Positions 1-32,880 of a DNA stretch of 32,880 nt are shown piece after piece. The notes under the pieces are model-generated. The model ran no database searches and had not been told where the DNA came from. It worked only from the letters and a program-made list of their open reading frames with translations. How positions within the stretch are numbered: position 1 is the first letter of the stretch; the number at the start of each line of letters is the position of its first letter. The DNA is from a virus. Lineage: Duplodnaviria > Heunggongvirae > Uroviricota > Caudoviricetes. Location: the IMG/VR virus record IMGVR_UViG_2548876695_000022, positions 1 through 32,880 of that record; one strand, written 5' to 3'. A program made the translations under genes and the position numbers.

Positions 1-420
1 ATGAATTACGCCACTGAAACCGATATGCGGGCGCGTTACCGCGAGGATTTGCTCAGGCCGTTACTGGCTGTGCCCCGTTCGGATGAGCCGGACACGCGCA
101 AGCTGAACCGGGCGCTGACAGATGCGTCAGCCCTTATCGACAGCTATCTGTCCGCCCGTTACACGTTGCCGCTGGAGGTTATTCCGGCCGTTCTTGTTCA
201 GCACTGTTGCGCGATTGCCTTTTATTACCTGTGCGATCAGCGAGCCTCCGATCAGGCGCGTGACCGTTACCGTGAAGCGCTGGCCTGGCTGAAAGATGTC
301 ATGAACGGCAATGTGCCGGTCGGTGTGGATACGAACGGTGCGGCCCCTGAATCCGGGGATTTACCACAGGTTCAGTCTGATGCAGCGGTATTCGGGCGCA
401 ACCAGAAGGGCTTCATATGA
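1..420 (+). CDS. Mu gp36-like (DUF1320-type) virion protein
   Basis: 139-aa ORF starting at window position 1; its position two genes upstream of the sheath matches Mu gp36; family assignment is from memory of the N-terminal pattern only. Confidence 0.45.
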   Translation: MNYATETDMRARYREDLLRPLLAVPRSDEPDTRKLNRALTDASALIDSYLSARYTLPLEVIPAVLVQHCCAIAFYYLCDQRASDQARDRYREALAWLKDVMNGNVPVGVDTNGAAPESGDLPQVQSDAAVFGRNQKGFI

Positions 421-977
421 TTACGGAAACCGAACAGGCATACATCGCCCGTATCCGTGAGTATTTCGGGAATGAACTGGTGTCTGTTGACACGCATCCC
501 GGCGACTGGAGCGACAGCGTACTGCGCACCATGCTGATTAACGCCCCGGCGATCTACGTTGCCTGGCTGGGTGCCGGTGAAGGCCGTACCCGTGGTCGCC
601 TGGTCAGTCACTGGGTGTTCTACGTCATCGGCGACATGCTCAACGGGCGTGAGGCCAGCCGTCCCGGACTGTATCAGATTGTGGCCCGGCTGATTGCCGT
701 GCTTAACGGCTTCAGAACAGAAAAAACCTCACCGCTTTACTTTGAAAAGGCGGTCAACGGTTACACCGAAACCCAGGCGGACAGTGGTGCGGTGATGTAT
801 GCGCTTTATTTCTCCTGCGAGGAAATGATCGCACCGCTGACCGATACCAGCTCGCTGGACGACTTCCTGCGTCATTACGAAACCTTTGTGGAGCCGCCCG
901 GTACGCCGCCGTTTGAGGCACATATTGATTTGCCGGGGAACACGACAACGGCGGTCGAACCGCCGGAGGAACTGTAA
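417..977 (+). CDS. Mu gp37-like virion protein
   Basis: 186-aa ORF whose start overlaps the upstream stop (ATGA); synteny with the Mu gp36-gp37-gp38-L block. Confidence 0.4.
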   Translation: MITETEQAYIARIREYFGNELVSVDTHPGDWSDSVLRTMLINAPAIYVAWLGAGEGRTRGRLVSHWVFYVIGDMLNGREASRPGLYQIVARLIAVLNGFRTEKTSPLYFEKAVNGYTETQADSGAVMYALYFSCEEMIAPLTDTSSLDDFLRHYETFVEPPGTPPFEAHIDLPGNTTTAVEPPEEL

Positions 978-1223
978 ATGAAAACCATCTTTATCAAACC
1001 CGCGCCGGGACGCCTGATTCGTGATCCCGACACAATGCGCCCGCTGGCACAGGAGGGGGAGGAAAAGCCCTTTACGCCGTTCTGGTGTCGGCGTCTTGAT
1101 GACGGCGATGTCATTCAGGCTGAAAAAGCCGCTGAAGAGGCTCCGGCTGTATCTGCGGATGCAACGACTGCGACAGAAAAACCGGTCGCCCAACCGGCAT
1201 CCGATAAGGAGAAACCGCAATGA
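978..1223 (+). CDS. small hypothetical protein (Mu gp38 position)
   Basis: 81-aa ORF tightly packed between the gp37-like gene and the sheath gene; no recognisable motif. Confidence 0.35.
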   Translation: MKTIFIKPAPGRLIRDPDTMRPLAQEGEEKPFTPFWCRRLDDGDVIQAEKAAEEAPAVSADATTATEKPVAQPASDKEKPQ

Positions 1224-2722
1224 TTAATTTTGACGGGATCGGTAATGACCGCCGTATACCGCTGATTGAGGTTGAGTTTAATAACTCCATGGCTGTCACC
1301 GGCACTCCGGCACAGCGTCAGTGTGTGCTGCTGTTTGGTCAGGCGAGAATGAAAGAGAATGCCGTGGACGGTGCCGGTGTTCTGGATGTTCCGGTCAGGA
1401 TCACCCGTGCGTCTCAGGCAACAGAACTCTGGGGGCGCGGCTCCATGATTGCCCTGATGGTGGCGGAATTTATCGCCATCAATCCTGATGCTGAACTGTA
1501 TGCCATTGCTCAGGGGAACGGCACCGGACAGGCAACGGCTGCGGCCATGAATCTGACCGGAACGGTCACCCGTGACGGGATTGTTTATGCCTGCGTGGGG
1601 GGGCGGCGTTATACACTCCCGGCACCAAAAGGTAAGAAAGGCAAAGAACTGACCGACGAGCTGGCCGCGCTGATCAATGCCGATCCTGACGCGCCCTTCA
1701 CGGCCTCCTCTGGTGCAGGAAGTGGTGATAATGGCGCAGGTCTGAAAGGGTCTCTGGGGATCACCGCCCGCTTTACCGGTGAATGCTCCGTTCATGATGT
1801 GCGCCTGAACTATCACGACGGGGAAGCAACCCCGGAAGGAATACAGGTCGCTATAGCCTATCCGAAACAAAAAGCGGCTAACCCGGATATCACCCGAAGC
1901 GTGGCGGGTATGGGCGATCGCCAGTACAACTATGTCGTCATGCCCTATAAGGATGATGCAAACCTGAAAATCATCAGTGATGAGCTTCTGAAACGCTGGG
2001 GACCGGCCAAAATGTCTGACGGCGTGCTGTGGCTGGCACATACCGGCACGTTTGGTGAGGTGCAGGCATTCGGGGCAAAACGCAATGATTTTCTGGCGAC
2101 CTGCACATCCATTCCCAAAGCCCCTGAACCGGATTACCTCTGGGCAGCGGCGGTCTGTGCCACCTGTGCACCCTCTCTGGGAGCAGATCCTGCGCGTCCG
2201 CTTCAGACGCTGGCGCTTCCGTCACGCATGGCCCCGGCTCCGGCCGATCGTCTGACGCGTGAAGAGCGTAACAGTCTGCTGTGGGGAGGGATTGCCACGG
2301 TCAGTGTGGCTGCCGGTGATGTGGTTCAGATCGAACGTCAGGTGACCATGTATCGCCAGAACGTGTACGGCGAAAGTGATCCCAGCTATCTGGATGTGGA
2401 AACCATCTACACCCTCTCCTGGCTGCGTTATTCCCTGCGTACTTTTATCACACAACGTTTTCCGCGCCATAAACTGGCTGATGACGGGACGCCCGTTCGT
2501 GCCGGTCAGAATATCGTGACGCCGGAGATCATGAAGCTTCAGTTAATTTCGCTGGGTGAAGAGTGGGTGGAACTCGGGCTGGTCGAAAATCTGGACACCT
2601 TTAAAAAGAATCTGCTTGTGGAGCGTAATGCGTCAGATCGAAACCGTCTTGACGTGTTATGCACGCCGGATCTGGTTAACCAGTTCCGCTTCCTGGCAGC
2701 ACAGATCCGTTTCATTTTGTGA
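1220..2722 (+). CDS. contractile tail sheath protein (Mu L-like)
   Basis: 500-aa ORF with AAGGAG RBS, followed directly by a 121-aa tube-sized gene, a chaperone and a tape measure, which is the canonical myovirus order. Confidence 0.8.
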   Translation: MINFDGIGNDRRIPLIEVEFNNSMAVTGTPAQRQCVLLFGQARMKENAVDGAGVLDVPVRITRASQATELWGRGSMIALMVAEFIAINPDAELYAIAQGNGTGQATAAAMNLTGTVTRDGIVYACVGGRRYTLPAPKGKKGKELTDELAALINADPDAPFTASSGAGSGDNGAGLKGSLGITARFTGECSVHDVRLNYHDGEATPEGIQVAIAYPKQKAANPDITRSVAGMGDRQYNYVVMPYKDDANLKIISDELLKRWGPAKMSDGVLWLAHTGTFGEVQAFGAKRNDFLATCTSIPKAPEPDYLWAAAVCATCAPSLGADPARPLQTLALPSRMAPAPADRLTREERNSLLWGGIATVSVAAGDVVQIERQVTMYRQNVYGESDPSYLDVETIYTLSWLRYSLRTFITQRFPRHKLADDGTPVRAGQNIVTPEIMKLQLISLGEEWVELGLVENLDTFKKNLLVERNASDRNRLDVLCTPDLVNQFRFLAAQIRFIL

Positions 2723-2730
2723 GGTAAGGC

Positions 2731-3096
2731 ATGAGCGGAAAACAGTATCAGGGTACGGCCACTATCCGTGTGAACGGTCAGGAATACGAGACGCTTGAGG
2801 GAGCTACATTTTCTCCGTCTGGTTTTGAACGTGAAGTGGTGAAAGGCGCGAAAGTCTATGGTTACCGCCAGAAACCACGTGAAGCGACGCTGGACTGCAA
2901 ATTTCCGGCAGGCGGAGAAGGTTCACCAGCCGCCGATGAAATCAACAACTGGACTGCGGTCACTATCGAGTTTGTGGCGGATACCGGCGAAGTCCACATG
3001 ATGACGAAGGCCTGGAGCAGTGAACCGGCCTCGCTTGACGGTGGCGGGGAGATCTCCGTGAAGTTCGCCAGCGCCTCCAGTACCCGTGTTCAGTGA
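2731..3096 (+). CDS. tail tube protein (Mu M-like)
   Basis: 121-aa ORF immediately after the sheath gene, with GAGG-type RBS; size and position are typical. Confidence 0.75.
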   Translation: MSGKQYQGTATIRVNGQEYETLEGATFSPSGFEREVVKGAKVYGYRQKPREATLDCKFPAGGEGSPAADEINNWTAVTIEFVADTGEVHMMTKAWSSEPASLDGGGEISVKFASASSTRVQ

Positions 3097-3587
3097 TCAG
3101 GAAAAATAAAATGACCACACGTAAGAAAAAAACGGCAGTTTCCGAGGCAGCCGTGATGGAGGCAATCCGGGAAGCACTTGAGGGGGCTGATCCACGCACT
3201 GCCGGGCTGACAGAGCAACTGGCAAAGGGATATGTGGATCTGCTTGATGGTCTGCCGTTTGGTGAGACCCGTGAATATCGTGTCACGTTCCGGGAACTGA
3301 CAGCGAAAGACAGTATTGACGCAGAAGCAGAAGCCGAGCGCGTGGTGGAGACAAACAATGGCCCGATGCTGATAGCGTCTCCGTCGTTACGCGGTGTTGC
3401 ACTGCTGCGCCGTCAGATTGCCGCAGTGGGAGACATTGAAGGTCCGTTGTCACCCCGTCAGATTGGACAGTTAAGCGAGCGCGATCTCTCCCGCCTGATG
3501 GCAGCGGTCAGCCTGCTGGATACCGCGCTTGCCGGAAAGCTGGCAGCTGACCGGGGGCGATCAGGCGCAGTGTCGGGATCAGATTGA
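3093..3587 (+). CDS. tail assembly chaperone (Mu gp41 position)
   Basis: 164-aa ORF between tube and tape measure; an overlapping alternative frame runs to the tape-measure start. Confidence 0.6.
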   Translation: MIRKNKMTTRKKKTAVSEAAVMEAIREALEGADPRTAGLTEQLAKGYVDLLDGLPFGETREYRVTFRELTAKDSIDAEAEAERVVETNNGPMLIASPSLRGVALLRRQIAAVGDIEGPLSPRQIGQLSERDLSRLMAAVSLLDTALAGKLAADRGRSGAVSGSD

Positions 3588-3711
3588 AGAAGCGGCAATT
3601 ATCCTGGGGATGGTGACAAAAAGCGGTCCGGAATGGGCGCTTAACCTCCCCCTGTCGCAACTTTACCGGCACTGCCGACAGACAGAAAAAATCATCAGAA
3701 CGAAGCAGTAA
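3499..3711 (+). other. alternative-frame extension of the tail chaperone (putative programmed-frameshift product, +1/-2 frame)
   Basis: A frame offset +1 from the chaperone is open from 3499 to the stop at 3709-3711, 2 nt before the tape-measure ATG at 3714, and overlaps the chaperone 3' end (3499-3587). Confidence 0.4.
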
Positions 3712-3713
3712 GT

Positions 3714-5789
3714 ATGGCCCGAAATCTCAGAGCATCTCTGATAGTTGATTTGCTCGGCAATATCTCAGCCAAATCCCGCCAGTGGTCACAGGAGCTGGGG
3801 GCATTCTCACGCTCCGGCCAGGCGGGGCTGGGTGGCCTGGGAAATGCTGCCCGCCGTGCCGGGCAGGAAACAGATGTACTCGGAAGCAGGATGCAGCGCA
3901 CGCTGGCCGGGGTGCGGGGCAGTATCCGCCATGTCACTTCTGATTTTGACCGTCTTCAGGGCAGTATTACCGGCACCATCGGGCGGATCAGCAATCTTTA
4001 CGGAATGCTGGCCGGTGGTGCTGCTGTATATGGCTTTAACCGGGGATTTATTCGCCCGGCAGCGGAGATGGAAACCTATATGATTCGCCTGAACTCCCTT
4101 TACAAAGGGGATCGGGCGAAAACTGATGATGTCCGCAGGTGGGCAATACAGAATGCGAAGGAAACCACCTGGGGGCTGGCTGGCGTCATGCAGGAATATA
4201 CGTCCAGTCTGGGCTTTGGTATGAGTGACAGGGAGGCCCGAAATTTTGTCACCATGCTTCAGGATCAGGGTGCCGTGGGCGGCTGGTCACTGTCCGATGC
4301 ACAGGGGGCATCCCTGCAACTGAAACAGATGTATGCAAGAGGCAGTATTCAGGCGGCGGATGCAAATATTCTTGCCACCTACGGCATTAATGCCTACCGC
4401 GTGCTGGCTGATCGTCTGGGTGTGGACCAGAAAGTGGTCAGAAAACTTGGTGAAAAAGGGCTGCTTGGGCCGGACAGTATTCGCCTGTTATTTCAGACGC
4501 TGGCGGAACAGGCCAGGGGAGCACAAAAGGACGCAATGAATTCCTGGAGTGGCCTGACGGCCATGATGGGTGACGTCTGGGACCAGTTTGCCCGGGATGT
4601 GATGGACAGTGGGCCATTTGAAAAACTGAAGGGTAATCTCAGGGGATTTCTTTCATGGGTTGACAGTGCCAAATCTGATGGCAGTTACCATTCCCTGGCG
4701 GAAAGCACGGCATCAGCCATGAACCAGGGCTTTGAGTATGCCCGTGATGCAGTGACAGGGTTTTATCAGGCGATCAGAAAGGTACGCGACACGCTTCAGG
4801 CTCTGCGGGATGCGGGCTATGGTGATGCGCTGGATCGCATTGGTCAGGGGGCACAGACCGCCGCGAAATACCTGCTGTACATGTATCTCGCCACCCGTGC
4901 CCTGAAAATGGCGCGGGCTGTCGGAACGGGGATTATACGTCCGGGTGCTGCATTGCTGGGATACGGATTATCAGCGGCGGCCTTCCTGACCTCACCTTTC
5001 CGGCGCTCTCCTCCGGCCGGAACACCACCAGGCACATCTCAGGGACGAGGGCAACGTTTTATAAACTTTCTTACCGGGGTAAATCCGGCAGCCGTTCAGC
5101 CAGTACTTGTAACAAACTGGCCCACAGGAGGACTGTCCGGCACCGGCGCGACCGATACATCCTCAGGCGGACGTCAGGGGCGGGGCCGCAGGAAACGCGG
5201 ACCGGGGCGCGGAAGACCGGTCACGCCTCCCCTGCCACCGTCCCCAGTGCCACCGTCTCCCTCTTCTGGTGGGGCAGGGTTCTGGGGGCGCATGATGGGG
5301 CGCGCCGGTGGGTTACTTTCGTCTGTCGGTAGCCGCATGGGGCTGGGGCGTTTCTCCGGCTTTTTCCGCAGTGCCGGTGGACTGGCCGGCCGGCTGGGTG
5401 GAGGTGCCCTGTGGGCTGGCGCGATGGCAGCCCCGGTTCTGCTGGATGGCAGCGCCAGTGCCACAGACAAGGGAGAAGCGGTCGGCTCTCTTGCAGGCAG
5501 TATTGCCGGTGGTGCGCTGGGGGCGGCAGCCGGACCTGTGGGGATTGCCATTGGTTCTACGGTGGGCAGCTATCTCGGTAACTATCTGGGGGGATGGCTG
5601 ACTGAAGCCTGGCAGAAATTACGGGGCAGTGATGATGAAAGCAGTGGACAGGCGGTACAAAAAGCCTCTGCCCGTGTGGAGCTGGTTGCCCCGGAAGGGT
5701 GGCAGGCTCGCAGTATTGATATTGATGACACGTCCGGTCACGGACTGGATGTGAATGTCTGGAACGGAGGGAATTATGGCCTCTGGTGA
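3714..5789 (+). CDS. tail tape measure protein
   Basis: 691-aa ORF after the chaperone, with a long alpha-helical N-terminal part and a Gly/Pro/Ala-rich C-terminal part. Confidence 0.8.
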   Translation: MARNLRASLIVDLLGNISAKSRQWSQELGAFSRSGQAGLGGLGNAARRAGQETDVLGSRMQRTLAGVRGSIRHVTSDFDRLQGSITGTIGRISNLYGMLAGGAAVYGFNRGFIRPAAEMETYMIRLNSLYKGDRAKTDDVRRWAIQNAKETTWGLAGVMQEYTSSLGFGMSDREARNFVTMLQDQGAVGGWSLSDAQGASLQLKQMYARGSIQAADANILATYGINAYRVLADRLGVDQKVVRKLGEKGLLGPDSIRLLFQTLAEQARGAQKDAMNSWSGLTAMMGDVWDQFARDVMDSGPFEKLKGNLRGFLSWVDSAKSDGSYHSLAESTASAMNQGFEYARDAVTGFYQAIRKVRDTLQALRDAGYGDALDRIGQGAQTAAKYLLYMYLATRALKMARAVGTGIIRPGAALLGYGLSAAAFLTSPFRRSPPAGTPPGTSQGRGQRFINFLTGVNPAAVQPVLVTNWPTGGLSGTGATDTSSGGRQGRGRRKRGPGRGRPVTPPLPPSPVPPSPSSGGAGFWGRMMGRAGGLLSSVGSRMGLGRFSGFFRSAGGLAGRLGGGALWAGAMAAPVLLDGSASATDKGEAVGSLAGSIAGGALGAAAGPVGIAIGSTVGSYLGNYLGGWLTEAWQKLRGSDDESSGQAVQKASARVELVAPEGWQARSIDIDDTSGHGLDVNVWNGGNYGLW

Positions 5790-7125
5790 CGGTCGTGGTG
5801 CGTTCCGTGGTGTGCCGTTCCTCGTCTGGCGTGAGCAGCGCGAACGTGGCGGGCGAAACATTGTCCGTCGGGAATATCCGTTACGGGAAACCGGTGGTGC
5901 AGACGATCTGGGACCTAAACTGGCTGAATTTACGTTCAGTGTACTTGTGATGGGGGATGATGTTCAGACACAGCGAAATCGTCTGCGTGATGCCCTTCGT
6001 GCTCCCGGTGCCGGGGAGCTGCTTCACCCGGATTACGGCACGTTAAATGTGCTGATAAACAGCTTTGAAAGTCGTTATAACGCTGCTGAACAGGGCGTGG
6101 TTGAGTTCACCATTAATGTCACGCCGGTAAGTGATGATACCGCACCTGCTGTCACACAGGACACGGCCGCCATTCTGGAGCAGAAGAGTACCACCGCGCT
6201 CGGGAAGGTTTTTGAAACCCTGGAAGCGGGCTGGACGGTGATTTCTGACGGAATGCACGATGTCCAGGCAATGACCGAAACCATCAGCGATAAGGTGTCC
6301 GCCCTGGAAAATGCCGTTTCCGGCATGGGGATTGTACAGGATATCAGTGCCTTTACTGCCACGTTCACGGCGCTGAAAGGGAATGCCACGGCATTACTGA
6401 CAGCACCTTCCCGCATGGCCTCATCTTTTGCGGGGCTTTTCAGTGCCCTGATCACCCTGCCATCGCTGCCGTCACTGTCTTCAGGAGGCCTGAATACCCG
6501 GCCCGGTGGCAGTATCGGCCGGACGACATCCGCCGTCTCTCAGGGAATGCCACAACTGTACAGGACATTATCTTCCCTGCGTTACGTGCTGGATGAGCAG
6601 GATAATCCGCAGACTCTCATCGGTCTGACACCGGCAGCACAAAAGAATATTCGTCTGATACGGGCGGTAATGCAGAGTGCTGCCGTGGTGGCCCAGGCAC
6701 AGACCGTGGGAAAACTGCTGGATCAGGTTCTCAGTCAGGAAACCCTGCCGGACAGTGACGCAGCCCACCGTACCTGGCCTGTCTGGCTGGAAAGTTCAGT
6801 TGATCTTCAGCGCATTAACCGTGACTTAAGCGAAGCGCTCGAACGGCAGGTGATGACACTGTCCGGGCAGGGGTATACCGCCACGGCGCTGACGCTTCGT
6901 GATGCCAGACTGGCACTGACAGAGGATCTGAATACACGGGGAGTTCAGCTACCCGGTGCAACAGTAGTGACTGTACGTACCACCGAGCCTGCACTGGTGA
7001 CCCTGTACCGTGCCACCGGGAACAGTACCGGCTGGCAACGTTTTGTGCGCCGTAACGGTATTATTGATCCGCTGTTCATTCCCGGAGGCCATTCAGTGGA
7101 GGTGATTAGTGAGCAGCAGGGTTGA
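5776..7125 (+). CDS. DNA circulation protein N-like baseplate/tube-initiator protein (Mu N, gp43)
   Basis: N-terminal FRGVPF motif typical of Mu N-like proteins; start chosen at the second ATG (5776), which has a GGAGGG RBS; the ORF track starts at 5755. Confidence 0.65.
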   Translation: MASGDGRGAFRGVPFLVWREQRERGGRNIVRREYPLRETGGADDLGPKLAEFTFSVLVMGDDVQTQRNRLRDALRAPGAGELLHPDYGTLNVLINSFESRYNAAEQGVVEFTINVTPVSDDTAPAVTQDTAAILEQKSTTALGKVFETLEAGWTVISDGMHDVQAMTETISDKVSALENAVSGMGIVQDISAFTATFTALKGNATALLTAPSRMASSFAGLFSALITLPSLPSLSSGGLNTRPGGSIGRTTSAVSQGMPQLYRTLSSLRYVLDEQDNPQTLIGLTPAAQKNIRLIRAVMQSAAVVAQAQTVGKLLDQVLSQETLPDSDAAHRTWPVWLESSVDLQRINRDLSEALERQVMTLSGQGYTATALTLRDARLALTEDLNTRGVQLPGATVVTVRTTEPALVTLYRATGNSTGWQRFVRRNGIIDPLFIPGGHSVEVISEQQG

Positions 7126-8233
7126 ACTGTATCTGGGCGGTGAGATTTTTTCCGGCTGGCTGACGGTGAGTGTTCGTCGCTCTCTTGAACATCTGGCGGG
7201 CTCCTTTGAACTGGGGGTAATGATGCCCGGTGTACGCCTTCCGTCATCCGTCCGTGCCGGTCAGTCTCTGGAATTGCGCATTGACGGTCAGCCTGTGATC
7301 ACTGGCTGGCTGGATCAGGTCCGGCAGCGCATCAGCGCCACGCGTTTTCAGATCACGCTCAGCGGACGGGATAAAACCGGTGACCTGGTGGACTGTTCAG
7401 CCATTCATCCGGGCAGCCAGTGGAGGAACCGCACGCTGGAGCACATTGCTTCAGATTTGTGTGCTCCGTTCGGGGTCACGGTGCGCTGGCAGGTAAATGA
7501 TGCAACGGCAGCCCGGCCCTTTTCCACCTTCACACTGGAAAATTCAGAAACCGTGGCAGATGCGCTGACACGGGCCGCGAGACACAGAGGCGTCCTGGTA
7601 ACCAGTAATGCCGCCGGTGAACTGGTTTTCACTCAGGCCGGCAGTCAGCGTGGTGACACGCTGACGCTGGGCGAAAATCTGCTGGATTTGGATCACAACG
7701 TGGATCACCGTCTGCGCCACAGTGAATACCGTGTACGGGGGCACGGGCGTGGTGGTGGTCATGCCGGGGATGCACTGACAGCCGGAACGCTGGCCGCACC
7801 AGTTGGTACGGTGACAGACAGTGCCATCCACCGTTACAGACCGAAAATTGTGCTGGCGGATCATGCTGTTGATGCAGACGGTGCACGCCAGAGGGCTGTC
7901 CGGGAAATGCGCCGGGCGGTTGCCCGCTCTGTGCGCCTGACAGCCACCGTGCGGCACTGGTTTCGGGAGAACGGCCAGTTGTGGGATATCAACCTGCTGA
8001 CGGCTGTCACGGCTCCCCGTACCGGAGTGGAAGAGCGTGATCTTCTTGTCTGTCAGGTGGAGTTTTCGCTGGATGCAAATCACGGCGAAACCACCCGTCT
8101 GATTCTGGCACCCCGTGACGGCTTTATTGTTCCGGCAGAGCCGGGAAACAGCGGAAGCGGAAATGCGGGTGACGTGGACGCCTTCGTGCGGGCACAGATG
8201 AAAAAACAGGGGATTAAATTCAATGATGAATGA
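7109..8233 (+). CDS. baseplate hub protein (Mu P / P2 gpD-like)
   Basis: 374-aa ORF with GTG start directly after the N-like gene; gpD-like pattern and Mu synteny. Confidence 0.65.
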   Translation: MSSRVELYLGGEIFSGWLTVSVRRSLEHLAGSFELGVMMPGVRLPSSVRAGQSLELRIDGQPVITGWLDQVRQRISATRFQITLSGRDKTGDLVDCSAIHPGSQWRNRTLEHIASDLCAPFGVTVRWQVNDATAARPFSTFTLENSETVADALTRAARHRGVLVTSNAAGELVFTQAGSQRGDTLTLGENLLDLDHNVDHRLRHSEYRVRGHGRGGGHAGDALTAGTLAAPVGTVTDSAIHRYRPKIVLADHAVDADGARQRAVREMRRAVARSVRLTATVRHWFRENGQLWDINLLTAVTAPRTGVEERDLLVCQVEFSLDANHGETTRLILAPRDGFIVPAEPGNSGSGNAGDVDAFVRAQMKKQGIKFNDE

Positions 8234-8837
8234 CGAAGTCATCAGCCGCCTTCTGGCCCCCGTGATGCGGGGTGTTCGTCTGCTGTTCGGGCGTGGTGTA
8301 CTGACCGGCACAACGGACACGCTGAAAATCCAGAATGTGCAAATCACCGGTATGGATGGTGAAACCTTTGATGACGTTGAACGCCCCCAGCAGTACGGGC
8401 AAATCAGCGTCCCCCTGCCTGGTGCGGAAGTTTTTCTGGCCTGTGCTGGCGGACAACGGGATCAGGCCGTGGTGCTTGTGGTGGAAGACCGCCGCAGTCG
8501 CCCGACCGGACTTACCGCCGGAGATACCGGCGTGTATCACCATGAGGGGCACCGCATACGTCTGACAAAGAACGGCCGGATCATTGTGACCTGTAAGACG
8601 CTGGAGATTTACGCCGATGAAGGTGTTCAGGTGGATACACCGGAGGCTCACTTTACCGGTAATGTCACAGTGGATAAGAACCTGCATGTCAAAGGCAATG
8701 TGTCCATTGACGGCACCGGAAGATCACAGGGGACGTTCACGATGTCCGAAGCGGTTATTGCCGGGATCACCTATTCAGGTCATGTGCATCACGATAACGG
8801 TGAAGGCAGCAAAACGGGAGGACCAGAGAATGGCTGA
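8223..8837 (+). CDS. baseplate spike/assembly protein (Mu gp45, gpV-like)
   Basis: 204-aa ORF, position after the hub gene, with a C-terminal His-rich tip (SGHVHHDNGEGS) typical of spike apices. Confidence 0.65.
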   Translation: MMNDEVISRLLAPVMRGVRLLFGRGVLTGTTDTLKIQNVQITGMDGETFDDVERPQQYGQISVPLPGAEVFLACAGGQRDQAVVLVVEDRRSRPTGLTAGDTGVYHHEGHRIRLTKNGRIIVTCKTLEIYADEGVQVDTPEAHFTGNVTVDKNLHVKGNVSIDGTGRSQGTFTMSEAVIAGITYSGHVHHDNGEGSKTGGPENG

Positions 8838-9267
8838 TATTGCTGTCGTCTGGGATCAGGGTTGCGGTTCCCTGCAACTGAACGGCGCAGATCTTCTGAC
8901 GGATAACAGCCTGCTGACTGCGGTCATTATTTCACTGTTTACGGACAGGCGGGCGCTGGATTCCGATGAAATCCCTGACGGCACCCGTGACCGTCGGGGA
9001 TGGTGGGGAGACAGTTTCCGGGAGCGCCCCGTTGGCTCCCGTCTCTGGCTGTTAAGCCGTGAAAAGACGCTGTCCTCCGTGGTCAGCCGTGCACAGGCCT
9101 ATGCTGATGAAGCGCTGGCGTGGCTGCATAAAAGCGGTGCTGCCACATCCGTGGTATGTCATGCCATGCGTGTGGGGCATGCTCGCCTTTCGCTTTCCGT
9201 GAAAATCACCCTGCCGGACGGAAGCAGACATCCGATGATTTTTTATGCTGATATGAAGGGGGAATGA
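8830..9267 (+). CDS. gp46 / gp25-like baseplate wedge protein
   Basis: Start placed at the internal ATG (8830) with a GGGAGG RBS, giving ~145 aa; the ORF track start at 8617 would overlap the upstream gene in-frame. Confidence 0.6.
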   Translation: MADIAVVWDQGCGSLQLNGADLLTDNSLLTAVIISLFTDRRALDSDEIPDGTRDRRGWWGDSFRERPVGSRLWLLSREKTLSSVVSRAQAYADEALAWLHKSGAATSVVCHAMRVGHARLSLSVKITLPDGSRHPMIFYADMKGE

Positions 9268-10349
9268 TGCCTTATCAGCCCTTACCACTGGCGCAACTGA
9301 TCACACAGACACAACAGGATATCAGCCAGCGCCTGCCCGGTTCGCAGCCGGGCGTGAATGAAACCACCCTGAATGCCATTGCGTATGCACTGGCGGGTCT
9401 GTCAGCACAGGAGCATGAACATCTGGCCTGGATCTCCCGGCAGATAATTCCGACAGAAGCTGATGAAGCCGAACTCCTGAAACACTGCGCATTCTGGGGT
9501 GTCATCCGTAAACCGGCTTCCCGCGCTGACGGACCGGTACAACTGATGCTGACCACGGATGCAGGGATCACGGAAGGCGTACTCCTTCAGCGAAGCGATG
9601 GGGTTGTGTACCGCATCACCGGCTCTGCGACCGGAAAAGCCGGAACACTGAATGTTAATGTGGAGGCGGAAAGTGCGGGGCGCGCTGGAAATACCCCGAC
9701 CGGAACCCGCCTGTCCTTTATCACGCCACAGGCGGGCATCAACCAGACAGCCACGGTCACCGGCACGGGACTCACCGGTGGTGCGGATGTGGAAACGGTG
9801 CCGGAGTTGCTGTCCAGGCTGGTATTCCGGGTACAGAACCCGCCATCAGGGGGAACACAGTATGATTTTGAACGCTGGGCACGGGAAGTACCGGGCGTGA
9901 CGCGGGCATGGTGTAAGCCTGAATGGCCTGAGGCGGGTAGTGTTGGTGTGACTTTTGTTCAGGATAATAACCCTGACATTTTCCCCGGAGAAGGTGATGT
10001 GAAGCGGGTGGCGGATTATATCCGCAGTCATGATGATCCGGCGACGGGCCAGCCCGTTGGTCAGCCACTTGGGCCGACAATCAGCGTGTTTAAGCTGACC
10101 AATAAGCCGGTGGCGTTTGAGATCAGGATTGTACCCAAAACGCCGGAAAATCAGGCTGCCGTAAAACAGGCATTAACGGACCTGCTTTATAACGAATCGC
10201 GGCCGGGTGGACTTGTATTGCCTTCATCATTCTGGCGGGCTGTTGCAGGGGTGAAAGGACTGGAGGATTTTGAAGTTCGCAGCCCGCTGAAGTCCGTGAT
10301 GGCCGGAGATACAGAGTTGCTGACCGTGGGGGAAATCACATGGCTGTAA
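9264..10349 (+). CDS. baseplate J-like protein (Mu gp47)
   Basis: 361-aa ORF overlapping the upstream stop; size and position match baseplate J-family proteins. Confidence 0.7.
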   Translation: MMPYQPLPLAQLITQTQQDISQRLPGSQPGVNETTLNAIAYALAGLSAQEHEHLAWISRQIIPTEADEAELLKHCAFWGVIRKPASRADGPVQLMLTTDAGITEGVLLQRSDGVVYRITGSATGKAGTLNVNVEAESAGRAGNTPTGTRLSFITPQAGINQTATVTGTGLTGGADVETVPELLSRLVFRVQNPPSGGTQYDFERWAREVPGVTRAWCKPEWPEAGSVGVTFVQDNNPDIFPGEGDVKRVADYIRSHDDPATGQPVGQPLGPTISVFKLTNKPVAFEIRIVPKTPENQAAVKQALTDLLYNESRPGGLVLPSSFWRAVAGVKGLEDFEVRSPLKSVMAGDTELLTVGEITWL

Positions 10350-10900
10350 CCCTGACCCCGCATCAGCGTGCCCTGTTGCAGTTGCTGCCTGACGGGCTGG
10401 CATGGGATAAGCGGCCGTCATCCGTTCTTGCGGCTTTGTGCCTGGGCCTCAGTCATTCCACGGAGCGTGTTTCCTGGACCGGTAACCAGATGCTGGCAGA
10501 ACGTTTTCCTGATTCATCCCGTCTGCTGCTGGAAGACTGGGAGCGTTATCTGGGGTTACCGGAATGTGATATGACCGGCGCAACCATTCAGGAGCGTCAG
10601 CGTTATGCCGGGAATAAATACCGGATGAAACCCTCTCTTAACCGTGAATTTTATATCCGGTTTGCGGCAGAGTTTGGTTATGAAATAGATATTCAGCCAT
10701 CACCGGATTCACAGTGGGTCAGTATTGTCACGATTAACAGTGAAACCGGCTACCGGAATATGAATGTGCTGGATGATATTCTCACGCCGCTGCGTATTTA
10801 TGAAGGCGGTGCGCTGGAATGTATTCTGAACCGTTATAAGCCTGCATGGCAGACGTTTATTTACGTGTATGCAAACAGCCATGAAGAGGAGACTATTTAA
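10340..10900 (+). CDS. tail/baseplate protein (Mu gp48, P2 gpI-like)
   Basis: 186-aa ORF between the J-like gene and the tail fibre gene, as in the Mu and P2 baseplate operons. Confidence 0.6.
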
Positions 10901-11811
10901 TGTTTCATGTTGATAATAATTCCGGCGTGGCGAATATGCCTGCGCTGGCACCGGCGCAGAGTAATACCACCACCTGGTTTACCGAAGGTGACGGACAAAA
11001 AGGTATCAGCTGGATTGGTCAGGACTGGCTGAATATTCTCCAGGCCGAACTGCTGAATATTCTGGCTGAAGCCAGTATTCAGCCGGATAAGGCGCAGTTA
11101 AACCAGCTTACGCTGTCTATTAAAGCCATTATCGCTGCGAATGCTTTTTCCCGGAAAAATAACCTGAAAGAAATTGCTGATGCCGGTGCGGAGGCCCAGC
11201 GTCTGGCCCGTGGTTATCTTGGTCTGGGGACGCTTGCCACAAAAAACAGTCTTGGTCCCGGTGACGTTAATGCCCTGGCGAAGGATCAGAATCTCGCCGA
11301 CCTGGAGAATAAGGGAACCGCCCGTAATAATCTGGATGTTTACAGCAAGAGCGAAGGTGATAACCGTTACCTGCGCAGGGACCAGAATGGCGCAGACATT
11401 CCGGATAAAGGCGCTTTTATCGATAACGTCGGTTTACGGGAAACGGTAAATAAGGCTGCTGATGCCCTGCCATCGGGTGGAACCGCCGTGGCAGCAAACA
11501 GACTCGCCACCCCAAAAAATATTAATGGCGTTCCTTTTGACGGAACGCAGGATATCAACATCACGTCAGGAATGACGCAGTCAACCGCAGATGGCCGGTA
11601 TGTACAGAATGTTCAGCTTGGAGCACAGAGCTATCATTCACCCGGAGGCAATGAAATATCATGGAATTACAGCGCACCTTCCGGTTGTATGCTTTCCGGT
11701 ATTAACGTGCAGGAAACCGGCTCCCGGTCTGCGGACAATATCGGTGGGGTCTATTATCGCCCGGTTCAGATTTATATTAATAATGCCTGGAGAACGGTAA
11801 GTTCAGTGTAA
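10900..11811 (+). CDS. tail fibre protein S (constant N-terminal part joined to the variable C-terminus in the current orientation)
   Basis: 303-aa ORF; its last ~125 aa parallel an inverted cassette on the - strand (12447-12809), with a gix-like crossover site inside codon V177. Confidence 0.8.
11417..11442. other. gix-like Gin recombination site (left boundary of invertible segment)
   Basis: TTATCGATAACGTCGGTTTACGGGAA; its reverse complement TTCCCGTAAACC-GA-CGTTATCGATAA matches the gix/hix consensus half-site; the 13-bp core TCGGTTTACGGGA recurs inverted at 12793-12805. Confidence 0.6.
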
Positions 11812-11821
11812 ACCACAGAAA

Positions 11822-11840
11822 AGGGTGCTGAATGCACCCT
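11822..11840. terminator. bidirectional hairpin between convergent S and U' genes
   Basis: AGGGTGC-tgaat-GCACCCT 7-bp stem; a T-rich tract follows on the - strand (TTTTCTGTGG). Confidence 0.45.
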
Positions 11841-11845
11841 CTGAA

Positions 11846-12367
11846 TTATTCCGGTTTTTCCGGCCAGGGAATCGCCTGGTAATGCCCCTCACTGGCAATA
11901 TCATTAAAGTGCATTTCTTTAAGCTGTCGGATATACGCCATCCAGCGCGTCAGCTGTAATTTATTTTCATCGCTAATCATGTCCAGTTTTAATTCTGTTT
12001 TCCAGTCATCCACGGTTTCGTTGGCTTCCTGGAGCAGCGATGAGCGACGCTTTTCAGCAACCGTCTTCCAGTTTACCGGCACCTTTGATATCAGGCCATC
12101 AGAAAACTGCCAGTTACCGTCAATATTCACACCTTCCGGCAGTTCGTCCACTTCAACAACAGTAAAACCTGCCGGATATAAAGCAGAGACATCTTCAGCA
12201 ACAGAGCAGATAATACCCGTTACAGGCGAAATACAGAGTTTGTATTTCTTTGTGAAAAGCGGGATAGATTCATAAAAATCCCTTCCGTCCTCACTCTGGA
12301 AATACTGAACATCCTCACCATAGGGTTTGTGTTCCGGGTAATATCGTTTTACGTTAATAAGCTCCAT
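11846..12367 (-). CDS. tail fibre assembly chaperone (Mu U-like; U' of the inverted set)
   Basis: Start placed at the internal Met (MELINVKRYYPEHKPYGED...) with an AAGGTG RBS; C-terminal ISDENKLQLTRWMAYIRQL pattern typical of Mu U/Tfa proteins; the ORF track extends to 12478. Confidence 0.8.
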   Translation of the reverse strand: MELINVKRYYPEHKPYGEDVQYFQSEDGRDFYESIPLFTKKYKLCISPVTGIICSVAEDVSALYPAGFTVVEVDELPEGVNIDGNWQFSDGLISKVPVNWKTVAEKRRSSLLQEANETVDDWKTELKLDMISDENKLQLTRWMAYIRQLKEMHFNDIASEGHYQAIPWPEKPE

Positions 12368-12446
12368 TATTTCACCTTGTTTTTGTTGAAAAGACAAAAT
12401 CATCATATATTTATTCAGATAATCTGTTTTTTGAACTACTGCACTT

Positions 12447-12809
12447 TTATGCGCTGGAAGCTGTTTTCCACGAACCATCTATCAGAAACTGAACAGGTCG
12501 ATAATATGCGGTTACCGTTGCATTACCATCACCAGCGACATCAAGCCCTGTAAGTACGCATCCGTCAGGAACCTCAAAAATATTATATTGCATTCCAATC
12601 GTTGACCTTGAACCTCTTCGAATGCTTTGAACATAACGTGAGTCAGCCACAGACTGCGTCATCCCCGATGTAATATTTATATCCTGCGTTCCGTCAAATG
12701 GGACACCATTAATATTTCTTGGAGTGGCGAGTTTATTCGCTGCAACAGCCGCTCCGTTCGATGGCAGGGCATTCGCGGCCCTGTTTACAGTATCCCGTAA
12801 ACCGAGGTT
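12447..12809 (-). CDS. promoterless alternative tail-fibre C-terminal cassette (S'v)
   Basis: The - strand frame is open from the gix-like site (stop at 12810-12812) and encodes NLGLRDTVNRAANALP...[22 protein letters not shown]...YYRPVQFLIDGSWKTASSA, paralleling the C-terminus of S; it has no start codon of its own at the 5' end. Confidence 0.7.
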   Translation of the reverse strand, partial: NLGLRDTVNRAANALPSNGAAVAANKLATPRNINGVPFDGTQDINITSGMTQSVADSRYVQSIRRGSRSTIGMQYNIFEVPDGCVLTGLDVAGDGNATVTAYYRPVQFLIDGSWKTASSA

Positions 12810-12817
12810 TCAGGGAT
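12792..12817. other. gix-like Gin recombination site (right boundary)
   Basis: ATCCCGTAAACC-GA-GGTTTCAGGGAT: near-perfect dyad around a central GA; core GTAAACCGAGGTTT matches the gix/hix consensus. Confidence 0.65.
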
Positions 12818-12871
12818 GCCGTATATCTGTTTTAAAAGGCATTTTCACCTCTTTTTAAGGAAGGTAAATAC

Positions 12872-13432
12872 ATGCTGATTGGCTATATACGCGTATCAAC
12901 AAATGACCAGAACACAGGTTTACAAAGAAATGCGCTGGAATGTGCAGGATGTGAGCAGATTTTTGAAGATAAAATGAGTGGTAAAACGACACAGCGGCCG
13001 GGACTGAAGCGGGCACTGAAGAAACTAAAACCCGGTGACACACTGATGGTCTGGAAACTGGACAGGCTGGGGCGCAGTATGCGCCACCTTGTTGCGCTGA
13101 CAGATGAATTACAGCAACAGGGGATAAATTTTCGTAGTCTTACTGACAACATTGATACGTCAACCCCCATGGGGCGCTTCTTTTTTCACATAATGGGTGC
13201 GCTGGCAGAAATGGAGCGTGAATTAATTGTCGAACGGACACGGGCTGGTCTTGCAGCTGCCCGTGAAAGGGGACGAACCGGCGGCAGACCCCGTCGTCTC
13301 ACGCAGGAACAATACGAGCAGGTCGGGCGTTTACTGGCCGGGGGTGTCAGTCGAAGACAGGTGGCACTTATTTTTGATATCGGCCTTTCAACCCTTTATC
13401 GTTATTATCCTGCGAGCGTTTCGGAAAAATAA
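12872..13432 (+). CDS. gin: serine DNA invertase (Gin/Hin/Pin/Cin family)
   Basis: 186-aa protein MLIGYIRVSTNDQNTGLQRNALECAGCEQIFEDK...RLGRSMRHL...GRPRRLTQEQYEQ, near-identical in pattern to Mu Gin including the catalytic Ser region and C-terminal HTH; AAGGAAGG RBS. Confidence 0.9.
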   Translation: MLIGYIRVSTNDQNTGLQRNALECAGCEQIFEDKMSGKTTQRPGLKRALKKLKPGDTLMVWKLDRLGRSMRHLVALTDELQQQGINFRSLTDNIDTSTPMGRFFFHIMGALAEMERELIVERTRAGLAAARERGRTGGRPRRLTQEQYEQVGRLLAGGVSRRQVALIFDIGLSTLYRYYPASVSEK

Positions 13433-13522
13433 GACGCTCCCTTTGTTGGGCCTTTACTGAATTAACGCAAAATGGCGTTTATCGGTCTGTGGATATGATA
13501 ATTCTGTTTATTCAGGAACAGG

Positions 13523-15580
13523 ATGAATATTATGACGTCCAAATGGGTTCAACTATCATCAATGCCCGGAAACTTTACCGTTAAAGTTTCCGGTGGTACA
13601 GCGGCATTTCTTGAGGCTCCCTTTCCTCCTGCTGAAACGAAAGGAGGAATGACATTTGCTGACTGTCTCATCAGTTTTAATACACAGGATTGCCTGTGGG
13701 TAAGGCCAGTATCCGGTGATCCGAACGTGGAAATTACCGGAGCGGGTATTGGTGCTGTCATTCCGTTAAGTGCTGATGTTGCCGGTACTGCTGAACCGTC
13801 AGACTGGGATAATGCAGAAACACATACCCGTCCGGCAGGAAATGAAACGGCTTCCAGCTCCCCTTCCTGGTATTACGTGATTGTTATAGCCGGCCAGTCC
13901 AATGCTTCATCTTATGGTGAAGGGTTGCCCCTTCCGGATTCTTATGATCGTCCTGATCCACGTATTATGCAGCTGGCACGCAGGAATACACAAACCCCCG
14001 GAGGTATTCCCTGCAAATACAATGAAATCATTCCAGCAGATCACTGCCTTCATGATGTTCAGAATATGAGTCTGCTGAACCATCCAAAAGCAGACCTGAA
14101 AAAAGGGCAGTATGGTTGTGTGGGGCAGGGACTTCATATTGCGAAAAAAGTATTACCGGTGATTCCTGCTGATGCCGGGATTTTACTGGTTCCCTGTGCC
14201 CGTGGCGGCTCTGCTTTTACAACCGGCGCAGTTGGCTCATTCGATCCGGCAAGTGGTGCAGCCGAGGCGTCACTACGCTGGGGAGTGGATACCCCACTGT
14301 ATCAGGATCTTGTCAGTCGAACTAAAGCGGCACTTGAGGCGAATCCAAAGAATGTGCTGTTATCTGTCGTATGGATTCAGGGGGAAGGAGACCTTAAAGC
14401 GACCCCGGCCCAGCATGGTGCCCAGTTTACTGCGATGGTGAAAAAATTCCGTGCGGATCTTGGTGCTTTCTCCGGTCAGTGTATTGGTGGTTCATCAGAC
14501 AGTGTGCCGTGGTTATGTGGTGACACAACCTATGACTGGAAAGAGAAGAACCCGGCGGCATATGAAACCATTTATAGCGGATATAAAAACCGGGCTTCCG
14601 AGAACATTCACTTTGTTCCACTGATGCACGATGAGTTCGGTAATAAAACCGCGACCAACCTGCCGGAGCACGACCCGGATATCGCTTCTGCCGGGTATTA
14701 TGGTGCGGAATCACGGGGAGATGGCAACTGGACAACAGCATCCAGGGCAACCCATTTTAGCTCCTGGGCGCGCCGTTTTCTGGTCTCAGATCGTTTTGCA
14801 TCAGCAATTCTTAAATATGCAGGTCTGACCTCTGCATTTATTGCCGGTGTGGCCCCTGATGGTGAAGCCCTGCCTCAGCCCGCGCCGGGTGGGAAACCGG
14901 AAGCGCCGACAGGTAGTCAGCCAGGAGGCAGTGAGTCCCCCCATCCGACATCCCCGTCACTCCGTACGCTGCTTTCACTTAAAGCATCAGCAGGAGAAGC
15001 CCCGGCTCAGGGCTGGAAAATTACAGATGGTACAATCCAGCTGACGGACGAAGGTAAAGCGTTGACCGTATCCAAACAAAGCGGAAAAACCTGGACGCTT
15101 ACCCATGGAACTGATGCAGCCGGTGAACTTCTGAAGCATGGTGGTCAGTTGACCTGTAAATTCCGTCTGTCAGGTGAAGTAAAAGAAGGCCAGTTTGCTC
15201 TGGGTATTTACCTCCACACCGATACGGTCCCGGAAGGTGTAACCATGAGTGGTACAGGCACACCGTTCCTGATGGCGTATTATCTCCAGACAACAGGCGG
15301 CCAGTTAAATCTGATGCACCATAAAACAGGGGGGAATACGAAACTGGGATCATTTGGAGCCTACAATAACCAGTGGCATACACTTGTCCTGAAGTTTACG
15401 GCGGGAAGTGCCCAGGTAACGCCTGTGCTGGATGGCACTCCGGGCCAGGCATTCCAGATGGTGAAAGATGCACTTTCCCCTGCCAAAGATACGCTGACAC
15501 TGACAGATGTCACCAAAGGGGCAACTTATGGCGTGTCTTTTGAGAGCGTTGTCCTTGAGGTTAATACCCCTGCGGCATAA
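13523..15580 (+). CDS. SASA/SGNH-family carbohydrate O-acetylesterase with C-terminal lectin-like domain (prophage cargo, NanS-p-like)
   Basis: 685 aa; motifs VIVIAGQSNASSYGEG and VVWIQGEGD typical of sialate O-acetylesterase (SASA) domains; Pro/Gly-rich linker then a beta-rich C-terminal domain; no signal peptide. Confidence 0.55.
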   Translation: MNIMTSKWVQLSSMPGNFTVKVSGGTAAFLEAPFPPAETKGGMTFADCLISFNTQDCLWVRPVSGDPNVEITGAGIGAVIPLSADVAGTAEPSDWDNAETHTRPAGNETASSSPSWYYVIVIAGQSNASSYGEGLPLPDSYDRPDPRIMQLARRNTQTPGGIPCKYNEIIPADHCLHDVQNMSLLNHPKADLKKGQYGCVGQGLHIAKKVLPVIPADAGILLVPCARGGSAFTTGAVGSFDPASGAAEASLRWGVDTPLYQDLVSRTKAALEANPKNVLLSVVWIQGEGDLKATPAQHGAQFTAMVKKFRADLGAFSGQCIGGSSDSVPWLCGDTTYDWKEKNPAAYETIYSGYKNRASENIHFVPLMHDEFGNKTATNLPEHDPDIASAGYYGAESRGDGNWTTASRATHFSSWARRFLVSDRFASAILKYAGLTSAFIAGVAPDGEALPQPAPGGKPEAPTGSQPGGSESPHPTSPSLRTLLSLKASAGEAPAQGWKITDGTIQLTDEGKALTVSKQSGKTWTLTHGTDAAGELLKHGGQLTCKFRLSGEVKEGQFALGIYLHTDTVPEGVTMSGTGTPFLMAYYLQTTGGQLNLMHHKTGGNTKLGSFGAYNNQWHTLVLKFTAGSAQVTPVLDGTPGQAFQMVKDALSPAKDTLTLTDVTKGATYGVSFESVVLEVNTPAA

Positions 15581-15637
15581 TCGTGACGGCCGGGAATTTA
15601 TCCGGCTGTAACATCAGTTAATAAGAGTGAGGCTTAT

Positions 15638-15817
15638 ATGACATATATAAACGTCTGCCTGCTGTATTTCTGCACGGTGGTTTGTTGTCTGTTGCTTGTC
15701 AGCGGTGGTTATAAAATTATTCGCAATTATTTTCGAAATAAAATTGATGCAGCTGCCGAGGAAAAGATAAAAAGCGGTGCTGTAATGCCGCAGCCGAAAG
15801 ACTCCGGTCAGATTTAA
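15638..15817 (+). CDS. 59-aa small membrane protein (hypothetical)
   Basis: ATG preceded by a GAGTGAGG RBS; MTYINVCLLYFCTVVCCLLLVSGGYKIIRNYFRNK... has one hydrophobic helix then a basic/charged tail; below the ORF-track size cutoff. Confidence 0.35.
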   Translation: MTYINVCLLYFCTVVCCLLLVSGGYKIIRNYFRNKIDAAAEEKIKSGAVMPQPKDSGQI

Positions 15818-15852
15818 TTTTTTGTGAACCAGAAAAGGAAAGGAGAATATTC

Positions 15853-16098
15853 ATGCCAGAGATTAAAGGCACGGTTACTGAAGAGCTTGTCAAACAGGCA
15901 CTTTATTCTGAAGAAGTGAACCGCGTGCTGAAGGCGCAGGTTCGCAAGGATTTTGAGGCACAAATCGACGCATATGTTGATGAAGTGCTGGCCCGAATGG
16001 TTGGTCGTTCTCCGGCTGAAAACAGCACGGAAAATGAGCCTCAACCCGTAGAGCAACCAGAGCCGGTTCAGCCCGGAACTGACGGTACTATGATGTAA
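15853..16098 (+). CDS. 81-aa acidic hypothetical protein
   Basis: Strong RBS AAAGGAAAGGAG before the ATG; helical N-terminal half and a Pro/Glu-rich C-terminus. Confidence 0.45.
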   Translation: MPEIKGTVTEELVKQALYSEEVNRVLKAQVRKDFEAQIDAYVDEVLARMVGRSPAENSTENEPQPVEQPEPVQPGTDGTMM

Positions 16099-16107
16099 CA
16101 ATACCGA

Positions 16108-16127
16108 CCGGCAGGTTTCCCTGCCGG
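16108..16127. terminator. bidirectional hairpin between the convergent 81-aa and zinc-ribbon genes
   Basis: Perfect 8-bp stem CCGGCAGG-tttc-CCTGCCGG with T-rich flanks on both strands. Confidence 0.5.
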
Positions 16128-16136
16128 GTGAATTTG

Positions 16137-16307
16137 TTAATGCACGTTTTGTGTATTTTCCCTCCGGGGAGAACAGGCAGGACATATCAGCATCCTGAAA
16201 CAGGAAGCATTTTTTGGTTTGTATGTCTTGCCATTTTGAGATCGAGAACGGCGATAGATGAGCTGTAAGGGAGTCTTACAGGCAGGGCAAACAGGCTCTT
16301 TATCCAT
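16137..16307 (-). CDS. 56-aa zinc-ribbon protein (CPAC...CPAC), function unknown
   Basis: Start at the internal ATG with an AAGGAG RBS 9 nt upstream; MDKEPVCPACKTPLQLIYRRSRSQNGKTYKPKNASCFRMLICPACSPRREN has two CxxC pairs; the ORF track lists 16137..16331. Confidence 0.45.
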   Translation of the reverse strand: MDKEPVCPACKTPLQLIYRRSRSQNGKTYKPKNASCFRMLICPACSPRRENTQNVH

Positions 16308-16415
16308 GATAAAGATCTCCTTTTTATGCATCTCTGCTTTACAGGAGACCGGGGAATATCATAGGATACGCCACGAGCTCGAAGTAAAGCATTGATGCAA
16401 GTTTTTACAGATTGA

Positions 16416-16454
16416 CCCAGCATAGTTCCAGCTATGCTGGGTTTCACTTTTATG
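16416..16454 (+). terminator. rho-independent terminator-like hairpin (+ strand)
   Basis: Perfect 10-bp stem CCCAGCATAG-ttccag-CTATGCTGGG followed by TTTCACTTTTATG; the exact window centre falls in this element. Confidence 0.45.
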
Positions 16455-16713
16455 TAGTATCCTGTTGATTTGAAACATACTACATATACGCGCGATCCTA
16501 CCTTCACTGTATAAAAAGTCAATAAAATGATCATTTTATGATCGTTTTCACCACCTAACTCTTCGTTTCTTTAAGTAAATAATCACCGCCCTGAATCATT
16601 GTTGATGACTTTTAAATCTATTTGTTGTATCAATTAAACAAATCGAATCGATCGTTTTTGTCGATCGATTGCATGAGAAAGGCATCAACAACAAAGCAGG
16701 AGGTTATGCGGCC
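16451..16713 (+). promoter_or_regulatory. com-mom upstream control region (palindromes, GATC cluster, RBS)
   Basis: 10-bp inverted repeat TATGTAGTAT/ATACTACATA (16451-16460 and 16477-16486) with 16-bp spacer; five GATC sites at 16494, 16529, 16540, 16650 and 16663; dyad AATCGATCG-tttttgt-CGATCGATT at 16646-16670; AGGAGG 11 nt before the com ATG. Confidence 0.5.
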
Positions 16714-16914
16714 ATGTATCGAAACATACGGTGCCGACACTGCAATAAGCTACTGGCACGGGCCAGTTTCAGTTATCTGGAAGTAAAATGTCCGCGCTGT
16801 AAAACCCTCAATCAAATCACATCTCCGAGCGCCACAGAGCACCCCACATACACAAGGAAATCCTGTCGTGGGGAACAGAAAGCAAGTCACATCCCGTATC
16901 ATCAGCACGCCTGA
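16714..16914 (+). CDS. com: Com zinc-finger translational activator of mom
   Basis: [35 protein letters not shown] matches the Mu Com zinc-finger pattern (IRCKNCNKLL...CPRCK); the 3' end overlaps the downstream gene as in Mu. Confidence 0.8.
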
Positions 16915-17605
16915 ACTTATTCGCTATAACGACAATATCGTTGGTTATGGCTCCCGTGAGTTGCGGGTTGAGACAATAAGTTGCTGGCTGGCCAGACTGG
17001 TTATCGTCAATAAACATTACAGCCACCGTTTCGTAAATAATTCCTACCTTCATCTGGGTATATTTTCAGAACGGGAACTTGTTGGCGTAATGCAATGGGG
17101 TTACGCCCTTAACCCAAACAGTGGTGCACGCGTCGTAACGGGTACGCAGAACCGAGAATATATGGAGCTTAACCGGCTATGGATGCATGACTGTATGCCG
17201 AGAAACTCCGAATCAAGGGCAATCAGTTACGCGCTCAAGCTAATCAGGCAGCTTTATCCGCAGGTACAGTGGGTTCAGTCGTTTGCAGATGAGCGTTGTG
17301 GCTGTCTTGGTGTCGTGTATCAGGCCAGCAATTTTGATTATGTAGGCAGCCATGAATCAACATTCTATGAACTTGATGGCGAGTGGTATCACGAGATTTG
17401 CAGGAGTGCCATTAAACGAGGCGGACAACGAGGTGAACATCTGAGGGCTAATATCGACAGAGCCAGTGTGCATAAGTTCCGACAGTTTCGTTACATCCGG
17501 TTTCTGAACAAGAGGGCCAGAAAACGCCTCAACACAAAGCTATTCAAAGTCCACCCTTACCCAAAACCACAAACAGTTAAAACTGGTTTGAAAGAGAGTG
17601 AATGA
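16868..17605 (+). CDS. mom: Mom DNA-modification (anti-restriction) protein
   Basis: 245-aa ORF with GTG start overlapping com, in the Mu position after gin; the com-mom pairing is diagnostic. Confidence 0.75.
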
Positions 17606-17644
17606 GCGCTTAAAAACTCATTCTAAAACTCAAAAGAAAAGCGC

Positions 17645-17725
17645 CGATTTAGTATCAAATAAGTTGCGTATCGGCGTTTTTCAGCGGTATCAAATGAAAT
17701 GCAAATCGGTATCAAAAAAATCGCC
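17645..17725. repeat. three direct repeats (G)GTATCAAA in the mom-distal intergenic region
   Basis: Copies start at 17652, 17686 and 17708, plus GTATCGG at 17668; candidate transposase end-binding sites of the Mu-like element or an operator for the downstream operon. Confidence 0.4.
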
Positions 17726-17747
17726 GCGCTATAAACAGCTAAAGCAG

Positions 17748-18404
17748 ATGCGGGAAACGCTGGCAAAAGCTGACCTTCCCCCGCGTAAGCGCCAGCGCCT
17801 TTTATGGCGTATTGCAAAGCTGGGCATTGTCGCAGCGGCAAAACGTCACCAGCGCCAGCAGGCGGCCCCGGACGGTACGCCGTGGGAGCCGCGCAAGCGT
17901 GGCAAAGGGAAGATGTTAAAAGGGCTGCCCAAGCTGTTGGCCGTGCGCGAAATGCCGGAGATTCAGGGGGTAAGAATTTACCTCAAGGGCGGGAACTACC
18001 GGAACGGGACGAAGCCCATCGCGGCGGGTCTGGTCGGCGCGGTCCAGCAGGACGGCGCACGGATCCAGATGAAAGCCAGTAACGCCCCGCGTAAGCCGCA
18101 GGCTGACAAGCCAGCGCTACCGCGACAGGCCAAGCGTCTGCGGGCGCTGGGTTACAAAACCCGCAAGGGCAAACGCTGGGTTAAGCCGTCCAGCAAGCAA
18201 ATCATGGAAACCATGAGCATGGCCCAGGCGGGATTACTGATTCGAAAACTGAAAGGCACACCCTCAAAACGCACATGGACCATTGATATTCCTGGGCGCG
18301 TTTTTCTGGGGGTGAGCAACGACGAATTTAACCAAATTATTGCGCGGCAAATGCAGGCAATCGGCTTCGGCTGGGACGTCAACGCGCAGCAAATCAGGGG
18401 GTAA
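17748..18404 (+). CDS. virion morphogenesis / tail completion protein (P2 gpS / Mu G-like)
   Basis: Pattern RKRQRLLWRIAK...QQAAPDGTPWEPRKRGKG...IPGRVFLGVSNDEF resembles the gpS-type tail completion family; start uncertain (ORF track begins with GTG at 17598; ATG at 17748 chosen, no strong RBS). Confidence 0.45.
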   Translation: MRETLAKADLPPRKRQRLLWRIAKLGIVAAAKRHQRQQAAPDGTPWEPRKRGKGKMLKGLPKLLAVREMPEIQGVRIYLKGGNYRNGTKPIAAGLVGAVQQDGARIQMKASNAPRKPQADKPALPRQAKRLRALGYKTRKGKRWVKPSSKQIMETMSMAQAGLLIRKLKGTPSKRTWTIDIPGRVFLGVSNDEFNQIIARQMQAIGFGWDVNAQQIRG

Positions 18405-18406
18405 AA

Positions 18407-19549
18407 ATGACCTGGCCGAATGTCAACGTCAGTCAGAAAAACCGCTTCAACGGCACAACGAACGACGTCGAGCGCGTCATCCTCTTTGTGGGTTACGGCG
18501 ACACTAACATCGGGAAAACCCAGTCGCTGAATACCGGCAGCGATCTGGATAAAGCCCTGGGCGACAAAGACAGCCCGTTAAAAAATATGGTGGCCGCAGC
18601 GGCCAATAACGCCGGTCAGAACTGGTTTGCTTACGTGCATGTGCTGGCAGAACCAGACAAGGAAGCCGAGGGCTATAAACCAGATGAAGACTGGATGAAC
18701 GCGGTCAAGATGGCCCAGAGCGTGGCATCCGTGGAAGGGGTTTTCCTGGTATTTGATACCGACGAAGTGGCAACCATCAACCGTGCAACGGAAATGCGTA
18801 TCACCTTGCAGGCTAATTATGGGCGATTTATCTGGTTTGGCCTTGCGATAGGCGGGCCGAAACAGGGCGAAGCATGGGCCGATTATGTGACGCGCCTGGC
18901 ACAACTCCAGGACGGTATTGCGTCACCGGGTGTGCAACTGGTCCCGCGTCTGTGGGGCAATGAACCCGGCGTCCTGGCCGGTCGCTTGTGTAACCGTTCG
19001 GTGACGGTGGCAGACAGCCCCGCCCGCGTTGCAACCGGCGCAGTCACCGCGCTGGGGCGTGACAAACTGCCGGTTGACGGGACGGGAGCCGAAATTGATC
19101 TGTCCGTGTTGCAGTCCCTGCAGGTGAACCGCTACAGCGTGCCGATGTGGTATCACGACTATGACGGCATCTACTGGGCTGACGGTCGCACCCTGGACGT
19201 TGAAGGCGGCGATTATCAGGTCATTGAAAACGTGCGCGTGGTTGATAAAGCATCCCGACGCGTCCGTCTGCGTGCTATCCCCAAAATTGCCGATCGTTCA
19301 CTGAACAGCACACCGGGCAGCATTGCCGCGCATGAAACCTATTTCGGCAAGCCGCTGCGTGAAATGGCGATTTCAACCCAGATCAATGGCGTCGAATTTC
19401 CGGGCGAAGTGAAGCCACCAAAGGACGGTGACATCACCATCACCTGGACCAGTAGCGAAGCGGTACAGATTTACCTTGTGGTTCGACCGTATGAGAGCGC
19501 GAAAGAAATCAGCGTCAGCATCGAACTGGACACCTCACTGGAGAGCTAA
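18407..19549 (+). CDS. putative tail sheath protein
   Basis: 380-aa ORF directly upstream of a tube-sized ORF in a tail module; assignment by size and position only. Confidence 0.45.
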   Translation: MTWPNVNVSQKNRFNGTTNDVERVILFVGYGDTNIGKTQSLNTGSDLDKALGDKDSPLKNMVAAAANNAGQNWFAYVHVLAEPDKEAEGYKPDEDWMNAVKMAQSVASVEGVFLVFDTDEVATINRATEMRITLQANYGRFIWFGLAIGGPKQGEAWADYVTRLAQLQDGIASPGVQLVPRLWGNEPGVLAGRLCNRSVTVADSPARVATGAVTALGRDKLPVDGTGAEIDLSVLQSLQVNRYSVPMWYHDYDGIYWADGRTLDVEGGDYQVIENVRVVDKASRRVRLRAIPKIADRSLNSTPGSIAAHETYFGKPLREMAISTQINGVEFPGEVKPPKDGDITITWTSSEAVQIYLVVRPYESAKEISVSIELDTSLES

Positions 19550-19552
19550 TCA

Positions 19553-20008
19553 ATGACTGAACGTATTAGCGGCGGATCGTTCGATGTGAACTACGACAGC
19601 ATCATGATTCACGTCGAAAACGCCACCGTCACCATTACGGATAACAGCGCCGTTGCGCAGTCGCGTGGCATCCCGAACGGCCACACGAAAGGGTCAGTTT
19701 CGGCGGATGTGGAAGTCGAAGTCGATTCCCAGAGCTTTAAAAAGTTTACCGCCGTTGCCCGTGCCGCAGGTTCCTGGCGAGCCATTCCGGCAAAGGACTT
19801 TTTGTTCTATGCCAATGCGGGGGATGACGAAGAAAAAATCGAGGTGTTTGGCTGTGTTCCGACGCTGTCCGACATCGTCAACATCAACCCCAACGAGGCC
19901 AGCAAAACCACGAAAAAAATTAAATTCATGGTGACAAGCCCGGACTTTGTCGCGATTGACGGCGTGCCGTACCTGTCAGCCCGTGACACTCGAGATCTGA
20001 AAGGCTGA
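19553..20008 (+). CDS. putative tail tube protein
   Basis: 151-aa ORF following the sheath-sized gene; assignment by size and position only. Confidence 0.45.
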   Translation: MTERISGGSFDVNYDSIMIHVENATVTITDNSAVAQSRGIPNGHTKGSVSADVEVEVDSQSFKKFTAVARAAGSWRAIPAKDFLFYANAGDDEEKIEVFGCVPTLSDIVNINPNEASKTTKKIKFMVTSPDFVAIDGVPYLSARDTRDLKG

Positions 20009-20012
20009 CACG

Positions 20013-20324
20013 ATGATGAACGGAGAAACGTCACTGCTTGAAAAGCTGTTGCTTATCGGGGCCGTGATCGGCCTGGGGCAACTGATGGTCAGCAATGAGC
20101 GAATCACAACCCGTCTGCTGGTCGGGCGGATGATTCTGGGATCTGCAGTCGCACCGCTGGCCGCAATCCCGCTGCTGAAATTCCCCGATATGCCGGAACT
20201 GGTCGTCATTGGGCTGGCCTGCGCCCTGGGCATTCTGGGAAGTGCGTTTATTGAGGCGGGGCTAAAGCGCTGCCTGGACATGTATATCAAGCGATGGGGG
20301 AGCAAGCGCAATGAAACTGAGTGA
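20013..20324 (+). CDS. holin (three predicted transmembrane segments)
   Basis: 103 aa with hydrophobic stretches LLLIGAVIGLGQLMV, LLVGRMILGSAVAPLAAIPLL and LVVIGLACALGILGSAFI and a charged C-terminus; immediately upstream of the endolysin. Confidence 0.6.
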   Translation: MMNGETSLLEKLLLIGAVIGLGQLMVSNERITTRLLVGRMILGSAVAPLAAIPLLKFPDMPELVVIGLACALGILGSAFIEAGLKRCLDMYIKRWGSKRNETE

Positions 20325-20649
20325 AAAACAGCAACTTTTTACGGTGATGATCGCCAGCCTGATTCATTTTGCCCAGGAAAAAGGCTATCGCCTGACGTTT
20401 GGCGAAGCGTACCGCACGCCGGAACAGGCCGCGCTTAACGCAAAAAAAGGGAGCGGCATTACTAACAGCCTGCATACCCAGCGCCTTGCGGTGGATTTTA
20501 ACCTGTTTATTAACGGCGAATACCAGACCGACAGCGCCGCATATCGCCCCCTGGGCGAATACTGGGAATCTATCGGCGGATCGTGGGGTGGACGTTTCAG
20601 TAAGCCGGACGGGAACCATTTCAGTCTTGAGCATAACGGGGTTCGCTGA
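20311..20649 (+). CDS. endolysin, peptidase M15-type zinc peptidase
   Basis: 112 aa with H...D...H zinc-site spacing (HTQRLAVDF ... DGNHFSLEH) characteristic of M15 cell-wall peptidases; overlaps the holin 3' end. Confidence 0.7.
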   Translation: MKLSEKQQLFTVMIASLIHFAQEKGYRLTFGEAYRTPEQAALNAKKGSGITNSLHTQRLAVDFNLFINGEYQTDSAAYRPLGEYWESIGGSWGGRFSKPDGNHFSLEHNGVR

Positions 20650-21032
20650 TGCGCAATTTGCTGGGTCTTTTGCTGATTCTGGCAGCTGCAATGTCAGCGG
20701 GCTGGCAGGCGCATGACTGGCACGACGCAAAGCTGAAACTCGCTGCCAGTGAAGCGGCAGAACAAACGCGCCAGATTGTTGTTGAGGTGACACAGCAGTC
20801 TGGTGAAGCGCTGGAAGCAAAACTCGCGGAGCTGAGGGCCAATGAAATTCATACGGAACGGGTTATCCGCACGGAAACCATTAAATCGGTTTTTAGCAAT
20901 GTTTGTGCTTCTGATGATTACGTCCGGTTGTTCAACGAAAGTGCAGATCAAGCCGAACGAAAATTATCAGGAAAACCAGCTGGCACTTTGCCCGGTCACG
21001 TTGCCACGTCTGGCCGGACCGACCGGAAGTGA
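20649..21032 (+). CDS. i-spanin (Rz-like)
   Basis: N-terminal transmembrane segment MRNLLGLLLILAAAMSAGW followed by a charged coiled-coil-like region; ATG overlaps the endolysin stop (TGATG). Confidence 0.6.
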   Translation: MRNLLGLLLILAAAMSAGWQAHDWHDAKLKLAASEAAEQTRQIVVEVTQQSGEALEAKLAELRANEIHTERVIRTETIKSVFSNVCASDDYVRLFNESADQAERKLSGKPAGTLPGHVATSGRTDRK

Positions 21033-21138
21033 CTTTGACGCGGCGCTGAAAGCCTACCGGCTGATGTATACCGACTGCGCCGCCCGACATAACGCCCTGG
21101 TGGGCATCATTCGACAACGTAAGGAATTAGCACAATGA
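20842..21138 (+). CDS. o-spanin (Rz1-like lipoprotein), overlapping i-spanin in the +1 frame
   Basis: Signal peptide plus lipobox-like LLMITSG-C; starts inside the i-spanin gene and extends beyond it; alternative start at 20899. Confidence 0.55.
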   Translation: MKFIRNGLSARKPLNRFLAMFVLLMITSGCSTKVQIKPNENYQENQLALCPVTLPRLAGPTGSDFDAALKAYRLMYTDCAARHNALVGIIRQRKELAQ

Positions 21139-21404
21139 GCAAATCGAAAAAAATCGCCATGACCGTGGCGGGCGTAAATCTGAGCTTTGAGCCGAATAAA
21201 ACCGCGTTCAACAACCTGCTTAACGAAATGACCATGACCAATAAAGTTGCCCCAATGGTGACGTATCTGGGCCGCATTGTTGATGCCGAGTGTAAAGAGG
21301 CGCTCAACAAGCTGATGGAAGATTATCCGGGCTGCGAAATGCAGATCGTCGAGAAGGTTAACGAAATTTACTCCCCAAAACTTGAGATCGAAGTAAAAAA
21401 CTGA
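21135..21404 (+). CDS. tail assembly chaperone (P2 gpE / lambda G-like)
   Basis: 89-aa ORF just upstream of the tape measure; ends on a slippery A_AAA_AAC heptamer with a -1 frame open to the tape-measure start. Confidence 0.6.
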   Translation: MSKSKKIAMTVAGVNLSFEPNKTAFNNLLNEMTMTNKVAPMVTYLGRIVDAECKEALNKLMEDYPGCEMQIVEKVNEIYSPKLEIEVKN

Positions 21405-21592
21405 CGGCGCGGGTAGCGGCCATTCGCACGAATGCCCTGGAGCAATACCTTGCCTTGCGCCGCTATTACCTCCCGCACGAAGACGACGACGAAGAAAGCA
21501 TCGCCCGCGCCCTGTGGCTGGATGAATATTTCGCCCAGACCCGCGCCAGTAAGACGGCGGAAGGGATAGCAATCGCATTTAACGGAAACTGA
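21395..21592 (+). other. programmed -1 ribosomal frameshift site and extension of the tail chaperone
   Basis: Heptamer A AAA AAC at 21395-21401, seven nt before the zero-frame stop; the -1 frame reads KKLTARVAAIRTNALEQYLALRRYYLPHEDDDEESIARALWLDEYFAQTRASKTAEGIAIAFNGN to a TGA at 21590-21592, 1 nt before the tape-measure ATG (21594). Confidence 0.5.
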
Positions 21593-21593
21593 T

Positions 21594-23708
21594 ATGAGCC
21601 ACCTGGATTTTACCCTGAGCCTGATCGATAAGCTGACGCGGCCATTAAAGACGGCCCAGTCTTCGCTGTCTGGCTTTGCTGAAAAATCGCAGGAGTCTTT
21701 TACAAAAATCGGGATTGGTGCGGCGGCTGTCTGGGGCGTGGCGCAGTCCATCGCGGGCGTGGTGGGTCCGGCGTATGAGATGAACGCCGCGCTTGCAGAA
21801 GTGGGTTCCAAAGGCGTAGCAGAGGACGCGCTGAAGCGTATGTCCGGCGAAGCCATGCGATTCAGTATGCGCTACGGCAAAGGGGCCGTTGATGTGGTCC
21901 GGTCAAGCTACGCGATGAAAGGCGCAATGGCGGGCCTGTCCGATCTGGACCTGCCCCGCGTTACCATCGCGGCCAATACCCTGGCCGCAGGCGTCAAGGC
22001 CAGCGGCGAAGAGGCAGGCGAATACATCGGCGCGATGGCGTCACGTTTCAACGCGGAATTGTCCAGTCTGGGGCATGTGCGTTTTGCCGAAGAGCTGGCA
22101 GGAAAAACGGCGTACATGGTGCAAAACTTCGGCGTGAAAATGCAGACCATGCAGGAGCTTATCGAGGGGACGAAAAGCGCCGGTGCTGACTTTGGCGTCA
22201 GCCTGGATGAACAGTTCGCCGTACTGGGTACGCTTTCGCGCACGCTGGGTACTGAGGCCAGCGGGATCTACGAGCAGTTTTTACGCAGCGCCCCGGCTGC
22301 CGCTGAAAAGCTGGGTATGAGCTTTGTCGATGCCACCGGAAAAATGCTGCCGATGGGCGACATTCTGCAAAAACTCCAGAACAAATACGGGCAGAGCATT
22401 GAAGGGAACGTCAAGGCACAACAGGCGCTGGATGCCGCGTTCGGTGGTGGTGCTGACGTTATCAAAAAGCTGTACGGCCAGCAGGATAAATTAAACCGCA
22501 GCATCACCGAGCTGGGCCGAAATGACGGGATGAAACGCGCCCAGGAAATGGCCGAACGAATGGCTGAGCCGTGGGAACGTATCAAAGCGACATTCTTTGC
22601 CATTCGCGTGGCGATTGGTAACACGCTGTTCCCTATCCTGTCGCCGCTGATGAACCGTATTGCCGACGTGGGGACAAAATTTGCCCGCTGGCTGGATATG
22701 TTCCCGAATATTGCCCGCTGGCTGGGTTACATCACCCTGGGCGTGCTGTCCTTCGGGTTGGCTGGGGCGGCGGTCAATATCGTGATGGGGGTCTTTGGCT
22801 TCACCATGACAGGGCTGGCCGCAATTGCAAAAGTGCTGGGCGGGGCATGGAAACTCCTGTTATGGACGCTCAACCTGTTGCGTCCGTCCCTGCTGACGAC
22901 GCGCATCGGTCTGGCTGCATTGTGGATCCAGTCAAAATTACTGGCGCTGTGGACGGGCGTCTGCCGCATCGCGCTTGCTGCATGGAATATCGCGTTAAAG
23001 GCCGGAGCCATTGCCATGCGGGTTTACGGTGCGGCGACCATGTTTGCCGGGGCGGCAATGCAACTCCTGATGAGTCCGATCACTCTGATCGTTGCCGGGC
23101 TGGCACTTCTGGCCGTGGGGGTCTGGTATGTCATCACCCACTGGGAAGAACTGGCGGCAGCAATCATGGATACGTCGGCTTTTGCCTGGGTGATGTCGGT
23201 CGCTGAACAGGTAGGCCAGGTGTTTGCGCAGGTCTGGCAGTCCATCACAGACGGCTGGGCCGTGGTGGTTGATTTCTTTGCCGGTCTTTCCCCGCTTGCC
23301 ACCTTTGAAGGGTTCGCACAAACCATCGGCGGGGTATTCAGCAAACTTTTTGACGTCCTCAAAAATACCTTTGCGTCTACCTATAACTGGATTGTCGAGA
23401 AGTTAAACAAGATCCCCGGCGTAAACATCGACCTGAAAACCGTTTCGCCACCGGCAGCGGCTGCCGTTCCGGCAAATGCGGTCATTCCTGACAGTGCTGC
23501 AGGTTCATCGAAGCTAAACAGCCCGTCCGTGCTGACGGGGAACCGAATTAATGCAGGCATCCCACGCGGCGGCCTGATGAGTCAGGTTAAAAACGACAGC
23601 AAAACCGCTGTTGATAACCGTAAAACGTGGGGCGATACCTACATCAACGCCCCCAATGGAATCACCCCGGCCCAGCTGGCTGAATGGCAGGAGCTTAACG
23701 CAGGATGA
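21594..23708 (+). CDS. tail tape measure protein
   Basis: 704 aa with a helical N-terminal region, central hydrophobic segments and position after the frameshifting chaperone. Confidence 0.8.
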   Translation: MSHLDFTLSLIDKLTRPLKTAQSSLSGFAEKSQESFTKIGIGAAAVWGVAQSIAGVVGPAYEMNAALAEVGSKGVAEDALKRMSGEAMRFSMRYGKGAVDVVRSSYAMKGAMAGLSDLDLPRVTIAANTLAAGVKASGEEAGEYIGAMASRFNAELSSLGHVRFAEELAGKTAYMVQNFGVKMQTMQELIEGTKSAGADFGVSLDEQFAVLGTLSRTLGTEASGIYEQFLRSAPAAAEKLGMSFVDATGKMLPMGDILQKLQNKYGQSIEGNVKAQQALDAAFGGGADVIKKLYGQQDKLNRSITELGRNDGMKRAQEMAERMAEPWERIKATFFAIRVAIGNTLFPILSPLMNRIADVGTKFARWLDMFPNIARWLGYITLGVLSFGLAGAAVNIVMGVFGFTMTGLAAIAKVLGGAWKLLLWTLNLLRPSLLTTRIGLAALWIQSKLLALWTGVCRIALAAWNIALKAGAIAMRVYGAATMFAGAAMQLLMSPITLIVAGLALLAVGVWYVITHWEELAAAIMDTSAFAWVMSVAEQVGQVFAQVWQSITDGWAVVVDFFAGLSPLATFEGFAQTIGGVFSKLFDVLKNTFASTYNWIVEKLNKIPGVNIDLKTVSPPAAAAVPANAVIPDSAAGSSKLNSPSVLTGNRINAGIPRGGLMSQVKNDSKTAVDNRKTWGDTYINAPNGITPAQLAEWQELNAG

Positions 23709-24040
23709 GTACCGAACCGTTATACATCGACCTTTTGATCACTGACGGCGATTTCACGCTGGACAGCGGCAACGAGCCGCGCCGTTGCGATAACCGCGAC
23801 AGCATCACCCAGGACATTATTCACAGCATTCTGGAAAGCGGTATCACCACCCGCCTGATCGGTGAACGCAGCCCGACAATGCGCGGTGACGTGCTGACGC
23901 AACTGTCCTTACTGGTGGAAAGCGACGAACGTCTGGTCCCAGGAACCATAGTGATCACCGAAGAAACCCTTTCGAGGTTGTATATCACGGCGGAAACCTA
24001 CGATTTCGGCCCTGTCAGTACAGAGGTTAACTATGACTGA
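23705..24040 (+). CDS. baseplate wedge protein (P2 gpW / T4 gp25-like)
   Basis: 111 aa, start overlaps the tape-measure stop; size and position before the J-like gene. Confidence 0.55.
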   Translation: MSTEPLYIDLLITDGDFTLDSGNEPRRCDNRDSITQDIIHSILESGITTRLIGERSPTMRGDVLTQLSLLVESDERLVPGTIVITEETLSRLYITAETYDFGPVSTEVNYD

Positions 24041-25217
24041 GAAACCCGACGTTGATTTCGAAAAGGTACTGAATGACAGCGGGATGCCCGCGACAGAGGC
24101 CGAAATTACGGCGGCATTTAAAGCCACCGTGCAGGCGGAAGGGTTCGTCACAAACACGTCGAGAATGTCACCTTTCTGGCGGCTGATTTCGAAGATTGTC
24201 ACCACGCCGGTGTTATGGCTGCGTGCGGCGCTGATCGATGTGGTTCTGCGCAATATGTTTGTTGCGACTGCCACCGGTCCCATGCTGCGCCTGCTGGCCT
24301 GGGCGGTTCATATCGAGCCTAAACCGGCCAGTGCTGCCGCTGGCGTGCTGCGATTCTTCAAGCTGAATGCGGCGGATGTGGTCGTCGTGCCTGCCGGAAC
24401 ACTGGTGCAAACAGAGCGCATTAACGGCGTGGTTTACGTGCTGGCCGTGAATGAAGACGTGACACTGCCTGCCGGGGTTGAAAGCGGGCTGGTTCCCGTC
24501 ACGGCGACCGGCACCGGCAGCGGCTATAACCTTGCGCCAGGCTATTACCGGATCTTACCTGTTGCAGTAGCTGGAATCGCCAGCGCGGTCAATGAGGACG
24601 AATGGCTGATTACGCCAGGGGCTAACGAGGAAAGCGACGACGAGCTGCGCGACCGCACCCGCAACCAGTTTAATCTGGTGGGGAATTACCACTCTGACGC
24701 TATCTACCGCAGCATGATTGCCAGCGTGCTGGGCCTGAGCATTGATCGCATCTACTTTTTGCACGATGCCCCGCGTGGGCCGGGTACGGCAAATGCTTAT
24801 CTGTTACTGGACAGCGGCGAAATATCACAGCCCTTTATTGATGCGGTTAACGATTATGTGAATACCCAGGGCCACCACGGACACGGTGATGATCTGCAGT
24901 GTTATGCCATGCCGGAAACCAGTCACACCCTGGCGGTTACTGTCTATGTCAAAAGCGTGGAAAACATGGAAGCGGAAGACCTGAGCGCGTTAAAAACCGG
25001 TATTACCGACCTGATTCGTTGCGCGTTTCGCGAGAACGCCAATTACGACGTTAAAAAGACGCAGCCCTATTCGCGCTATTCCTTTTCGAATCTGGGCCGC
25101 GAGATCCACAAGGCTTTTCCGGTTGTCGATTCACTGCATTTTTCACTAACGGATATTGTCAGCGAACTGTCGGTCCCGCGCCTGTCAGGGTTAACGGTGG
25201 AGATTGAAAATGACTGA
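24033..25217 (+). CDS. baseplate J-like protein
   Basis: 394 aa between the W-like and I-like genes, as in the P2 V-W-J-I-H-G operon. Confidence 0.6.
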   Translation: MTEKPDVDFEKVLNDSGMPATEAEITAAFKATVQAEGFVTNTSRMSPFWRLISKIVTTPVLWLRAALIDVVLRNMFVATATGPMLRLLAWAVHIEPKPASAAAGVLRFFKLNAADVVVVPAGTLVQTERINGVVYVLAVNEDVTLPAGVESGLVPVTATGTGSGYNLAPGYYRILPVAVAGIASAVNEDEWLITPGANEESDDELRDRTRNQFNLVGNYHSDAIYRSMIASVLGLSIDRIYFLHDAPRGPGTANAYLLLDSGEISQPFIDAVNDYVNTQGHHGHGDDLQCYAMPETSHTLAVTVYVKSVENMEAEDLSALKTGITDLIRCAFRENANYDVKKTQPYSRYSFSNLGREIHKAFPVVDSLHFSLTDIVSELSVPRLSGLTVEIEND

Positions 25218-25803
25218 GTTTTCGAAGTTGCTTTCCGGTCTGAAATTGCCGTCGTGGCTGAACAAAGGCGACCCCGCCAGGCTGTTGCGTGGCAGCGTGA
25301 AGTTCTGGTCGCAGGTGTACGGGTGGATCACCTGGCCGTTAAAGCAGTTTGACCCGCTGGTTTGCCCTGAGCCGCTGTTGAACCTGATTGCCTGGGAGCG
25401 CGACATCGATCGGTTTAAGGGGGAGCCGCTCGACATCTTCCGCAAGCGGGTGAGTTACGCATTTATCAATGCGCAGCAGGCCGGAGAGGTGGCGGGCTTT
25501 ATTGCCATTTTTGAGCGACTGGGGATTGGTTACGTTGAATTACTGGAACGGCAGGACGGACTCGACTGGGACGTGATTGTCGTTCGAGTGACAAGCAGCC
25601 AGGTTGCGGAAAATGGCGATCTCCTGCTGGAAATCATTCGCAAATATGGGCGCACATGCCGCCGTTACCAGTTTGAAGTAATCGACACCCTGCCACTGAA
25701 TATCAATATTGGCTGGTATCAGGGGGAATATATTTGCTGGCCTGCCACCCTGGGCGATGTGAATAACCAGTCAGAAGCAACATATAGCGCAAGTTTGAAG
25801 TAG
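25210..25803 (+). CDS. tail protein I-like (P2 gpI)
   Basis: Motif [16 protein letters not shown] resembles P2 gpI CPANLLPWLAWAFSVD; ATG at 25210 with GGTGGAG RBS (ORF track begins at TTG 25204). Confidence 0.6.
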
Positions 25804-25814
25804 AGGGAATATTA

Positions 25815-27779
25815 ATGTCACAGGCCGTCATTACAAAAGCATTTGCAGAGTGGAAAGCCCAGCAGGCAATTAATAACCAGCCCGTCACGCTGGATGAGTT
25901 TATTTTTGCTTATATTCCGGGGCTGGATGCTGACAAGCCGATTAATAATACTGAAACAACGCCAGCGGAAGATAAAATAGTTTGTCGTCAGGCGGTGAAT
26001 AAAGCCGGTGTTGTGAATGAAAACTCTGTCGTTTATTCCGTTACCCTGGGGGCGGATGTGGGCGATTTTGATTTCAACTGGATCGGGCTGGCAAATAAGG
26101 CAACGGGTACACTGGCGATGATTATTCACGCCCCGACCCAACGAAAAATTAAAAACGCAGACGGTCAGCAGGGAAACGTTCTTGTTCGTTCCATGCTGAT
26201 GGAATACAGCGGAGCCAGGGAAGCGACCGAAATTAACACTCCGGCAGAGACATGGCAGATTGATTTTACTGCCCGACTGGTGGGAATGGATGAACGCCAG
26301 CGCCGGGAAAATATCGATCTGTATGGCGCAGCGGCATTTTTTGATTCGGGCTATCTGGTCGCAAAGTCCGGCAATCAGTTTTTTGTCACAAAGGGGGCGG
26401 GATATGTCGCCGGATTGCGTGCCGAATTGCCCGCAAACTTCAATATCACAGTATCCGCGAAACCGACAAAAATCTGGCTTGATGTGAGCTGGACCGGGAC
26501 GTTAACAAGCGAATGGGCTGTACAGAGCAAAATTACTGTTGCTGCAGATCTTGCCGATTATGTGCTGGGCGGTGTGCAGCATTATGTCTTTGCGGTGGCG
26601 AGTATTGATGCTGCCGGAAATATCACTGACCTGCGCCCGAAAGGCACGCTAAATGACCAGGCGGCCAGCGATGCGCTGAAAAAGCATGAACAATCCCGAA
26701 ATCACCCTGATGCATCAACCAGTGAAAAGGGTTTTGTGCGGTTAAGCAGTGAAACGAACAGTGATTCCGAAGCGATGGCCGTCACGCCAAAAGCATTAAA
26801 AGCGGTGAATGAGAATGCAAATGGCCGCGTTCCGGCATCACGAAAAGTGAACGGCCATGCCCTGAATGGAGATATCAATGTCACTTCACGGGATATTTTT
26901 GACGGCCAGGTTATAGCGATTGGTGCAAATAAGAATCTGGATGATTACCAGGTACCGGGGCTTTATTTTCAGGAAGCGAACAACAATACCAGTGCAGCAA
27001 TGAATTACCCGGAGAATAGCGCGGGTTCTCTGATGGTACTGAGAGGTGCCGGAGTCACTCAGGTTTATCGTGTGTACAACAGCTCGCGCAGTTATTCGCG
27101 CAGCAAGTATTCAACGCTGGCATGGACGCCGTGGATGCCAGAAGATTCTTACCCTGTCGGCGCACCTATCCCCTGGCCATCGGATGTTACCCCGACAGGG
27201 TACGCCTTAATGCAGGGGCAGCCCTTTGATAAAGCGGTCTATCCATTGCTAGCGATTGCCTATCCTGCGGGGATTATCCCGGACATGCGAGGCCAGACGA
27301 TTAAGGGTAAACCGAACGGTCGCGCGGTACTCTCGTATGAACAGGATGGTGTTATATCGCATACCCACGGAGCCAGTATTTCCGATACCGATTTGGGGAC
27401 GAAATACACCAGCTCTTTTGATTATGGTTCAAAACCAACAACCAGTTTTGACTACGGCAATAAATCCTCCACTGAGGGTGGGTGGCACGCACATAACTTT
27501 CGTTATTGCGCAACGTCTGCATACCGGGATACCCCCGGTCAGGGGCTGGGGATGCATTCGTCTAATGTTTCATGGGCGGCGGGAGATCGCATTGAGGGAA
27601 GCGGTAATCATGCTCATGTGACATGGATCGGCCCTCATGATCACTGGGTGGGTATTGGTGCGCATAACCATTATGTGGTTATGGGCTATCACGGACATAC
27701 AGCGACCGTTCATGCCGCAGGAAATGCGGAAAATACCGTTAAAAATATTGCGTTTAACTACATTGTGAGGCTTGCCTGA
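25815..27779 (+). CDS. tail fibre protein (P2 gpH-like)
   Basis: 654 aa; [52 protein letters not shown] matches the conserved P2 H motif (EHEQSRRHPDAS...KGFTQLSSATNSTSETLAATPKAVK); His-rich C-terminal region. Confidence 0.8.
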
Positions 27780-28366
27780 TGACTTTTGAAATGACCGGAG
27801 AAAACCGGACAATTACCATCTATAACCTGCGTGCTGATACAAATGAATTTATCGGGAAAAGTGATGGGTTTATCCCTGCTAATACCGGTTTGCCTGCTAA
27901 CAGTACCAATATTGCGCCACCGCCGATGAAAGCCGGTTTTGTCGCTGTATTTAATTCTGCGTCAGAAAAATGGTCACTTGTTGAAGACCATCGCGGGAAA
28001 ATTGTTTACGACATTCTCACCGGGAAATCCATCACGATTGATGAATTAGGTCAGTTACCTGACGACGTTGTTTCCGTTGCGCCGGAAGGCCATTTTGTTA
28101 AATGGAATGGTAAAAAATGGGTGCATGATGCTGACGCAGAAAAAACGGCACAGATTACACAGGCTACACAGCAAAAAGACAGTCTTCTGGCGCTGGCTGC
28201 ATCAAAAATTGCCCCATTACAGGATGCTGTTGATCTGGATATTGCAACGGAAGAGGAAACAGCGCTTTTGCTGGCGTGGAAAAAATACAGGGTTTTGATT
28301 AATCGTATTAAGCCAGAAGATGCGCCAGATATTGACTGGCCGGAGGTTCCGGGCGATGTGGCGTGA
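27779..28366 (+). CDS. tail fibre assembly chaperone (lambda Tfa / P2 gpG-like)
   Basis: 195 aa, [26 protein letters not shown]...GLPANSTNIAPP...ALLLAWKKYRVLINRIKPEDAPDIDWPEVP, highly characteristic of Tfa proteins; ATG overlaps the fibre stop. Confidence 0.85.
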   Translation: MTFEMTGENRTITIYNLRADTNEFIGKSDGFIPANTGLPANSTNIAPPPMKAGFVAVFNSASEKWSLVEDHRGKIVYDILTGKSITIDELGQLPDDVVSVAPEGHFVKWNGKKWVHDADAEKTAQITQATQQKDSLLALAASKIAPLQDAVDLDIATEEETALLLAWKKYRVLINRIKPEDAPDIDWPEVPGDVA

Positions 28367-29084
28367 GTCGGTTATAAAGATTGCTGATGATATGGGGGCG
28401 CTGGCCTGTTCAATTGTGCCAGCGCATCCCTGGGTTTACGGTCTGGGACAGAACACCGATTCAGGCGGTTATCTCAGTCCGGCCAATGCGCTGGGATACC
28501 TTGCTAAAAAGCTGTTATCCGGTGGCGGTAGCGGTAGCGGTGATGTCATCGTCATGATGGTGGCGGAGAATACCCACGATGCTTTTATGCAGGGACTGAA
28601 TAAACTGTCCACCGTATTTCCGGCCCCGGTATTTACGCAGGTAAGCCGTATGGCCGCAGCCGCCGCAGAACTCAGCACGGTAAAAATGCAGTTGCCGGTT
28701 AAAGCCGATGTATTGCCAGCCAGTGCGCCGTTATCAGTCTCAACCAACCGGCTGGCGCTGAATGCCCAGCGTGTTGCCGCCGCGCAGCTGGCCGCCGCAG
28801 TCAGTACCACCACAACAGATCTAAAAAACCAGGTGACGGGATTTATTCAGGAACGGGCCGGTTTGCTGTCCTCGCTCAGCCAGGGACTGGACGACCTGAA
28901 AGCCGCCAGTGCGAATATTTTTGCATTCAGTTACAGCGGGAGTTATGCCGTTGCTGCCGCAGAATTGCTGAAAGGCATCCCGCAAACAACGGCAGTGCAT
29001 ACCGCCGCGATGATGTTTATCGGGGATTCGTTATCTGACTTAGGGAAGATGCTACATGAGCCAGACCGCATTACTCGCGCTTGA
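28356..29084 (+). CDS. hypothetical Ala-rich protein (tail-module position)
   Basis: Start chosen at ATG 28356 with a GGAGG RBS (ORF track begins at 28320); no recognisable motif. Confidence 0.4.
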   Translation: MWRESVIKIADDMGALACSIVPAHPWVYGLGQNTDSGGYLSPANALGYLAKKLLSGGGSGSGDVIVMMVAENTHDAFMQGLNKLSTVFPAPVFTQVSRMAAAAAELSTVKMQLPVKADVLPASAPLSVSTNRLALNAQRVAAAQLAAAVSTTTTDLKNQVTGFIQERAGLLSSLSQGLDDLKAASANIFAFSYSGSYAVAAAELLKGIPQTTAVHTAAMMFIGDSLSDLGKMLHEPDRITRA

Positions 29085-29598
29085 TGGTGAAGGGATCGCC
29101 ATGCAGAACATGCTGGTTTCACCTTCCATGCAGTTTCAGGAAAAGGACCAGTCGGGCCAGACATCGAGCACGGCCAATGCTGAACAGGGTATCAAGGCCA
29201 AAGAGCTGCGCGTATCGGGTCTGGTGACATTCGACGACGAAGCCGTCTTACAGCGGCTTTTCCAGCTGGCATCCGCGACCGAAGCCAGCGGCGCACTGAA
29301 AAAGTACCGCGTCGCCAATGCGACGGCGACGGCTATCAACCTTCGTGAAGCCACGTTTACCGGTCAGATTGATGCCGTACCGCAGGAGGATCGCCTTGCC
29401 TGGCAGGTAAGTTTCACCCTGCGTGAAAAAGGCAGCGTCCCGGAAAAACGACAGGCCCGAAAAGGCAACGCGACGGCCAGCACCAAGCAAACAGGGGCAA
29501 AGGGCGCGGGTCCGGCTGCCGGAGCTGATGAGCCAGCCGACAAAATGAGCTGGTTTGAAGAAAAGGTCTTAAAGCCGGTCAACGATGCGCTGGGGTAA
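29056..29598 (+). CDS. hypothetical protein (tail-module position)
   Basis: 180-aa ORF overlapping the upstream gene end; no recognisable motif. Confidence 0.4.
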   Translation: MSQTALLALDGEGIAMQNMLVSPSMQFQEKDQSGQTSSTANAEQGIKAKELRVSGLVTFDDEAVLQRLFQLASATEASGALKKYRVANATATAINLREATFTGQIDAVPQEDRLAWQVSFTLREKGSVPEKRQARKGNATASTKQTGAKGAGPAAGADEPADKMSWFEEKVLKPVNDALG

Positions 29599-29605
29599 TT
29601 AAACG

Positions 29606-31330
29606 ATGAAACCAATTAAACGCCTGTACCTTTCCTCTGATCCGGTCCATCTGATTGACTGCAATATCGTGCTGGAGCTGAACGCGTGCGGTCGGGGGTT
29701 TATTACGGCGGGGACAGAGACAGATTACACCGGCAAAATGGTGCGTATCGATGTTGGTTATGATGGTCTGGTCCTGCGCTGGTTTACCGGGTACGTCGAA
29801 CGGTCACAGCCTGCTGATAATGGAACATGCCGGTTGTTCGTGCGTGAGCTGGTCGGCATCTTTGATAAATTGTGGCCGTGTTCTTTCCAGCATCCAACGT
29901 TGCGCCAGATTACTGACTGGATAAGTGAGCAAAGCGGGCTGACCGTCACAACGCCGGTCGGCGCTGCTTATGCAGATAAACCGATCCCCCACTTTACGCA
30001 CAGCGGCACGGGCTATCAGCTTTTTGCCAGTCTGGGCCGTGCATTTTCAGTGACGGATTATCTTTGGTATCAGTTGCCGGACGGGGATGTCTTCGTCGGC
30101 GCTGCGGAGCATAGTCTTTTTGCGGGAAAACCAGTGGAGATCCCGCACGAATTTAGCCAGGAATCGGCAGGCGGAAATTCAATGGTTGTGCCAATGATTC
30201 AGAGCCTGCGCCCGGGTGCGGAGGTAAACGGCCAGCGGCTGAACCAGGTCCGGCTAAATAACGATGACATGGCAATTACCTGGCAGCCCCGCAACAAAGC
30301 CAACGGCCAGCCATTGCAAAAATCACCCATTCAGCGGCAGATTGAAAACGCATTCCCGGAGCTGGCAAGCGGCCTGCATCTTCCAAGATTCGCTAGGGTG
30401 GAAGCGCCAAGCGAGGATGTTTCAGGGGGGGATATTGCCGATCCATTCCGCCCACGCTATGCCGTGGATCTCCAGCTGCTTGACGAAGACGGCAAGCCAG
30501 CCGCAAATACGCCGATCTATTCTGCCGTTCCACTACCTGTGCCAATGGCGGGCAGCGAGTCAGGAATGTTTCAGTTTCCGCCCCCTGGCACGCTGGTTGA
30601 AGTTGGGTTCACTGAGGGGCGGCAGGATAAGCCCTTTGTGCGTCAGATTATGGCGGAGGGTCATAACCTGCCAGCGGTTAAACCCGGTGAGCAGTTGCAG
30701 CAACAGCGCGATGGTGTATCGCAGCGCGTGACGGTTGCCGGAGACTGGGAACGCCAGACGGATCAGACAATCCGCGAAAACTCCATGACTCGCGAAGTCA
30801 CCACCGACGAAGAGATCCGCAAAGTGGTTGCCCGTGAAACTACGGTCCAGGCAACAGATAAAACAACCGTGCTTGGCACGGCCACACTTCTGGCCGGGGC
30901 GGTCGTTCATATCAGCGAGGGGGATTACAGCGTCGGCACATCCGGCAACCTGACAGTAACCTGCAGCAAGGACAATTCCGTCAGTGTTGGCCGGAACGTG
31001 AAACGGGATGTCGCGGGCAATGTTACAGACGACGTGAAAGGGGATGTCACGTCAAACGTCAGCGGCGCACTGACTGAAAAAATCAGCGGCATTCGCCGAA
31101 GTGTGGCCCAGGCGCAACAACTGATTGCCCCGGTGGTAAAGCTGGGAAGCGAAGAGATTAACGTCCTGACACTGCTCACCGACACCCTGGACGTGGTGAG
31201 GGAGCTGGCAGAGACTGCCGCATCACATACTCACCCCAATACGGGGGCCAGTGGGCAGGCGGCGCAGTTCACCGCAACGGCCAATAAAACCGGCACATTG
31301 AAAAGCAAATACGGCCCCCTGATAGCCTGA
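29606..31330 (+). CDS. baseplate hub / central spike fusion-like protein (gpD-like N-terminus, beta-helical spike-like C-terminus)
   Basis: 574 aa; C-terminal region has repetitive V-x-G-x-V-T/S segments (GRNVKRDVAGNVTDDVKGDVTSNVSG) and an HxH tip motif (SHTHPNTG), as seen in spike apices. Confidence 0.5.
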   Translation: MKPIKRLYLSSDPVHLIDCNIVLELNACGRGFITAGTETDYTGKMVRIDVGYDGLVLRWFTGYVERSQPADNGTCRLFVRELVGIFDKLWPCSFQHPTLRQITDWISEQSGLTVTTPVGAAYADKPIPHFTHSGTGYQLFASLGRAFSVTDYLWYQLPDGDVFVGAAEHSLFAGKPVEIPHEFSQESAGGNSMVVPMIQSLRPGAEVNGQRLNQVRLNNDDMAITWQPRNKANGQPLQKSPIQRQIENAFPELASGLHLPRFARVEAPSEDVSGGDIADPFRPRYAVDLQLLDEDGKPAANTPIYSAVPLPVPMAGSESGMFQFPPPGTLVEVGFTEGRQDKPFVRQIMAEGHNLPAVKPGEQLQQQRDGVSQRVTVAGDWERQTDQTIRENSMTREVTTDEEIRKVVARETTVQATDKTTVLGTATLLAGAVVHISEGDYSVGTSGNLTVTCSKDNSVSVGRNVKRDVAGNVTDDVKGDVTSNVSGALTEKISGIRRSVAQAQQLIAPVVKLGSEEINVLTLLTDTLDVVRELAETAASHTHPNTGASGQAAQFTATANKTGTLKSKYGPLIA

Positions 31331-31535
31331 CAAAAAAGCGGCATAACCGCACACCTCACCAGACACCACAGAACGCGCCACAGCAGGCGCAAAGATTAAA
31401 GGTCGCCACCGTGCGGCCTTTCTTTCGTTCGTTCAACAGCGGCCCACAGCGTAAGCGACAGCAGGCAAACGGAAGCGGATCCAGGACGGAAACGGCGCTA
31501 CACCGCACCCGCCTGCGCAGTTTGGATCATAAAAA

Positions 31536-31824
31536 TTTTGCAAAAGAAATTTTGTGCAAAGCACCCCGCCAGCCTGCGCCGCTGCTGGGCTTTTGCATCC
31601 TGCGGGCGTTGCACTCTGCGCAAAGATTTGCAGCACTTTGCAAAAGTCATCGCGCCGCCAGCTACTAACTGACTGGATAACATGATGTTTTTAAAAGGAT
31701 CGTTTTGGTTTCCGTGACGATCAAAATGATTAGGTGGTATCCGATGGTTTTCGGGGGCGGATATCGTGAAGCCTTGTGCGGTGAGGGCTGGCGGCTAGTT
31801 TGCTTTGATTTGGGTTTTGCAAAA
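31536..31824. repeat. array of palindromic TTTTGCAAAA-type motifs in a non-coding spacer
   Basis: TTTTGCAAAA at 31536-31545 and 31815-31824, TTTGCAAAAG at 31637-31646, with variants TTTTGTGCAAAG, CTTTTGCAT and GCGCAAAGATTTGCAGCA; no convincing ORF. Confidence 0.4.
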
Positions 31825-31914
31825 TGATGCACGAAGTTTTGATAAAAGGATCTCTAGCTAAGGGGGAGGGGAACGTATAAAAACCCCCGCCCTCTGGGTG
31901 ATATTTTGTTCTAT

Positions 31915-32880
31915 TTATAGAAGTTTACTTACTGAAATCAGTTTGGGTGATTTAATGCCAATCTCACATAATGTTGTATGATGTGCTTCACGCTCAGTTT
32001 CCTGATAATAGGTGGCTATCCATTCCGTATTTTCACTAACAATGCTATGTATAAAAGAAAAGTAGGGAACATCTACAGATGATAACGAATGGCCGATGAT
32101 GATGATTTCGTCTACGTTGCTGAGATTTTTAAAAAATTTAGCGCTGTCAGCAATGACTTTTTCAGTATTCTTAAAAGAACAAGTGAAGTATTTATTAATA
32201 GTCTGCTTTCCCATTTCATAAGAGTGATCGTAATTATCAGCCATACACTGACGCCACTCTTCAAGTTCTTCATCGGTTGCATTTTCGGGCGGGACTGCTT
32301 CCTTTTCTTCAAAGTTGATAGGGTCAATACCATGACCTAAAATCAACTGTTGATCTGATGATGCTTTTCCATGGATATATAAAATTTGTCTATCATCAAT
32401 ACCATAGTATTTCTGAAGAGTCTCAGTATAATTAAAACTGATAAAGATAGAGTCAGAATCGATACGCAATCTTTTATTTAAATTAAGTTCGGGGTAGTTA
32501 ACCTGCAATATAAATGACTTGAATTGTGTTAAAAGCCCTTCGGTTAAATTTTTTAGTATACGTTCCATTTCAATGCTTAATGAGCCCCAGTCCTTGTCAC
32601 GAAAATCAGGGCTGCTAATTTGGGGTAAAAGATAGCAAAACTCTTCGAGCACTGACTCTGTATCCAGACCCGCTAAGCTGTTTTCGAAATCAGACCAAAG
32701 AAAATGTTTTGACTTATCAACTGCGGAAAGTTTAGGGGGTAAGTCAGTAAATCCCATAAAATCAACCAAGTGATCGTAAATGTCTTGGTCTTTCTTCCGA
32801 AGATAATCCCCAAATGAGAAATAGCTCGTGTCAAGTTCGTGATGCAGATCAAACCCATTCCCGATGATGTATAGCTTCAT
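31915..32880 (-). CDS. AbiH-like abortive-infection protein
   Basis: 321 aa, N-terminal MKLYIIGNGFDLHHELDTSYFSFGDYL matches the AbiH-family motif as remembered; visibly AT-rich compared with the flanking phage genes; ATG is the last 3 nt of the window. Confidence 0.6.
   Translation of the reverse strand: MKLYIIGNGFDLHHELDTSYFSFGDYLRKKDQDIYDHLVDFMGFTDLPPKLSAVDKSKHFLWSDFENSLAGLDTESVLEEFCYLLPQISSPDFRDKDWGSLSIEMERILKNLTEGLLTQFKSFILQVNYPELNLNKRLRIDSDSIFISFNYTETLQKYYGIDDRQILYIHGKASSDQQLILGHGIDPINFEEKEAVPPENATDEELEEWRQCMADNYDHSYEMGKQTINKYFTCSFKNTEKVIADSAKFFKNLSNVDEIIIIGHSLSSVDVPYFSFIHSIVSENTEWIATYYQETEREAHHTTLCEIGIKSPKLISVSKLL

Follow-up and report, generated by a model that had tools for sequence, protein, structure and literature searches.

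The feature examined in this study was shown to be the host-range switch of an Sp18-type, Mu-like Escherichia coli prophage, in which the tip of the tail fibre is exchanged by DNA inversion. It lies within the window, by which we mean the whole stretch of 32,880 nt that was analysed (IMG/VR record IMGVR_UViG_2548876695_000022). It is very probable that this Gin-type switch is active and that its single chaperone gene is a conserved design. The complete model, which adds that one chaperone would be shared by the fibres of both orientations, is put forward tentatively, with a probability slightly below even.

The fibre gene and its two alternative ends occupy the following positions in the window:

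10900-11811, plus strand: fibre gene S in its present state, an open reading frame of 303 aa that ends in Sv
10900-11428, plus strand: Sc, the constant 5' part of S (codons 1-176), joined to one or the other variable end
11431-11811, plus strand: Sv, the currently expressed variable end, with an A-type tip and its stop codon at 11809-11811
12447-12809, minus strand (read from 12809 to 12447): Sv', the silent alternative fibre end, with a B-type tip, which continues the reading frame of Sc once the segment is inverted

The S gene comes after Mu gp48-like and Baseplate_J genes, and residues 1-198 of its product matched the tail fibre protein S of Mu (PDB 5yvq_A, E 5.9e-49). The Sv tip matched residues 434-503 of Mu S, and its identity to P2-like and Rac-like fibre tips was 61-68%. 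When the segment was flipped in silico, the constant 5' part was joined in frame to the alternative 3' end, yielding an uninterrupted Sc-Sv' open reading frame of 293 aa. Products of 303 aa and of 293-298 aa were both present in protein databases, where the shorter kind was abundant.

The sites and the enzyme for such an exchange were located at and beside the ends of the segment:

11417-11442, no strand: gixL, 26 bp, TTATCGATAACG TC GGTTTACGGGAA, with the crossover dinucleotide at 11429-11430
12792-12817, no strand: gixR, 26 bp, ATCCCGTAAACC GA GGTTTCAGGGAT, with the crossover dinucleotide at 12804-12805
11425-11606 (left arm) and 12628-12809, no strand: inverted repeat of 182 nt, 78% complementary, found by repeat search
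12872-13432, plus strand: DNA invertase of 186 aa, a serine recombinase of the Gin/Pin/Cin family

The two 26-bp crossover sites are inverted relative to each other and have an identical central dinucleotide, gixR reading ATCCCTGAAACC TC GGTTTACGGGAT as its reverse complement. Compared with the gix site of Mu (TTATCCAAAACC TC GGTTTACAGGAA), gixL agreed at 22/26 positions and gixR at 19/26, with the central TC identical. Common to both sites is the 13-mer TCGGTTTACGGGA, which includes the TC core and occurred with zero mismatches in the 32.9-kb window only at 11429-11441 (plus strand) and 12793-12805 (minus strand). Measured from crossover dinucleotide to crossover dinucleotide, the segment is 1375 bp long and holds, in order, Sv (plus), a hairpin, one tfa gene (minus) and the alternative tip Sv' (minus). 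The gix sites lie at the outer ends of the 182-nt inverted repeat, and by cassette alignment its left arm encodes the stretch GLRETVN..., which is common to both cassettes. An extra gix site that would flip tfa alone was rejected because the sole internal match with at most three mismatches (12344-12356, inside tfa) was within chance expectation, and no third isomer was found among the inspected E. coli and IMG/VR loci. The window held no match to known RNA families.

The invertase matched Pfam Resolvase (E 1.4e-51) and HTH_7 (E 1.7e-14), PHROG 125 (DNA invertase) and, over residues 1-182, the structure of Mu Gin (3uj3, E 2.3e-91). Its N-terminus, MLIGYIRVSTNDQ, places the serine of the RVST motif at position 9. 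Since the coding sequence is highly similar to gin, it is plausible by analogy that its 5' part contains a putative recombinational enhancer that depends on Fis. In the mechanism, this Gin-family serine invertase recombines the two inverted gix sites and flips the 1375-bp segment, and Sc is thereby fused either to Sv, with the A-type tip of the present state, or to Sv', with the B-type tip.

Public genomes contained the products of this reaction. Among complete E. coli genomes in which at least 80% of the query was covered, 182 carried the present orientation and 25, O157:H7 included, carried the exact in-silico flipped isomer, whose best match was 99.8% identical over 100% of its length in one unbroken piece. 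The Sp18-type loci of IMG/VR were divided in the same manner (11 present, 4 flipped), and strain SMN197SH3 held two copies of the segment in opposite orientations. The occurrence of both isomers in genomes indicated that the switch works. Flanks that would relate orientation to independent insertion sites were recoverable for only 5-6 loci (4 present, 2 flipped), too few for a conclusion. The initial annotation of this DNA, which had proposed a Gin-type invertible fibre segment with a perfect 13-bp inverted core, was thus upheld by the gix sites, the adjacent Gin homologue and the two isomers, and its reservation that only one orientation might ever be observed is answered by public genomes in which both are common.

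The Mu-type late gene order (gp44-48 baseplate genes, then S and the invertase, with com/mom at the right end) and the variable insertion sites were those of an Sp18-type Mu-like transposable prophage (see also PMC7430833). Pfam matches to Phage_Mu_Gp48, Baseplate_J and Mom supported this order, the annotation of 13E0780 shows the full Mu-like arrangement, and the right-end flanks differed in five loci. Sp18 of E. coli O157:H7 Sakai belongs to the same element family, and the window segment was 98.9-99.1% identical to O157:H7 copies; the window copy lies at another insertion site than Sp18 of Sakai, inside a different prophage. According to the report by Asadulghani et al. in 2009 (PMC2669165), Sp18 packages DNA and makes Mu-like particles, and its invertible region is "atypical"; the available part of that report contains no account of a lone chaperone gene, of two orientations or of the kinds of tip and chaperone. 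Our finding is incremental, as the element and its inversion had been published before and other phages also have segments with a single tfa.

The G segment of Mu and its invertase Gin (also those of D108 and SfMu) resemble the window in a homologous Sc, tip fold and invertase and in 26-bp gix sites with a TC core. In Mu, too, the alternative 3' end is on the opposite strand, the invertase gene is immediately to the right of the segment, and com and mom are further right. However, the Mu segment is 3059 bp long and carries Sv-U and U'-Sv', with each tfa 2 nt after its fibre end, whereas that of the window is 1375 bp long, with one tfa, a 79-nt spacer before it and a hairpin replacing the second tfa. 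The window fibre is also ca. 200 aa shorter than that of Mu, and, unlike in Mu, a sialate-esterase/DUF6645 cargo gene is found between the invertase and com/mom. The features between the two fibre ends are as follows:

11820-11842, no strand: G+C-rich hairpin, AGGGTGC-loop-GCACCCT, between the converging stop codons of Sv and tfa
11846-12367, minus strand (read from 12367 to 11846): tfa, the sole tail-fibre assembly chaperone gene of the segment, T-type, 173 aa
12368-12446, minus strand: A+T-rich untranslated spacer of 79 nt, from the Sv' stop to the tfa start

The tfa product is a Caudo_TAP protein, with the PF02413 domain (E 1.9e-18, score 67.3, against a cut-off of 22.1 bits), a size of ~175 aa and homology to TfaMu (Mu U in PDB 5yvq_B, E 1.8e-15), and it also matched PHROG 136 (E 6e-58). 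Its gene stands directly 3' of a fibre end solely for Sv' after inversion, with a gap of 79 nt, and not for Sv, whose stop is 34 nt from the tfa stop. The hairpin in that gap was terminator-like on the tfa strand, where it was matched in a minus-strand terminator scan, and weaker on the S strand by folding.

In this respect the initial annotation described the segment correctly: it is asymmetric, with one Caudo_TAP gene between the gix sites; its inverted strand holds an alternative C-terminal cassette and a U-like chaperone (Sv' and the Caudo_TAP gene, both minus); and no chaperone gene follows the currently expressed fibre, the 34-nt gap being occupied by the hairpin. That a second chaperone had been missed, which the annotation had allowed for, was contradicted by HMM and tblastn scans of the whole window, in which no Tfa-like gene was found besides tfa and a Caudo_TAP gene at 27779-28366 that belongs to a different, neighbouring prophage. 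A hidden chaperone antisense to tfa (a 98-aa open reading frame at 11979-12275, open for 130 codons) was considered and rejected, since stop codons interrupt this frame in the T2 and T3 alleles.

Exactly one tfa was present in each of ~30 Sp18-type segments (the window, 9 E. coli loci, 4 from protein contexts and ~19 from IMG/VR), so that the arrangement of the Mu G segment, in which each fibre end is followed by its own tfa, was found neither in the window nor in these relatives. All alleles examined had the same hairpin stem, with different loops, in a stop-to-stop gap of 32-35 nt, and this gap was still kept where tfa alleles had diverged to saturated dS and the dS of both tfa and Sv exceeded 1. 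Mu-like prophages of Salmonella and Citrobacter had an equal layout with a DUF4376 chaperone-like gene. Because the same layout recurs in diverged alleles and in other genera, the single chaperone was shown by comparison, on the evidence of sequence, to be a conserved design and not a deletion.

The initial annotation had implied a deleted U. In the rival reading of this kind, the segment would have arisen recently, by the loss of U from a Mu-like Sv-U / U'-Sv' segment. Two tfa genes are indeed present in Mu, D108, SfMu and an E. coli Mu-like prophage (FDAARGOS_1059), and the Sp18 family itself includes a canonical two-tfa segment, L022. Nevertheless, such a loss is extremely improbable given the persistence of the hairpin gap over that divergence, the equal layout with a different chaperone family in Salmonella and Citrobacter, and the unrelated Collar and Gp53-like tips of L022, which indicate that the two-tfa variant is not a precursor. 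The search for a remnant of U at 11812-11845 was likewise negative, as these 34 nt are the conserved hairpin and leave no room for one.

The arrangement of tips around tfa showed, by comparison, what the conserved unit is. The A-family tip was always the cassette convergent with tfa in Sp18-type segments, the slot upstream of tfa held unrelated tip types (B, C, D and E) among alleles, and tfa remained T-type while the upstream tip type varied. The conserved core thus consists of the A-type tip, the hairpin and the T-type tfa placed tail-to-tail, with a slot for heterologous tips beside it, upstream of tfa. Conservation among alleles was 72-85% in the N-half of Tfa and 46-60% in the C-half, whereas Tfa proteins usually show the opposite (PMC9608196); by analogy, the N-half would be the fibre-binding half. 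A strict co-variation of Sv with tfa, an impression gained from two loci, was abandoned, as Sv, tfa and the cis cassettes are all mosaic.

An A-type tip, 61-68% identical to that of the window and followed within 2-14 nt by a T-type Tfa, was found in three non-invertible prophages (Rac-SA53, B1172 and E500002; loci L016, L115 and L116). Their Tfas were 53-60% identical to the window Tfa overall, and that of Rac-SA53 was 66-73% identical in the N-half, while Mu U/U' reached 28-31% overall. As T-type Tfas directly follow A-type tips elsewhere, the lone tfa looks like the partner of the tip that faces it, and the T-type Tfa, judged by these gene neighbours, looks like the assembly protein to which the A-type tip is cognate. 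For the B and C tips, the nearest relatives in phages (Hafnia yong1 for B, Mu for C) stand upstream of U-like Tfas, that of yong1 being 32% identical to the window Tfa in the N-half. Tip-Tfa pairing is not strict; in a P2-like phage an A-like tip (61% identical) is paired with a U-like Tfa.

We infer, as the likeliest working model, that one Tfa would serve both orientations. After inversion, tfa would be transcribed together with Sc-Sv' as part of the late operon; with the segment as it now lies, tfa would need a minus-strand transcript that does not depend on this operon and that would most plausibly start upstream of the gene, in the unusually long A+T-rich spacer or in the silent cassette. 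The spacer upstream of tfa measured 51-121 nt in all Sp18-type alleles, as opposed to 0-20 nt in nine ordinary fibre-tfa pairs, which makes the 79-nt spacer a candidate site of orientation-independent tfa expression. A wider form of this reading, which we hold to be possible but somewhat short of even probability, is that the Tfa of Mu-like prophages of Escherichia, Citrobacter and Salmonella is a generalist with its own promoter, expressed regardless of orientation and able to assemble the default A-type tip as well as any heterologous tip in the slot.

Against the shared-chaperone step, no convincing promoter for tfa was found upstream of it on the minus strand: the best sigma-70 matches there were 8-9/12, no commoner than in shuffles. 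The best candidate within the silent cassette was TTGACG-N16-TATTAC, and matches in the spacer itself were weak. A comparison by eye revealed no late-promoter motif that the spacer has in common with the intergenic regions preceding the lysis, head and com/mom genes. Leftward transcription from a promoter in the interval between gixR and the invertase start was rejected; this interval is kept in all family members and is identical in the two-chaperone variant L022. The four spacer types share almost no sequence, and these almost unrelated spacers, together with the non-strict tip-Tfa pairing and the mosaic combinations of Sv and tfa alleles, also speak against a shared chaperone.

The same promoter result would be expected if the A-type Sv tip folded and trimerised without Tfa, with tfa reserved for the heterologous upstream tips or acting as their adhesin cap. 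Each inversion would in that case exchange a fibre that needs no chaperone for one that does, or the reverse. This reading accords with a gene order in which, taken at face value, tfa is co-transcribed solely with Sv', with a layout that is stable over many alleles and genera while Sv is under purifying selection, and with reversed cassettes that have no Caudo_TAP gene of their own in other phage families (L084 and L095). However, in the three non-invertible prophages the A-type tip is directly followed by a dedicated T-type Tfa, and the Sv tip is a homologue of the tip by which Mu S binds TfaMu in 5yvq (PMC9608196). A tfa that served cis tips only should also co-vary with them, being U-like beside the Mu-S-like C tip, and it does not. 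We therefore consider a chaperone-free Sv rather unlikely, and return to a shared chaperone as the preferred reading.

Tfa could also be supplied in trans, either by other resident prophages or by the minority of sister copies in the cell that have inverted in the course of replicative transposition. Prophages with tfa genes are numerous in EHEC strains, the window has the one at 27779-28366, some genomes hold two segment copies in opposite orientations, and complementation between prophages is documented in O157 (PMC2669165). The Tfa of the neighbouring prophage, however, is of a different type and matched the window Tfa only in its C-terminal part, and the T-type N-domain was found in just 346/5426 E. 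coli genomes (6%), mostly within the Sp18-type element itself. A protein search with the N-domain only returned nothing but shortened fragments, with no gene context. The inversion of the G segment of Mu is slow relative to one lytic cycle, which counts against sister copies as a source. TfaMu, moreover, remains bound to the virion (PMC9608196), which implies a stoichiometric need that rare flipped copies would not satisfy. Supply in trans is thus quite unlikely.

The present orientation could alternatively be an OFF or defective state, in which Sc-Sv is made without a co-transcribed chaperone and the particles lack functional fibres. No chaperone follows Sv, and U mutants of Mu are without fibres. 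The alleles of Sv gave a different picture: dN/dS was 0.05-0.22, at dS values from 0.4 to saturation, and Sv was intact in ~30 loci. Sv is, as far as these alleles reveal, under purifying selection, and non-functional Sv fibres are therefore unlikely. The Sv orientation is also the majority state (182 as opposed to 25 in E. coli genomes, 11 as opposed to 4 in IMG/VR), different insertion sites included, and an OFF state is accordingly very improbable.

Of the three options that the initial annotation had offered for the expressed fibre, non-functional fibres are thus disfavoured and a borrowed chaperone is not a general solution, while a fibre that needs no chaperone is possible but weakened. 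An option that it had not listed is a lone tfa that is cognate to the convergent Sv and expressed whatever the orientation.

The host range of a phage is determined by its fibre tips and their chaperones, and these are the parts swapped in the re-targeting of phages and tailocins. In the picture drawn from Mu, P2 and lambda, every tip is accompanied by a Tfa of its own, which is co-transcribed and has a tip-specific N-domain, and the Tfa of P1 is likewise a co-transcribed specialist. If our model is true, the Tfa of such Mu-like prophages is instead a generalist with its own promoter. Where several unrelated tips share one Tfa, either that Tfa is a generalist whose expression does not depend on orientation, or some tips of this fold need no chaperone, and either answer bears directly on fibre engineering. 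For EHEC genomics, the element is common in O157 and other STEC and moves between insertion sites, and its orientation polymorphism leads to mis-annotation of the fibre gene.

The segment is asymmetric relative to that of Mu, as the initial annotation stated, yet it is less unusual than was implied, since single-tfa invertible segments were found in other phage families of IMG/VR. As in the window, alternative fibre ends outnumber chaperone genes in the Min region of plasmid p15B, which is a Gin/Pin-type invertible region, and in four further loci (L084, L095, L004 from Citrobacter braakii and L114 from Salmonella), although these four have other fibre and tip families. L095 has one Caudo_TAP gene, but none in its reversed Collar cassette, L084 has two cassettes of that sort, and L004 has three tips and one DUF4376 gene; in L084 and L095, unlike in the window, tfa is co-directional with the expressed fibre end. 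The P segment of e14 with its invertase Pin (1797 bp; PMC12529663) and L022 resemble the window in that a short fibre gene comes after YmfQ (Mu gp48-like) and has its 3' end exchanged by an invertase of the Pin/Gin type, but both have two convergent tfa genes and Collar and Gp53-like_C tips. L022 additionally shares with the window its Sc (96% identical), invertase and esterase.

Recomputation of the site, gene and repeat positions confirmed the segment flanked by gix crossover sites as the initial annotation had described and placed it. The tail-fibre gene S and its surroundings were arranged as follows:

9264-10349, Baseplate_J gene, upstream of S
10340-10900, Mu gp48-like gene, directly before S
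10900-11811, plus strand, fibre gene S, 303 aa
11417-11442, gixL, 26 bp, TTATCGATAACG TC GGTTTACGGGAA
11431-11811, plus strand, Sv (present variable 3' end of S, A-type tip), first module inside the segment
11820-11842, G+C-rich hairpin between Sv and tfa
12367 to 11846, minus strand, tfa, the single tail-fibre assembly chaperone gene, 173 aa
12368-12446, A+T-rich spacer of 79 nt upstream of tfa
12809 to 12447, minus strand, Sv' (alternative 3' end, B-type tip)
12792-12817, gixR, 26 bp, reverse complement ATCCCTGAAACC TC GGTTTACGGGAT
12872-13432, invertase gene, matching Mu Gin (3uj3; E 2.3e-91, residues 1-182)

Residues 1-198 of S matched the Mu tail fibre S (PDB 5yvq_A, E 5.9e-49), and residues 228-302 matched Mu S tip residues 434-503. 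Exact copies of the 13-mer TCGGTTTACGGGA were present in the window only at 11429-11441 (plus strand) and 12793-12805 (minus strand), one within each 26-bp site. Compared with Mu gix, TTATCCAAAACC TC GGTTTACAGGAA, gixL agreed at 22 of 26 positions and gixR at 19 of 26, with the same central TC; the sites headed a 182-nt inverted repeat whose arms were 78% complementary, and the crossover-to-crossover distance was 1375 bp. The tfa product was matched by Pfam Caudo_TAP (E 1.9e-18), PHROG 136 (E 6e-58) and Mu U (5yvq_B, E 1.8e-15). The converging stop codons of Sv and tfa were only 34 nt apart, so that no second chaperone gene, whole or as a remnant, was present between them.

The expected isomer, built in silico by crossover at the central dinucleotide, placed Sc (the constant 5' part of S) in frame with Sv', encoding a 293-aa protein followed by tfa. 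Among 5426 complete E. coli genomes, with at least 80% of a 2.5-kb query matched, the present orientation (Sc fused to Sv) was found in 182 and the flipped orientation (Sc fused to Sv') in 25, a ratio not to be over-read, as the counts were inflated by clonal O157:H7 genomes; IMG/VR loci of the Sp18 type gave 11 and 4, respectively. The flipped isomer was recovered from the complete genomes in one piece, over 100% of its length, at up to 99.8% identity. O157:H7 strains were among these matches and their clone-mates carried the opposite orientation, while strain SMN197SH3 held two copies in opposite orientations. Independent insertion sites that could be compared numbered only five or six, of which 4 showed the present and 2 the flipped orientation. 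The asymmetric one-chaperone segment is real, the switch is active, and its mechanism is ordinary Gin-type inversion; the interpretation in the initial annotation is thus supported in part. The second SMN197SH3 copy (1-8533 of the locus taken from NZ_CP024056.1) was a truncated, flipped module between a tyrosine integrase and dusA, holding part of gp46, Baseplate_J, YmfQ, S, tfa, the invertase and part of the esterase; the full-length prophage elsewhere in that genome had the opposite orientation. Automatic gene calling coped poorly with the switch in this and two other annotated loci (corresponding to window 12447-12900). In these annotations, the full-length Sc-Sv' gene was never called in flipped genomes, where a 67-aa "tail fiber protein", an opposite-strand "hypothetical protein" and a pseudogene for the silent cassette were called instead, and a 61-aa "hypothetical protein" was annotated across gixR.

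Eight allelic variants from complete genomes were dissected into three modules (tfa, the cassette converging on it and the cassette lying upstream of it) and compared, and about 22 further loci were classified from IMG/VR and protein-context look-ups. Exactly one tfa was present per segment in all eight variants and the further loci. In six aligned alleles, the converging stops were 32-35 nt apart and shared the hairpin stem AGGGTGC/GCACCCT with differing loops; between diverged allele types, dS ranged from about 1.6 to saturation for tfa and from 0.4 to saturation for Sv. Without exception, the cassette converging on tfa (the expressed one in the window) encoded an A-family tip; identity was 85-100% for most loci and about 46% for a diverged subgroup, and both groups had a common signature. 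The tips encoded upstream of tfa fell into four or more types (B to E) that do not resemble one another. Type B was nearly identical (dS 0.02-0.04) across backbones with far-apart tfa alleles, so this slot was swapped by recent recombination. The same layout was found in Mu-like prophages of Citrobacter braakii, with three gix sites and three tips, and of Salmonella, with one silent cassette; in each, the sole DUF4376 chaperone-like gene converged on the expressed end. Such comparisons of sequence indicated that one chaperone is a conserved design and not an accident. Recent deletion of a second chaperone, the contrary explanation, is extremely improbable. An Sp18-family variant with a canonical two-tfa segment shared Sc, invertase and esterase with the window, but its two tips, of Collar and Gp53-like types, were unrelated to those of the window; it is hence no precursor. 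A 98-aa antisense ORF inside tfa was considered and set aside, since other alleles did not preserve it.

A published summary of the structure of TfaMu with its fibre (PMC9608196) assigns tip binding to the variable N-domain of Tfa and trimerisation to conserved C-terminal helices, and states that TfaMu remains on the virion. The T-type Tfa alleles (T1 to T3) were 72-85% identical in the N-half and 46-60% in the C-half, the reverse of the pattern in that summary. Three non-invertible prophages carried an A-type tip followed by a co-directional T-type Tfa: Rac-SA53 (tip 68% identical to Sv, gap to tfa 2 nt, Tfa 53% overall and 66-73% in the N-half), a Mu-baseplate-type prophage of B1172 (61%, 14 nt, 60%) and a lambdoid side fibre of E500002 (61%, 14 nt, 54%). 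The nearest phage relatives of the B and C tips were upstream of U-like Tfas: the Hafnia phage yong1 tip was 53% identical to type B and its Tfa N-half 32% identical to that of the window, and the Mu S tip was 59% identical to type C, with Mu U and U' 28-31% identical overall to the window Tfa. From these pairings, the single tfa appears to be the cognate partner of the tip on which it converges and a non-cognate neighbour of the tips co-transcribed with it. The pairing was not absolute, as one P2-like phage combined an A-like tip with a U-like Tfa. The A tip and T-type Tfa module (window 11431-12367) was common to Mu-like, Rac-like or lambdoid side-fibre, and Mu-baseplate-type prophages of E. 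coli, a horizontal exchange of tip/chaperone modules across phage families. In phage Mu itself (1676-2765 of the compared locus), U and U' were 56% identical overall and the S and S' tips 36%; by eye, the N-terminal fibre-binding part of the chaperones looked far more alike than the C-terminal third. The two Mu chaperones may thus be partly redundant, which would make a one-chaperone variant less of a leap.

The initial annotation had allowed that one orientation gives non-functional fibres. For the Sv tip, every informative allele pair gave a dN/dS between 0.05 and 0.22; the tip was intact in every locus compared and belonged to the commoner orientation, making this option unlikely. For the same reasons, a reading of the present orientation as an OFF state is very doubtful.

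One Tfa shared by both orientations is the model fitting most observations, and we give it close to an even chance. After inversion, late-operon transcription through Sc-Sv' would reach tfa; in the present orientation, tfa would have to be transcribed independently on the minus strand. The one structural feature pointing to independent transcription was the untranslated gap between fibre end and chaperone gene, which was 51, 79, 120 and 121 nt in four Sp18 spacer types, 108 nt in locus L113, about 70 nt in Citrobacter and about 90 nt in Salmonella, against 0-20 nt in nine ordinary pairs of fibre end and tfa, among them the two of Mu (2 nt each). Several results spoke against the model. Consensus scans yielded no convincing promoter for tfa (8-9 of 12 positions at best, no more often than in shuffled sequence), and inspection by eye showed no motif common to the spacer and the putative late-promoter regions of the prophage. 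The Sp18 spacer types had little sequence in common, and the two-tfa variant had an unchanged fixed stretch between gixR and the start of the invertase gene. The main rival, that A-type tips of the Sv fibre need no Tfa, corresponds to one option of the initial annotation and is rather unlikely. Another of those options, a borrowed chaperone, is unlikely as a general solution, and supply of Tfa in trans is improbable. Every cassette from A to E had a conserved Met, within ...ITSGMTQS..., where the globular tip begins (window 12650-12662, minus strand, and the corresponding place in all cassettes). A transcribed silent cassette could in principle yield a tip-only protein of about 70 aa; a weak promoter-like TTGACG-N16-TATTAC lay just upstream of this Met in the Sv' arm. 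A host-side role for such a protein is conceivable in view of an inversion-derived e14 fibre chimera that is reported to block T2 adsorption (PMC12529663).

The architecture with a single chaperone is a Mu/P1/e14-type variant. IMG/VR yielded 51 loci in which a Gin-like invertase (identity of 73% or more) was preceded by 3 kb or more of sequence: 18 had two convergent tfa genes, 25 had one, and in 8 the HMM used detected none. Outside the Sp18 family, loci L095 and L084 had one Caudo_TAP gene alongside reversed cassettes of Collar type, one or two in number, that lacked such a gene; together with the Sp18-type loci, they indicated that fewer chaperones than tips is a recurring layout. In loci L061 and L089, the reversed cassette was followed by a small ORF without a Pfam match, possibly encoding a chaperone of a different kind. 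Many alternative ends have long been known from the multi-cassette Min region of p15B. The specific geometry combines a conserved tail-to-tail tip-hairpin-chaperone core, a variable slot upstream of the chaperone and a chaperone type apparently matching the convergent tip; it seems not to have been pointed out before, and the layout poses a testable, moderately interesting question.

The element is already known: the left 17.7 kb of the window was the late region and right end of an Sp18-family Mu-like prophage, with an identity of 98.9-99.1% to copies in O157:H7 and of 99.8% to some copies in cattle STEC. In strain 13E0780, the annotated prophage had a Mu-like gene order (Mor-family activator, lysis, head, tail, baseplate, S, invertase, com/mom). 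Asadulghani et al. (PMC2669165) scored the Sp18 host-specificity function "(+), atypical", and showed that its DNA was packaged efficiently and that Mu-like particles were visible in EM. Insertion sites of Mu-like prophages vary between O157 strains (PMC7430833). Between the invertase and com/mom, window 13523-15580 (plus strand) encoded a 685-aa protein with a sialate O-acetylesterase (SASA) domain and DUF6645. We take this protein to resemble NanS-p-type esterases of Stx phages; it was followed by DUF1378 and DUF826 genes, which are typical of lambdoid phages. No blastn alignment with the 13E0780 allele was returned for about 14335-15838, suggesting mosaic cargo. The Mu-like prophage ended at about 17733, shortly past mom (16868-17605), and the remainder (about 17733-32880) was a tail module from another prophage, of myovirus type, with DUF2586, tape-measure-like PhageMin_Tail, Baseplate_J and HP1_ORF34 genes, a 654-aa Collar-domain fibre (25815-27779) and a separate Caudo_TAP gene (27779-28366). 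Transposition apparently brought the Mu-like element into this other prophage, beside a truncated Phage_tail_S-like ORF (17598-18404).

Follow-up and report, generated by a model that had tools for sequence, protein, structure and literature searches.

The window analysed here, a stretch of viral DNA of 32,880 nucleotides, includes the right-hand end of a Mu-like prophage. Since the Mu right-end consensus gave no match at ≤3 mismatches, the prophage end was placed by comparison of insertion sites. In Mu, gin and com are separated by 94 bp, compared to 3281 bp here, leaving approximately 3.3 kb of accessory DNA between the two genes. PGAP annotation of an identical prophage gives the order gin, DUF6645 protein, DUF1378, DUF826, hypothetical protein, Com and Mom. 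To the right of the insert, com and mom belong to the prophage backbone. The features of the region are collected in Table 1. The largest gene, the first of a three-gene cassette, encodes a NanS-p-like esterase with SASA and DUF6645 domains; its start codon is uncertain (13523, 13532 or 13562, the last being the PGAP call).

Table 1. Genes and sequence features from the esterase gene to mom (window positions; + rightward, - leftward).
Feature	Position	Strand	Evidence
NanS-p-like sialate O-acetylesterase gene	13523..15580	+	SASA 1.6e-13, DUF6645 8e-26, phrog_143 2e-273
Imperfect hairpin, esterase-DUF1378 gap	15583..15612	+	RNAfold -17.5 kcal/mol for 15575-15640
DUF1378 gene, 59 aa	15638..15817	+	PF07125 9.2e-24, phrog_494 4e-29
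DUF826 gene, 81 aa	15853..16098	+	PF05696 3.1e-15, phrog_311 5e-30
Perfect 8-bp hairpin CCGGCAGG/CCTGCCGG	16108..16127		arms 16108-16115 and 16120-16127, 4-nt loop
C4 zinc-ribbon gene, 56 aa	16137..16307	-	ORF, ribosome-binding site, CxxC pairs; Salmonella homologue
Ribosome-binding-site segment of swappable cassette	16308..16325	-	right breakpoint 16326-16333
Conserved leader	16326..16490	-	common to slot types A, B, D and Salmonella relatives
Conserved hairpin inside leader	16414..16443		terminator scan; compensatory stem changes
Putative sigma-70-like promoter	16495..16522	-	TTGACT-16 nt-TAGGAT
GATC-containing palindrome, mom control region	16646..16670		aligns with Mu Dam/OxyR region; repeat I6
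com	16714-16914	+	Pfam Zn_ribbon_Com (PF10122) 3.3e-12; PGAP annotation of identical prophage
mom	16868-17605	+	Pfam Mom 8.4e-77; PGAP annotation of identical prophage

A sequence-only reading had described the three small genes as one unexplained module in an AT-rich patch. The three ORFs were indeed found where it had placed them, as were the 8-bp hairpin and the ribosome-binding sites (GAGG upstream of the 59-aa ORF, AGGAG upstream of the 81-aa ORF and AAGGAG 9 nt upstream of the 56-aa ORF). Low GC content is confined to approximately 15600-15900 (40%), while 15900-16200 reaches 52%, so the description as AT-rich holds for the first interval only. Purifying selection acts on all three, which are thus genuine, conserved small genes, and their products showed no homology to structural proteins of phages. 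The earlier statement that none belongs to a nameable family has to be revised, as two of the three match Pfam families.

The 59-aa protein matches DUF1378 (PF07125) over residues 1-48 with 83.8 bits, against a gathering cut-off of 25, and its identical RefSeq entry is a 'DUF1378 family protein'. Its hydrophobic maximum lies at residues 4-22 (Kyte-Doolittle 2.46) and all seven Lys/Arg residues are located in the tail (residues 25-59), in agreement with the single transmembrane helix and basic tail described before. The protein would be single-pass, with N-out, C-in topology and a basic helix beside the membrane. Within the family the motif LxSGGY..R......ID..A is invariant. A PDB search with the DUF1378 profile returned nothing meaningful.

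The 81-aa protein matches DUF826 (PF05696) over residues 1-52 (56.5 bits, gathering cut-off 25) and is a 'DUF826 domain-containing protein' in RefSeq. With a pI of 4.37, 16 Asp/Glu versus 8 Lys/Arg and six Pro in residues 53-81, it is acidic, as the sequence-only reading had it. In the AlphaFold2 model, helices span residues 10-17 and 20-50 (pLDDT >90 for 21-50) and the tail (56-81) is disordered. DUF826 is therefore predicted to be an acidic cytoplasmic protein in which one long helix is followed by a disordered Pro/Glu tail; members of the Mu-like group share its C-terminal tip, GTDxTMM. Foldseek against the PDB with this model gave zero matches, a PDB sequence search gave nothing meaningful, and a scan of a contig collection with a DUF826 alignment gave 133 pattern matches, none of which was confirmed. 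YdfR of the Qin prophage was tried as a DUF826 relative and rejected: it is a member of DUF1327, and no alignment with the 81-aa protein was obtained. YdfR binds RNase E (2026 paper).

The genomic context of both families was analyzed in IMG/VR loci seeded with DUF826 (best 80 of 232 matches) and with DUF1378 (best 80 of 288 matches). The two sets overlap and are dominated by E. coli/Shigella with many near-identical loci, hence the loci do not represent independent observations. In these best 80 loci per seed the order NanS-p, DUF1378, DUF826 is invariant, and the esterase gene lies 5' of DUF1378 in every locus with upstream DNA; the only exceptions to the trio order are contig ends and one IS3-family insertion (L082). 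Among the best 80 DUF826-seeded loci, about 48 are lambdoid, with the arrangement Q...holin S, R, and about 32 are Mu-like, with gin...com-mom. The trio is found upstream of holin S in lambdoid/Stx phages and between gin and com in Mu-like prophages; VT2-Sakai and PhiR12_4 show the same order. Thus, esterase, DUF1378 and DUF826 form a conserved cassette that is common to lambdoid/Stx phages and Mu-like prophages.

Compared with the nanS-p block of Stx/lambdoid phages (933W, VT2-Sakai orf42-orf43 region), the block in the window (13523-16098) has the same order on one strand, beginning with a SASA-family esterase gene, the same spacing, the same Pfam families and a hairpin after DUF826. The location differs: the lambdoid block lies between Q/stx and holin S, whereas the block described here is flanked by gin and com, far from lysis genes. 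Furthermore, the lambdoid esterase carries an N-terminal DUF1737, for which the 685-aa esterase of the window has no Pfam match. Between window and lambdoid alleles, DUF1378 is 41-59% and DUF826 38-50% identical. Both are already named families and the cassette is already known in lambdoid/Stx phages; here it is found in a Mu-like prophage. ORFs of DUF826 and DUF1378 between nanS-p and S are mentioned in PMC10462455. A literature search found no paper tying nanS-p to Mu-like phages; a mention of Sp18 in PMC13502914 turned out to be unrelated.

Alleles of the pair are deeply diverged (38-75% amino-acid identity, synonymous sites near saturation) with intact ORFs. For both genes pN is 0.12-0.41 compared to a pS of 0.4-0.9, and dN/dS is 0.1-0.4 where computable, also between Mu-like lineages (DUF826 by itself, 0.12-0.38). 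In one locus (L002) DUF826 is 100% identical to the window while DUF1378 is only 59% identical, indicating recombination of alleles inside the cassette, and the trio stays together despite this. The 8-bp hairpin lies exactly between the stop codons of the 81-aa and 56-aa ORFs and folds with approximately -21 kcal/mol on either strand. In sister Mu-like prophages the stem sequences differ but a hairpin is retained at this position, and two lambdoid copies have a terminator-like hairpin after DUF826. Judged by these sequence features, the cassette ends with the hairpin, which also forms the left boundary of a variable slot.

The slot is occupied in the window by the leftward 56-aa gene, whose product (pI 9.8) carries CPAC at residues 7-10 and 42-45, i.e. 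the two CxxC pairs noted earlier. An in-frame ATG at 16331 would extend the protein to 64 aa; this ATG is out of frame in three Salmonella relatives (L302, L304 and L305), hence the start was set at 16307. The only, distant homologue is a Salmonella protein (P0095, 46% identity) in which both CxxC pairs and GKTYxPK are retained. In Salmonella the homologues are proteins in their own right, 52-53 aa long, and are encoded at the corresponding place, in divergent orientation to com-mom, in Mu-like prophages without NanS-p, DUF1378 and DUF826. Between the window and the Salmonella homologue pN is 0.32 and pS 0.78; within E. coli there are seven synonymous and four non-synonymous polymorphic sites (binomial p = 0.003). 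In the AlphaFold2 model (pLDDT 68.6) the knuckles are separated by two strands, and Foldseek against the PDB gave no match at E ≤ 0.001, only generic zinc ribbons.

Alignment with other slot types located the homology breakpoints at 16127-16135 on the left and 16326-16333 on the right. They bracket exactly the zinc-ribbon ORF and its ribosome-binding site, defining a discrete cassette at 16136-16325. The zinc-ribbon gene is one of at least four alternative, unrelated genes known from this slot; in sister prophages the others stand behind the same promoter and leader, and neither Pfam nor PHROG gave a function for these. The zinc-ribbon gene is absent from the lambdoid copies of the esterase cassette and replaced by other genes in most Mu-like copies. 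One natural allele carries C7Y in the first knuckle and deletion variants lacking the gene exist (P0067), which shows that the gene is dispensable. The co-occurrence analysis thus separates what had been read as a single module of three genes: the inheritance of DUF1378 and DUF826 follows the esterase gene, whereas that of the zinc-ribbon gene is independent. The insert between gin and com consists of two independent accessory units, with the hairpin at 16108-16127 as their junction.

Upstream of the zinc-ribbon gene, the leader is conserved, the approximately 55 nt nearest to the start codon being almost invariant. It is 95% identical to that of type B loci and 77% identical to strain M18; relative to a Salmonella prophage (L099), the proximal leader is 78-88% identical versus 58% for the ORF. 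Its minimum free energy is -67 kcal/mol (z = -6.45). The internal hairpin shows compensatory stem changes in L007, L002, L099 and L305 and is terminator-like on the + strand, since a T-run follows. A long proximal stem predicted from an E. coli-dominated alignment was discarded, as in L302 and L304 one arm differs with no compensating change in the other. A search of 15500-17000 against Rfam returned no family for the leader and one chance-level sRNA match; a 17-nt leader pattern, too short for this purpose, gave chance matches in unrelated phyla of the contig collection, none confirmed by blastn. Both hexamers of the putative promoter are kept in L099 and M18, where the spacer has diverged. 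A GATC site at 16494-16497 overlaps the -10 hexamer, and two others, at 16529 and 16540, are located upstream of the -35 hexamer. Identity of this promoter with momP2 of Mu is unsupported, because the alignment to the gin-com interval of Mu is confined to the GATC palindrome and the promoter lies approximately 130 bp further left.

Several other explanations were considered for the DUF1378/DUF826 pair. The build of the 59-aa protein, with one transmembrane helix and a basic tail as in type I toxins, together with adjacent genes of which the last two converge on a shared hairpin, could point to a single toxin-antitoxin, exclusion or regulatory module in which a membrane toxin is accompanied by a neutraliser and a regulator. 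This is already contradicted by the distribution of the genes, because the zinc-ribbon gene and the pair are inherited independently, and we consider it highly improbable. No toxin-antitoxin or defence profile was matched either: PADLOC-DB 2.0 gave zero families at E ≤ 1 for the three proteins, the esterase and the 154-aa fusion discussed below, NCBIfam gave no relevant match for the three proteins, and in Pfam the 59-aa protein matches DUF1378 only, not the type I toxin families Hok, Ldr, TisB, Ibs or Sho. As to an antisense-RNA antitoxin, the Rfam search of 15500-17000 offered only the chance-level sRNA match. Against a type II system, DUF826 has no predicted DNA-binding domain and the pair never occurs apart from the 2-kb enzyme gene (best 80 loci per seed). 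Small single-pass inner-membrane proteins encoded by morons, such as gp15 of HK97, can exclude phages. DUF1378, with or without DUF826, resembles them in build and might be a superinfection-exclusion or abortive-infection protein expressed from the prophage, or one half of a toxin/neutraliser pair in which acidic DUF826 neutralises the basic tail. Against this unlikely reading stand the lack of defence or toxin-antitoxin matches in PADLOC, Pfam and NCBIfam, the order of the genes with the membrane protein first, the partner without a DNA-binding domain, and a strict linkage to an enzyme gene that is atypical of autonomous genes of this kind; moreover, the lambdoid copies lie in a late operon rather than in a lysogen-expressed position. 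That same position in the Q-dependent late operon, where holin S follows directly and endolysin R comes later, would suit accessories of lysis timing or holin modulation that hitchhike with nanS-p. A membrane protein paired with a small cytoplasmic helical protein also fits, RI and RIII of T4 being an analogous layout. However, the constant neighbour is the esterase gene rather than the holin, and the pair is under purifying selection near gin/com as well, where the Mu-like flanks examined contain no homologue of holin S or endolysin R; a role in lysis is therefore rather unlikely.

The zinc-ribbon ORF raises two further questions, its status as a gene and its relation to com-mom. In O157 PGAP annotates an intact CDS of 154 aa, which in prophages identical to the window it lists as 'frameshifted', and phrog_26524 matches the upstream 115-aa frame, as expected if the ORF were the 3' part of a pseudogene. 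However, the fusion results from a single extra G in one of seven alleles, and the upstream part looks non-coding, since it carries indels of lengths not divisible by three as well as a hairpin whose stem changes compensate each other. The ORF also has its own conserved ribosome-binding site and MDKE start, the O157 allele retains an in-frame ATG (MKEPVCPAC...), and the Salmonella homologues stand alone. A pseudogene is very improbable in this light, and the 'frameshifted 154-aa hypothetical protein' of RefSeq is probably a mis-call of the 56-aa gene plus its leader. The sequence-only reading had further compared the product to Ogr/Com-type regulators. Like Mu Com and Ogr/Delta of P2/P4, the protein is small and basic, has four Cys in two CxxC pairs and is encoded next to com-mom. 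The resemblance did not extend to profiles: Zn_ribbon_Com matches the true com and not this ORF, Ogr_Delta is absent among its Pfam matches at E ≤ 0.1, and BLASTP similarity to Com is not significant and limited to one zinc knuckle. A dedicated regulator of com-mom, acting as a Com-like RNA binder or as a repressor, would agree with the divergent orientation in both E. coli and Salmonella prophages, the very basic protein and the conserved, GATC-rich leader/control region. Nevertheless, sister prophages with the same com-mom and leader carry unrelated genes or none at this place, and with the missing Com-family match such a function appears improbable. YnfU of the K-12 Qin prophage is likewise a 56-aa zinc-ribbon protein; it is encoded near a lysis cassette, its family profile does not match the ORF, and BLASTP aligns only eight residues, the zinc knuckles.

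We therefore favor two accessory units with separate roles, an explanation to which, including the mechanisms proposed for each unit, we assign a probability of roughly 60%. In the first unit, DUF1378 would insert into the inner membrane and expose its basic tail to the cytoplasm, and the acidic, long-helix DUF826 would dock on this tail. Rather than acting as a toxin-antitoxin pair, the two may then work with NanS-p, whose substrate would lie outside the cell, for example by placing or releasing the enzyme at the envelope. It is the linkage of the genes that suggests this functional tie; recombinant work on NanS-p, as cited in a review, implies catalysis without the small proteins. The second unit comprises the putative sigma-70-like promoter with its GATC sites, a leader of approximately 180 nt and the swappable slot, and its transcription may respond to Dam methylation. 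The zinc-ribbon protein might bind nucleic acid, its gene being a dispensable accessory with perhaps a regulatory or a defence/anti-defence role. A stronger version, which we regard as doubtful, would make DUF1378 and DUF826 obligate membrane-anchored partners that position or release the signal-peptide-less NanS-p, and the slot left of the mom promoter a Dam-gated hotspot of interchangeable defence/anti-defence genes expressed behind a conserved, structured leader, with the zinc ribbon founding one family. Under the obligate-partner version, studies of NanS-p would so far have overlooked DUF1378 and DUF826.

Morons are autonomous add-on genes between backbone genes of related lambdoid phages (Juhala/Hendrix). 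The insert described here likewise separates two genes that are neighbours in a related phage, gin and com of Mu, and has partly lower GC content. Its leftward unit has the conserved, promoter-like TTGACT-16-TAGGAT hexamers and a closing hairpin as sequence features, whereas the rightward cassette yielded no convincing promoter. P2/P4 defence hotspots are reportedly variable cargo sites of temperate phages. Akin to these, the slot has conserved flanks and a promoter/leader around unrelated genes; its cargo, however, matches no known defence family, as judged by PADLOC for the zinc-ribbon ORF and by Pfam and PHROG for the other genes, and a defence role would be purely hypothetical.

Research treats NanS-p esterases as factors in the fitness of Shiga-toxin-producing E. 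coli within the mucus layer. Should DUF1378 and DUF826 be needed for localisation or release of NanS-p, studies of the esterase by itself would miss part of the system. The common cassette also provides a stretch of homology between Mu-like and lambdoid prophages, which bears on prophage-driven rearrangement in pathogens; one sampled locus (L084) looks like a Mu-like/lambdoid recombinant. Finally, the variable slot adjoining mom, a gene of anti-restriction function, offers a defined place to seek new small accessory genes.

The window carries the right-hand end of a Mu-like prophage. Gin and com, which are 94 bp apart in Mu, are separated here by 3281 bp; thus, all that lies between them, the esterase gene and three small genes, is inserted accessory DNA. 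Comparison of three different insertion sites, whose sequences part at ~17733, places the right end of the prophage there. The Mu-like prophage sits inside a second prophage, which encodes a DUF2586 protein, a tape-measure-like protein and tail fibres as well as an abortive-infection gene. The reading frame that crosses the junction is unlikely to be genuine over its full length.

Features of the window and alternative genes of the variable slot
Feature	Position (strand)	Description
Tail genes and invertible-segment remnant		Mu-like prophage
gin	12872-13432	Mu-like prophage
SASA + DUF6645 esterase (NanS-p)	13523-15580	685 aa; between gin and the three small genes
DUF1378 gene	15638-15817 (+)	59 aa; GAGG ribosome-binding site upstream
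DUF826 gene	15853-16098 (+)	81 aa; AGGAG ribosome-binding site upstream
Hairpin	16108-16115 / 16120-16127	perfect 8-bp stem exactly between the stop codons of the convergent genes
Zinc-ribbon gene	16137-16307 (-)	56 aa; AAGGAG site 9 nt upstream; longer 64-aa form possible (start 16331)
Slot type A (window)		56-aa zinc ribbon, leftward
Slot type B		68-76-aa ORF leftward and 66-78-aa ORF rightward
Slot type C		97-101-aa ORF leftward, related to one Salmonella gene
Slot type D (strain M18)		175-aa zinc-ribbon-plus-membrane protein, leftward
Leader	16326-16525 region (-)	~180 nt
Leader hairpin	16414-16443	
Candidate promoter	16522-16495 (-)	sigma-70-like, TTGACT-16-TAnGAT
PGAP 154-aa gene	16137-16599 (-)	apparent mis-annotation
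com	16714-16914	right of the three small genes
mom	16868-17605	right of com
Junction ORF	17598-18404	probably not real as a whole
Second prophage	17733-32880	
AbiH gene	31915-32880 (-)	in second prophage

The three reading frames, their ribosome-binding sites and the intervening hairpin were recovered as described in the sequence-only reading, and so were the protein features. The 59-aa product has the build of a membrane protein (hydrophobic maximum at residues 4-22, 7/7 Lys/Arg after residue 25), the 81-aa product is acidic (pI 4.37) with a tail rich in Pro and Glu, and the 56-aa product (pI 9.8) carries CPAC pairs at residues 7-10 and 42-45. The AT-rich patch assigned to the region is restricted to ~15600-15900 and does not extend over the remainder. 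Two of the products had been regarded as lacking a nameable family; they belong to DUF1378 (PF07125, 59 aa) and DUF826 (PF05696, 81 aa), both far over the Pfam cut-offs. Nor do the genes form a single module: they are two independent units, DUF1378 and DUF826 being tied to NanS-p and the zinc-ribbon gene being replaceable. All three are conserved as ORFs in related prophages and are under purifying selection.

In the lambdoid phages VT2-Sakai and PhiR12_4, the gene order is SASA esterase (NanS-p), DUF1378, DUF826 and holin S; DUF826 and DUF1378 ORFs between nanS-p and S have been mentioned (PMC10462455). IMG/VR loci were sampled as the best 80 of 232 matches seeded on DUF826 and the best 80 of 288 seeded on DUF1378, two overlapping sets, and neighbouring genes were placed by tblastn. 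In every sampled locus with enough flanking DNA the order NanS-p, DUF1378, DUF826 and its spacing were constant, so that in these loci the pair is invariably linked to NanS-p. Among the best 80 DUF826-seeded loci, ~48 are lambdoid, followed by holin S/R, and ~32 are Mu-like, with gin before the trio and com-mom or com plus a C5-methyltransferase after it. The exceptions were contig ends and one lambdoid phage (L082, 1-1160), in which DUF826 is preceded by an inserted IS3-family element with two transposase ORFs that has removed DUF1378; contig ends aside, this is the only break of the trio in the samples. The window esterase lacks the N-terminal DUF1737 of lambdoid NanS-p and has instead an unmatched N-terminal region of ~110 aa (13523-13850). 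Among Mu-like prophages, esterase alleles are strongly divergent (57-75% identity).

Identity between Mu-like and lambdoid copies is 38-50% for DUF826 and 41-59% for DUF1378. Synonymous sites are near saturation (pS 0.5-0.9, vs pN 0.12-0.41), and dN/dS, wherever a value could be obtained, was 0.1-0.4, comparisons between Mu-like lineages included. The alleles are old. The window and Mu-like locus L002 have identical DUF826 proteins yet DUF1378 proteins only 59% identical, indicating recombination inside the cassette; the trio is nevertheless intact. A further locus, L084 (IMGVR_UViG_2617270951_000022, 96-5136), is a hybrid: behind gin and an esterase of Mu type come DUF826 of lambdoid type, holin S and endolysin. 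The DUF1378 of this locus appears to be a chimera whose N-terminus (LQLI) is Mu-type and whose other part is lambdoid-type. An assembly artefact is a possible source of this arrangement; the hybrid order together with the chimeric-looking gene suggests that Mu-like and lambdoid prophages have recombined through the cassette they share.

In DUF1378, an invariant SGGY motif directly follows the membrane helix, and a basic helix lies beside the membrane. For DUF826 the prediction is two helices, a short one (10-17) and a long one (20-50, pLDDT >90), and then an acidic tail that is disordered; the C-terminal tip is conserved within the Mu-like group. Structure, fold, defence-profile and TA-profile searches returned no solved structure and no match for either protein. 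A hairpin lies 3' of DUF826 in all Mu-like types, with altered stem sequences, and two lambdoid copies have a clear terminator-like hairpin there. In a natural E. coli deletion variant (P0067), the first ~35 DUF826 codons are joined to sequence that lies upstream of com, and both the C-terminus of DUF826 and the entire zinc-ribbon gene are lost.

When compared with Mu-like prophages of E. coli, the window loses homology at 16127-16135 and regains it at 16326-16333, breakpoints that enclose exactly the zinc-ribbon ORF and its ribosome-binding site. Other genes occupy this slot elsewhere (types B, C and D), and none matched a known family. The zinc-ribbon gene is thus replaceable, its position beside the mom control region being conserved. 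A word-indexed search with its product found three near-identical proteins only; scanning all 1.84 billion representatives with HMMER brought in a single distant homologue (P0095, 53 aa, 46% identity), which retains both CxxC pairs and the GKTYxPK loop and whose cluster is widespread in Salmonella enterica. There the gene occupies the same place in Mu-like prophages, divergent from com-mom or com-methyltransferase, and gin, NanS-p, DUF1378 and DUF826 are all absent from these prophages. Three further small leftward genes follow it (108, 81 and 122 aa in L099, 6338-7274); none of their products falls in a Pfam family, and the 108-aa one is a distant relative of the type C slot gene product of E. 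coli prophages (29% identity, E = 2e-11). Both the comparison with Salmonella (pN 0.32, pS 0.78) and E. coli polymorphism (7 synonymous and 4 non-synonymous sites, p = 0.003) indicate that the ORF is a real gene under purifying selection. Mom itself is replaced in several sister Mu-like prophages, of both E. coli and Salmonella, by a gene resembling C5 DNA methyltransferases (350 aa, PF00145) right behind com (L002, 7033-8085; L099, 4398-5450; L019, L021 and L034), an alternative DNA-modification gene under the same Com control.

A candidate leftward promoter and a leader in front of unrelated cargo are common to types A, B and D and the Salmonella phages. The promoter hexamers are kept and the spacer has diverged; one GATC lies on the -10 hexamer, and the -35 hexamer has two more on its upstream side. 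GATC density is five sites in 170 bp (16494-16666) vs one per ~250 bp window-wide. The leader folds far better than shuffled sequence (MFE -67 kcal/mol, z = -6.45) and has no Rfam family. Its hairpin shows compensatory changes between relatives and on the + strand resembles a terminator facing com; a long proximal stem was rejected, as more diverged sequences do not support the pairing. Between E. coli and Salmonella, the ~55 nt that precede the start codon have hardly changed (78-88% identity vs 58% for the ORF). In some type B prophages (L027, L033) the hairpin and the 'GCATCAATGCTTTACTTCG' leader block are tandemly duplicated.

PGAP places a 154-aa gene here, intact in O157 (WP_115801860.1; L006, 3538-4002) and 'frameshifted' in prophages like that of the window. 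Through one extra G the leader frame, which is non-coding, runs on into that of the zinc ribbon, and the 154-aa protein is apparently the 56-aa gene plus its leader, annotated in error as one. Phrog_26524 seems to derive from that non-coding frame as well.

We propose that DUF1378 is an inner-membrane protein (N-out/C-in), on whose basic tail the acidic DUF826 helix would dock. To our knowledge, NanS-p has no signal peptide. The pair would serve NanS-p, whose substrate is outside the cell, rather than act as the toxin-antitoxin system considered previously. The zinc-ribbon protein would bind nucleic acid as the product of a dispensable accessory gene, whose promoter may respond to Dam methylation. 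DUF1378 and DUF826 are already known as families of unknown function and have been recorded close to nanS-p in Stx phages. What may be new is how strictly the trio holds together, its occurrence in Mu-like prophages (no paper in the library searched links nanS-p with Mu-like phages) and, beside mom, a variable slot that has a conserved leader. Overall, this is ordinary prophage accessory DNA and no new kind of system, and the locus gives a few testable leads.

Follow-up and report, generated by a model that had tools for sequence, protein, structure and literature searches.

The DNA upstream of com in this Sp18-type Mu-like prophage of Escherichia coli is, in a reading that we hold with moderate confidence, made up of two adjacent and separable modules within positions 16328-16713: a com-proximal core (Module B, 16597-16713) carrying a putative OxyR/Dam operator for com-mom, and a distal platform (Module A, 16328-16548) in which two predicted promoters face each other beside a swappable minus-strand cargo gene. 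Positions are those of the window, the whole 32,880-nucleotide stretch that was analyzed. Mu-like prophages in 233 of 5426 complete E. coli genomes match the window at 99.8% identity, and com-mom lies at the prophage right end. Sp18-type prophages occur in many Shiga toxin-producing E. coli (STEC). Pfam upheld the identities proposed for com (16714-16914, + strand; Zn_ribbon_Com, 2e-12, with concordant RefSeq annotation) and mom (16868-17605, + strand; Mom, 8.4e-77) in the preliminary description of this DNA. The two genes overlap at 16868-16914 and lie directly downstream of the control region; the com Shine-Dalgarno sequence, AGGAGG, is at 16700-16705 on the + strand. The Mom enzyme modifies DNA in an unusual way and is toxic; in Mu, the layers of mom control (Dam, OxyR, the activator C, and Com, a zinc-ribbon translational activator) are a textbook example. 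Homologues of mom number 1536 at E <= 1e-10, and this prophage type also encodes a C homologue that is 39% identical to Mu C. Searches of the literature returned no transcript, footprint, or methylation reports for the com-mom upstream locus and no small RNA or transcription-start reports for Sp18; a paper that combines Sp18 with a small RNA concerns a different locus.

The core is built around a perfect dyad (16646-16670), AATCGATCG-N7-CGATCGATT, with arms at 16646-16654 and 16662-16670, which ends 43 nt before the com ATG (16714) and encloses two GATC sites in the arrangement GATC-N9-GATC (16650 and 16663). This dyad had been noted before, together with the statement that the palindromes of the region differ from those of Mu; for the dyad that statement is wrong, as Mu has AATCGATCGgtaatacAGATCGATT at the same place, and agn43 has TATCGATCGtttatatCGATCGATA. 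The window dyad corresponds to GATC sites II and III of Mu mom and of agn43, and the Mu and window loci share overlapping com-mom genes at the prophage right end and a GATC-N9-GATC dyad (AATCGATCG..GATCGATT) preceded by ATCAATTAAA; by itself, a local alignment of the com upstream region to Mu is of marginal significance (P = 0.03). The dyad also matches the agn43 (flu) operator at 21 of 25 positions, and the agn43 layout, GATC-N15-GATC-N9-GATC, is like that of the window core with the third GATC missing from the window. The gene downstream differs: an autotransporter in agn43, a phage DNA-modification operon here. The OxyR/Dam mechanism is documented for Mu mom, agn43, and gtr (PMC3378877, PMC2909390).

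A search for OxyR motifs, as the preliminary description had suggested, yielded a predicted operator at 16629-16665 (no strand assigned) that spans both GATC sites and consists, by consensus score in silico, of two half-sites, ATCAATTAAACAAAT and ATCGTTTTTGTCGAT, as for an OxyR tetramer with one dimer on each. It scores 13/20 against the OxyR consensus, equal in both register and score to the OxyR region of Mu, and agn43 has the same best register. Half-site ATCGTTTTTGTCGAT, whose agn43 equivalent is ATCGTTTATATCGAT, covers GATC II (16650) and GATC III (16663), which are 13 bp apart. In the P22 gtr system, the GATC spacing within an OxyR half-site is likewise 13 bp (PMC2909390), so that the P22/Salmonella gtr loci and the window both place a 13-bp GATC pair inside a single half-site. 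Two GATC pairs and three half-sites allow OxyR to take alternative activating and repressing positions in gtr (PMC2909390), whereas the window has one GATC pair, though with several overlapping OxyR-like registers. Across the 32.9-kb window, four of the five best matches to the consensus (scores of at least 13) fall within 68 bp, at 16598-16665; among 2000 shuffles of the local sequence, none gave four matches of at least 13, and a maximum of at least 14 had P = 0.0055. The OxyR consensus itself is degenerate and rich in A+T, and equal scores are reached in more than one overlapping register here.

Conservation singles out the same pair. It is retained in 13 of 13 distinct Sp18-type upstream variants (37 loci), and the core is nearly invariant in every lineage, with 16619-16713 nearly so in three E. 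coli lineages, one of which (JE86) has unrelated flanking DNA. The GATC-N9-GATC arrangement also lies upstream of com in Mu and in further loci (L013, L026, L036, L058, L216, L220, L211, L011, and L215). Two or three GATC sites occur within 200 bp upstream of com in Mu, Enterobacterales, and a few other gammaproteobacterial mom loci, and in most such lineages they include the N9-spaced pair. Upstream GATC sites are absent from most Desulfovibrio, alphaproteobacterial, and other distant mom loci; the 11 distant loci that have one to three of them are in GATC-rich backgrounds. At the position of GATC site I, every Sp18-type lineage of E. coli has TATC, and Edwardsiella-type relatives have GATC. 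The dyad arms are imperfect in relatives, yet both GATC sites and their 13-bp spacing are retained, which fits a methylation-sensitive DNA site. A scan of viral contigs for the dyad pattern was set aside: besides chance contexts, its mom-linked matches were solely of the Mu or Sp18 type, with no intermediate diversity.

The dyad might instead act as RNA, either by forming a hairpin within a long leader of com or by terminating minus-strand transcription. A terminator scan does call it terminator-like on the minus strand, it would form a 9-bp stem in a leader starting near 16640, and a 127-nt RNA that includes a flanking repeat (16590-16612/16678-16700) folds with z = -3.1. However, the leader taken by itself is on a par with shuffles in its folding (z = -0.98), a minus-strand terminator would have no gene or promoter to its right, the arms are imperfect in relatives while the GATC sites and their spacing persist, and the same sequence is an established OxyR site in Mu and agn43; we consider a role as RNA very improbable. 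The most probable role of the dyad is that of a Dam-sensitive OxyR operator controlling com-mom, so the expectation of a Mu-type methylation-sensitive OxyR site appears to hold for the com-proximal GATC pair, judging from its retention in 13/13 variants and the OxyR matches. OxyR would bind the pair when it is unmethylated or hemimethylated and block com-mom transcription, and Dam methylation of the pair would relieve the block.

The argument for the GATC sites rests on position, conservation, and homology, not on density. All five sites claimed previously are present (16494, 16529, 16540, 16650, and 16663), and they form the densest cluster of the window (local Poisson P = 0.008). Over the whole window, GATC is not enriched (132 observed versus 122 expected), and at least five sites in 298 bp arise somewhere in 82% of shuffled windows; density by itself is therefore not significant, and we discarded it as a statistic. 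The concentration of palindromes upstream of com, on the other hand, is far above chance. The window holds three distinct perfect inverted repeats of at least 10 bp (loop 3-20), two of them here, and three of its six distinct perfect 9-bp repeats are within 16415-16670; with overlapping registers counted separately, there are 6 matches in the real sequence versus 0.7 per dinucleotide-shuffled window.

The operator may also lie differently from that of Mu relative to the com promoter. Two candidate promoters were identified. The first, Pup (ATGACT-17-TATCAA, 16605-16633, + strand), has a predicted start near 16640; the window, M18, JE86 (as ATGACA), and L214 share its hexamers and 17-nt spacing over a spacer of varying sequence, its -10 element lacks the final T, and the TATC at 16628-16631 within its -10 region occupies the position of GATC site I in relatives. 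The second, Pdown, is an alternative -10 element (CATCAA, 16683-16688, + strand) inferred from an alignment of sister lineages, which read TATCAT, TATCAA, or AATGAT, and would start com near 16695. Both have weak -10 hexamers, and either would put the operator on the com promoter. If com uses Pup, the operator overlaps or lies downstream of the start, as in agn43, whose IsrC leader RNA has its annotated start at GATC I. A com start near 16695 would put the GATC pair at about -46 and -33, exactly the positions of GATC3 and GATC4 in gtr (PMC2909390).

In Mu mom, the C site lies between the GATC sites and the -10 element, at about -28 to -57. No such site was found here. A late-activator motif, CTGAwATyCCGCAAArCCyGCC-16-TAyGCT, was derived from the promoters upstream of lys and gene I of the Sp18-type prophage; a search for further copies found nothing within 5 mismatches anywhere in the window, so the site that the prophage's own C-type protein would be expected to use, which the preliminary description had proposed to look for, is not found upstream of com. 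By-eye comparison of the com region with the other late intergenic regions showed nothing in common. The gene I promoter has just one 10-mer, CCGCCCTGAA, in common with the region (16586-16595), and this precedes the GATC pair instead of falling in the segment that separates the pair from com. A weak resemblance to Mu Plys at 16579-16598 (ATAATCACCGCCCTG versus ATAATCCCGCACCTG) was rejected, sister lineages reading CCTC, CCTA, and CCAC there. An OxyR/Dam operator with no activator site would not readily account for the silence of mom in dam+ lysogens, which counts against this reading.

The window core further differs from Mu in having only two GATC sites, with TATC at site I; in the spacing between GATC III and the com ATG, which is 51 bp and so 26 bp shorter than the 77 bp of Mu; in the absence of the Mu T6 run and TAAGAT -10 element; and in what lies upstream, the end of gin in Mu but a 290-bp noncoding module and a minus-strand cargo gene here. 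Lineages vary widely in how far the candidate -10 element lies from GATC III, with offsets of about 11, 20, 34, and 43 bp. Together, the TATC at site I, the shortened segment, and the missing C-like motif suggest that the operator overlaps or lies downstream of the com core promoter, in the manner of agn43 and gtr, and not upstream of a C site.

Module A, by contrast, has no Mu counterpart, and some com-mom lineages do without it. A promoter scan of 2.3 kb (15500-17800) returned two sigma-70-like matches, both in this module and facing each other. P(+) (TTTACA-18-TAGGAT, 16338-16367, + strand) has a predicted start near 16375; its hexamers are identical over six spacer sequences, Salmonella-type loci included, and E. 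coli M18 has TTTACA-17-TCGGAT, with a weaker -10. P(-) (TTGACT-16-TAGGAT, 16495-16522, minus strand) points leftward to the cargo gene, with a predicted start near 16488; its -35 is TTGAC(T/G), its spacer is 16 nt throughout despite sequence differences, and its -10 variants (TAGGAT, TAAGAT, TATAAT, and TACGAT) vary at positions 3 and 4 alone. For both promoters, hexamers and spacer lengths are conserved while the spacers themselves have diverged across E. coli, M18, L319, and the Salmonella-type loci.

The three distal GATC sites lie in and beside P(-). One (16494-16497) overlaps its -10 element, and the other two (16529 and 16540) lie within a dyad, AAAATGATCAT-N3-ATGATCGTTTT (16524-16548, no strand assigned), just upstream of its -35. 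The site at 16529 is kept in M18, and L319 has a GATC similarly placed just upstream of the -35; that at 16540 is kept in neither, and both are absent from Salmonella-type loci, JE86, and L214. According to the OxyR-consensus scan, the distal sites are outside any OxyR-like context.

The preliminary description had treated these 300 bp as a single Mu-like mom control region, with all five GATC sites and three palindromes acting on com-mom. Every element does lie within 300 bp upstream of com, and in viral contigs Module A always adjoins com-mom. Against this, JE86 and L214 keep a core of only about 95-120 bp, without the three distal GATC sites, the second inverted repeat (see below), or P(-); the distal sites, hairpin, and second repeat thus belong to a separate module missing from those two lineages, one that surrounds a conserved promoter firing away from com. 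Together with the lack of OxyR-like context and the chance-level complementarity described below, this makes one extended control region unlikely. In the two-module reading, leftward P(-), whose -10 contains one GATC and whose -35 has one or two others immediately upstream, would drive the swappable cargo gene.

In the window, that gene encodes a small zinc-ribbon protein of 56 aa with two CPAC motifs (16137-16307, minus strand; taken from the ORF list), preceded by an AGGAG ribosome-binding site; its Pfam and PHROG matches are weak. It occupies a cargo slot adjoining the com-mom module that in relatives holds unrelated minus-strand genes of 175, 101, or 86 aa. RefSeq annotates 16137-16599 as "hypothetical protein, frameshifted", which would make the hairpin, the second repeat, and three of the GATC sites nonregulatory parts of a decaying minus-strand gene, and in O157 strain FRIK944 a 154-aa ORF is indeed intact. 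Lineages, however, differ in the stretch upstream of the zinc-ribbon gene by 1-, 2-, 3-, and 4-nt indels and an 80-bp duplication, inside what would be coding sequence; those indels that are not multiples of 3 show the stretch to be noncoding. In addition, Pfam gave no match for the N-terminal 98 aa of the 154-aa ORF; the zinc-ribbon part carries an AGGAG site and an ATG of its own; the 1-nt O157 insertion that fuses the frames also moves the zinc-ribbon start to a new in-frame ATG and leaves that ORF intact; in M18 and Salmonella, this DNA is followed by cargo genes that are unrelated; and it is the promoter hexamers and hairpin pairing that are conserved, not the reading frame. A decaying gene is therefore highly unlikely, and the frameshifted 154-aa ORF, with the pseudogene call that it entails, is probably spurious and is corrected here. 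Small ORFs within the stretch (39 aa on the minus strand, 6 codons on the + strand) were dismissed as not conserved.

Between the facing promoters lie two inverted repeats, both reported earlier and both present. The second, TATGTAGTAT-N16-ATACTACATA (16451-16486, no strand assigned), has perfect 10-bp arms at 16451-16460 and 16477-16486 around a 16-bp spacer and covers +2 to +37 of the predicted minus-strand transcript, where it folds as a 5' hairpin. L225 and L319 keep its arms around spacers that differ in sequence and length (16, 18, or 20 nt), and M18 has lost it through a 16-bp deletion. The arms are conserved and not covarying, so this repeat may also have an operator role. The first is a hairpin called by the terminator scan (16415-16454, + strand), with a perfect 11-bp stem (arms 16415-16425 and 16432-16442), a 6-nt loop, and a TTTCACTTTTAT tail; counting G-U, it has 13 pairs, 6 of them G-C, with the tail TCACTTTTAT, and it folds at -21.7 kcal/mol (z = -6.6). 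Because the MAFFT alignment misplaced bulges, its variants were folded one by one in place of columnwise covariation counts. The 15 sequence variants comprise six stem types, all folding at the same place; all six types pair, and their compensatory changes include that from ATAG/CTAT to GTAG/CTAC.

P(+) and this hairpin together predict a + strand RNA of about 75 nt (16375-16452), in which a conserved 5' segment, GAGCTCGAAGTAAAGCATTGATGC, leads into the hairpin and which would be antisense to the predicted minus-strand leader. A short + strand RNA ending at the hairpin, suggested in the preliminary description, thus gains support from the conserved promoter and the compensatory changes. Both repeats could, alternatively, act only in the minus-strand mRNA as 5' stem-loops or processing sites, with no + strand RNA made. 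They do fold as consecutive hairpins at the predicted transcript 5' end (-28.9 kcal/mol, z = -5.1); the U-tract, which is good in the window and L214, is weak in four stem types (3 U's, 5-7 nt away), so that termination may be leaky or may not be the conserved function of the hairpin; and in one duplicated copy, the upstream one of L009, a mismatch (C-A) on the + strand would be a G-U pair on the minus. Against a purely minus-strand role, the P(+) hexamers are conserved with their 18-nt spacing over six spacer variants; one stem type (C) is extended by a G-U pair possible only on the + strand; and in L214, which has no minus-strand gene there, the hairpin and its good U-tract follow the stop codon of a + strand gene by 47 nt and precede the com core by 25 bp. 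We regard a minus-strand-only role as improbable, though less so than the alternatives above. In the arrangement that we favor, the facing P(+) would make the short RNA, ending at the hairpin and antisense to the leader of the cargo mRNA, a leader that would itself begin with two stable hairpins; in the + direction, the hairpin may also halt upstream transcription before it reaches com-mom. Pairing of the RNA in trans with the com-mom mRNA was rejected: complementarity was not significant, the duplex energy was at chance level (no better than 47% of shuffles), and Salmonella-type loci do not retain the pairing. An Rfam scan of 15500-17800 at a permissive threshold gave chance-level matches only.

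Lambda OOP and P22 Sar are short phage cis-antisense RNAs with their own promoter and hairpin terminator, and moron cassettes offer a parallel to the cargo gene. The RNA predicted here resembles OOP and Sar in its promoter, hairpin, and orientation opposite to a neighboring phage transcript, and the cargo gene resembles a moron in having its own promoter and terminator at a module boundary. The RNA differs in showing no sequence or Rfam similarity, in being predicted from sequence, and in overlapping a 5' leader, at 68-143 nt before the cargo start codon, rather than a coding region or ribosome-binding site. Module A is probably previously undescribed, and Module B is probably a rearranged copy of the known OxyR operator of Mu. 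The probable role of Module A is that of a conserved platform from which exchangeable minus-strand cargo genes are expressed.

A stronger and speculative proposal, which we think unlikely, is that Sp18-type com-mom has lost the Mu-style activator site and is under the main control of an OxyR/Dam operator on its core promoter, like agn43 and gtr, giving heritable ON/OFF Mom modification in lysogens, while an adjacent Dam-sensitive promoter with GATC in its -10, together with an antisense RNA, drives interchangeable cargo. Phase variation of mom is not shown, for Mu included (PMC2909390). If the proposal were true, it would amount to epigenetic phase variation of a phage anti-restriction function in an arrangement that about 4% of complete E. 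coli genomes carry, STEC accounting for many of these genomes. More broadly, the Dam/OxyR part of mom control looks like a portable operator, common to agn43 and kept across Enterobacterales mom loci, beside which an activator-dependent promoter seems to have been rebuilt several times. The facing promoters, hairpin, and swappable cargo constitute a candidate new prophage expression platform or small-RNA locus, and the Sp18-type arrangement offers a natural test of whether OxyR and Dam alone can gate mom, possibly in a phase-variable manner.

Comparison of positions 15600-17700 with complete E. coli genomes returned chromosomal Mu-like prophages at 99.8% identity in 233 of 5426 genomes, many of them STEC strains and O157:H7 among them. 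In the RefSeq annotation of one copy, the Mu-type late region ends with a gin-like recombinase, a DUF6645/SASA protein, DUF1378, and DUF826, followed by a minus-strand "hypothetical, frameshifted" CDS, com, mom, and host DNA. Pfam placed com at 16714-16914 and mom at 16868-17605, both on the plus strand, and the right end of the prophage lies at ~17728 in the window. This end (...atcgccgcgctata) comes after three cggtatcaaa-type repeats resembling transposase sites. Rightward of it, the genes in the window belong to another prophage (Phage_tail_S, DUF2586), which means that the Mu-like element transposed into a virion-morphogenesis gene of that prophage and that the 268-amino-acid (aa) ORF at 17598-18404 is a chimera. 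At 13566-13593, CCGGAAACTTTA-N4-TAAAGTTTCCGG forms the window's longest perfect palindrome. It lies 44 nt inside the DUF6645/SASA gene, shortly after the gin-like recombinase gene, and could serve in recombination or regulation.

The elements reported upstream of com in the preliminary description were all found: a hairpin with a T-rich tail on the plus strand (16415-16442; inverted-repeat and terminator scans), a second perfect 10-bp inverted repeat (16451-16460 and 16477-16486), five GATC sites (16494, 16529, 16540, 16650, and 16663), and a com-proximal GATC dyad (16646-16654 and 16662-16670). The clustering of dyad symmetry here is real: two of the three distinct perfect inverted repeats of at least 10 bp in 32.9 kb lie upstream of com, as do three of the six distinct 9-bp repeats, and the window gave 6 inverted-repeat hits versus 0.7 per shuffled window, with every overlapping register scored separately. 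GATC density, which had been taken as a sign of methylation control, is not significant alone; the 132 sites observed against 122 expected over the whole window represent background frequency, and at least one cluster of five GATCs in 298 bp arose in 82% of shuffled windows (local Poisson P = 0.008 for the cluster upstream of com).

Within the com-proximal core (module B, ~16597-16713), positions 16619-16713 hardly vary when eight E. coli variants are aligned, and this invariance extends to JE86, a relative whose leftward DNA is unrelated. The GATC-N9-GATC pair is intact in every one of 37 loci (13 distinct upstream sequences) and is likewise present in additional relatives found by exact protein look-up. 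Since Mu reads ATCAATTAAATCGATCGgtaatacaGATCGATT at the corresponding position, the dyad represents Mu GATC sites II (16650) and III (16663), and the earlier statement that the palindromes differ from Mu is wrong for the dyad. We compared 80 mom loci from other species (L011-L090). Where com was found, most Enterobacterales loci and a few from other gammaproteobacteria have three GATCs in the 200 bp preceding it, with the last two 13 bp apart in most of these lineages. Most Desulfovibrio, Azospirillum/alphaproteobacterial, and other distant mom loci have zero GATCs upstream of com; 11 distant loci have one to three, in GATC-rich backgrounds, and GANTC is not enriched either in the upstream region of the distant loci of this set. 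In the Sphingomonas/Sphingobium, Yersinia, and Serratia loci, a simple search turned up no com ORF ahead of mom.

OxyR acts as a repressor when bound to unmethylated DNA, and methylation by Dam prevents that binding (PMC3378877, PMC2909390). When the whole window was scanned with the OxyR tetramer consensus ATAGnTnnnAnCTAT-N7-ATAGnTnnnAnCTAT, four of the five top matches fell at 16598-16665, and the register at 16629-16665 equals that of Mu in position and score. In shuffled local AT-rich sequence, the probability of a maximum of at least 14 was 0.0055, and four matches of at least 13 were seen in 0 of 2000 shuffles. The core departs from Mu at site I, which is TATC in every E. coli lineage of this prophage type (GATC in Edwardsiella-type relatives), and in the distance between GATC III and the com ATG, 51 bp instead of 77 bp. 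The E. coli agn43 operator shares the three-GATC layout and agrees with the dyad at 21 of 25 positions, and P22 gtr has GATC pairs with 13-bp spacing inside single OxyR half-sites (PMC2909390).

Two candidate com promoters fit these two systems differently. From a candidate at 16605-16633 (plus strand; ATGAC(T/A)-17-TATCAA, kept in four lineages with a variable spacer sequence), com would start at ~16640 and the operator would span the start and extend downstream, as in agn43. From a candidate plus-strand -10 at 16683-16688 (CATCAA, TATCAT, TATCAA, or AATGAT), com would start at ~16695, with GATCs at positions -46 and -33 just as gtr has them. An imperfect 23-nt inverted repeat (16590-16612 and 16678-16700; core TTGTTGATG/CATCAACAA) flanks the GATC dyad, its right arm extending to the com Shine-Dalgarno sequence and its left arm missing from JE86 and the related locus L214; a third copy of TTGATGC lies at 16392-16398. 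This repeat could be a set of protein sites or, in a leader with an upstream start, could pair at long range as RNA.

The prophage type encodes a homologue of the Mu activator C (39% identity), adjoining lys. A motif common to lys and the protease gene (I) lies upstream of each in L091 (E. coli STEC799, reverse complement; 12699 and 20627): a 22-bp CTGAwATyCCGCAAArCCyGCC separated by exactly 16 nt from a downstream TAyGCT. It resembles the C sites of Mu late promoters, and the two sites are presumably C-dependent late promoters. The preliminary description had suggested looking for C sites near com, but this motif has no match at ≤5 mismatches anywhere in the window. The sole stretch in common with the I promoter is a 10-mer at 16586-16595, the central G of which is not kept in sister lineages. 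In L220, a metagenomic relative, a window-like upstream half is joined to a Mu-like C site and promoter, so operator and promoter are separable pieces.

The distal part (16328-16548) is a separate module, module A. A promoter scan identified only two sigma-70-like sites in 2.3 kb, facing each other: P(+) at 16338-16367 (plus strand, TTTACA-18-TAGGAT) and P(-) at 16522-16495 (minus strand, TTGACT-16-TAGGAT). Across six spacer variants, P(+) retains its hexamers and 18-nt spacing; relatives keep TTGAC(T/G) and the 16-nt spacer length of P(-) with unrelated spacer sequence, and its -10 (TAGGAT, TAAGAT, TATAAT, or TACGAT) varies only at positions 3 and 4. This is the pattern expected of real promoters, which both are predicted to be. 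In three E. coli-type lineages, one GATC overlaps the P(-) -10 and another lies just upstream of the -35, and Salmonella-type loci have neither. GATCs in or beside P(-) account for the three distal sites, for which the OxyR scan found no OxyR-like context; the proposed Mu-like switch is supported for the com-proximal pair with its OxyR match and not for these.

The hairpin and second inverted repeat lie between the predicted starts (~16375 for P(+), ~16488 for P(-)). The hairpin occurs in 15 sequence variants of six stem types, all folding at one position (-10 to -21.5 kcal/mol), with co-changed arms such as CCCAGCATAG/CTATGCTGGG, GTCCAGATAG/CTATCTGGAC, and CCCGGTAG/CTACCGGG. In L214, which lacks minus-strand cargo, it lies 47 nt after a plus-strand gene and 25 bp from the com core and has a good U-tract, an arrangement that fits a plus-strand terminator; four other stem types have a weak U-tract. 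The second repeat, lost in the relative M18, has conserved arms around a loop of variable sequence and of 16, 18, or 20 nt, which favors a hairpin at the 5' end of a minus-strand RNA over a dimeric operator. Tandem duplications of the unit AGCATTGATGC-hairpin-TTTATGTAGT in L009 (880-1010), L211 (960-1110), and L225 place two different hairpin alleles side by side, suggesting recombination between module variants. Module A always adjoins com-mom in viral contigs; JE86 and L214 have com-mom without most of it.

RefSeq annotates 16137-16599 (minus strand) as a frameshifted ORF, intact in O157 (154 aa; WP_115801860.1). This is probably no gene: E. coli lineages differ here by indels of 1, 2, 3, and 4 nt and one 80-bp duplication, Pfam matched no family to the 98 N-terminal residues, and the C-terminal zinc-ribbon part is equipped with a separate AGGAG site and an ATG (16307). 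The annotated ORF is probably noncoding DNA fused spuriously onto a genuine 56-aa zinc-ribbon ORF; the O157 insertion that fuses the frames also supplies the short protein with a new ATG. In relatives, this slot holds unrelated genes on the minus strand (M18, 175 aa; Salmonella, 101 aa; JE86, 86 aa). The 56-aa cargo ORF is thus the real gene here, and 16308-16713 is intergenic. Homology to the window restarts at ~16328 in M18 and STEC1587, at a conserved block immediately left of P(+) in the Salmonella type, and only at the com-proximal core (~16619) in JE86. A G+C-rich hairpin (16106-16127, CCGGCAGG-tttc-CCTGCCGG) between the ends of DUF826 (plus strand) and the zinc-ribbon gene (minus strand) looks like a bidirectional terminator bounding the slot on the left.

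The initial observation is thus confirmed and its interpretation supported in part; a literature search found no experimental work on this locus upstream of com. Module B is most likely a Dam-sensitive OxyR operator that overlaps or immediately follows a weak com promoter, and the OxyR/Dam switch here is a rearranged version of a known kind of switch. Module A, undescribed and predicted from sequence, is most likely a platform for expressing a swappable cargo gene, combining a leftward promoter that may be Dam-sensitive with a structured leader and a short antisense RNA; the latter would end at the hairpin, which may additionally shield com-mom from upstream transcription.

Follow-up and report, generated by a model that had tools for sequence, protein, structure and literature searches.

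What is a phage tail module without any head genes doing 128 bp downstream of a mom gene, and why is the short interval between them filled with direct repeats? In the stretch of DNA that we analysed (32,880 nt, hereafter the window), genes of a Mu-like prophage run up to mom and are followed, after a noncoding interval, by the genes of a second contractile-tail phage. A previous interpretation made from the letters alone (hereafter the sequence-only reading) had considered this interval as the possible right end of a Mu-like prophage, inserted into or abutting a second element. It is almost certain that an Sp18-type Mu-like prophage has entered a P2-like prophage of Escherichia coli and that positions 17606–17733 form its right end (attR). 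The boundary, the empty site, and the target duplication described below support insertion into the second element and not mere abutting.

The Mu-like part of the window contains the following features:

1–17733, plus strand: right half of an Sp18-type Mu-like transposable prophage, 99.0–99.8% identical to the Mu-like prophages of STEC E. coli
16714–16914, plus strand: com, translational activator of mom (Pfam Zn_ribbon_Com, E = 2e-12)
16868–17605, plus strand: mom, the last gene of the Mu-like prophage (Pfam Mom, E = 8e-77)
17606–17733, plus strand: noncoding right end (attR) of this element; every comparison puts the end of Mu-like homology at 17733
17730–17733, plus strand: right terminus, ...TATA-3', with the end annotated at the same base in LC727895

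Its gene content extends from the tail sheath to the baseplate, an invertible fibre segment, a Gin-like invertase, SASA/DUF6645, DUF1378, DUF826, com, and mom, and its relatives exhibit the complete Mu gene order. The window does not reach the early region of this copy, and the evidence for a transposase comes from near-identical relatives, which encode a Mu-type transposase (Mu-transpos_C, HTH_Tnp_Mu_1), an adjacent AAA ATPase, Gam, and Mor. The stop codon of mom ends at 17605, leaving 128 bp to the terminus.

Several other traits of this element were observed. Two 182-nt inverted repeats, 78% complementary (11425–11606 and 12628–12809), bracket a segment of ~1 kb with a tail-fibre assembly gene and a small minus-strand fibre ORF, adjoined by the Gin-like recombinase (12872–13432). 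This is an invertible host-range segment, whose content is unlike that of the copy in strain JNEC-KY174 (12359–12629 remained unaligned). Between the invertase and com, the cargo at 13523–16098 comprises a single 685-aa protein matching both SASA (sialate O-acetylesterase-like) and DUF6645, then DUF1378 and DUF826 proteins. This set is typically found downstream of stx in lambdoid Stx phages (nanS-p-like), which suggests module exchange between Mu-like and Stx phages. Two neighbouring minus-strand ORFs of 123 and 115 aa (15814–16534) are placed between DUF826 and com; their RefSeq equivalent is a single frameshifted hypothetical gene. Upstream of the region covered by the window, RefSeq annotates in Sp18-like prophages an 80-nt minus-strand 'tRNA-OTHER' between the head-morphogenesis and virion-morphogenesis genes (L042 18623–18702, also in L045 and L046).

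We compared the region 15600–19600 by megablast with complete E. coli genomes and, separately, with phage records. The matches to E. coli Mu-like prophages were 99.7–99.8% identical and most of them ended at window position 17733, with a few extending 2–5 bases further by chance identity with other flanks. The Mu-like phage carried within the Stx phage LC727895 also matched up to 17733, and the Salmonella phages SI7, SW5, and SW3 (Peduoviridae, Irrigatiovirus) matched from 17734 on. The end of homology at 17733, the start of the P2-like similarity at 17734, and the annotation of LC727895 therefore place the boundary between the two elements at 17733/17734. Up to that point the Mu-like right end reads ...GCCGCGCTATA, and its terminus was invariant in 17 IMG/VR loci and 3 complete genomes with differing flanks.

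The other side of the boundary belongs to a single element:

17734–32880, plus strand: distal part of a P2-like prophage (Peduoviridae, SI7/Irrigatiovirus-like), identical over 15147/15147 positions to the prophage of E. coli O45:H2 FWSEC0003

The genes after 17733 are Phage_tail_S and a DUF2586 sheath, then an HP1/P2-type tube, lysis, and tail module; the whole part encodes a truncated S, sheath, tube, holin, endolysin, spanin, tape measure, baseplate, and fibre proteins, unknown cargo, and AbiH, within whose gene the window ends. The sequence-only reading had attributed the gene following mom to a different contractile-tail system and had described a tail module devoid of head genes; both points held, since Phage_tail_S, the sheath, and the HP1/P2-type module were found and no head gene of the second phage occurs within the window. 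Salmonella phage SI7 is collinear with the window from 17734 (SI7 position 6741) for ~14 kb at 94.3% identity. The distal cargo (28320–32880) includes three ORFs, two of them (254 and 574 aa) without any family match and one (180 aa) matching only Pfam HP1_ORF34, followed by the abortive-infection gene AbiH on the minus strand (31915–32880), just before yegQ. PADLOC detected no defence family among the cargo ORFs except AbiH; this region may be a defence hotspot.

The sheath protein of the window is found unchanged in many contigs, and seven of the eight places that we examined corresponded to an uninterrupted P2-like prophage with the order Ogr, portal, terminase, scaffold, capsid, small terminase, L, R, S, and sheath. 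The eighth, JASS01000001.1 (GCA_000703305.1), was identical to the window over 21143/21143 positions and is evidently either where the window comes from or a clone thereof. In the uninterrupted relatives the late operon follows the order Q-P / O-N-M-L-R-S-sheath-tube, with Ogr, of which the window has only S' onward. The empty site reads ...CCAGCAACAGCTAAAG... and is intact in L004–L009, L011, and L050; all uninterrupted copies carry ...GTGATCCGTGGGGAGCTGAACCAGCAACAGCTAAAGCAGATG.... Furthermore, 18 complete E. coli genomes hold the region 17734–21000 with at least 99% identity and at least 80% coverage, and the 12 listed among them matched it in full at 100%. In E. coli O45:H2 FWSEC0003, the prophage occupies the interval between yegR and yegQ and is present from integrase to AbiH. 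In genomes lacking the Mu-like element, a comparison proposed with the original observation, the tail module thus continues without interruption into the head genes.

We retrieved the left junction from one IMG/VR contig (L012), using a pattern built from the predicted left junction; it reads ...GAGCTGAACCAGCAACA joined directly to TGTAACCAGGTGAATCATTTGATACC. The P2-like part of this contig begins with head genes, includes the first 29 nt of S, and is identical over 7822/7822 positions to the FWSEC0003 prophage (positions 12183–20004 of locus L050), and the P2-like part of the window corresponds to positions 20001–35147 of the same locus. The two flanks overlap by four bases, AACA (20001–20004), present in both the left flank of the contig and the right flank of the window, and therefore reveal a 4-bp target-site duplication:

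17734–17737, plus strand: right copy of the target-site duplication AACA

A duplication of 5 bp had been anticipated; the duplication exists, but its length is 4 bp. This contig and the window (JASS01000001.1), which may come from different assemblies, are best interpreted as representing the same event, because they have the same site in the same prophage and insertion sites differ almost everywhere else. We predict that the left junction in JASS01000001.1 reads ...GAGCTGAACCAGCAACA followed by TGTAACCAGG, about 38.8 kb upstream of the right junction, and that the Mu left end is flanked there by the S-gene sequence ...CCAGCAACA. The exact sequence of the right junction had no match in IMG/VR. 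The GpR protein was discarded as a route to the left junction, its cluster representative being a Salmonella variant only 98% identical.

The abrupt meeting of two phage-derived regions in a window without head genes might also be expected from an assembly chimera, or from recombination or deletion between prophages instead of transposition. However, the junction is repeated in independent assemblies (L010, L047, L048, and L049), the break falls at the exact terminus of the phage, and there is a reciprocal left junction at which 4 bp are duplicated and none of the target is lost, so that we consider this origin most improbable.

Within the P2-like prophage, the insertion point falls in the tail-completion gene S, near codon 9. 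The match with SI7 begins 25 nt into gp08 ('tail completion or Neck1', GTG start, 231 aa), the homologue of P2 gene S, which is intact in SI7 whereas its counterpart in the window is interrupted by the Mu-like element. PGAP sets the start of the native S at an ATG (window 17748), which yields a protein of 218 aa. We favour the GTG start, which overlaps the stop codon of gene R, because the Pfam Phage_tail_S alignment starts at residue 8 of the 231-aa form. With either start, the insertion cuts off S and all that follows it from the remainder of the late operon. At the right junction, the remainder of S forms part of a new reading frame:

17694–18404, plus strand: chimeric ORF of 236 aa, called as a gene in the identical locus L010 (Pfam Phage_tail_S, E = 1e-6)

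This ORF consists of an ATG contributed by the Mu end (17694) plus 13 codons, fused in frame to S from codon 10, and contains the native S ATG (M14) at 17748. The exact 236-aa protein is present in 111 blocks of public assemblies, versus 8999 for the sheath protein, so the right junction is carried by a lineage and not by a single genome. It is very unlikely that Mu late control extends to the orphaned tail and lysis genes of the P2-like prophage by way of read-through from mom and the in-frame ATG of the Mu end.

The interval between mom and the terminus contains three copies of the octamer GTATCAAA and a hairpin:

17636–17682, plus strand: hairpin (inverted repeat) with a 13-bp stem and a 21-nt loop, then TTTTT; R3 lies inside the loop
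17652–17659, plus strand: R3, innermost copy, AGTATCAAA; core TTGATAC 76–82 nt from the right terminus
17687–17694, plus strand: R2, middle copy, GGTATCAAA; core 41–47 nt from the right terminus, 22 bp from R1
17709–17716, plus strand: R1, outermost copy, GGTATCAAA; core 19–25 nt from the terminus, the L1 core being equally distant at the left end

All three are on the plus strand and no more than 128 bp past the stop codon of mom, in agreement with the three direct copies first noticed there. Over the whole window and both strands, GTATCAAA occurs 5 times against an expectation of 0.79, and 3 of the 5 copies are packed into 65 bp; the clustering therefore exceeds chance. The left end of this Mu-like phage lineage also has three TTGATAC cores, at 19–25, 114–120, and 166–172 nt from the terminus. 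All six cores have the same orientation relative to their terminus, the left set being inverted with respect to the right one. The same repeat was thus recovered at the other prophage end, where the original observation had suggested looking for it, inverted and with its outermost copy at equal distance from the terminus. The three copies of GTATCAAA would be the cores of transposase-binding sites R1, R2, and R3, and the six candidate sites can be summarised as ATTTGATAC(C/T)G.

The hairpin is a plausible candidate for a com-mom terminator. RNA folding of 17600–17700 gave −28.4 kcal/mol (z = −4.3), and the LC727895 variant retains the stem, with a G-T pair replaced by G-C; a simple terminator scan missed this structure, whose loop is longer than 8 nt. 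With R3 in the loop of such a strong hairpin, followed by a run of T just past mom, the repeats could be thought to serve mom/com regulation or transcription termination instead of transposition. Yet the core is also present three times at the left end, where mom is absent, and its outermost copy is equidistant from both termini; a terminator role of the hairpin, though quite plausible, would involve its stem and not the repeat. We therefore give this explanation hardly any credence.

The alternative offered by the sequence-only reading, namely that the repeats are activator sites of a late promoter for the downstream P2-like tail operon, has practically no chance of being right: although the first tail gene of the window comes right after them, they belong to the sequence ending at 17733, travel with the Mu-like end, and recur beside unrelated flanks in many genomes, whereas the uninterrupted prophages, 100% identical downstream, do not have them, the gene R stop overlaps the S GTG in the native operon and leaves no R-S intergenic region, no sigma-70-like promoter was found in 16600–18500, and 17606–17747 contains no TGT and hence no TGT-N12-ACA, the Ogr-type dyad of P2.

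The interpretation of these sites as the right end of a Mu-like prophage can be compared with phage Mu itself. The distance from the mom stop to the end is 115 bp in the attR of Mu and 128 bp here. Both have three sites per end with an R1-R2 spacing of 22 bp, the left end of both has a first site near the terminus and two more ~110–170 nt inward, and both have A as the 3'-terminal base. The Mu cores (AARYRCGAAA), reportedly assigned by Craigie, Mizuuchi and Mizuuchi in 1984 to the MuA sites R1–R3 and L1–L3, are at 17, 39, and 57 on the right and at 17, 122, and 162 on the left. A sub-motif, TCAYTTGA, is common to Mu L1 TTCACTTGAAG and Mu R3 TTCATTTGAAG and to ATCATTTGATA and TTCATTTGATA in the element studied here. 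By contrast, the site sequence is ATTTGATACCG here and AARYRCGAAA in Mu, the cores are 2 nt farther from the terminus than those of Mu, all three right-end sites are direct whereas R3 of Mu is inverted, the right terminus is TA instead of CA, and the duplication has 4 bp instead of 5. No DNA similarity to Mu was detected at the megablast level. The canonical Mu end, which had been sought in vain in the sequence, is indeed absent, the Sp18-type lineage having termini of its own.

Sp18 of E. coli O157:H7 Sakai and the Sp18-like STEC phages, among them Mu_JNE122137 in LC727895 and Mu_JNE082796 in LC727881, are much closer, with at least 99.7% identity to the window from mom to the terminus. They share with the window element the same termini, the same repeat cores, and 4-bp flanking duplications, annotated by the depositors; in two Stx phage records, the annotation includes the Mu-like insertion together with its duplications. 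They differ by their insertion site, which is gene S of the yegR/yegQ P2-like prophage in our case, and by minor allelic differences in the invertible segment and the early region. Sp18 has been predicted to be intact and its invertible host-range segment is distinct from that of Mu (PMC2669165), and six of ten Sp18-like Mu-like phages in closed CC119 STEC genomes sit inside mobile elements, often within other prophages (PMC10132054). This kind of nested-prophage event and the Sp18-type ends are thus already on record, and what is specific here is the target.

The 4-bp duplication is a constant trait of these insertions. We found an exact one in all six insertions with both flanks readable (window, L002/L003, L012, L014/L040, L042, L045, and L046):

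This window (P2-like gene S): AACA
LC727895 (Stx1a phage): AGAG
IMG genome 2529293218: AGAA
E. coli JNEC-KY174: CAAC
E. coli FORC_028 (ybbA): AGCA
E. coli 2018-166 (a terminase gene): AAAC

A 5-bp reading obtained by shifting the boundary by one base at either end failed in the six insertions. The Sp18-type termini are T(G/A)TAACC...GCGCTATA; the right terminus is always TA and the left one is TG, but TA in 4 of the 15 left-end IMG/VR loci, so that these ends do not have the 5'-TG...CA-3' termini. A search with a degenerate pattern for the two termini retrieved 30 IMG/VR loci, and their flanks are diverse, only two loci sharing one. Similarly, the insertion sites in three complete genomes differ (ybbA, a terminase gene, and an Ldr locus).

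The target duplication is 5 bp long in Mu and 6 bp long in B3. Duplications of 5 or 6 bp are the rule in transposable phages according to a review (PMC8705779). In the searchable literature on the Mu family, we found only 5- or 6-bp duplications and TG...CA ends described. The 4-bp repeats annotated by depositors in GenBank were not discussed in the literature that we searched, where we found nothing on JNE122137, and the paper on SfMu says nothing about ends or duplications. Target cleavage with a 4-bp stagger, and the use of a TA, not CA, 3' terminus at the right end, are likely traits of the Sp18-lineage transposase.

By analogy with Mu, a MuA-like transposase would bind the six sites, R1–R3 and the inverted L1–L3, and pair both ends; it would then nick each end at its terminal 3' A and join the ends to staggered positions of the target. 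The target here was the 5' end of gene S, at about codon 9, in the P2-like prophage between yegR and yegQ, and AACA was duplicated. This insertion of ~39 kb divides the late operon of the P2-like prophage: the genes for portal, terminase, scaffold, and capsid, together with L and R, are now located on the far side of the Mu left end, outside the window, and S', sheath, tube, lysis, and tail genes come after the Mu right end. The window exhibits a tail module without head genes for this reason. The interruption has probably left the P2-like prophage defective.

Beyond annotation, the significance of this particular insertion is slight. Nested prophages such as this one yield apparent 'tail modules without heads', and the junction, with its 236-aa chimeric ORF, cleanly marks one E. 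coli lineage. The constant 4-bp duplication and the TA terminus represent a small, testable departure from the Mu paradigm.

Follow-up and report, generated by a model that had tools for sequence, protein, structure and literature searches.

The window analysed here (the whole 32,880-nt stretch of DNA) contains the right 17.7 kb of a Mu-like phage followed by a block of contractile-tail and lysis genes and a short right flank. Gene identities were assigned by Pfam and PHROGs profile matches and by comparison with the proteins of Haemophilus phage HP1. The features of the region are as follows:

16868-17605: mom (Mom family, E 8e-77)
17606-17733, +: right end of an Sp18-like Mu-type prophage, downstream of mom (shared end sequence)
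17734-17737, no strand: AACA, right-hand copy of a presumed 4-bp target duplication; first bases of regained homology to the intact prophage
17734-18404, +: gpS-like tail-completion (Neck1) gene, 5′-truncated, ATG at 17748 (Phage_tail_S; phrog_26)
18407-19549, +: tail sheath, HP1 orf23 type (DUF2586; phrog_907 "tail sheath", E 2e-162; 52% identity to HP1 orf23)
19553-20008, +: tail tube (HP1 Orf24 family; 51% identity to HP1 orf24)
20013-20324, +: holin (Phage_holin_3_2, E 9e-21)
20311-20649, +: endolysin, M15 metallopeptidase (Peptidase_M15_4)
20649-21032, +: Rz-like inner-membrane spanin (phrog_1152 Rz-like spanin, E 2.5e-37; hydrophobic N-terminal segment in the translation)
20842-21138, +: Rz1-like outer-membrane spanin (phrog_2425; phrog_456 Rz-like spanin, E 6e-6)
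21135-21404, +: tail assembly chaperone, P2 E/lambda G analogue (Phage_TAC_10, E 1e-30; 39% identity to HP1 orf26)
21395-21592, +: −1 frameshift site and −1 frame extension (sequence reading; DUF6890, E 3e-22)
21594-23708, +: tape measure (PhageMin_Tail; 30% identity to HP1 orf27 over 721 aligned columns)
23705-24040, +: small baseplate protein in the position of P2 W (DUF2590; 64% identity to HP1 orf28)
24033-25217, +: Baseplate_J-like protein (Pfam; 49% identity to HP1 orf29)
25204-25803, +: baseplate I-like protein (Tail_P2_I; phrog_1228; 52% identity to HP1 orf30)
25815-27779, +: tail fibre with tail-collar N-terminus, fibre repeat and collar domain (Pfam; N-terminal 376 aa 42% identical to HP1 orf31)
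27779-28366, +: tail fibre assembly protein, Tfa (Caudo_TAP, E 2e-41)
28356-29084, +: HP1 orf33-like protein without assigned function, in the tail/baseplate block (phrog_1677; 29% identity to HP1 orf33)
29056-29598, +: HP1 ORF34-type baseplate complex protein (PF25759, E 1e-53)
29606-31330, +: baseplate hub/central spike, 574 aa, HP1 orf35 type (phrog_2258 over full length, E 3e-276; 41% full-length identity to HP1 orf35)
31398-31421, +: terminator-like hairpin after the hub gene (9-bp stem, 5 G-C pairs, T-rich tail; consensus match only)
31915-32880, −: AbiH-family abortive-infection gene (AbiH, E 2e-60)

All tail and lysis genes listed in the first-pass annotation were recovered by Pfam and PHROGs on the + strand where it had placed them, and its statement that the window holds no capsid, portal or terminase genes was upheld by the gene tables with Pfam families (1-28404) and by Pfam scans of the rest. 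All reading frames of the module are intact. The Rz1-like frame begins within the Rz frame and extends beyond its end, and its translation includes the string ...LLMITSGC, which, judged by eye, reads as a putative lipoprotein signal. Direct reading of the 3′-end of the chaperone gene revealed a canonical −1 slippery site, A_AAA_AAC, at 21395-21401, and the −1 frame (63 codons) stays open until the TGA at 21590-21592, two bases before the ATG of the tape-measure gene; a long chaperone of the E′/GT type is predicted from this arrangement. The hub/spike protein also gave weak matches to hub and gp5/VgrG beta-helix families, and the hairpin behind its gene is likely to mark the end of the late operon.

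The first-pass annotation noted that the gene order differs from P2, since the lysis genes lie between the tube and chaperone genes and the hub gene comes last. In P2, the lysis genes precede R and S, and the tail blocks V-W-J-I-H-G and FI-FII-E-T-U-D are separate. However, 13 of the 17 module proteins are homologous to and collinear with HP1 orf22-orf35 (E 1e-15 to 1e-156; 29-64% identity), and HP1 (Hpunavirus; U24159) likewise carries its lysis genes between tube and chaperone and its hub gene at the end. The order thus matches HP1 gene for gene, so what had seemed unusual is normal for HP1-type Peduoviridae. In HP1, genes for holin, endolysin and an Rz-like protein occupy the same positions as in the module, while neither the lysis proteins (holin, endolysin and spanins) nor the fibre assembly protein showed detectable similarity to the HP1 genes at these positions; the fibre C-terminus and the host differ as well. 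The sheath family was found in 76 phage records, and the 40 listed include HP1, HP2, K139, Kappa, phiO18P and ESSI-2, all 40 having genomes of 28-38 kb except one short fragment. P2 belongs to the same family as the prophage of the module and shares with it Ogr/Cox-type regulators, the P2-family capsid, gpR/gpS, J, I, the H-like fibre N-terminus and the E/E′-type frameshift chaperone. In contrast to P2, the sheath and tube are short HP1-type proteins, not FI/FII, and the hub is a single 574-aa protein.

Much closer relatives are the isolated Salmonella phages SI7, SW3 and SW5, to whose complete 30-kb genomes the module is 94.4% identical over 87%; the unaligned 13% compared with SI7 would fit tail-fibre divergence consistent with a different host. 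SI7 (Peduoviridae, Irrigatiovirus SI7; NC_049460) has the same genes in the same order from tail completion to hub, with a cargo slot and then the attachment region behind them. Here the cargo behind the hub gene is abiH, whereas SI7 carries two small hypothetical genes, and SI7 exists as a free genome of 30 kb that includes its head genes, while the copy in the window is split by the Mu-like phage.

Comparison with E. coli genomes identified the element to which the module belongs. Over the 15,147 nt of window positions 17734-32880, not one mismatch separated the sequence from an intact prophage in E. coli 2011C-4251 (NZ_CP027388; L002), in which ogr and the genes for portal, large terminase, scaffold, P2-family capsid, small terminase, head completion and gpR lie directly upstream of the tail module (portal-to-gpR block, 6.9 kb). 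This copy also carries an IS3 element in its early region. The 20.6-kb head-plus-tail block was present with 100% coverage and identity in 18 of 18 complete E. coli genomes containing the tail module, the carriers including O45:H2, O103:H2 and O111:H2; in a nineteenth genome (H105) the prophage is a deletion derivative, but its portal and terminase genes remain. No tail-only copy of the module was found among the complete E. coli genomes examined. The cognate head genes, whose contiguity with the module the first-pass annotation had named as evidence against a tailocin, therefore adjoin it in all intact relatives, and their presence beyond the Mu-like phage is predicted for the source genome. 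The neighbourhood on the right side is also shared: in 2011C-4251 and the 17 other intact carriers abiH is followed by yegQ. abiH lies as cargo behind the hub gene, before the prophage right end; in 2011C-4251 the same gene is followed by the att core and yegQ, and attR of the copy studied here would lie about 166 bases past the end of the window. In L002/L010, the 22-bp att core repeat AAAAAATAAGCCCGTGTAAGGG is present at both ends of the prophage between yegR and yegQ, and the left end consists of integrase, repressor and cox, with the integrase gene adjoining yegR. We take this core to match that of P2 and the yegQ/yegR interval to be a P2-type site, where K-12 presumably has a P2 remnant.

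The left boundary of this identity was localized precisely. Homology to the intact prophage starts at window position 17734 (position 18001 of L002) and ends leftward at 17733, the last base of the Mu-like right end. Upstream of this point the content is of Mu type (mom, com, an invertase with an invertible fibre segment, and Mu gp36-gp48 tail genes). Five independent Sp18-like Mu right ends are alike up to ...CGCGCTATA (window 17733) and then differ. Three RGTATCAAA repeats in the right end (17651-17659, 17686-17694 and 17708-17716) are inverted versions of the TTTGATACC repeats that related Mu-like copies carry at their left ends, and are presumed transposase-binding sites; the left ends of three Mu-like relatives begin with TGTAACCAGGTGAATCATTTGATACC, the opening also being given as TGTAACCAGG. 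Three related insertions are flanked by 4-bp duplications (CACC, ATCA and AGCA), and the depositors of LC727895 annotated a 4-bp target duplication. Only the presumed right copy, AACA, is visible here, the left junction being outside the window. The Mu-like phage landed 21 bases past the gpR-like gene and about nine codons inside the gpS-like gene, whose native GTG start and first approximately nine codons are lost beyond the insertion. The ATG at 17748, 15 bases past the Mu right end, is used by PGAP as the gpS-like start also in intact copies, but there the N-terminus M-IRGELNQQQLK aligns with MN-IRMGIDKEDLK of HP1 orf22, and the 5′ region of the gene is conserved in SI7. Consequently, the "complete-looking tail" of the first-pass annotation holds for the genes listed but not for completeness, as the gpR-like gene lies across the breakpoint in intact relatives and the gpS-like gene is truncated. 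At the junction, gene callers report an in-frame fusion ORF of Mu-end codons and the gpS-like gene starting from 17694 or 17598, and a 236-aa junction-specific fusion product is on record in 111 database blocks.

Considering the identity to intact prophages, the breakpoint at the Mu end and the gene-for-gene collinearity with HP1, window positions 17734-32880 very probably represent the right part of an HP1-type prophage broken by the insertion of an Sp18-like Mu-type phage, with head genes expected beyond the Mu. The broken element would be a temperate myovirus prophage of the P2 family close to Irrigatiovirus, integrated between yegR and yegQ of E. coli, of which the window would hold the right-hand tail, lysis and cargo part, and a Mu-type phage of about 39 kb would have transposed into its late gene block. 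Since the Mu landed inside this block, the head and packaging genes (portal, large terminase, scaffold, major capsid, small terminase, head completion and gpR) are expected on its far side, about 39 kb away, placing the predicted head half about 21 kb left of the window start; the tail-only appearance would result from the Mu insertion together with the window edge. The left junction is predicted to read ...GAACCAGCAACA|TGTAACCAGGTGAATC..., with the gpR-like, head-completion, terS, capsid, scaffold, terL and portal genes leftward of it. The insertion was probably recent, because no substitution has accumulated in 15 kb, and the head half would still be in the source genome. The composite can probably no longer make virions, as the late genes are severed from whatever precedes them, the gpS-like gene lacks its 5′ end, and excision would release about 73 kb of DNA, too much for a capsid built for about 30-34 kb.

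Whether the head half still adjoins the Mu bears on a second reading, according to which the Mu insertion was followed by a rearrangement, Mu-mediated or of another kind, that deleted, inverted or relocated the head half and left a true remnant; the source genome would then have no cognate head genes beside the Mu left end. Mu replication and transposition can delete or invert DNA adjoining the element, so replicative transposition offers a route to such a structure, and the H105 derivative shows that the same prophage does suffer deletions. However, the tail half is without any decay. Moreover, the contig AASSWI010000010.1 (GCA_012556485.1; 124,284 bp), which shares 20,711 identical nt with the window, extends 47.7 kb upstream of the junction. 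Related Mu-like phages are 38,750 and 39,337 bp long, so about 8-9 kb of this contig would lie beyond the expected left end of a Mu of 38.75-39.3 kb, an amount of non-Mu DNA that roughly equals the size of the portal-to-gpR block plus some flank. We therefore regard a remnant as improbable. Counting against the preferred reading, the right junction sequence was not found in the genome and viral contig collections scanned, nor the predicted left junction in the metagenome contigs scanned, and the complete RefSeq E. coli genomes contained no such junction.

The first-pass annotation held an R-type tailocin to be as possible as a disrupted prophage. On the tailocin reading, the host would have domesticated a cluster of tail genes equipped with a lysis cassette, and would retain it to produce headless contractile particles that kill competitors. 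Contractile tail genes and a full lysis cassette without head genes in the window, every frame being intact, would agree with it, but the comparisons favour the disrupted prophage and speak against a tailocin. Across 18 complete genomes, identical DNA, without a single mismatch, lies inside a head-plus-tail prophage and in none of them stands as a tail-only form, and with no divergence at all from the intact prophage there has been no time for domestication. The 94.4% identity to isolated phage genomes points in the same direction, the lysis genes are at the usual place for HP1-type phages, and the left boundary is a Mu end within the gpS-like gene instead of host genes, dedicated regulators or a regulatory region. 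As the portal-to-gpR genes are contiguous with the module in every complete genome containing it and the left edge is a transposon end, the R-type tailocin was rejected as scarcely credible.

A further possibility concerns expression of the broken half. The mom transcript runs toward the junction, and in a terminator scan no convincing candidate on the + strand separated mom from the gpS-like gene. Read-through from this late Mu-like transcript might express the tail and lysis block, so that Mu induction would also produce HP1-type tails on their own together with a second lysis system, and the in-frame fusion ORF (17694-18404) could provide a predicted working tail-completion protein. This scenario, which would amount to an accidental, Mu-driven tailocin, appears very improbable to us.

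Like the R-type pyocins and P2-derived tailocins, the preferred Mu-broken prophage presents contractile tail genes beside lysis genes and lacks head genes in the examined stretch. Tailocins occupy a fixed host locus, come with dedicated regulators and are diverged from phages, and to our knowledge the R-type pyocin and P2-derived loci are tail-only in every strain; unlike these, the module matches a segment of a complete prophage without any difference and stops where a transposon ends. In the intact prophages the gpS-like gene directly follows the gpR-like gene, while here Mu-like DNA with an expected size of 38.75-39.3 kb intervenes. The Sp18-like Mu phages of STEC, such as Mu_JNE122137 in an Stx1a phage (LC727895), have the same right-end sequence, mom/com, invertase and cargo, and they likewise insert into other prophages; their insertions show a 4-bp target duplication. 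In closed STEC genomes, 6 of 10 Sp18-like Mu phages examined lie inside other mobile elements, and such insertions are present in several Stx phages (PMC10132054). A Mu-disrupted prophage is already a known kind of event, the targets of the relatives being an Stx phage or a chromosomal gene, whereas the target here is an HP1-type prophage.

The genes between positions 17748 and 31330 all lie on the + strand with nearly no intergenic gaps, and Pfam and PHROG matches bore out the tail and lysis genes that the first-pass annotation had listed for this region:

17748-18404, +, gpS-like tail-completion protein (Phage_tail_S; phrog_26)
18407-19549, +, sheath, 380 aa (DUF2586; phrog_907, E 2e-162)
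19553-20008, +, tube, 151 aa (HP1 Orf24 family)
20013-20324, +, holin (Phage_holin_3_2)
20311-20649, +, M15 endolysin (Peptidase_M15_4)
20649-21032 and 20842-21138, +, overlapping Rz/Rz1-type spanins (phrog_1152; phrog_456)
21135-21404, +, tail chaperone (Phage_TAC_10)
21594-23708, +, tape measure (PhageMin_Tail)
23705-24040, +, W-position protein (DUF2590)
24033-25217, +, baseplate J (Baseplate_J)
25204-25803, +, baseplate I (Tail_P2_I)
25815-27779, +, tail-collar fibre (three Pfam fibre domains)
27779-28366, +, fibre assembly protein (Caudo_TAP)
28356-29084 and 29056-29598, +, HP1 orf33-like and ORF34-like genes (phrog_1677; PF25759)
29606-31330, +, hub/spike, 574 aa (phrog_2258, full length)

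The chaperone ORF ends in GAA GTA AAA AAC TGA and thus carries the slippery heptamer A_AAA_AAC at 21395-21401, while its −1 frame is open for 63 codons (DUF6890) up to a TGA two bases 5′ of the tape-measure ATG; at the sequence level, the frameshift chaperone is real. Similarity of the hub/spike to the gp5/VgrG beta-helix was weak, and PDB sequence searches with the sheath and hub returned weak or chance matches only. The P2-type late promoter TGT-N12-ACA occurred at chance frequency and was absent from the intergenic gaps, and the sigma-70 scan fell below the shuffled expectation, thus nothing is claimed about promoters within the tail half. The window gave no matches in Rfam or tRNA scans. 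Gene tables with Pfam families and Pfam scans confirmed that capsid, portal and terminase genes are absent from the window. From this composition an R-type tailocin and an insertion-disrupted prophage had been considered equally possible.

When 16800-31400 was compared with complete E. coli genomes by megablast, 18 genomes were found, each with a single alignment of 100.0% identity, and all 18 alignments started at query base 935, which is position 17734 of the window. Base-by-base comparison with L002, the prophage locus of E. coli 2011C-4251 (NZ_CP027388), detected 0 mismatches from 17734 to the window end (15,147 nt), and the 34 bases to the left of 17734 were unrelated to it. Directly upstream of the tail block, L002 carries an ogr/delta-type zinc-finger gene, head and packaging genes and a gpR-family gene:

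upstream of the tail block, opposite strand, portal and large terminase
upstream of the tail block, GPO-type scaffold, P2-family major capsid, small terminase and head-completion gene
upstream of the tail block, gpR-family tail-completion gene (PF06891)

Farther left are a replication endonuclease, a Dam methylase, cox, a repressor and an integrase adjoining yegR. The prophage is bounded at both ends by the 22-bp direct repeat AAAAAATAAGCCCGTGTAAGGG, which we take to be the P2 att core, between yegR and yegQ. Its attR corresponds to window position ~33046, just past the window end, thus the AbiH gene at 31915-32880 is cargo within the prophage. This full-length abortive-infection gene (− strand) lies in a slot for cargo, after the hub gene and before attR, and the right edge of the window coincides exactly with its start codon, as the left edge does with that of a Mu gp36-family gene. 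Another typical P2-like cargo/defence slot, between the replication gene and ogr, encodes a 925-aa hypothetical protein (L002 7705-10482). An IS3-family element lies in the early region of this otherwise intact prophage (L002 1212-2425; NZ_CP027388 220644-221857), so the “intact” copies may not all be viable.

The 20.6-kb portal-to-hub block was present with 100% coverage and identity in the same 18 complete E. coli genomes, and this search found the tail block alone in none (0). In a 19th genome (strain SW071610, NZ_CM129858.1 1670837-1681079), 50% of the block is kept at 100% identity as a two-piece deletion derivative still containing the portal and terminase genes, which shows ordinary decay of the prophage. 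Although its tail and lysis genes stand without head genes in the window, it is highly improbable that the tail block is a domesticated R-type tailocin, as no relative among the complete genomes has the locus in a tail-only form, the locus boundary is a transposon end and there was no time for divergence.

The DNA upstream of 17734 contains mom (16868-17605; Pfam Mom, E 8e-77) and com, a Gin-type invertase adjoining 182-nt inverted repeats, and tail genes of Mu gp36-gp48 type. The right ends in the window and in four independent E. coli insertions were identical (5/5) up to ...ATCGCCGCGCTATA (window 17733) and unrelated thereafter, and the left ends of three relatives (3/3) begin with TGTAACCAGGTGAATCATTTGATACC. 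Duplications of 4 bp (CACC, ATCA and AGCA) bracket the Mu-like phage in three insertions, found among the compared loci L006, L007, L009 and L022-L025, and one was likewise annotated by the depositors of LC727895; one copy of the phage measures 38,750 bp and another 39,337 bp. The common ends and the 4-bp duplications indicate that a Sp18-like Mu-type phage sits inside the prophage, and AACA (17734-17737) would be the right-hand copy of its presumed target duplication. An end at the CA dinucleotide (17736-17737), as expected from phage Mu with a 5-bp duplication, was rejected, since the five right ends and three left junctions set it at 17733 with 4 bp duplicated.

Within the Mu-like phage, the 11425-12809 region resembles an invertible switch of host range of the G-segment type. 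Its 182-nt inverted repeats (11425-11606 and 12628-12809, 78% complementary) enclose ~1 kb with a fibre-assembly gene in opposite orientation (11846-12478, −), downstream of the fibre gene 10900-11811, and the invertase (Resolvase/HTH_7; 12872-13432) adjoins the segment, in or near which some draft assemblies break (L004, another compared locus). Three cargo genes of lower G+C (0.43-0.50) follow at 13523-16100 of the right arm, between the invertase and com/mom, encoding a SASA-esterase/DUF6645 protein of 685 aa and, after it, DUF1378 and DUF826 proteins. These families also occur downstream of stx in lambdoid Stx phages (nanS-p region); nucleotide matches of 13523-16100 were found only in other Mu-like insertions (84%).

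In the intact prophage, the insertion point lies 21 bases past the gpR-like stop codon, and a gpS-like frame of 231 aa begins at a GTG overlapping this stop (GTGA). Translation from this GTG as the native start is indicated by the same annotation in the Salmonella phage SI7, by alignment of the extra residues with the N-terminus of HP1 orf22, and by the Pfam match, which reaches profile position 3 with these residues versus 14 without them. With this start, the insertion costs the gene ~9 codons and cuts it from everything upstream. The Mu-like right end is in frame with the truncated gene, forming a chimeric ORF of 236 aa that starts at an ATG (17694-18404); a longer in-frame fusion reading spans 17598-18404. 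In the assembly collection, the predicted 236-aa fusion protein, as called by gene callers, is present in 111 blocks and the 268-aa fusion ORF had no entry; the 236-aa protein is a specific marker of the 17733/17734 junction. The exact right-junction pattern was absent from genome and viral contigs, the predicted left-junction pattern was absent from metagenome contigs, and 0 complete RefSeq E. coli genomes contained the junction. The leftmost protein of the window, found in 21,406 blocks, returned only other Mu-like copies.

Contig AASSWI010000010.1 (GCA_012556485.1; 124,284 bp) matches the window at every one of the 20,711 bases compared and has the Mu right end at ~47,717. Given a Mu-like phage of 38.75-39.3 kb, ~8.4-9.0 kb of non-Mu DNA remains to its left, and the intact prophage spans 6.9 kb from portal to gpR. 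We infer with good confidence that the head half is present in the source genome; its loss through a later rearrangement, after the Mu-like insertion, is unlikely. The left junction is predicted to read ...GCTGAACCAGCAACA followed by the Mu-like left end TGTAACCAGGTGAATCATTTGATACC, and the gpR-like, head-completion, terS, capsid and scaffold genes, with terL and portal in opposite orientation, should lie left of the Mu-like phage with ~100% identity to NZ_CP027388 230,500-237,436.

Considering these results, we concluded that the tail block very probably belongs to an HP1-type prophage disrupted recently by a Mu-like phage, “recently” because of the complete lack of divergence from the intact copies. 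The Mu-like phage would have transposed into the prophage, parting the tail/lysis half from the head half. From general P2 and Mu biology, the tail and lysis genes would thereby be severed from upstream genes and any promoters there, the gpS-like gene would be left truncated, and an excised composite of ~73 kb would be too large for the capsid. Of the two initial proposals, the disrupted prophage is thus the right one; the stretch should be annotated as the distal half of a P2/HP1-type prophage into which a Mu-like phage has inserted, and not as a tailocin. The significance beyond annotation is small. The locus is a clean example of phage-into-phage transposition and a window edge producing a tail-only appearance, and of resident prophages of STEC-type E. 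coli disabled by Sp18-like Mu phages, while the junction found in 111 database blocks could be a lineage marker.

Over 87% of its length, the module shares 94.4% identity with the Salmonella phages SI7, SW3 and SW5, which have complete 30-kb genomes (Peduoviridae, Irrigatiovirus) and were isolated from irrigation and aquaculture water, with morphotype given as unclassified (PMC6783827). In a homology search of cluster representatives, the sole match of the intact prophage's gpR-like protein was from Salmonella (98% identical). The slot of the AbiH gene is occupied in SI7 by two small hypothetical genes instead. The sheath family comprises 76 phage records, and the 40 listed include HP1, HP2, K139, Kappa, phiO18P, F108 and ESSI-2 and measure 28-38 kb, except one short fragment. 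The gene order had been regarded as unusual, with the lysis genes placed after the tube and before the chaperone and the hub at the end, but this is the canonical HP1-type layout: HP1 is annotated as orf21 (gpR-like), orf22, orf23, orf24, hol, lys, orf25, orf26 and orf27 to orf35, and by BLASTP 13 of 17 window proteins pair collinearly with orf22-orf35 (29-64% identity). The Sp18-like Mu-type phages apparently duplicate 4 bp of target, whereas phage Mu duplicates 5 bp, and on the right they end in ...CTATA, not in ...CA. Of 10 Sp18-like Mu phages in closed STEC genomes, 6 are located within other mobile elements, and several Stx phages contain such insertions (PMC10132054); disruption of a prophage by a Mu-like phage is an ordinary event of a type already known.

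What the first reader, a model, noticed from the sequence alone, without database searches (positions are those of the whole stretch)
20013..21138. Complete lysis cassette embedded between tube and chaperone genes
Holin (three transmembrane segments), M15-type zinc peptidase endolysin, and an i-spanin with an o-spanin lipoprotein gene partly nested in its +1 frame form a compact cassette with overlapping start and stop codons. Its position inside a tail operon is unusual for P2-like phages and typical of particle-release modules in tailocin clusters.
Basis: partly seen in the sequence, partly recalled or inferred. Interest (0 to 1): 0.5.

Follow-up and report, generated by a model that had tools for sequence, protein, structure and literature searches.

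The report
Ordinary HP1-type prophage lysis cassette
The four genes are a real and intact phage lysis cassette (holin, zinc peptidase endolysin, two-part spanin), but its place between the tail tube and tail chaperone genes is the normal layout of HP1-like P2-family phages and does not mark a tailocin.

Summary
Observation confirmed. The four + strand ORFs are exactly as described, with start/stop overlaps of 14, 1 and 4 nt:
- 20013-20324: holin. Pfam Phage_holin_3_2 E=9e-21, 38% identical to P2 gpY, three hydrophobic segments.
- 20311-20649: M15/LAS peptidase. S53-H55-x6-D62 and D100-x2-H103 are invariant in 74 homologs and align with the zinc and catalytic residues of ChiX and Ply500.
- 20649-21032: i-spanin. 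PHROG 1152, E=2.5e-37.
- 20842-21138: o-spanin in the +1 frame, with a conserved lipobox Cys30.

Window 17734-32880 is 100% identical to complete E. coli prophages that carry P2-type head genes, an integrase and a replication gene. It is 95% identical to the plaque-isolated Salmonella phages SI7, SW3 and SW5 (Peduoviridae, Irrigatiovirus). The order tube, holin, endolysin, spanin, chaperone, tape measure is shared by HP1, K139, F108, phi3, SMHB1, YenM324 and ESSI-2. Pseudomonas tailocins instead place the holin and the lysin/spanins on opposite sides of the tail genes.

The head-less look of the window has a different cause. A Mu-like prophage (window 1-17733) sits 14 nt upstream of the tail-completion gene. 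This junction recurs in at least 24 public assemblies.

The cassette is already known and of low interest. The o-spanin is simply unannotated in RefSeq.

The parts
20013..20324 (+). Holin, 103 aa, P2 gpY-type, three predicted TM segments (about residues 8-27, 34-55 and 60-84) and a charged C-terminus (KRCLDMYIKRWGSKRNETE)
   Evidence: Pfam PF04550 E=9.2e-21 and PHROG 175 holin E=2.6e-34. BLASTP to P2 gpY gives 38% identity, E=1e-17. Hydropathy peaks 1.87/1.71/2.23. 100% identical to SI7 gp11.
20311..20649 (+). Endolysin, 112 aa, single-domain M15/LAS zinc peptidase, probably an L-alanyl-D-glutamate endopeptidase. Has no signal peptide or SAR domain. Proposed Zn ligands are H55, D62 and H103; proposed catalytic acid is D100.
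   Evidence: Pfam Peptidase_M15_4 E=5.7e-10. S53, H55, D62, W85, D100 and H103 are invariant in 74 homologs of 42-63% identity. The profile matches PDB 8q2g (9e-9), 2vo9 Ply500 (2e-5), 6akv and 5opz ChiX (2e-3), with SxHx6D and DxxH aligned. ChiX ligands His68/Asp75/His123 and catalytic Asp120 are taken from PMC5778951.
20649..21032 (+). i-spanin, 127 aa, with an N-terminal membrane anchor (LLGLLLILAAAMSAGW) and a charged, probably helical periplasmic domain containing one Cys (C86)
   Evidence: PHROG 1152 Rz-like spanin E=2.5e-37. Hydrophobic N-terminus. Annotated as Rz-like spanin in SI7 gp13, 92% identical.
20842..21138 (+). o-spanin, 98 aa precursor in the +1 frame. The first 191 nt lie inside the i-spanin gene. 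Lipobox I-T-S-G-C30 with Ser at +2. Two further conserved Cys (C50, C79). GAGGG lies upstream of the ATG.
   Evidence: phrog_2425 E=1.9e-30 and phrog_456 Rz-like spanin E=6e-6. tblastn matches in 354 phage records, some annotated o-spanin. The lipobox Cys and both internal Cys are conserved in 6 of the 7 phages aligned across 6 genera; Felixounavirus Z31 keeps the lipobox Cys and the C79 equivalent but lacks the C50 equivalent. Not annotated in RefSeq E. coli or in SI7.
19553..20008 (+). Tail tube gene (HP1 orf24 family), the upstream anchor of the cassette slot
   Evidence: Pfam PF10772 E=6e-51. 75 phage records carry it, all HP1-like Peduoviridae of 22-38 kb apart from one 6.3-kb partial record.
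21135..21404 (+). Tail assembly chaperone, the downstream anchor. A -1 frame extension is open from 21386 to 21592 behind the slippery A_AAA_AAC at 21395.
   Evidence: Pfam Phage_TAC_10 E=1e-30. Frame analysis. DUF6890 is called separately in public annotations.
17733..17734 (.). Junction between the right end of a Mu-like prophage (window 1-17733, ending in com/mom) and the SI7-like prophage (17734-32880). It lies 14 nt upstream of the ATG (17748) of the tail-completion gene.
   Evidence: blastn: window 1-17733 is 99.7% identical to the Mu-like prophage of E. coli 6817, and 17734-32880 is 100% identical to the prophage of E. coli 2011C-4251. Mom Pfam E=8e-77. The junction-specific 236-aa ORF was found on 24 contigs read, in 111 index blocks, and L023 is 100% identical across it.

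Best explanation
This is the standard late-expressed lysis cassette of an HP1-like member of the P2 family (Peduoviridae, close to Irrigatiovirus SI7) lying as a prophage in E. coli.

Inferred mechanism, from the well-studied holin-endolysin-spanin pathway:
1. The cassette is co-transcribed with the tail genes from an Ogr/Delta-dependent late promoter further upstream.
2. The three-TM, P2 gpY-type holin accumulates in the inner membrane and triggers, forming large holes.
3. The cytoplasmic 112-aa zinc peptidase passes through the holes and cuts the peptidoglycan stem peptide, most probably at the L-Ala-D-Glu bond.
4. The inner-membrane i-spanin and the outer-membrane lipoprotein o-spanin, joined through their periplasmic C-termini, then fuse or disrupt the outer membrane and release complete virions.

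Shown here: gene identities, catalytic and lipobox motifs, intactness, synteny, and membership of a complete phage genome. Inferred only: timing, bond specificity, the spanin interaction, and expression.

In this particular lineage a Mu-like prophage has inserted just upstream of the tail-completion gene. The tail-plus-lysis block is therefore cut off from its normal upstream context.
For: Family assignments for all four proteins. Holin homologous to the essential P2 holin gpY (annotation). Zinc triad and catalytic Asp invariant and aligned to solved L-Ala-D-Glu endopeptidases (PMC5778951). Lipobox conserved in o-spanin homologs. No frameshifts or stops relative to SI7, with protein identities of 86-100%. 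No sigma-70-like promoter and no convincing + strand terminator between 17700 and 24000, and start/stop overlaps suggest translational coupling. The same gene order occurs in eight genera of HP1-like phages. Identical prophages carry Ogr/Delta, portal, terminase, scaffold, capsid, integrase and replication genes. SI7, SW3 and SW5 were isolated as Salmonella phages. A review statement notes that lysis genes of P2-like phages usually sit in a module among the tail genes (PMC10612066).
Against: No experimental lysis data exist for this cassette or for SI7. A single-sequence search found no solved relative of the endolysin. The AlphaFold model was only moderate (pLDDT 73, low around the metal site), and its Foldseek matches to ChiX, EndoT5 and VanY were not significant. 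TM segments were judged by hydropathy only, not by TMHMM. The i-spanin has no Pfam hit. In this lineage the Mu-like insertion may prevent normal late transcription of the cassette. The left half of the prophage could not be retrieved.
Confidence: 0.9

Rival explanations
1. One reading: the cassette is the particle-release module of a tailocin, a domesticated head-less phage tail cluster, and its position inside the tail operon is a signature of that.
For: The window shows two tail gene clusters and no capsid genes. In this lineage the SI7-like tail-plus-lysis block is physically separated from whatever lies to the left of the Mu-like prophage. Tailocin clusters do carry holin, lysin and spanin genes (PMC4684702).
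Against: The same 15,147 bp is 100% identical to prophages with a full P2-type head module, integrase and replication gene. All 8 contexts shown for the intact tail-completion protein have the head module upstream. SI7, SW3 and SW5 are isolated phages. The position is the HP1-group norm. The first tail cluster belongs to a separate Mu-like prophage whose head genes lie just outside the window. Pseudomonad tailocins place the holin and the lysin on opposite sides of the tail genes.
Confidence: 0.03
2. The cassette is intact in sequence but functionally silent or mis-regulated in this lineage. The Mu-like prophage separates it from the late promoter, so it is a decaying remnant rather than a working lysis module.
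For: The Mu-like right end lies 14 nt upstream of the tail-completion ATG. No promoter-like site was found in 17700-24000. A combined element of about 30 kb plus a Mu-like genome would exceed a P2-type capsid (inference). The junction is fixed in many assemblies.
Against: There are zero substitutions over 15,147 bp relative to intact prophages, so no decay has occurred yet. Read-through from the co-oriented com-mom operon is possible because no + strand terminator-like site follows mom. P2-type late promoters would not be detected by a sigma-70 consensus scan.
Confidence: 0.3
3. It is a holin/endopeptidase/spanin set recruited for non-lytic protein secretion, like Serratia marcescens ChiWXYZ.
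For: The endolysin profile matches ChiX (E=2e-3) with identical motif spacing. ChiWXYZ has the same four-part architecture (PMC4259817 and PMC5778951).
Against: The genes sit inside a phage tail operon, with translational overlaps to the tube and chaperone genes. ChiX is described as a bona fide bacterial gene that is not in a prophage. No cargo genes are adjacent.
Confidence: 0.01

Closest known systems
Salmonella phage SI7 gp11-gp13 (NC_049460; also SW3 and SW5), Peduoviridae, Irrigatiovirus
   Same: Same genes in the same order. DNA is 95% identical over 18400-21600. Protein identities: holin 100%, endolysin 98%, i-spanin 92%, o-spanin 86%.
   Different: SI7 is a free phage genome, whereas the window is an E. 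coli prophage copy interrupted upstream by a Mu-like prophage. The o-spanin ORF is not annotated in SI7.
Haemophilus phage HP1 hol-lys-orf25, between orf24 (tube) and orf26/orf27
   Same: Identical slot and order: sheath, tube, holin, endolysin, spanin, chaperone, tape measure.
   Different: The contents are non-homologous. HP1 uses a Phage_holin_2_3 holin and a 186-aa Phage_lysozyme, and its orf25 shows no similarity to this i-spanin.
Phage P2 lysis genes Y, K, lysA, lysB, lysC
   Same: The holin is homologous to gpY (38%, E=1e-17). The spanin genes have the same overlapped (not embedded) architecture as lysB/lysC. The cassette is embedded among morphogenesis genes of a late operon.
   Different: In P2 the cassette lies between X and R/S, upstream of the tail-completion genes. 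The P2 endolysin K is not an M15 peptidase. No lysA-like gene is present here. The spanins are only marginally similar (E about 0.01).
Serratia marcescens ChiWXYZ; ChiX L-Ala-D-Glu endopeptidase (PDB 5OPZ)
   Same: Small single-domain LAS/M15 peptidase with H-x6-D and D-x2-H spacing, paired with a holin and spanin-like genes.
   Different: ChiWXYZ is chromosomal and used for chitinase secretion, not phage release. Sequence similarity is detectable only at profile level.
R-type tailocin (pyocin) lysis genes of Pseudomonas
   Same: Holin, peptidoglycan hydrolase and Rz/Rz1-type spanins accompany contractile-tail genes.
   Different: There the holin lies proximal and the lysin/spanins distal to the tail genes. 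They use TC 1.E.20 holins, GH19 lysins and dedicated regulators, and have no head genes. None of this applies here.

Membership tests
Canonical holin-endolysin-spanin lysis cassette of phages of Gram-negative hosts | Small holin with TM segment(s) and a charged C-terminal tail | tested here: met
   PF04550 at 74.5 bits against a cutoff of 25. Three hydropathy peaks above 1.6 and a KR-rich C-terminus. Homology to P2 gpY.
Canonical holin-endolysin-spanin lysis cassette of phages of Gram-negative hosts | Adjacent peptidoglycan hydrolase without a secretion signal | tested here: met
   Peptidase_M15_4 at 40.1 bits against a cutoff of 25. No hydrophobic N-terminal segment was flagged.
Canonical holin-endolysin-spanin lysis cassette of phages of Gram-negative hosts | i-spanin: N-terminal membrane anchor plus periplasmic domain | tested here: met
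   PHROG 1152 Rz-like spanin E=2.5e-37. Hydrophobic residues 3-19. Coiled-coil content was not formally predicted.
Canonical holin-endolysin-spanin lysis cassette of phages of Gram-negative hosts | o-spanin: lipoprotein signal with a lipobox Cys and a non-Asp residue at +2 | tested here: met
   Sequence MKFIRNGLSARKPLNRFLAMFVLLMITSGC30-S-T. The Cys is invariant in 7 homologs. It fits the PROSITE PS51257 pattern as I recall it from memory. LipoP/SignalP were not available.
Canonical holin-endolysin-spanin lysis cassette of phages of Gram-negative hosts | Causes host lysis when expressed | not testable with these tools
   Needs inducible expression.
Peptidase family M15 / LAS zinc peptidases | Zn ligands His-x6-Asp plus a distal His | tested here: met
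   H55, D62 and H103 are invariant in 74 homologs. They align to ChiX His68/Asp75/His123 and to the equivalent Ply500 residues.
Peptidase family M15 / LAS zinc peptidases | Catalytic acid three residues before the distal His | tested here: met
   D100 is invariant and aligns with ChiX Asp120, which is essential for activity.
Peptidase family M15 / LAS zinc peptidases | LAS fold | tested here: inconclusive
   AlphaFold model has pLDDT 73. The top Foldseek hits were ChiX, EndoT5 and VanY, but with E of 0.09 or higher.
HP1-like lineage of Peduoviridae | HP1-type sheath (DUF2586) and tube (HP1_Orf24), with the lysis cassette between the tube and the tail chaperone | tested here: met
   Taxonomy of the 95% relative SI7 is Peduoviridae, Irrigatiovirus.
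R-type tailocin cluster | The element lacks capsid, portal, terminase, replication and integration genes | tested here: not met
   100%-identical copies carry all of these. For the window's own lineage, the region left of the Mu-like prophage could not be fetched.
R-type tailocin cluster | Lysis genes arranged as in described tailocins (holin proximal, lysin/spanins distal to the tail genes) | tested here: not met
   All four genes are contiguous between tube and chaperone. The comparison is from PMC4684702.
R-type tailocin cluster | Production of bactericidal head-less particles | not testable with these tools
   Requires induction, electron microscopy and killing assays.

The most novel reading that the evidence does not exclude
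In the lineage that carries this window, a Mu-like prophage has cut an SI7-like prophage in two, immediately upstream of its tail-completion gene. This leaves an intact, head-less block of tail-completion, sheath, tube, lysis cassette, chaperone, tape measure, baseplate and fibre genes directly downstream of, and co-oriented with, the Mu com-mom late operon.

The most novel reading not excluded is that this block is now expressed under Mu late control, or independently. It would then yield HP1-type tails plus lysis. That would be either an early, observable step of tailocin birth by phage-into-phage transposition, or cross-phage hijacking of a lysis module.
Probability: 0.05. Interest if true: 0.45.

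Novelty: already known. Interest (0 to 1): 0.1.

Why it matters
It matters little for biology. The cassette and its location are textbook for HP1-like P2-family phages, and holin, endolysin and Rz-like spanin are already annotated in RefSeq for SI7.

The practical value is in annotation:
- The o-spanin gene is missing from the RefSeq E. coli and SI7 annotations. It was called from an internal start, downstream of the lipobox, in the YenM324 record and in one of the eight contexts listed for the intact prophage (L019).
- A window that shows tails and lysis genes but no heads should not be read as a tailocin without checking for nested prophages.

The endolysin is a very small (112 aa) predicted L-Ala-D-Glu endopeptidase active on Gram-negative peptidoglycan. 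It could be of minor interest as an enzybiotic scaffold.

Tried and rejected
- A single-sequence phmmer search of the endolysin against PDB gave only noise. A 74-sequence profile was needed.
- NCBIfam had no model for any of the four proteins.
- The AlphaFold model built from a shallow alignment of 81-96% identity to the query was mediocre. Foldseek placed M15 enzymes on top but without significance, so it was not used as evidence.
- The HP1 genome paper (PMC145952) is not held, so the GenBank annotation was used instead.
- The Mu/SI7-like junction was searched for in 5,426 complete E. coli genomes and in GTDB species representatives. It was absent from both. It was finally found through the junction-specific 236-aa ORF.
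- The 268-aa GTG-start version of that ORF is not on record.
- An attempt to reach the left junction through the GpR-like protein failed.
- Antisense ORFs 19976-20311 and 20287-20820 were considered and dismissed as by-products of the coding strand.
- The MM dual-start at the holin N-terminus was considered as an antiholin motif. It was not adopted because there is no intervening basic residue.

Full report
**1. Observation**

The four ORFs are present exactly as described.
- Holin: 20013-20324, 103 aa.
- Endolysin: 20311-20649, 112 aa.
- i-spanin: 20649-21032, 127 aa.
- o-spanin: 20842-21138, 98 aa.

The holin begins 4 nt after the tube stop. Holin and endolysin overlap by 14 nt. The endolysin stop and the i-spanin start share one base (TGATG). 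The o-spanin is in the +1 frame relative to the i-spanin, overlaps its last 191 nt and runs 106 nt beyond it. Its stop overlaps the chaperone start as ATGA.

Profile searches identify every one of them.
- Holin: Pfam Phage_holin_3_2, E=9.2e-21, and PHROG 175 holin, 2.6e-34.
- Endolysin: Peptidase_M15_4, 5.7e-10, plus endolysin PHROGs.
- i-spanin: PHROG 1152 Rz-like spanin, 2.5e-37.
- o-spanin: phrog_2425, 1.9e-30, and phrog_456 Rz-like spanin, 6e-6.

The flanks are a DUF2586 sheath (18407-19549), an HP1_Orf24 tube (19553-20008), a Phage_TAC_10 chaperone (21135-21404) and a tape measure protein (21594-23708).

**2.

*Holin.* Three hydrophobic segments exceed the classical Kyte-Doolittle 19-residue threshold, with peaks of 1.87, 1.71 and 2.23 at about residues 8-27, 34-55 and 60-84. 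A lysine/arginine-rich C-terminus follows. The protein is 38% identical (E=1e-17) to gpY, the essential holin of P2.

*Endolysin.* A single-sequence PDB search failed. I therefore collected representatives from a library clustered at 50% identity, which gave 1,588 hits, and aligned 74 full-length homologs of 42-63% identity. The only invariant columns are S53, H55, D62, W85, D100 and H103.

The profile matches solved L-alanyl-D-glutamate endopeptidases: 8q2g (9e-9), Ply500 2vo9 (2e-5), LysB4 6akv (5e-4) and ChiX 5opz (2e-3). The S-x-H-x6-D and D-x-x-H motifs are in register in these alignments. In ChiX these positions are the zinc ligands His68, Asp75 and His123 and the catalytic Asp120 (PMC5778951). 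The triad is therefore present.

An AlphaFold model was only moderate (pLDDT 73). Its Foldseek matches to ChiX, EndoT5 and VanY were not significant, so I do not rely on them.

**3. Spanins**

The o-spanin frame has tblastn matches in 354 phage records, several of them annotated as o-spanin.

An alignment with SI7, YenM324, ESSI-2, a Felixounavirus, a Sashavirus and a Kuravirus shows an invariant lipobox cysteine in the context L-x-x-[TMLI]-S-[GA]-C-[ST]-T. Two further cysteines are conserved in all of these except the Felixounavirus, which lacks the first of them.

In the window the precursor reads MKFIRNGLSARKPLNRFLAMFVLLMITSG-C30-ST. It has basic residues near the N-terminus, Ser at +2 (consistent with outer-membrane sorting, from established Lol-pathway knowledge), and GAGGG upstream of the ATG.

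The architecture is the overlapped type, as in P2 lysB/lysC, rather than the embedded lambda Rz/Rz1 type.

**4. What the element is**

Window 17734-32880 is 100% identical over 15,147 bp, with no mismatch, to a prophage between yegR and yegQ in E. coli 2011C-4251. That prophage carries an integrase, cox, a replication endonuclease, ogr/delta, portal, terminase, scaffold, a P2-family capsid and a small terminase. Eighteen of the 5,426 complete E. coli genomes hold the 18400-21600 stretch at 99% identity or more over at least 80% of its length.

The tail-completion protein occurs in thousands of index blocks. All eight contexts shown for it have the P2-type head module directly upstream.

The region is 95% identical to Salmonella phages SI7, SW3 and SW5 (Peduoviridae, Irrigatiovirus; 30 kb genomes). 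RefSeq already labels holin, endolysin and Rz-like spanin there. These phages were isolated from irrigation and aquaculture water in a collection of 45 Salmonella phages (PMC6783827).

**5. Is the position unusual?**

The position is unusual only relative to P2 itself, where Y-K-lysA-lysB-lysC lie between X and the tail-completion genes R/S.

In the HP1-like branch the order sheath, tube, (holin), endolysin, spanin, chaperone, tape measure is the rule. I found it in each of these:
- HP1: orf23, orf24, hol, lys, orf25, orf26, orf27.
- YenM324.
- ESSI-2.
- K139.
- Pseudomonas phi3.
- Pasteurella F108.
- Salinivibrio SMHB1.

A recent analysis of HP1-group phages states that lysis genes of P2-like phages usually sit in a module inserted among the tail genes (PMC10612066).

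The slot is conserved but its contents are mosaic:
- HP1 and K139 use a Phage_holin_2_3 holin with a Phage_lysozyme.
- F108 and phi3 also have a Phage_lysozyme endolysin.
- SMHB1 has a Peptidase_M15_3.
- The enteric members (window, SI7, YenM324) use the P2-type holin with Peptidase_M15_4. ESSI-2 has the same endolysin type, but no holin is annotated in its record and none was scanned.

Exchange is also visible at close range. The endolysin is 80% identical to that of YenM324, whereas the flanking tube (48%) and holin (37%) are far more diverged.

**6. Tailocin reading**

This reading is not supported. Beyond the complete relatives above, described pseudomonad tailocins place the holin proximal and the lysin plus spanins distal to the tail genes, and they use other protein families (PMC4684702).

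The reason the window looks head-less and has two tail clusters is a second phage. Window 1-17733 is the right part of a Mu-like prophage:
- sheath, tube, tape measure, DNA-circularisation protein and Mu gp45/46/47/48-type baseplate genes;
- an invertible-segment-like tail-fibre region with a Gin-type recombinase;
- com and mom at the right end (Mom Pfam E=8e-77).

It is 99.7% identical to a prophage inserted elsewhere, in an SDR-family oxidoreductase gene, in E. coli 6817. There its head genes lie immediately to the left.

The Mu-like end abuts SI7-like sequence at 17733/17734, 14 nt upstream of the RefSeq start (17748) of the tail-completion gene. No complete E. coli genome and no GTDB representative has this junction. 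A junction-specific 236-aa ORF (17694-18404) is nevertheless on record in 111 index blocks. Contigs from GCA_012556485.1 and GCA_003760215.2 are 100% identical to the window across the junction, and one from GCA_012541335.1 differs at a single base. The junction is therefore a real, clonally spread arrangement and not a mis-assembly.

**7. Mechanism**

*Shown.* The cassette is intact relative to SI7 and tightly packed, with overlaps that suggest translational coupling. No sigma-70-like promoter and no convincing + strand terminator lies between 17700 and 24000. It therefore belongs to the same transcription unit as the tail genes.

*Inferred from the established lysis pathway.* Late transcription is activated by the Ogr/Delta-type factor encoded in intact copies. 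The gpY-type holin accumulates and triggers. The signal-less zinc peptidase reaches the murein and cleaves the stem peptide, probably at L-Ala-D-Glu. The spanin complex then removes the outer-membrane barrier.

*Uncertain in this lineage.* It is unknown whether the block is still transcribed. The Mu-like insertion removes its upstream context but places it downstream of the co-oriented com-mom operon, with no obvious terminator in between.

**8. Verdict**

The annotation-level interpretation is correct. The evolutionary and functional inference (tailocin-like, unusual) is wrong.

The cassette is already known. The only additions are the unannotated o-spanin and the nested-prophage context. Interest is low.

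Noticed in passing
window 1-17733, junction at 17733/17734: The first half of the window is the right part of a Mu-like prophage ending in com/mom. It is inserted 14 nt upstream of the tail-completion gene of the SI7-like prophage, a phage-in-phage arrangement. The junction is absent from 5,426 complete E. coli genomes but present in at least 24 draft or complete assemblies (for example GCA_012556485.1). The left junction and the target duplication could not be retrieved.
   Followed up: partly
window 20842-21138; L001 9849-10145; L004 3585-3773: The o-spanin gene is not annotated in RefSeq E. coli prophage copies or in phage SI7. In Yersinia phage vB_YenM_324 it is annotated from an internal Met downstream of the lipobox, so the lipoprotein signal is cut off. 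One assembly (L019) calls it from an internal start as well.
   Followed up: partly
window 21386-21592, slippery site 21395-21401: A canonical -1 slippery heptamer, A_AAA_AAC, sits just before the chaperone stop. The -1 frame is open from 21386 to 21592 (called separately as DUF6890). This looks like the gpE/E'-type programmed frameshift of tail chaperones, but public records annotate it as two unrelated small genes.
   Followed up: partly
window 20311-20649 versus L004 2943-3284: The endolysin is 80% identical to that of Yersinia phage YenM324, while the neighbouring tube (48%), holin (37%), i-spanin (44%) and chaperone (52%) are far more diverged. This indicates recent exchange of the endolysin gene alone within the conserved slot.
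   Followed up: partly
window 10900-13432: Mu G-segment-like region: a tail-fibre gene (10900-11811, +), an oppositely oriented tail-fibre assembly gene (11846-12478, -) and a Gin-type serine recombinase (12872-13432; Resolvase E=1e-51). This is probably an invertible host-range switch. The inverted repeats were not searched for.
   Followed up: no
window 13523-15580: A 685-aa protein with a sialate O-acetylesterase-like SASA domain and DUF6645 lies between the invertase and com/mom of the Mu-like prophage. It is a possible cargo or receptor-modifying gene.
   Followed up: no
window 31915-32880 (- strand): An AbiH-family abortive-infection gene (Pfam E=2e-60) lies at the right end of the SI7-like prophage, next to yegQ in intact copies. 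It is a defence moron absent from phage SI7.
   Followed up: no
window 26819-27720: This is the only stretch of the SI7-like part with no blastn match to SI7. It falls in the tail-fibre gene (25815-27779). Other E. coli copies carry fibres of 654-746 aa with different C-terminal domains, so it appears to be a host-range cassette.
   Followed up: no

What the first reader, a model, noticed from the sequence alone, without database searches (positions are those of the whole stretch)
31331..31914. Non-coding spacer with repeated palindromic TTTTGCAAAA motifs
A roughly 580-bp region with no convincing ORF contains several copies or variants of the self-complementary decamer TTTTGCAAAA, plus GC-rich inverted repeats near 31860-31895. 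It lies between a high-GC tail module and an AT-rich defence-like gene. Such arrays are typical of operator or iteron clusters, recombination or attachment regions, or a structured non-coding RNA.
Basis: seen in the sequence. Interest (0 to 1): 0.45.

Follow-up and report, generated by a model that had tools for sequence, protein, structure and literature searches.

The report
Phage DNA-packaging (cos) site, unannotated
The "spacer" is the cos site of an HP1-like, P2-family prophage, where the phage genome is cut and recognised for packaging; the TTTTGCAAAA repeats are most likely its terminase recognition repeats, so it is an ordinary phage part that is simply not annotated.

Summary
All three TTTGCAAA octamers in the 32.9-kb window lie in 31537-31823. 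Seven TTTGCA/TGCAAA half-sites fall in 170 nt, against 0.16 expected.

The region is not an att site, an operator or iteron array, or an RNA. It is the cos region of an HP1-like Peduoviridae prophage integrated at cyaR.
- The invariant block CTACACCGCACCCGC (31498-31512) matches the 15-nt terminal repeat of Cronobacter phage ESSI-2.
- The linear records of SW5, ESSI2_ev015 and Pseudoalteromonas phage C5a also end in this block. HP1, whose cosL is annotated, starts at the aligned position.
- Synteny is the same in all: last tail gene (HP1 orf35 homologue), cos, optional cargo (here AbiH), attP, int.
- More than 120 viral contigs carry the element.
- The repeats sit at fixed offsets from the end. 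They switch as a set between lineages: TTTTCA/TGAAAA in 99 unique sequences, TTTGCA/TGCAAA in 16, including a distal copy at about +320.

This pattern fits recognition sites for a phage-specific protein, most likely the small terminase subunit gpM; that step is inferred, not shown. The true att core lies 1.2 kb further right, outside the window.

It is a new member of a known kind, of low to moderate interest.

The parts
29606..31330 (+). Last gene of the late tail operon (574 aa), homologue of HP1 orf35 and ESSI-2 gp01 ('baseplate protein'). In those phages it is the last gene before the genome end.
   Evidence: BLASTP gives 41% identity over the full length to HP1 orf35 (E 5e-157) and 63% to ESSI-2 gp01. 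HP1 orf35 stops 192 nt before the right end of the genome. ESSI-2 gp01 ends 198 nt from the record end.
31398..31431 (+). Intrinsic terminator of the late (tail) operon.
   Evidence: The terminator scan finds a 9-bp stem plus a T-rich tail. The fold gives -13.7 kcal/mol, z -3.5 against shuffles. A hairpin plus T-run occupies the same place in the relatives.
31469..31495 (+). Two direct repeats ACGGAARCGG (31469-31478 and 31486-31495) immediately left of the cut block. This is the left-hand cos repeat set.
   Evidence: These are the only two exact matches in the window. Lineage-specific direct repeats sit at the same place in the relatives: HP1 CACGGAAA x3, ESSI-2 GACAAAA x2, O22:H8 prophage GACGTAA x2.
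31498..31512 (.). Predicted cosN (cohesive-end) block CTACACCGCACCCGC, followed by the palindrome CTGCGCAG (31513-31520).
   Evidence: It is identical to the 15-nt direct terminal repeat of the Cronobacter phage ESSI-2 record. SW5 ends ...CTACACCGC and starts GCACCCGCC. ESSI2_ev015 starts GCACCCGCC and ends ...GCTAC followed by Nextera adaptor. SI7 and SW3 lack exactly CTACACC. C5a has a 16-nt terminal repeat, and HP1 starts, at the aligned position. The block is invariant by construction in the >120 viral contigs, because it was the search pattern.
31536..31561 (.). Proximal repeat pair: TTTTGCAAAA (31536-31545) and TTGTGCAAAG (31552-31561), at +39 and +55 from the block start. A GATC sits at 31525-31528.
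   Evidence: The +35 to +45 site is present in 100% of GCA-class and 84% of TCA-class family members. HP1, C5a and ESSI-2 have TTTTTTCAG at +37 to +40, and P2 has it at +49.
31566..31590 (.). GC-rich dyad GCCAGC-N10-GCTGG with a conserved CGCGCC centre.
   Evidence: In the family alignment the CCAG/CUGG pairs are kept in 22-25 of 27 diverse sequences, with G-U-type changes only. The fold is not significant for its composition.
31590..31645 (.). Main repeat cluster in dyad arrangement: CTTTTGCATC (31590), TTGCAC (31609), GCGCAAAG (31618), ATTTGCAG (31626), CTTTGCAAAA (31636).
   Evidence: It is homologous column by column to ACTGAAAAGATTGAAAAGAATTTCAGTGTTTTTCAGT of the majority class. A:T changes to C:G on both arms in all 7 GCA-class rows at columns 148/176 and in 5 of them at columns 157/166.
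31666..31725 (.). Conserved distal block: CTAACTGACTGGATAAC, then TAAAAGGATC (GATC at 31698-31701), 17 nt, and a second GATC (31719-31722).
   Evidence: The architecture is conserved in all GCA-class members. GATC occurs at +200-209 in 73% and at +220-229 in 93% of them. The TCA class has GGATC-N7-GGATC directly after its cluster.
31768..31795 (.). Second GC-rich dyad (AAGCCTTG...GGGCT).
   Evidence: It is seen in most GCA-class members, for example AAGCCTTGCGGGGCAAGGCTT in L119. The fold is not significant.
31815..31852 (.). Distal repeat TTTTGCAAAA (31815-31824, +318), followed by TGATGCACG and AAAAGGATC (GATC at 31849-31852). This is the right limit of the conserved cos architecture.
   Evidence: A TTTGCA/TGCAAA copy lies at +317 to +324 in all 16 GCA-class sequences, including members whose surrounding sequence has diverged (bins). 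BLAST-level homology to SI7 stops at 31826.
31861..31896 (.). GC-rich hairpin just 3' of the AbiH stop codon. It is probably the terminator of the AbiH cassette and not part of cos.
   Evidence: The stem is 6+4 bp. It is present only in relatives that carry AbiH (L037, L048) and absent from SI7. It is not statistically unusual.
31915..32880 (-). AbiH abortive-infection gene. It is AT-rich cargo inserted between cos and attP.
   Evidence: Pfam AbiH E 2e-60, PADLOC AbiH, RefSeq annotation. SI7 has no gene here and goes straight from cos to the att arm and int.

Best explanation
Window 31440-31855 is the cos region of an HP1-like, P2-family (Peduoviridae) prophage.

Mechanism, inferred by analogy with other cos phages: during lytic growth the phage terminase (P2-type gpP large subunit and gpM small subunit, encoded in the head module of the same prophage) recognises this region. 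It then introduces staggered nicks in or at the edges of the invariant block CTACACCGCACCCGC (31498-31512). This creates the cohesive ends of the virion DNA.

The resulting linear genome runs cos, AbiH cargo, attP, int, early genes, head genes, tail genes, cos.

The TTTTGCAAAA-type repeats lie to the right of the cut (at +39, +55, +92, +111, +121, +129, +139 and +318). The ACGGAARCGG repeats lie to the left. Together they are the sequence-specific recognition elements, analogous to lambda cosB, most likely bound by the small terminase subunit.

Their sequence has switched as a set from the family-typical TTTTCA/TGAAAA to TTTGCA/TGCAAA in this lineage.

Shown here: virion-DNA termini of related phages map to the block; synteny with HP1; conserved positions of the repeats; the switch of the whole repeat set.

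Inferred, not shown: that terminase, and gpM specifically, binds the repeats; the exact nick positions; the overhang length and polarity.
For: 1. Termini. The ESSI-2 record has the 15-nt repeat CTACACCGCACCCGC at both ends. C5a has a 16-nt repeat at the aligned place. SW5 and ESSI2_ev015 records break inside the block. SI7 and SW3 lack exactly CTACACC there.
2. HP1. Its cosL is annotated at record position 1-9, and it has the same order: orf35, end, attP, int. The orf35 homology is 41% identity, E 5e-157. PMC2771037 states that the cos sites of HP1, HP2 and phiCTX lie next to attP rather than next to the portal gene.
3. Homology. A profile of 115 unique family sequences hits the window at E 4.6e-48 and the left end of C5a at E 7.5e-15.
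4. Repeat positions measured from the end are shared: HP1 +37, +138, +148; C5a +40, +131; ESSI-2 +40 to +141; window +40 to +142.
5. Motif classes. Of the unique sequences, 99 use TTTTCA/TGAAAA and 16 use TTTGCA/TGCAAA at the same positions. Both classes occur in E. coli prophages. This argues for a phage protein rather than a host factor.
6. The distal copy at about +320 is present in 16 of 16 GCA-class members.
7. The complete prophage encodes P2-type terminase subunits. gpM of the prophage and of SI7 are 100% identical, and their cos cores are nearly identical.
Against: - No virion DNA of this prophage itself was examined.
- The public records disagree on the exact end positions: 7-, 9-, 15- and 16-nt overlaps or gaps. 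The overhang is therefore unresolved, and some of these ends may be assembly artefacts.
- HP1 and P2 cos regions are too diverged for the profile to detect. The HP1 link rests on synteny, aligned record starts and motif positions.
- Motif class tracks overall phage lineage for TerS, TerL, capsid and portal alike, so co-variation does not single out gpM as the binder.
- The conserved architecture extends about 350 bp right of the cut. That is longer than I recall for the P2 or lambda cos sites, so part of it may serve another function.
- The window lacks the prophage's terminase genes, because the window is a composite.
Confidence: 0.8

Rival explanations
1. The repeats are operators for a phage or host transcription factor. 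They would control a promoter in the spacer, for example for lysogenic-conversion cargo or for the late operon.
For: The repeats are short dyad-symmetric motifs in non-coding DNA beside a cargo slot. The conserved GATC pairs resemble Dam-sensitive regulatory regions.
Against: No sigma-70-like promoter is found in 31331-31914. Cargo content and orientation vary: AbiH on the minus strand here, Hok/Gef on the plus strand, and none in SI7. The element itself is constant. The motif is not clustered in the stretch holding the prophage's early control region, which has a single copy inside cox. The positions are fixed relative to the genome termini of related phages.
Confidence: 0.07
2. The region is part of the attachment site. 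The repeats would be integrase, Xis or Cox arm-type binding sites, or the prophage boundary.
For: It lies near the prophage end. BLAST homology with SI7 stops at 31826, right after the third decamer.
Against: The 22-bp core repeat lies at the cyaR 3' end (L001 21847-21868, equivalent to window 33046-33067) and next to int (L003 6299-6320). A different repeat, TGTGGAC/TGTGGTC, sits next to both cores and next to the SI7 int-proximal region. AbiH lies between the spacer and attR. Relatives integrated at serS and tRNA-Ile carry the same element.
Confidence: 0.02
3. The region encodes a structured non-coding RNA or a small protein.
For: It contains several inverted repeats. SI7 annotators called a 54-aa ORF (gp25) over the repeats. 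Both-side changes keep two helices.
Against: There is no Rfam hit at E<=1. The consensus fold is weak, with a covariation term of -0.53. All both-side changes come from the single TCA-to-GCA class switch, which a symmetric protein site explains equally well. The individual hairpins fold no better than shuffles. No promoter is found. A 1-nt indel between the window and SI7 breaks the gp25 frame.
Confidence: 0.04
4. The region is a secondary replication element: an iteron-type origin, a lagging-strand priming site, or a Dam/SeqA-controlled site.
For: It has repeats, GATC pairs, AT-rich tracts and a DnaA-box-like TTATCCAGT on the minus strand at 31673-31681.
Against: These phages encode a P2 A-type replication endonuclease. 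In P2 the origin is a nick site inside gene A (annotated in the P2 record). No initiator gene adjoins the spacer. The genome ends of relatives map here.
Confidence: 0.04

Closest known systems
cos site of Haemophilus phage HP1 and the HP1-like Peduoviridae (cos next to attP)
   Same: The genome position is the same: directly after the orf35-type last tail gene and before attP-int. Pyrimidine-rich end blocks align (HP1 TCCTTCCCCACC, window CTACACCGCACC). Both have direct repeats of an ACGGAAA type on the left. Both have TTTTCA-type repeats at about +40 and +130 to +150 on the right (PMC2771037).
   Different: The sequence has diverged beyond profile detection. The window lineage uses TTTGCA/TGCAAA instead of TTTTCA/TGAAAA. 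It also has an extra conserved distal module reaching +350 and a cargo gene (AbiH) between cos and attP.
Genome termini of Cronobacter phage ESSI-2 (Seongnamvirus) and Salmonella phages SI7, SW3 and SW5 (Irrigatiovirus)
   Same: The 15-nt block is identical to the ESSI-2 terminal repeat. SI7 is 92% identical across window 31200-31826, and its gpM is 100% identical to that of the complete prophage.
   Different: ESSI-2 belongs to the TTTTCA class. SI7 lacks the AbiH cargo and integrates elsewhere. I found no paper that describes this cos sequence: a full-text search for the block returned nothing.
Phage P2 cos (19-nt cohesive ends next to portal gene Q)
   Same: The terminase type is the same (gpP/gpM). 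A G+C-rich cohesive block is followed by TGCGCGC and a TTTTTTCAG at +49.
   Different: In P2, cos lies beside Q and old/tin, not beside attP. The cohesive sequence differs, only one TTTTCA copy is present, and the profile does not detect it.
Lambda cos (cosQ-cosN-cosB with gpNu1 R sites and an IHF site); comparison from established knowledge, not tested here
   Same: The logic is the same: a nicking site flanked on one side by several copies of a small-terminase recognition repeat.
   Different: The sequences and terminase small subunits are unrelated. No IHF consensus is present in the window. The repeat array is longer and dyad-arranged.

Membership tests
cos site of HP1-like P2-family phages | The physical ends of virion DNA map to the site. 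| tested here: met
   Met for relatives that carry the same block: ESSI-2 (15-nt terminal repeat), C5a (16-nt), SW5 and ESSI2_ev015 (record ends inside the block), and HP1 (annotated cosL at the aligned position). Virion DNA of this prophage itself could not be examined.
cos site of HP1-like P2-family phages | Position between the last tail gene (orf35 homologue) and attP/int. | tested here: met
   The 574-aa gene stops at 31330 and the block starts at 31498. attR lies at window-equivalent 33046-33067, with AbiH in between. HP1 and ESSI-2 have the same order.
cos site of HP1-like P2-family phages | Sequence homology to the cos region of a phage with defined ends. | tested here: met
   The 15 nt are identical to the ESSI-2 terminal repeat. 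The family profile hits the window at E 4.6e-48 and the C5a left end at E 7.5e-15. HP1 and P2 are not detected by the profile.
cos site of HP1-like P2-family phages | Cognate P2-type terminase (gpP and gpM) encoded by the same phage. | tested here: met
   Both are present in the complete prophage NZ_CP027388.1, which is 100% identical to window 17734-32880. They are absent from the window, whose left 17.7 kb comes from another element.
cos site of HP1-like P2-family phages | Defined staggered nick positions and cohesive overhang. | not testable with these tools
   The public records give inconsistent overlaps or gaps of 7, 9, 15 and 16 nt. Run-off sequencing of virion DNA is needed.
cos site of HP1-like P2-family phages | The repeats are bound by terminase (cosB-like function). 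| not testable with these tools
   This is inferred from fixed positions relative to the end and from the switch of the whole repeat set. No binding data exist.
Phage attachment site (attP/attR) | Core sequence repeated at both prophage ends, with integrase arm sites nearby. | tested here: not met
   The 22-bp core and the TGTGGAC/TGTGGTC repeats lie elsewhere: L003 6299-6320 and L001 21847-21868.
Known structured RNA family (Rfam) | Covariance-model match, or covariation-supported structure with a transcription unit. | tested here: not met
   No hit at E<=1 in the spacer. The alifold consensus is weak. No promoter is found.
Immunity or early operator array | The same motif at the phage's early promoters. 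| tested here: not met
   There is one TTTGCAAA in the 20-kb stretch that includes the early region, inside the cox CDS, and no cluster.

The most novel reading that the evidence does not exclude
The extended (about 350-bp) cos architecture is more than a simple cosN plus cosB. The switch of the whole repeat set (TTTTCA to TTTGCA at every site, including a distal site about 320 bp away) would mark a change of terminase DNA-recognition specificity. This would create packaging-incompatibility groups among co-resident E. coli prophages and any satellites that copy their cos. The positionally conserved GATC pairs, in phages that encode their own Dam methylases, would make cos cleavage methylation-dependent, as I recall for the P1 pac site.
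Probability: 0.2. Interest if true: 0.5.

Novelty: new member of a known kind. Interest (0 to 1): 0.3.

Why it matters
- It explains a conserved, unannotated 500-bp "spacer" found in more than 120 viral contigs and in several RefSeq phage genomes. In some of these it is mis-annotated as a hypothetical protein, or lost or garbled at record ends.
- Knowing the cos position fixes the true linear map of these phages: cos, cargo, attP, int, early genes, head genes, tail genes, cos.
- It shows that the defence or toxin cargo slot (AbiH here; Hok/Gef and others elsewhere) sits at the very left end of the packaged DNA.
- The two motif classes offer a natural system for studying how small-terminase/cos specificity evolves.
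- It is not a new kind of element.

Tried and rejected
- Att-site idea. I located cyaR with Rfam and the 22-bp core at both prophage ends. The spacer is not att.
- Rfam scan of 30800-32880 at E<=1. Only a spurious snoRNA hit inside AbiH.
- Promoter scan. Nothing in the spacer.
- IHF consensus WATCAANNNNTTR. No match in the window.
- Sigma-54, PurR/LacI-type, CytR and DnaA-box resemblances, considered by eye. None fits, and none was pursued.
- Correlating motif class with TerS. All four head and packaging proteins give the same grouping, so the test is uninformative about the binder.
- Profile search for HP1 and P2 cos. Not detected.
- Literature searches for the block sequence, for vB_YenM_324 and for ESSI-2 cos. 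No description found.
- I first assumed the whole window was the cyaR prophage. That was wrong: coordinates left of 17734 belong to another element.
- Survey of cargo ORFs downstream of cos in the IMG/VR loci. Too few loci reached an integrase to be useful.
- The 7.8-kb 'Salmonella phage S.Kent 1-2-1' record carrying the element is a low-coverage assembly node, not evidence of a satellite.

Full report
**Observation.** The spacer 31331-31914 lies between a 574-aa tail gene (29606-31330, plus strand) and an AbiH gene (31915-32880, minus strand). TTTTGCAAAA is exact at 31536 and 31815 and has one mismatch at 31636. The decamer count over the whole window is not significant by itself. However, all three TTTGCAAA octamers of the 32.9-kb window fall within 290 nt. 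The half-site hexamers TTTGCA/TGCAAA occur 7 times in 170 nt, against 0.16 expected (P ~5e-10), and none of 20,000 local shuffles reached that number. The GC-rich inverted repeat at 31861-31896 is real but unremarkable.

**Context.** Window 17734-32880 is 100% identical to a prophage in E. coli 2011C-4251 and 18 other complete E. coli genomes. That prophage is P2-family, with a P2-type capsid, gpM, terminase, portal, Ogr-like regulator, Cox, A-type replication endonuclease and integrase. It sits between yegR and cyaR-yegQ. Rfam finds CyaR 170 nt beyond the AbiH start.

A 22-bp exact repeat, AAAAAATAAGCCCGTGTAAGGG, lies at the CyaR 3' end and next to int. TGTGGAC/TGTGGTC heptamers lie near both copies. 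attR is therefore at window-equivalent 33046-33067, outside the window. AbiH is inside the prophage, and the spacer is not the attachment site.

**A conserved family.** The spacer is 92% identical to Salmonella phages SI7, SW3 and SW5 (Irrigatiovirus) up to 31826. In SI7 the att arm and int follow directly, so AbiH is inserted cargo. A core of about 170 nt (31478-31650) recurs at 70-83% identity downstream of the homologous last tail gene in other E. coli prophages. These are integrated at other sites (near serS, at tRNA-Ile) and in Yersinia phage vB_YenM_324. Variable AT-rich cargo always follows.

The 115 unique sequences share one architecture:
- left-hand direct repeats;
- an invariant block CTACACCGCACCCGC;
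- a repeat at about +40;
- a CCAG...CTGG dyad;
- a dyad-arranged cluster of four to five repeats at +110 to +145;
- GATC pairs.

In 99 sequences the repeat is TTTTCA/TGAAAA. In 16, including the window, every copy is TTTGCA/TGCAAA. All 16 also carry a distal copy at +317 to +324, even where the surrounding sequence has diverged.

**What it is.** The invariant block coincides with the physical ends of related phage genomes.
- The linear record of Cronobacter phage ESSI-2 carries CTACACCGCACCCGC at both ends.
- Pseudoalteromonas phage C5a has a 16-nt terminal repeat at the aligned place. The family profile matches its left end at E 7.5e-15.
- SW5 ends ...CTACACCGC and begins GCACCCGCC.
- ESSI2_ev015 begins GCACCCGCC. 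Its other end is ...GCTAC followed by a Nextera adaptor.
- SI7 and SW3, opened elsewhere, lack exactly CTACACC.
- HP1, whose cosL is annotated at position 1-9, starts at the aligned position. It has the same synteny: orf33-34-35, end, attP, int.

The window's 574-aa protein is 41% identical over its full length to HP1 orf35 and 63% identical to ESSI-2 gp01. Lavigne et al. (PMC2771037) state that the cos sites of HP1, HP2 and phiCTX lie next to attP rather than next to the portal gene as in P2. Repeat positions measured from the end are shared among HP1, C5a, ESSI-2 and the window. P2 cos itself has TGCGCGC and a TTTTTTCAG after its 19-nt end.

**Mechanism.** I conclude that the spacer is the cos region.
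- 31398-31431 is the late-operon terminator (z -3.5).
- 31469-31495 holds the two left repeats ACGGAARCGG, the only exact copies in the window.
- 31498-31512 is the nicking block.
- 31536-31852 holds the right-hand recognition array.

By analogy with lambda cosB (established knowledge), the repeats are most likely bound by the small terminase subunit gpM. The switch of the whole repeat set, seen in prophages of the same host species, argues for a phage-specific protein rather than a host factor.

This step is inferred. TerS, TerL, capsid and portal all group the GCA-class phages together, so co-variation does not identify the binder. Nick positions and overhang cannot be resolved, because the records disagree (7, 9, 15 and 16 nt). 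From memory, HP1 has short 5' pyrimidine-rich overhangs. That would fit the 7-nt CTACACC missing from SI7 and SW3.

**Rivals.**
- Operator array: no promoter, cargo orientation varies, and there is no motif cluster in the early region.
- att site: refuted, as above.
- RNA or peptide: no Rfam hit and a weak consensus fold whose both-side changes all derive from the single class switch. The hairpins fold no better than shuffles, and an indel breaks the SI7 gp25 frame.
- Origin: these phages use an A-type nickase, whose ori is intragenic in P2.

**Novelty and verdict.** This is a known kind of element, the cos site of an HP1-like peduovirus, in a lineage where I found no published description. 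It has a neat lineage-specific change of the recognition repeat and an unusually long conserved right arm with positionally conserved GATC sites. I rate it a new member of a known kind, with interest 0.3.

Noticed in passing
window 17733/17734: The window is a composite. Positions 1-17733 match (99.7%) the tail region of a different myovirus-type prophage (tape measure, DUF6645, sheath, DNA circularization protein, baseplate), found at other loci in 176 E. coli genomes. Positions 17734-32880 are the cyaR-integrated HP1-like prophage. No complete E. coli genome in the collection has the two parts joined. The junction is therefore an assembly or scaffolding chimera, or a rare recombinant. As a result, the window lacks this phage's own head and terminase genes.
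   Followed up: partly
L001 21847-21935 (window-equivalent 33046-33134, just outside the window): The prophage is integrated into the 3' end (terminator) of the sRNA gene cyaR. The 22-bp att core regenerates the CyaR 3' end. E. coli K-12 is known (from memory) to carry a P2-remnant (ogrK-yegZ) at the same place.
   Followed up: partly
window 31915-32880; L005 4135-5666; L139 297-2049; L007 4341-7978: The slot between cos and attP is a variable cargo position at the extreme left end of the packaged genome. It holds AbiH here. In an O22:H8 prophage it holds three tandem Hok/Gef toxin genes. In ESSI2_ev015 it holds a serine acetyltransferase and small ORFs. In strain Combat13F7 it holds DUF6338 and other genes. 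In SI7 it is empty.
   Followed up: partly
L138 1-50 (NC_049395.1 record start): The RefSeq record of Escherichia phage ESSI2_ev015 retains about 48 nt of non-phage sequence at one end. It starts with the Nextera mosaic-end sequence CTGTCTCTTATACACATCT, directly after ...ACGGCGCTAC of the cos block. This is adaptor contamination at the genome terminus.
   Followed up: no
L002 20297-20303 region (SI7) and L129 ~222 (SW3), against window 31498-31504: The SI7 and SW3 'complete genome' records lack the 7 nt CTACACC. These are present in the prophage, in SW5 and in all other family members. The gap is probably a loss at the cohesive end during assembly or circularisation. The SI7 portal gene is also split across the record ends.
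   Followed up: partly
L007 (NZ_CP019245.1 76371-84476): In E. coli Combat13F7, int-CI-CII-Fil is followed directly by a 579-aa fused 'hypothetical protein', then cos and cargo. This looks like a deletion remnant of such a prophage that has lost its replication, head and most tail genes but kept cos.
   Followed up: no
window 31331-31397: The 65 nt after the tail-gene stop codon are strongly C- and A-rich and G-poor on the plus strand (AT skew +0.37 for 31001-31500). The Yersinia and other relatives show the same. This resembles a Rho-utilisation-like tract ahead of the intrinsic terminator.
   Followed up: no

What the first reader, a model, noticed from the sequence alone, without database searches (positions are those of the whole stretch)
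31915..32880. AT-rich AbiH-like abortive-infection gene at the window edge
The only long - strand gene outside the invertible segment is strongly AT-rich relative to the phage genes and begins MKLYIIGNGFDLHHELDTSYFSFGDYL, the N-terminal signature I associate with AbiH-family proteins. Its start codon is the last 3 nt of the window, so its promoter and any partner genes lie outside what I can see. It may be the first gene of a larger defence island beside the tail module.
Basis: partly seen in the sequence, partly recalled or inferred. Interest (0 to 1): 0.6.

Follow-up and report, generated by a model that had tools for sequence, protein, structure and literature searches.

The report
Prophage-borne AbiH (SIR2-like) defence gene
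The gene at the window edge is an intact, already-annotated member of the AbiH family of single-gene anti-phage "abortive infection" proteins, carried as a stand-alone AT-rich cargo gene at the very end of a P2-family prophage in E. coli; it is ordinary rather than the start of a larger defence island.

Summary

The "larger defence island" idea fails. In 19 complete E. coli genomes carrying this sequence, three of which I inspected, the DNA beyond 32880 holds about 165 bp of phage DNA. That stretch carries a terminator hairpin, a P2-type Int arm and an IHF region. Next come the att core, which is the terminator of the CyaR sRNA, and then the core gene yegQ/trhP.

The gene sits on a cassette of about 1.1 kb that related Salmonella phages (SI7, SW3, SW5) lack.

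Most likely function: a single-protein lysogenic-conversion defence that consumes NAD+ when another phage infects. The biochemistry is inferred, not shown. Novelty is low.

The parts
31915..32880 (-). AbiH-family coding sequence, 321 aa, a stand-alone SIR2-like domain. Residues invariant across homologues: G7-N8-G9-F10-D11, F149-N150, H170, G182-H183 and G263-H264-S265...D270.
31827..31914 (-). 3' flank of the AbiH cassette. Homology to the Salmonella Irrigatiovirus phages stops at about 31826. The flank holds only a weak hairpin with a T-run (31888-31900), and no convincing terminator was found.
   Evidence: The blastn match to SI7 ends at L001 15527, which is window 31826. Terminator scan. 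RNA fold z-score -0.35.
31331..31826 (.). Conserved non-coding spacer of the phage backbone, lying between the last tail gene and the cargo cassette. It is 92% identical to Salmonella phages SI7, SW3 and SW5, carries a terminator-like hairpin for the late operon at 31398-31421 (+), and holds a cluster of TTTTGCAAAA palindromes.
29606..31330 (+). Last late gene of the P2-family prophage, 574 aa. It is annotated 'baseplate protein' in phage SI7 and has a weak Phage_base_V-like stretch. It marks the end of the tail module that the cargo gene abuts.

Best explanation
The gene is a single-gene lysogenic-conversion (moron) cassette of a P2-family prophage related to Irrigatiovirus. The prophage is integrated at the P2-type att site in the 3' end of the CyaR sRNA gene, next to yegQ/trhP. 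The cassette is about 1.1 kb and AT-rich. It lies between the conserved spacer after the last tail gene and the terminator hairpin plus Int P-arm of attP. This is the slot where phage P2 itself carries ogr.

Its product is a stand-alone 321-aa AbiH-family protein with a SIR2-like (sirtuin / 'SIRim') Rossmann fold and no fused sensor domain. The most likely mode of action is as follows. The protein is made at a low level in the lysogen. It is switched on when an unrelated phage infects, probably by a phage component or by oligomerisation. It then consumes NAD+, using the invariant Asn150 and His170 (or His183) in the pocket lined by the Gly7-Asn8-Gly9 and Gly263-His264-Ser265 loops. That aborts the infection and protects both the clonal population and the resident prophage.

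Shown here: family membership, the fold, the conserved residues, the cargo anatomy and the absence of partner genes. Inferred: the defence phenotype of this particular protein, the NADase chemistry, the trigger and the promoter.
For: Family and fold:
- Pfam AbiH, full length, 205 bits against a cut-off of 30.9. PADLOC AbiH E = 2e-29. All 56 aligned homologues hit PF14253.
- AF2 model with pLDDT 88.9 and pTM 0.83.
- The invariant motifs each sit straight after a beta-strand, in the same order as the sirtuin motifs GAG / TQNID / LHG / GTS.

Literature:
- AbiH is placed in the SIRim subfamily with ThsA and DSR2, whose conserved Asn and His are catalytic (bioRxiv 10.1101/2024.09.18.613514).
- AbiH homologues give measured phage protection in Vibrio (5.7 logs) and in S. 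thermophilus (bioRxiv 10.1101/2024.06.14.598830; PMC12322248).

Cargo anatomy:
- GC is 36.5% against 54.6%.
- Phage SI7 has the same tail end, spacer, attP arm and integrase but no AbiH gene.
- The att core is repeated at both prophage ends. The core, P arm and IHF region are near-identical to the annotated attP of P2. CyaR overlaps the core.
- P2 is itself annotated with the lysogenic-conversion exclusion genes old and tin.

Selection:
- The protein is identical in the E. coli genomes inspected, and all 19 with this prophage tail end carry the gene.
- A 92%-identical orthologue sits at the same site in Salmonella, with dN/dS 0.36.

Single-gene nature:
- Neighbours of homologues differ completely between contexts.
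- Nearly all of the 150 best cluster representatives are 290-345 aa, so there are no fusions to sensor domains.
Against: - No experiment exists for this protein. The 2026 review still lists the AbiH mechanism as unknown.
- Sequence-profile methods did not link it to SIR2. There was no Pfam SIR2 or SIR2_2 hit at E <= 10. hhalign against E. coli CobB or a CobB profile gave probability below 1%. PDB sequence searches found nothing. The SIR2 assignment therefore rests on a predicted structure.
- I could not superpose coordinates, so the equivalence of N150 and H170 with the catalytic Asn and His of SIR2 is inferred. Two invariant His residues compete. The Asn-to-His spacing (20 or 33 residues) is shorter than in ThsA (40).
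- No convincing sigma-70 promoter was found in the 75 bp between the upstream hairpin and the ATG, so expression is unproven.
- No homologue was found by tblastn in 50,697 deposited phage genomes, so phage carriage of AbiH is not common among isolated phages.
Confidence: 0.6

Rival explanations
1. It is a SIR2-like enzyme that defends, or otherwise acts, through targeted NAD-dependent modification rather than bulk NAD+ depletion. Candidates are ADP-ribosylation or deacylation of a phage or host protein or nucleic acid.
Against: The characterised defence SIR2s cited in the papers read here (ThsA, DSR2) act by NAD+ depletion. There is no Zn-ribbon (no conserved CxxC pairs in the sequence) and no obvious peptide-binding cleft typical of deacylases. 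No target candidate is encoded nearby.
Confidence: 0.2
2. It is one component of a multi-gene defence system or island, with partners beyond the window edge.
For: The gene abuts the window end, so partners could not be seen from the window alone. Some homologues sit in defence-rich islands next to HNH or PIN genes.
Against: The genomes inspected show only non-coding att and CyaR sequence and then the core gene yegQ upstream, and the tail gene downstream. Neighbours of homologues are not conserved. The literature treats AbiH as a one-gene system (bioRxiv 10.1101/2024.06.14.598830).
Confidence: 0.04
3. It is a silent or decaying passenger: horizontally acquired AT-rich DNA that is not expressed (for example H-NS-silenced) and has no current function.
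For: No recognisable promoter lies between the upstream hairpin and the ATG. The very low GC content is of the kind that H-NS silences in E. coli (general knowledge, not tested here). In the window's source genome a Mu-like insertion disrupts the host prophage.
Against: The reading frame is intact and the protein is identical across the unrelated strains inspected. dN/dS is 0.36 against the Salmonella orthologue. Every family-invariant residue is retained. A Shine-Dalgarno GGAG is correctly spaced.
Confidence: 0.1
4. It serves the prophage's own life cycle, for example as an addiction/stabilisation toxin or a modulator of host metabolism during induction, rather than excluding other phages.
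For: It lies next to attP and in the same orientation as int and the repressor gene. In the circular phage it would therefore lie downstream of int. An NAD-consuming enzyme is potentially toxic.
Against: No antitoxin-like small ORF accompanies it. A bidirectional terminator hairpin separates it from the att/int side. Closely related phages (SI7, SW3, SW5) do without it. Tested family members score as anti-phage defences.
Confidence: 0.06

Closest known systems
AbiH of Lactococcus lactis biovar diacetylactis S94 (Prevots et al. 1996) and the Pfam family PF14253 / DefenseFinder-PADLOC 'AbiH' built on it
   Same: Full-length match to the family profile. A single gene of about 320-350 aa with an N-terminal GNGFD motif. 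It is carried on a mobile element. Tested homologues in Lactococcus, S. thermophilus and Vibrio give abortive-infection-type phage resistance.
   Different: The protein comes from a Gram-negative host. The PADLOC AbiH model matches only part of the protein in its best stretch (residues 119-308). It is carried by a P2-family prophage rather than a chromosome, ICE or plasmid. This protein has not been tested.
Defence-associated SIR2 ('SIRim') NADases: ThsA (Thoeris), DSR1/DSR2, SIR2-HerA (Nezha), SIR2-Avs5, SIR2-APAZ/pAgo, human FAM118B (SIRanc)
   Different: There is no detectable sequence-profile similarity. There is no fused or partnered sensor (no SLOG, HerA, STAND, Argonaute or long C-terminal domain), so it is the bare domain with helical inserts. 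The Asn-His spacing is shorter. NADase activity has not been demonstrated for any AbiH.
Phage P2 lysogenic-conversion exclusion genes old, tin and Z/fun
   Same: A non-essential, compositionally deviant gene carried by a P2-family prophage that is expected to exclude unrelated phages. It has the same integrase/att type as P2.
   Different: The proteins and mechanisms are unrelated. The position in the genome differs: this gene lies between the last tail gene and the attP P-arm, not at the old/tin site after gene A or the Z/fun site after the fibre genes.

Membership tests
AbiH (Pfam PF14253; PADLOC/DefenseFinder AbiH) | Match to the family profile above the curated threshold, over the full length of the profile | tested here: met
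   PF14253 gives E = 2.4e-60 and 205.3 bits against a cut-off of 30.9, covering residues 3-291 on profile positions 1-260 of 260. PADLOC PDLC02345 AbiH gives E = 2.1e-29.
AbiH (Pfam PF14253; PADLOC/DefenseFinder AbiH) | Stand-alone protein of about 290-350 aa with no fused domains | tested here: met
   The protein is 321 aa with one Pfam domain. Nearly all of the 150 best 50%-cluster representatives are 290-345 aa and match along their whole length.
AbiH (Pfam PF14253; PADLOC/DefenseFinder AbiH) | Family-invariant residues retained (GNGFD, FNYT, IHG, GHG, GHSxxxxD) | tested here: met
   All are present and invariant in 56 homologues of 41-92% identity, and in a Bacillus cereus plasmid AbiH that is 34% identical.
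AbiH (Pfam PF14253; PADLOC/DefenseFinder AbiH) | Acts as a single-gene system, with no conserved partner gene | tested here: met
   The neighbours here are a tail gene and the att site, CyaR and yegQ. Homologues elsewhere have unrelated neighbours.
AbiH (Pfam PF14253; PADLOC/DefenseFinder AbiH) | Confers phage resistance with an abortive-infection phenotype | not testable with these tools
   This needs plating and one-step growth assays. It has been shown only for other family members (Prevots 1996, cited via PMC13064643; PMC12322248; bioRxiv 10.1101/2024.06.14.598830).
SIR2 superfamily (defence-type 'SIRim' branch) | SIR2-type Rossmann fold | tested here: met
SIR2 superfamily (defence-type 'SIRim' branch) | Sequence-profile similarity to SIR2 families (PF02146, PF13289) | tested here: not met
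   No SIR2 Pfam hit at E <= 10 for the protein or for any of 56 homologues. hhalign against CobB, as a single sequence or as a low-diversity profile, gave probability below 1%. PDB phmmer and hmmsearch found no sirtuin.
SIR2 superfamily (defence-type 'SIRim' branch) | Catalytic Asn and His in the NAD pocket | tested here: inconclusive
   Invariant N150 follows strand 145-148 and invariant H170 follows strand 166-168, as in the sirtuin TQNID...LHG arrangement. H183 is also invariant. Residue-level superposition could not be done.
SIR2 superfamily (defence-type 'SIRim' branch) | NAD+ hydrolysis on activation | not testable with these tools
   Needs a biochemical assay.
Classical sirtuin deacylases (CobB/SIRT type) | Cys4 Zn-ribbon module | tested here: not met
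   The sequence has four scattered Cys residues, no CxxC pair, and none of them is in the conserved-residue list.
P2-family prophage cargo (moron / lysogenic conversion gene) | Lies inside the prophage borders, deviates in composition, and is absent from close relatives of the phage | tested here: met
   The att core repeats bracket the element and the gene lies 166 bp inside attR. GC is 36.5% against 54.6%. Phage SI7 has the same flanks without the gene.
P2-family prophage cargo (moron / lysogenic conversion gene) | Own promoter and terminator, expressed from the prophage | tested here: inconclusive
   A hairpin upstream insulates the gene from the att side and GGAG is a plausible ribosome-binding site. 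No consensus-like promoter lies between the hairpin and the ATG, and only a weak 3' hairpin was found.

The most novel reading that the evidence does not exclude
AbiH may be the minimal defence sirtuin: a bare SIR2-like domain that senses infection through its own helical inserts. It might act not by bulk NAD+ depletion but by NAD-dependent modification of a specific phage or host target. If so, this E. coli prophage copy would be a genetically tractable model for settling a mechanism that has been open since 1996, because it sits in the best-equipped phage-host system with a natural single-gene cassette.
Probability: 0.2. Interest if true: 0.55.

Novelty: already known. Interest (0 to 1): 0.15.

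Why it matters
It adds little that is new. The gene is already annotated as an AbiH family protein, and standard defence finders would flag it.

Its modest value is practical. It is a clean natural example of a P2-family prophage carrying a one-gene SIR2-like defence at a defined cargo slot next to attP. It is conserved between E. coli (including O103, O111 and O45 strains) and Salmonella. The biochemical mechanism and trigger of AbiH remain unknown, so an E. coli copy would be a convenient test object.

For annotating this window, the useful result is negative: there is no defence island beyond the edge. The prophage ends about 190 bp further on, inside the CyaR sRNA terminator.

Tried and rejected
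- **Sequence-level link to SIR2.** I tried Pfam at E <= 10 on the protein and on 56 homologues, PDB phmmer and profile hmmsearch, hhalign of the AbiH alignment against E. coli CobB, and hhalign of a 180-sequence AbiH alignment against a CobB profile. All were negative. The CobB homologue search returned only sequences at least 83% identical, so that profile was too shallow. This was a poor use of a capped search.
- **Other libraries.** NCBIfam has no model that hits. PHROGs gives only an unnamed family, phrog_19951. Rfam finds nothing inside the window.
- **Promoter.** The one consensus-like site upstream (L001 16734-16706) lies within the P-arm/IHF part of attP and upstream of a terminator hairpin. 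I do not accept it as the gene's promoter. CyaR read-through driving AbiH was considered and judged unlikely, because two hairpins intervene.
- **3' terminator.** The fold of the 3' flank is no better than shuffled sequence.
- **AbiH in deposited phages.** tblastn found none in 50,697 records. BFVD gave one weak unnamed structural match.
- **Housekeeping-operon reading with yegQ.** Rejected on the att and CyaR anatomy.
- **Literature on this protein.** A search for WP_000780870 found nothing.

Full report
**1. The observation**

The minus strand of 31915-32880 carries a 321-codon ORF that begins MKLYIIGNGFDLHHELDTSYFSFGDYL. Its ATG is the last three bases of the window. GC content is 36.5% (GC3 35%), against 54.6% for the adjoining phage genes (17734-31330) and a GC3 of 61% for the neighbouring tail gene.

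The ORF is not a chance feature. At this base composition a stop-free run of 321 codons has probability about 1e-10. The longest run in 1000 shuffles was 173 codons, and the other five frames hold 14-43 stops.

The ATG is the true start. In the full genome no alternative start codon lies in the 37 codons between the upstream in-frame stop and this ATG. A GGAG sits 8 nt upstream. All homologues begin MK(T)LY.

**2. What the protein is**

- Pfam AbiH (PF14253) matches end to end: E = 2.4e-60, 205 bits against a cut-off of 30.9, profile positions 1-260 of 260.
- PADLOC's AbiH model matches at E = 2e-29.
- PHROGs gives only an unnamed family, phrog_19951. NCBIfam gives nothing.
- The identical protein is WP_000780870.1, which RefSeq names 'bacteriophage abortive infection AbiH family protein'.
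- The family is large. There are 2806 50%-identity cluster representatives at E <= 1e-3 and 1538 at E <= 1e-10. Nearly all of the 150 best are 290-345 aa and match along their whole length, so they are stand-alone proteins.
- Homologues of 41-57% identity occur across Enterobacterales, Vibrio, Bacteroidota and others, and on 302 plasmids. tblastn found none in 50,697 deposited phage genomes.

**3. Fold and likely chemistry**

- the SAMD9 SIR2 domain
- Avs5-SIR2
- FAM118B
- classical sirtuins

The residues invariant across homologues are G7-N8-G9-F10-D11, F149-N150, H170, G182-H183 and G263-H264-S265...D270. Each motif directly follows a predicted beta-strand (strands 2-6, 145-148, 166-168 and 258-262). 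The order is the same as the sirtuin motifs GAG, TQNID, LHG and GTS. This correspondence is my inference, because I could not superpose coordinates. There is no Zn-ribbon.

Sequence-profile methods did not recover the relationship.

The literature agrees with the fold assignment:

- Another study places AbiH in the 'SIRim' branch with ThsA and DSR2, whose conserved Asn and His are catalytic (bioRxiv 10.1101/2024.09.18.613514).
- AbiH homologues have measured anti-phage activity in Vibrio, where the phage anti-defence proteins Tlaloc and Enki counter them (bioRxiv 10.1101/2024.06.14.598830), and in S. thermophilus (PMC12322248).

**4. Surroundings**

Window 17734-32880 is 100% identical to E. 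coli 2011C-4251, NZ_CP027388.1. There the gene is the last gene of a prophage of about 34 kb lying between yegR and yegQ. The gene order is: integrase, repressor, cox, replication genes, ogr, P2-type portal/terminase/capsid, tail genes, then AbiH. The tail end and spacer are 92% identical to Salmonella phages SI7, SW3 and SW5, which belong to Peduoviridae, genus Irrigatiovirus.

A 22-bp direct repeat, AAAAAATAAGCCCGTGTAAGGG, brackets the element. This core, the IHF-region spacer and the Int P-arm (GATGTGGTCAATGTGTGGAC) are near-identical to the annotated attP of phage P2. The core is the 3' terminator of the sRNA CyaR (Rfam RF00112, 100.7 bits). E. coli K-12 has the P2 remnant PR-X at the same spot.

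Going beyond window base 32880, the sequence runs as follows:

1. 75 bp of leader.
2. A 9-bp-stem hairpin with T-runs on both strands, in the position where P2 has its ogr/F-operon terminator.
3. The P arm.
4. The att core and CyaR.
5. yegQ/trhP, whose stop codon lies 336 bp from the AbiH ATG.

Two other unrelated strains show the same arrangement. All 19 complete E. coli genomes that have this prophage tail end also have the gene. A Salmonella enterica prophage at yegQ carries a 92%-identical orthologue, with dN/dS 0.36.

Phage SI7 goes from the same spacer straight to a terminator hairpin, Int arm sites and the integrase. The AbiH gene is therefore part of an inserted cassette of about 1.1 kb, covering window 31827-32880 plus roughly 75-105 bp more. 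There is no partner gene and no defence island.

**5. How it most likely works**

Shown here:

- an intact cargo gene under purifying selection
- AbiH family membership
- a SIR2-like predicted fold with invariant candidate active-site residues
- no sensor domain and no partner gene

Inferred: the lysogen makes the protein at a low level. Infection by a heterologous phage activates it, through a phage component or oligomerisation as for other defence SIR2s. It then consumes NAD+ and aborts the infection. This would act as a lysogenic-conversion exclusion function, comparable in role to the old and tin genes of P2 (annotated).

My confidence by step is roughly:

| Step | Confidence |
|---|---|
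| Family membership | about 0.97 |
| Cargo anatomy | about 0.9 |
| Defence function | about 0.75 |
| NADase chemistry | about 0.45 |

Rivals are a targeted NAD-dependent modification (0.2), a silent passenger gene (0.1), a role in the prophage's own life cycle (0.06), and a multi-gene system (0.04, contradicted by the flanks).

The promoter was not identified. The only consensus-like site lies within the P-arm/IHF part of attP, upstream of the hairpin.

**6. Comparison with known systems and novelty**

The gene passes every AbiH membership test that can be run in silico. It works like, and is probably a distant branch of, the defence SIR2 NADases. However, it fails the sequence-profile test for SIR2 families, and its chemistry is untested.

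Phage-encoded AbiH has already been noted in gut phage catalogues (bioRxiv 10.1101/2024.10.26.620412). The protein itself is already annotated. Verdict: already known, and interest is low. The one open question it touches, the mechanism and trigger of AbiH, is a property of the whole family and not of this locus.

**7. Side observations**

- The window is a composite of two prophages. Bases 1-17733 are the right part of a Mu-like prophage whose end (...GCCGCGCTATA) is inserted 14 bp upstream of a tail gene of the P2-family prophage.
- In the reference strain the same P2-family prophage carries a 925-aa ORF at the old/tin position with no Pfam or PADLOC hit.
- A cluster of TTTTGCAAAA palindromes lies in the conserved spacer at 31536-31824.

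Noticed in passing
window 1-17733, junction at 17733/17734: The window joins two prophages. Bases 1-17733 are the right ~17.7 kb of a Mu-like prophage (tail genes, invertible fibre segment, recombinase, com/mom-like genes), ending ...GCCGCGCTATA. It is inserted 14 bp upstream of a tail gene of the P2-family prophage that carries AbiH. No complete E. coli genome in the collection contains this junction, so in the source strain the P2-family prophage is probably split and defective.
   Followed up: partly
L001 16657-16835 (the 76-255 bp beyond window base 32880): A terminator-like hairpin with T-runs on both strands, an Int P-arm, an IHF-region spacer and a 22-27 bp att core near-identical to the annotated attP of phage P2. 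The core is the terminator stem of the sRNA CyaR (Rfam, 100.7 bits). E. coli K-12 has the cryptic P2 remnant PR-X at the same place.
   Followed up: yes
L002 17138-19915 (E. coli 2011C-4251, same prophage, outside the window): A 925-aa ORF (WP_249926060.1) lies between the replication endonuclease gene and ogr. This is the position where P2 carries its exclusion genes tin and old. It has no Pfam hit above threshold and no PADLOC hit. It could be an uncharacterised defence cargo and is more novel than the AbiH gene.
   Followed up: partly
window 31536-31824: The palindrome TTTTGCAAAA occurs at 31536, 31636 (as CTTTGCAAAA) and 31815, and TTGTGCAAA at 31552. All six matches to TTTGCAMAA in the 32.9-kb window fall within these 290 bp, against 1.2 expected. 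They lie in a non-coding spacer that is 92% identical to Salmonella phages SI7, SW3 and SW5. They are possibly protein-binding sites; their function is unknown.
   Followed up: partly
window 13523-15580: A 685-aa DUF6645 protein is encoded just after the recombinase of the Mu-like prophage, in a stretch of lower GC (about 48-54%). It may be accessory cargo of that phage.
   Followed up: no
window 15814-16534 (-): Two adjacent minus-strand ORFs of 123 and 115 aa correspond to a gene annotated as frameshifted (a pseudogene) in the near-identical Mu-like prophage of strain 6817.
   Followed up: no
L001 18382-18976: A ParD/ParE-RelE toxin-antitoxin pair sits between yegP and yegQ in strains 2011C-4251 and JB2. 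It is absent from K-12 MG1655 and GN06156, so it is a small variable insertion next to the prophage attachment region.
   Followed up: no
L005-L009 (Klebsiella and related contigs) and L014 (pSC138): AbiH homologues of 45-56% identity sit in other mobile contexts. One is a CP4-57-like integrative island, where the gene lies between HNH-nuclease genes. Another is on conjugative plasmids, directly after a PIN-domain gene whose stop abuts the AbiH start. The PIN-AbiH pairing on plasmids might be a two-gene variant.
   Followed up: no
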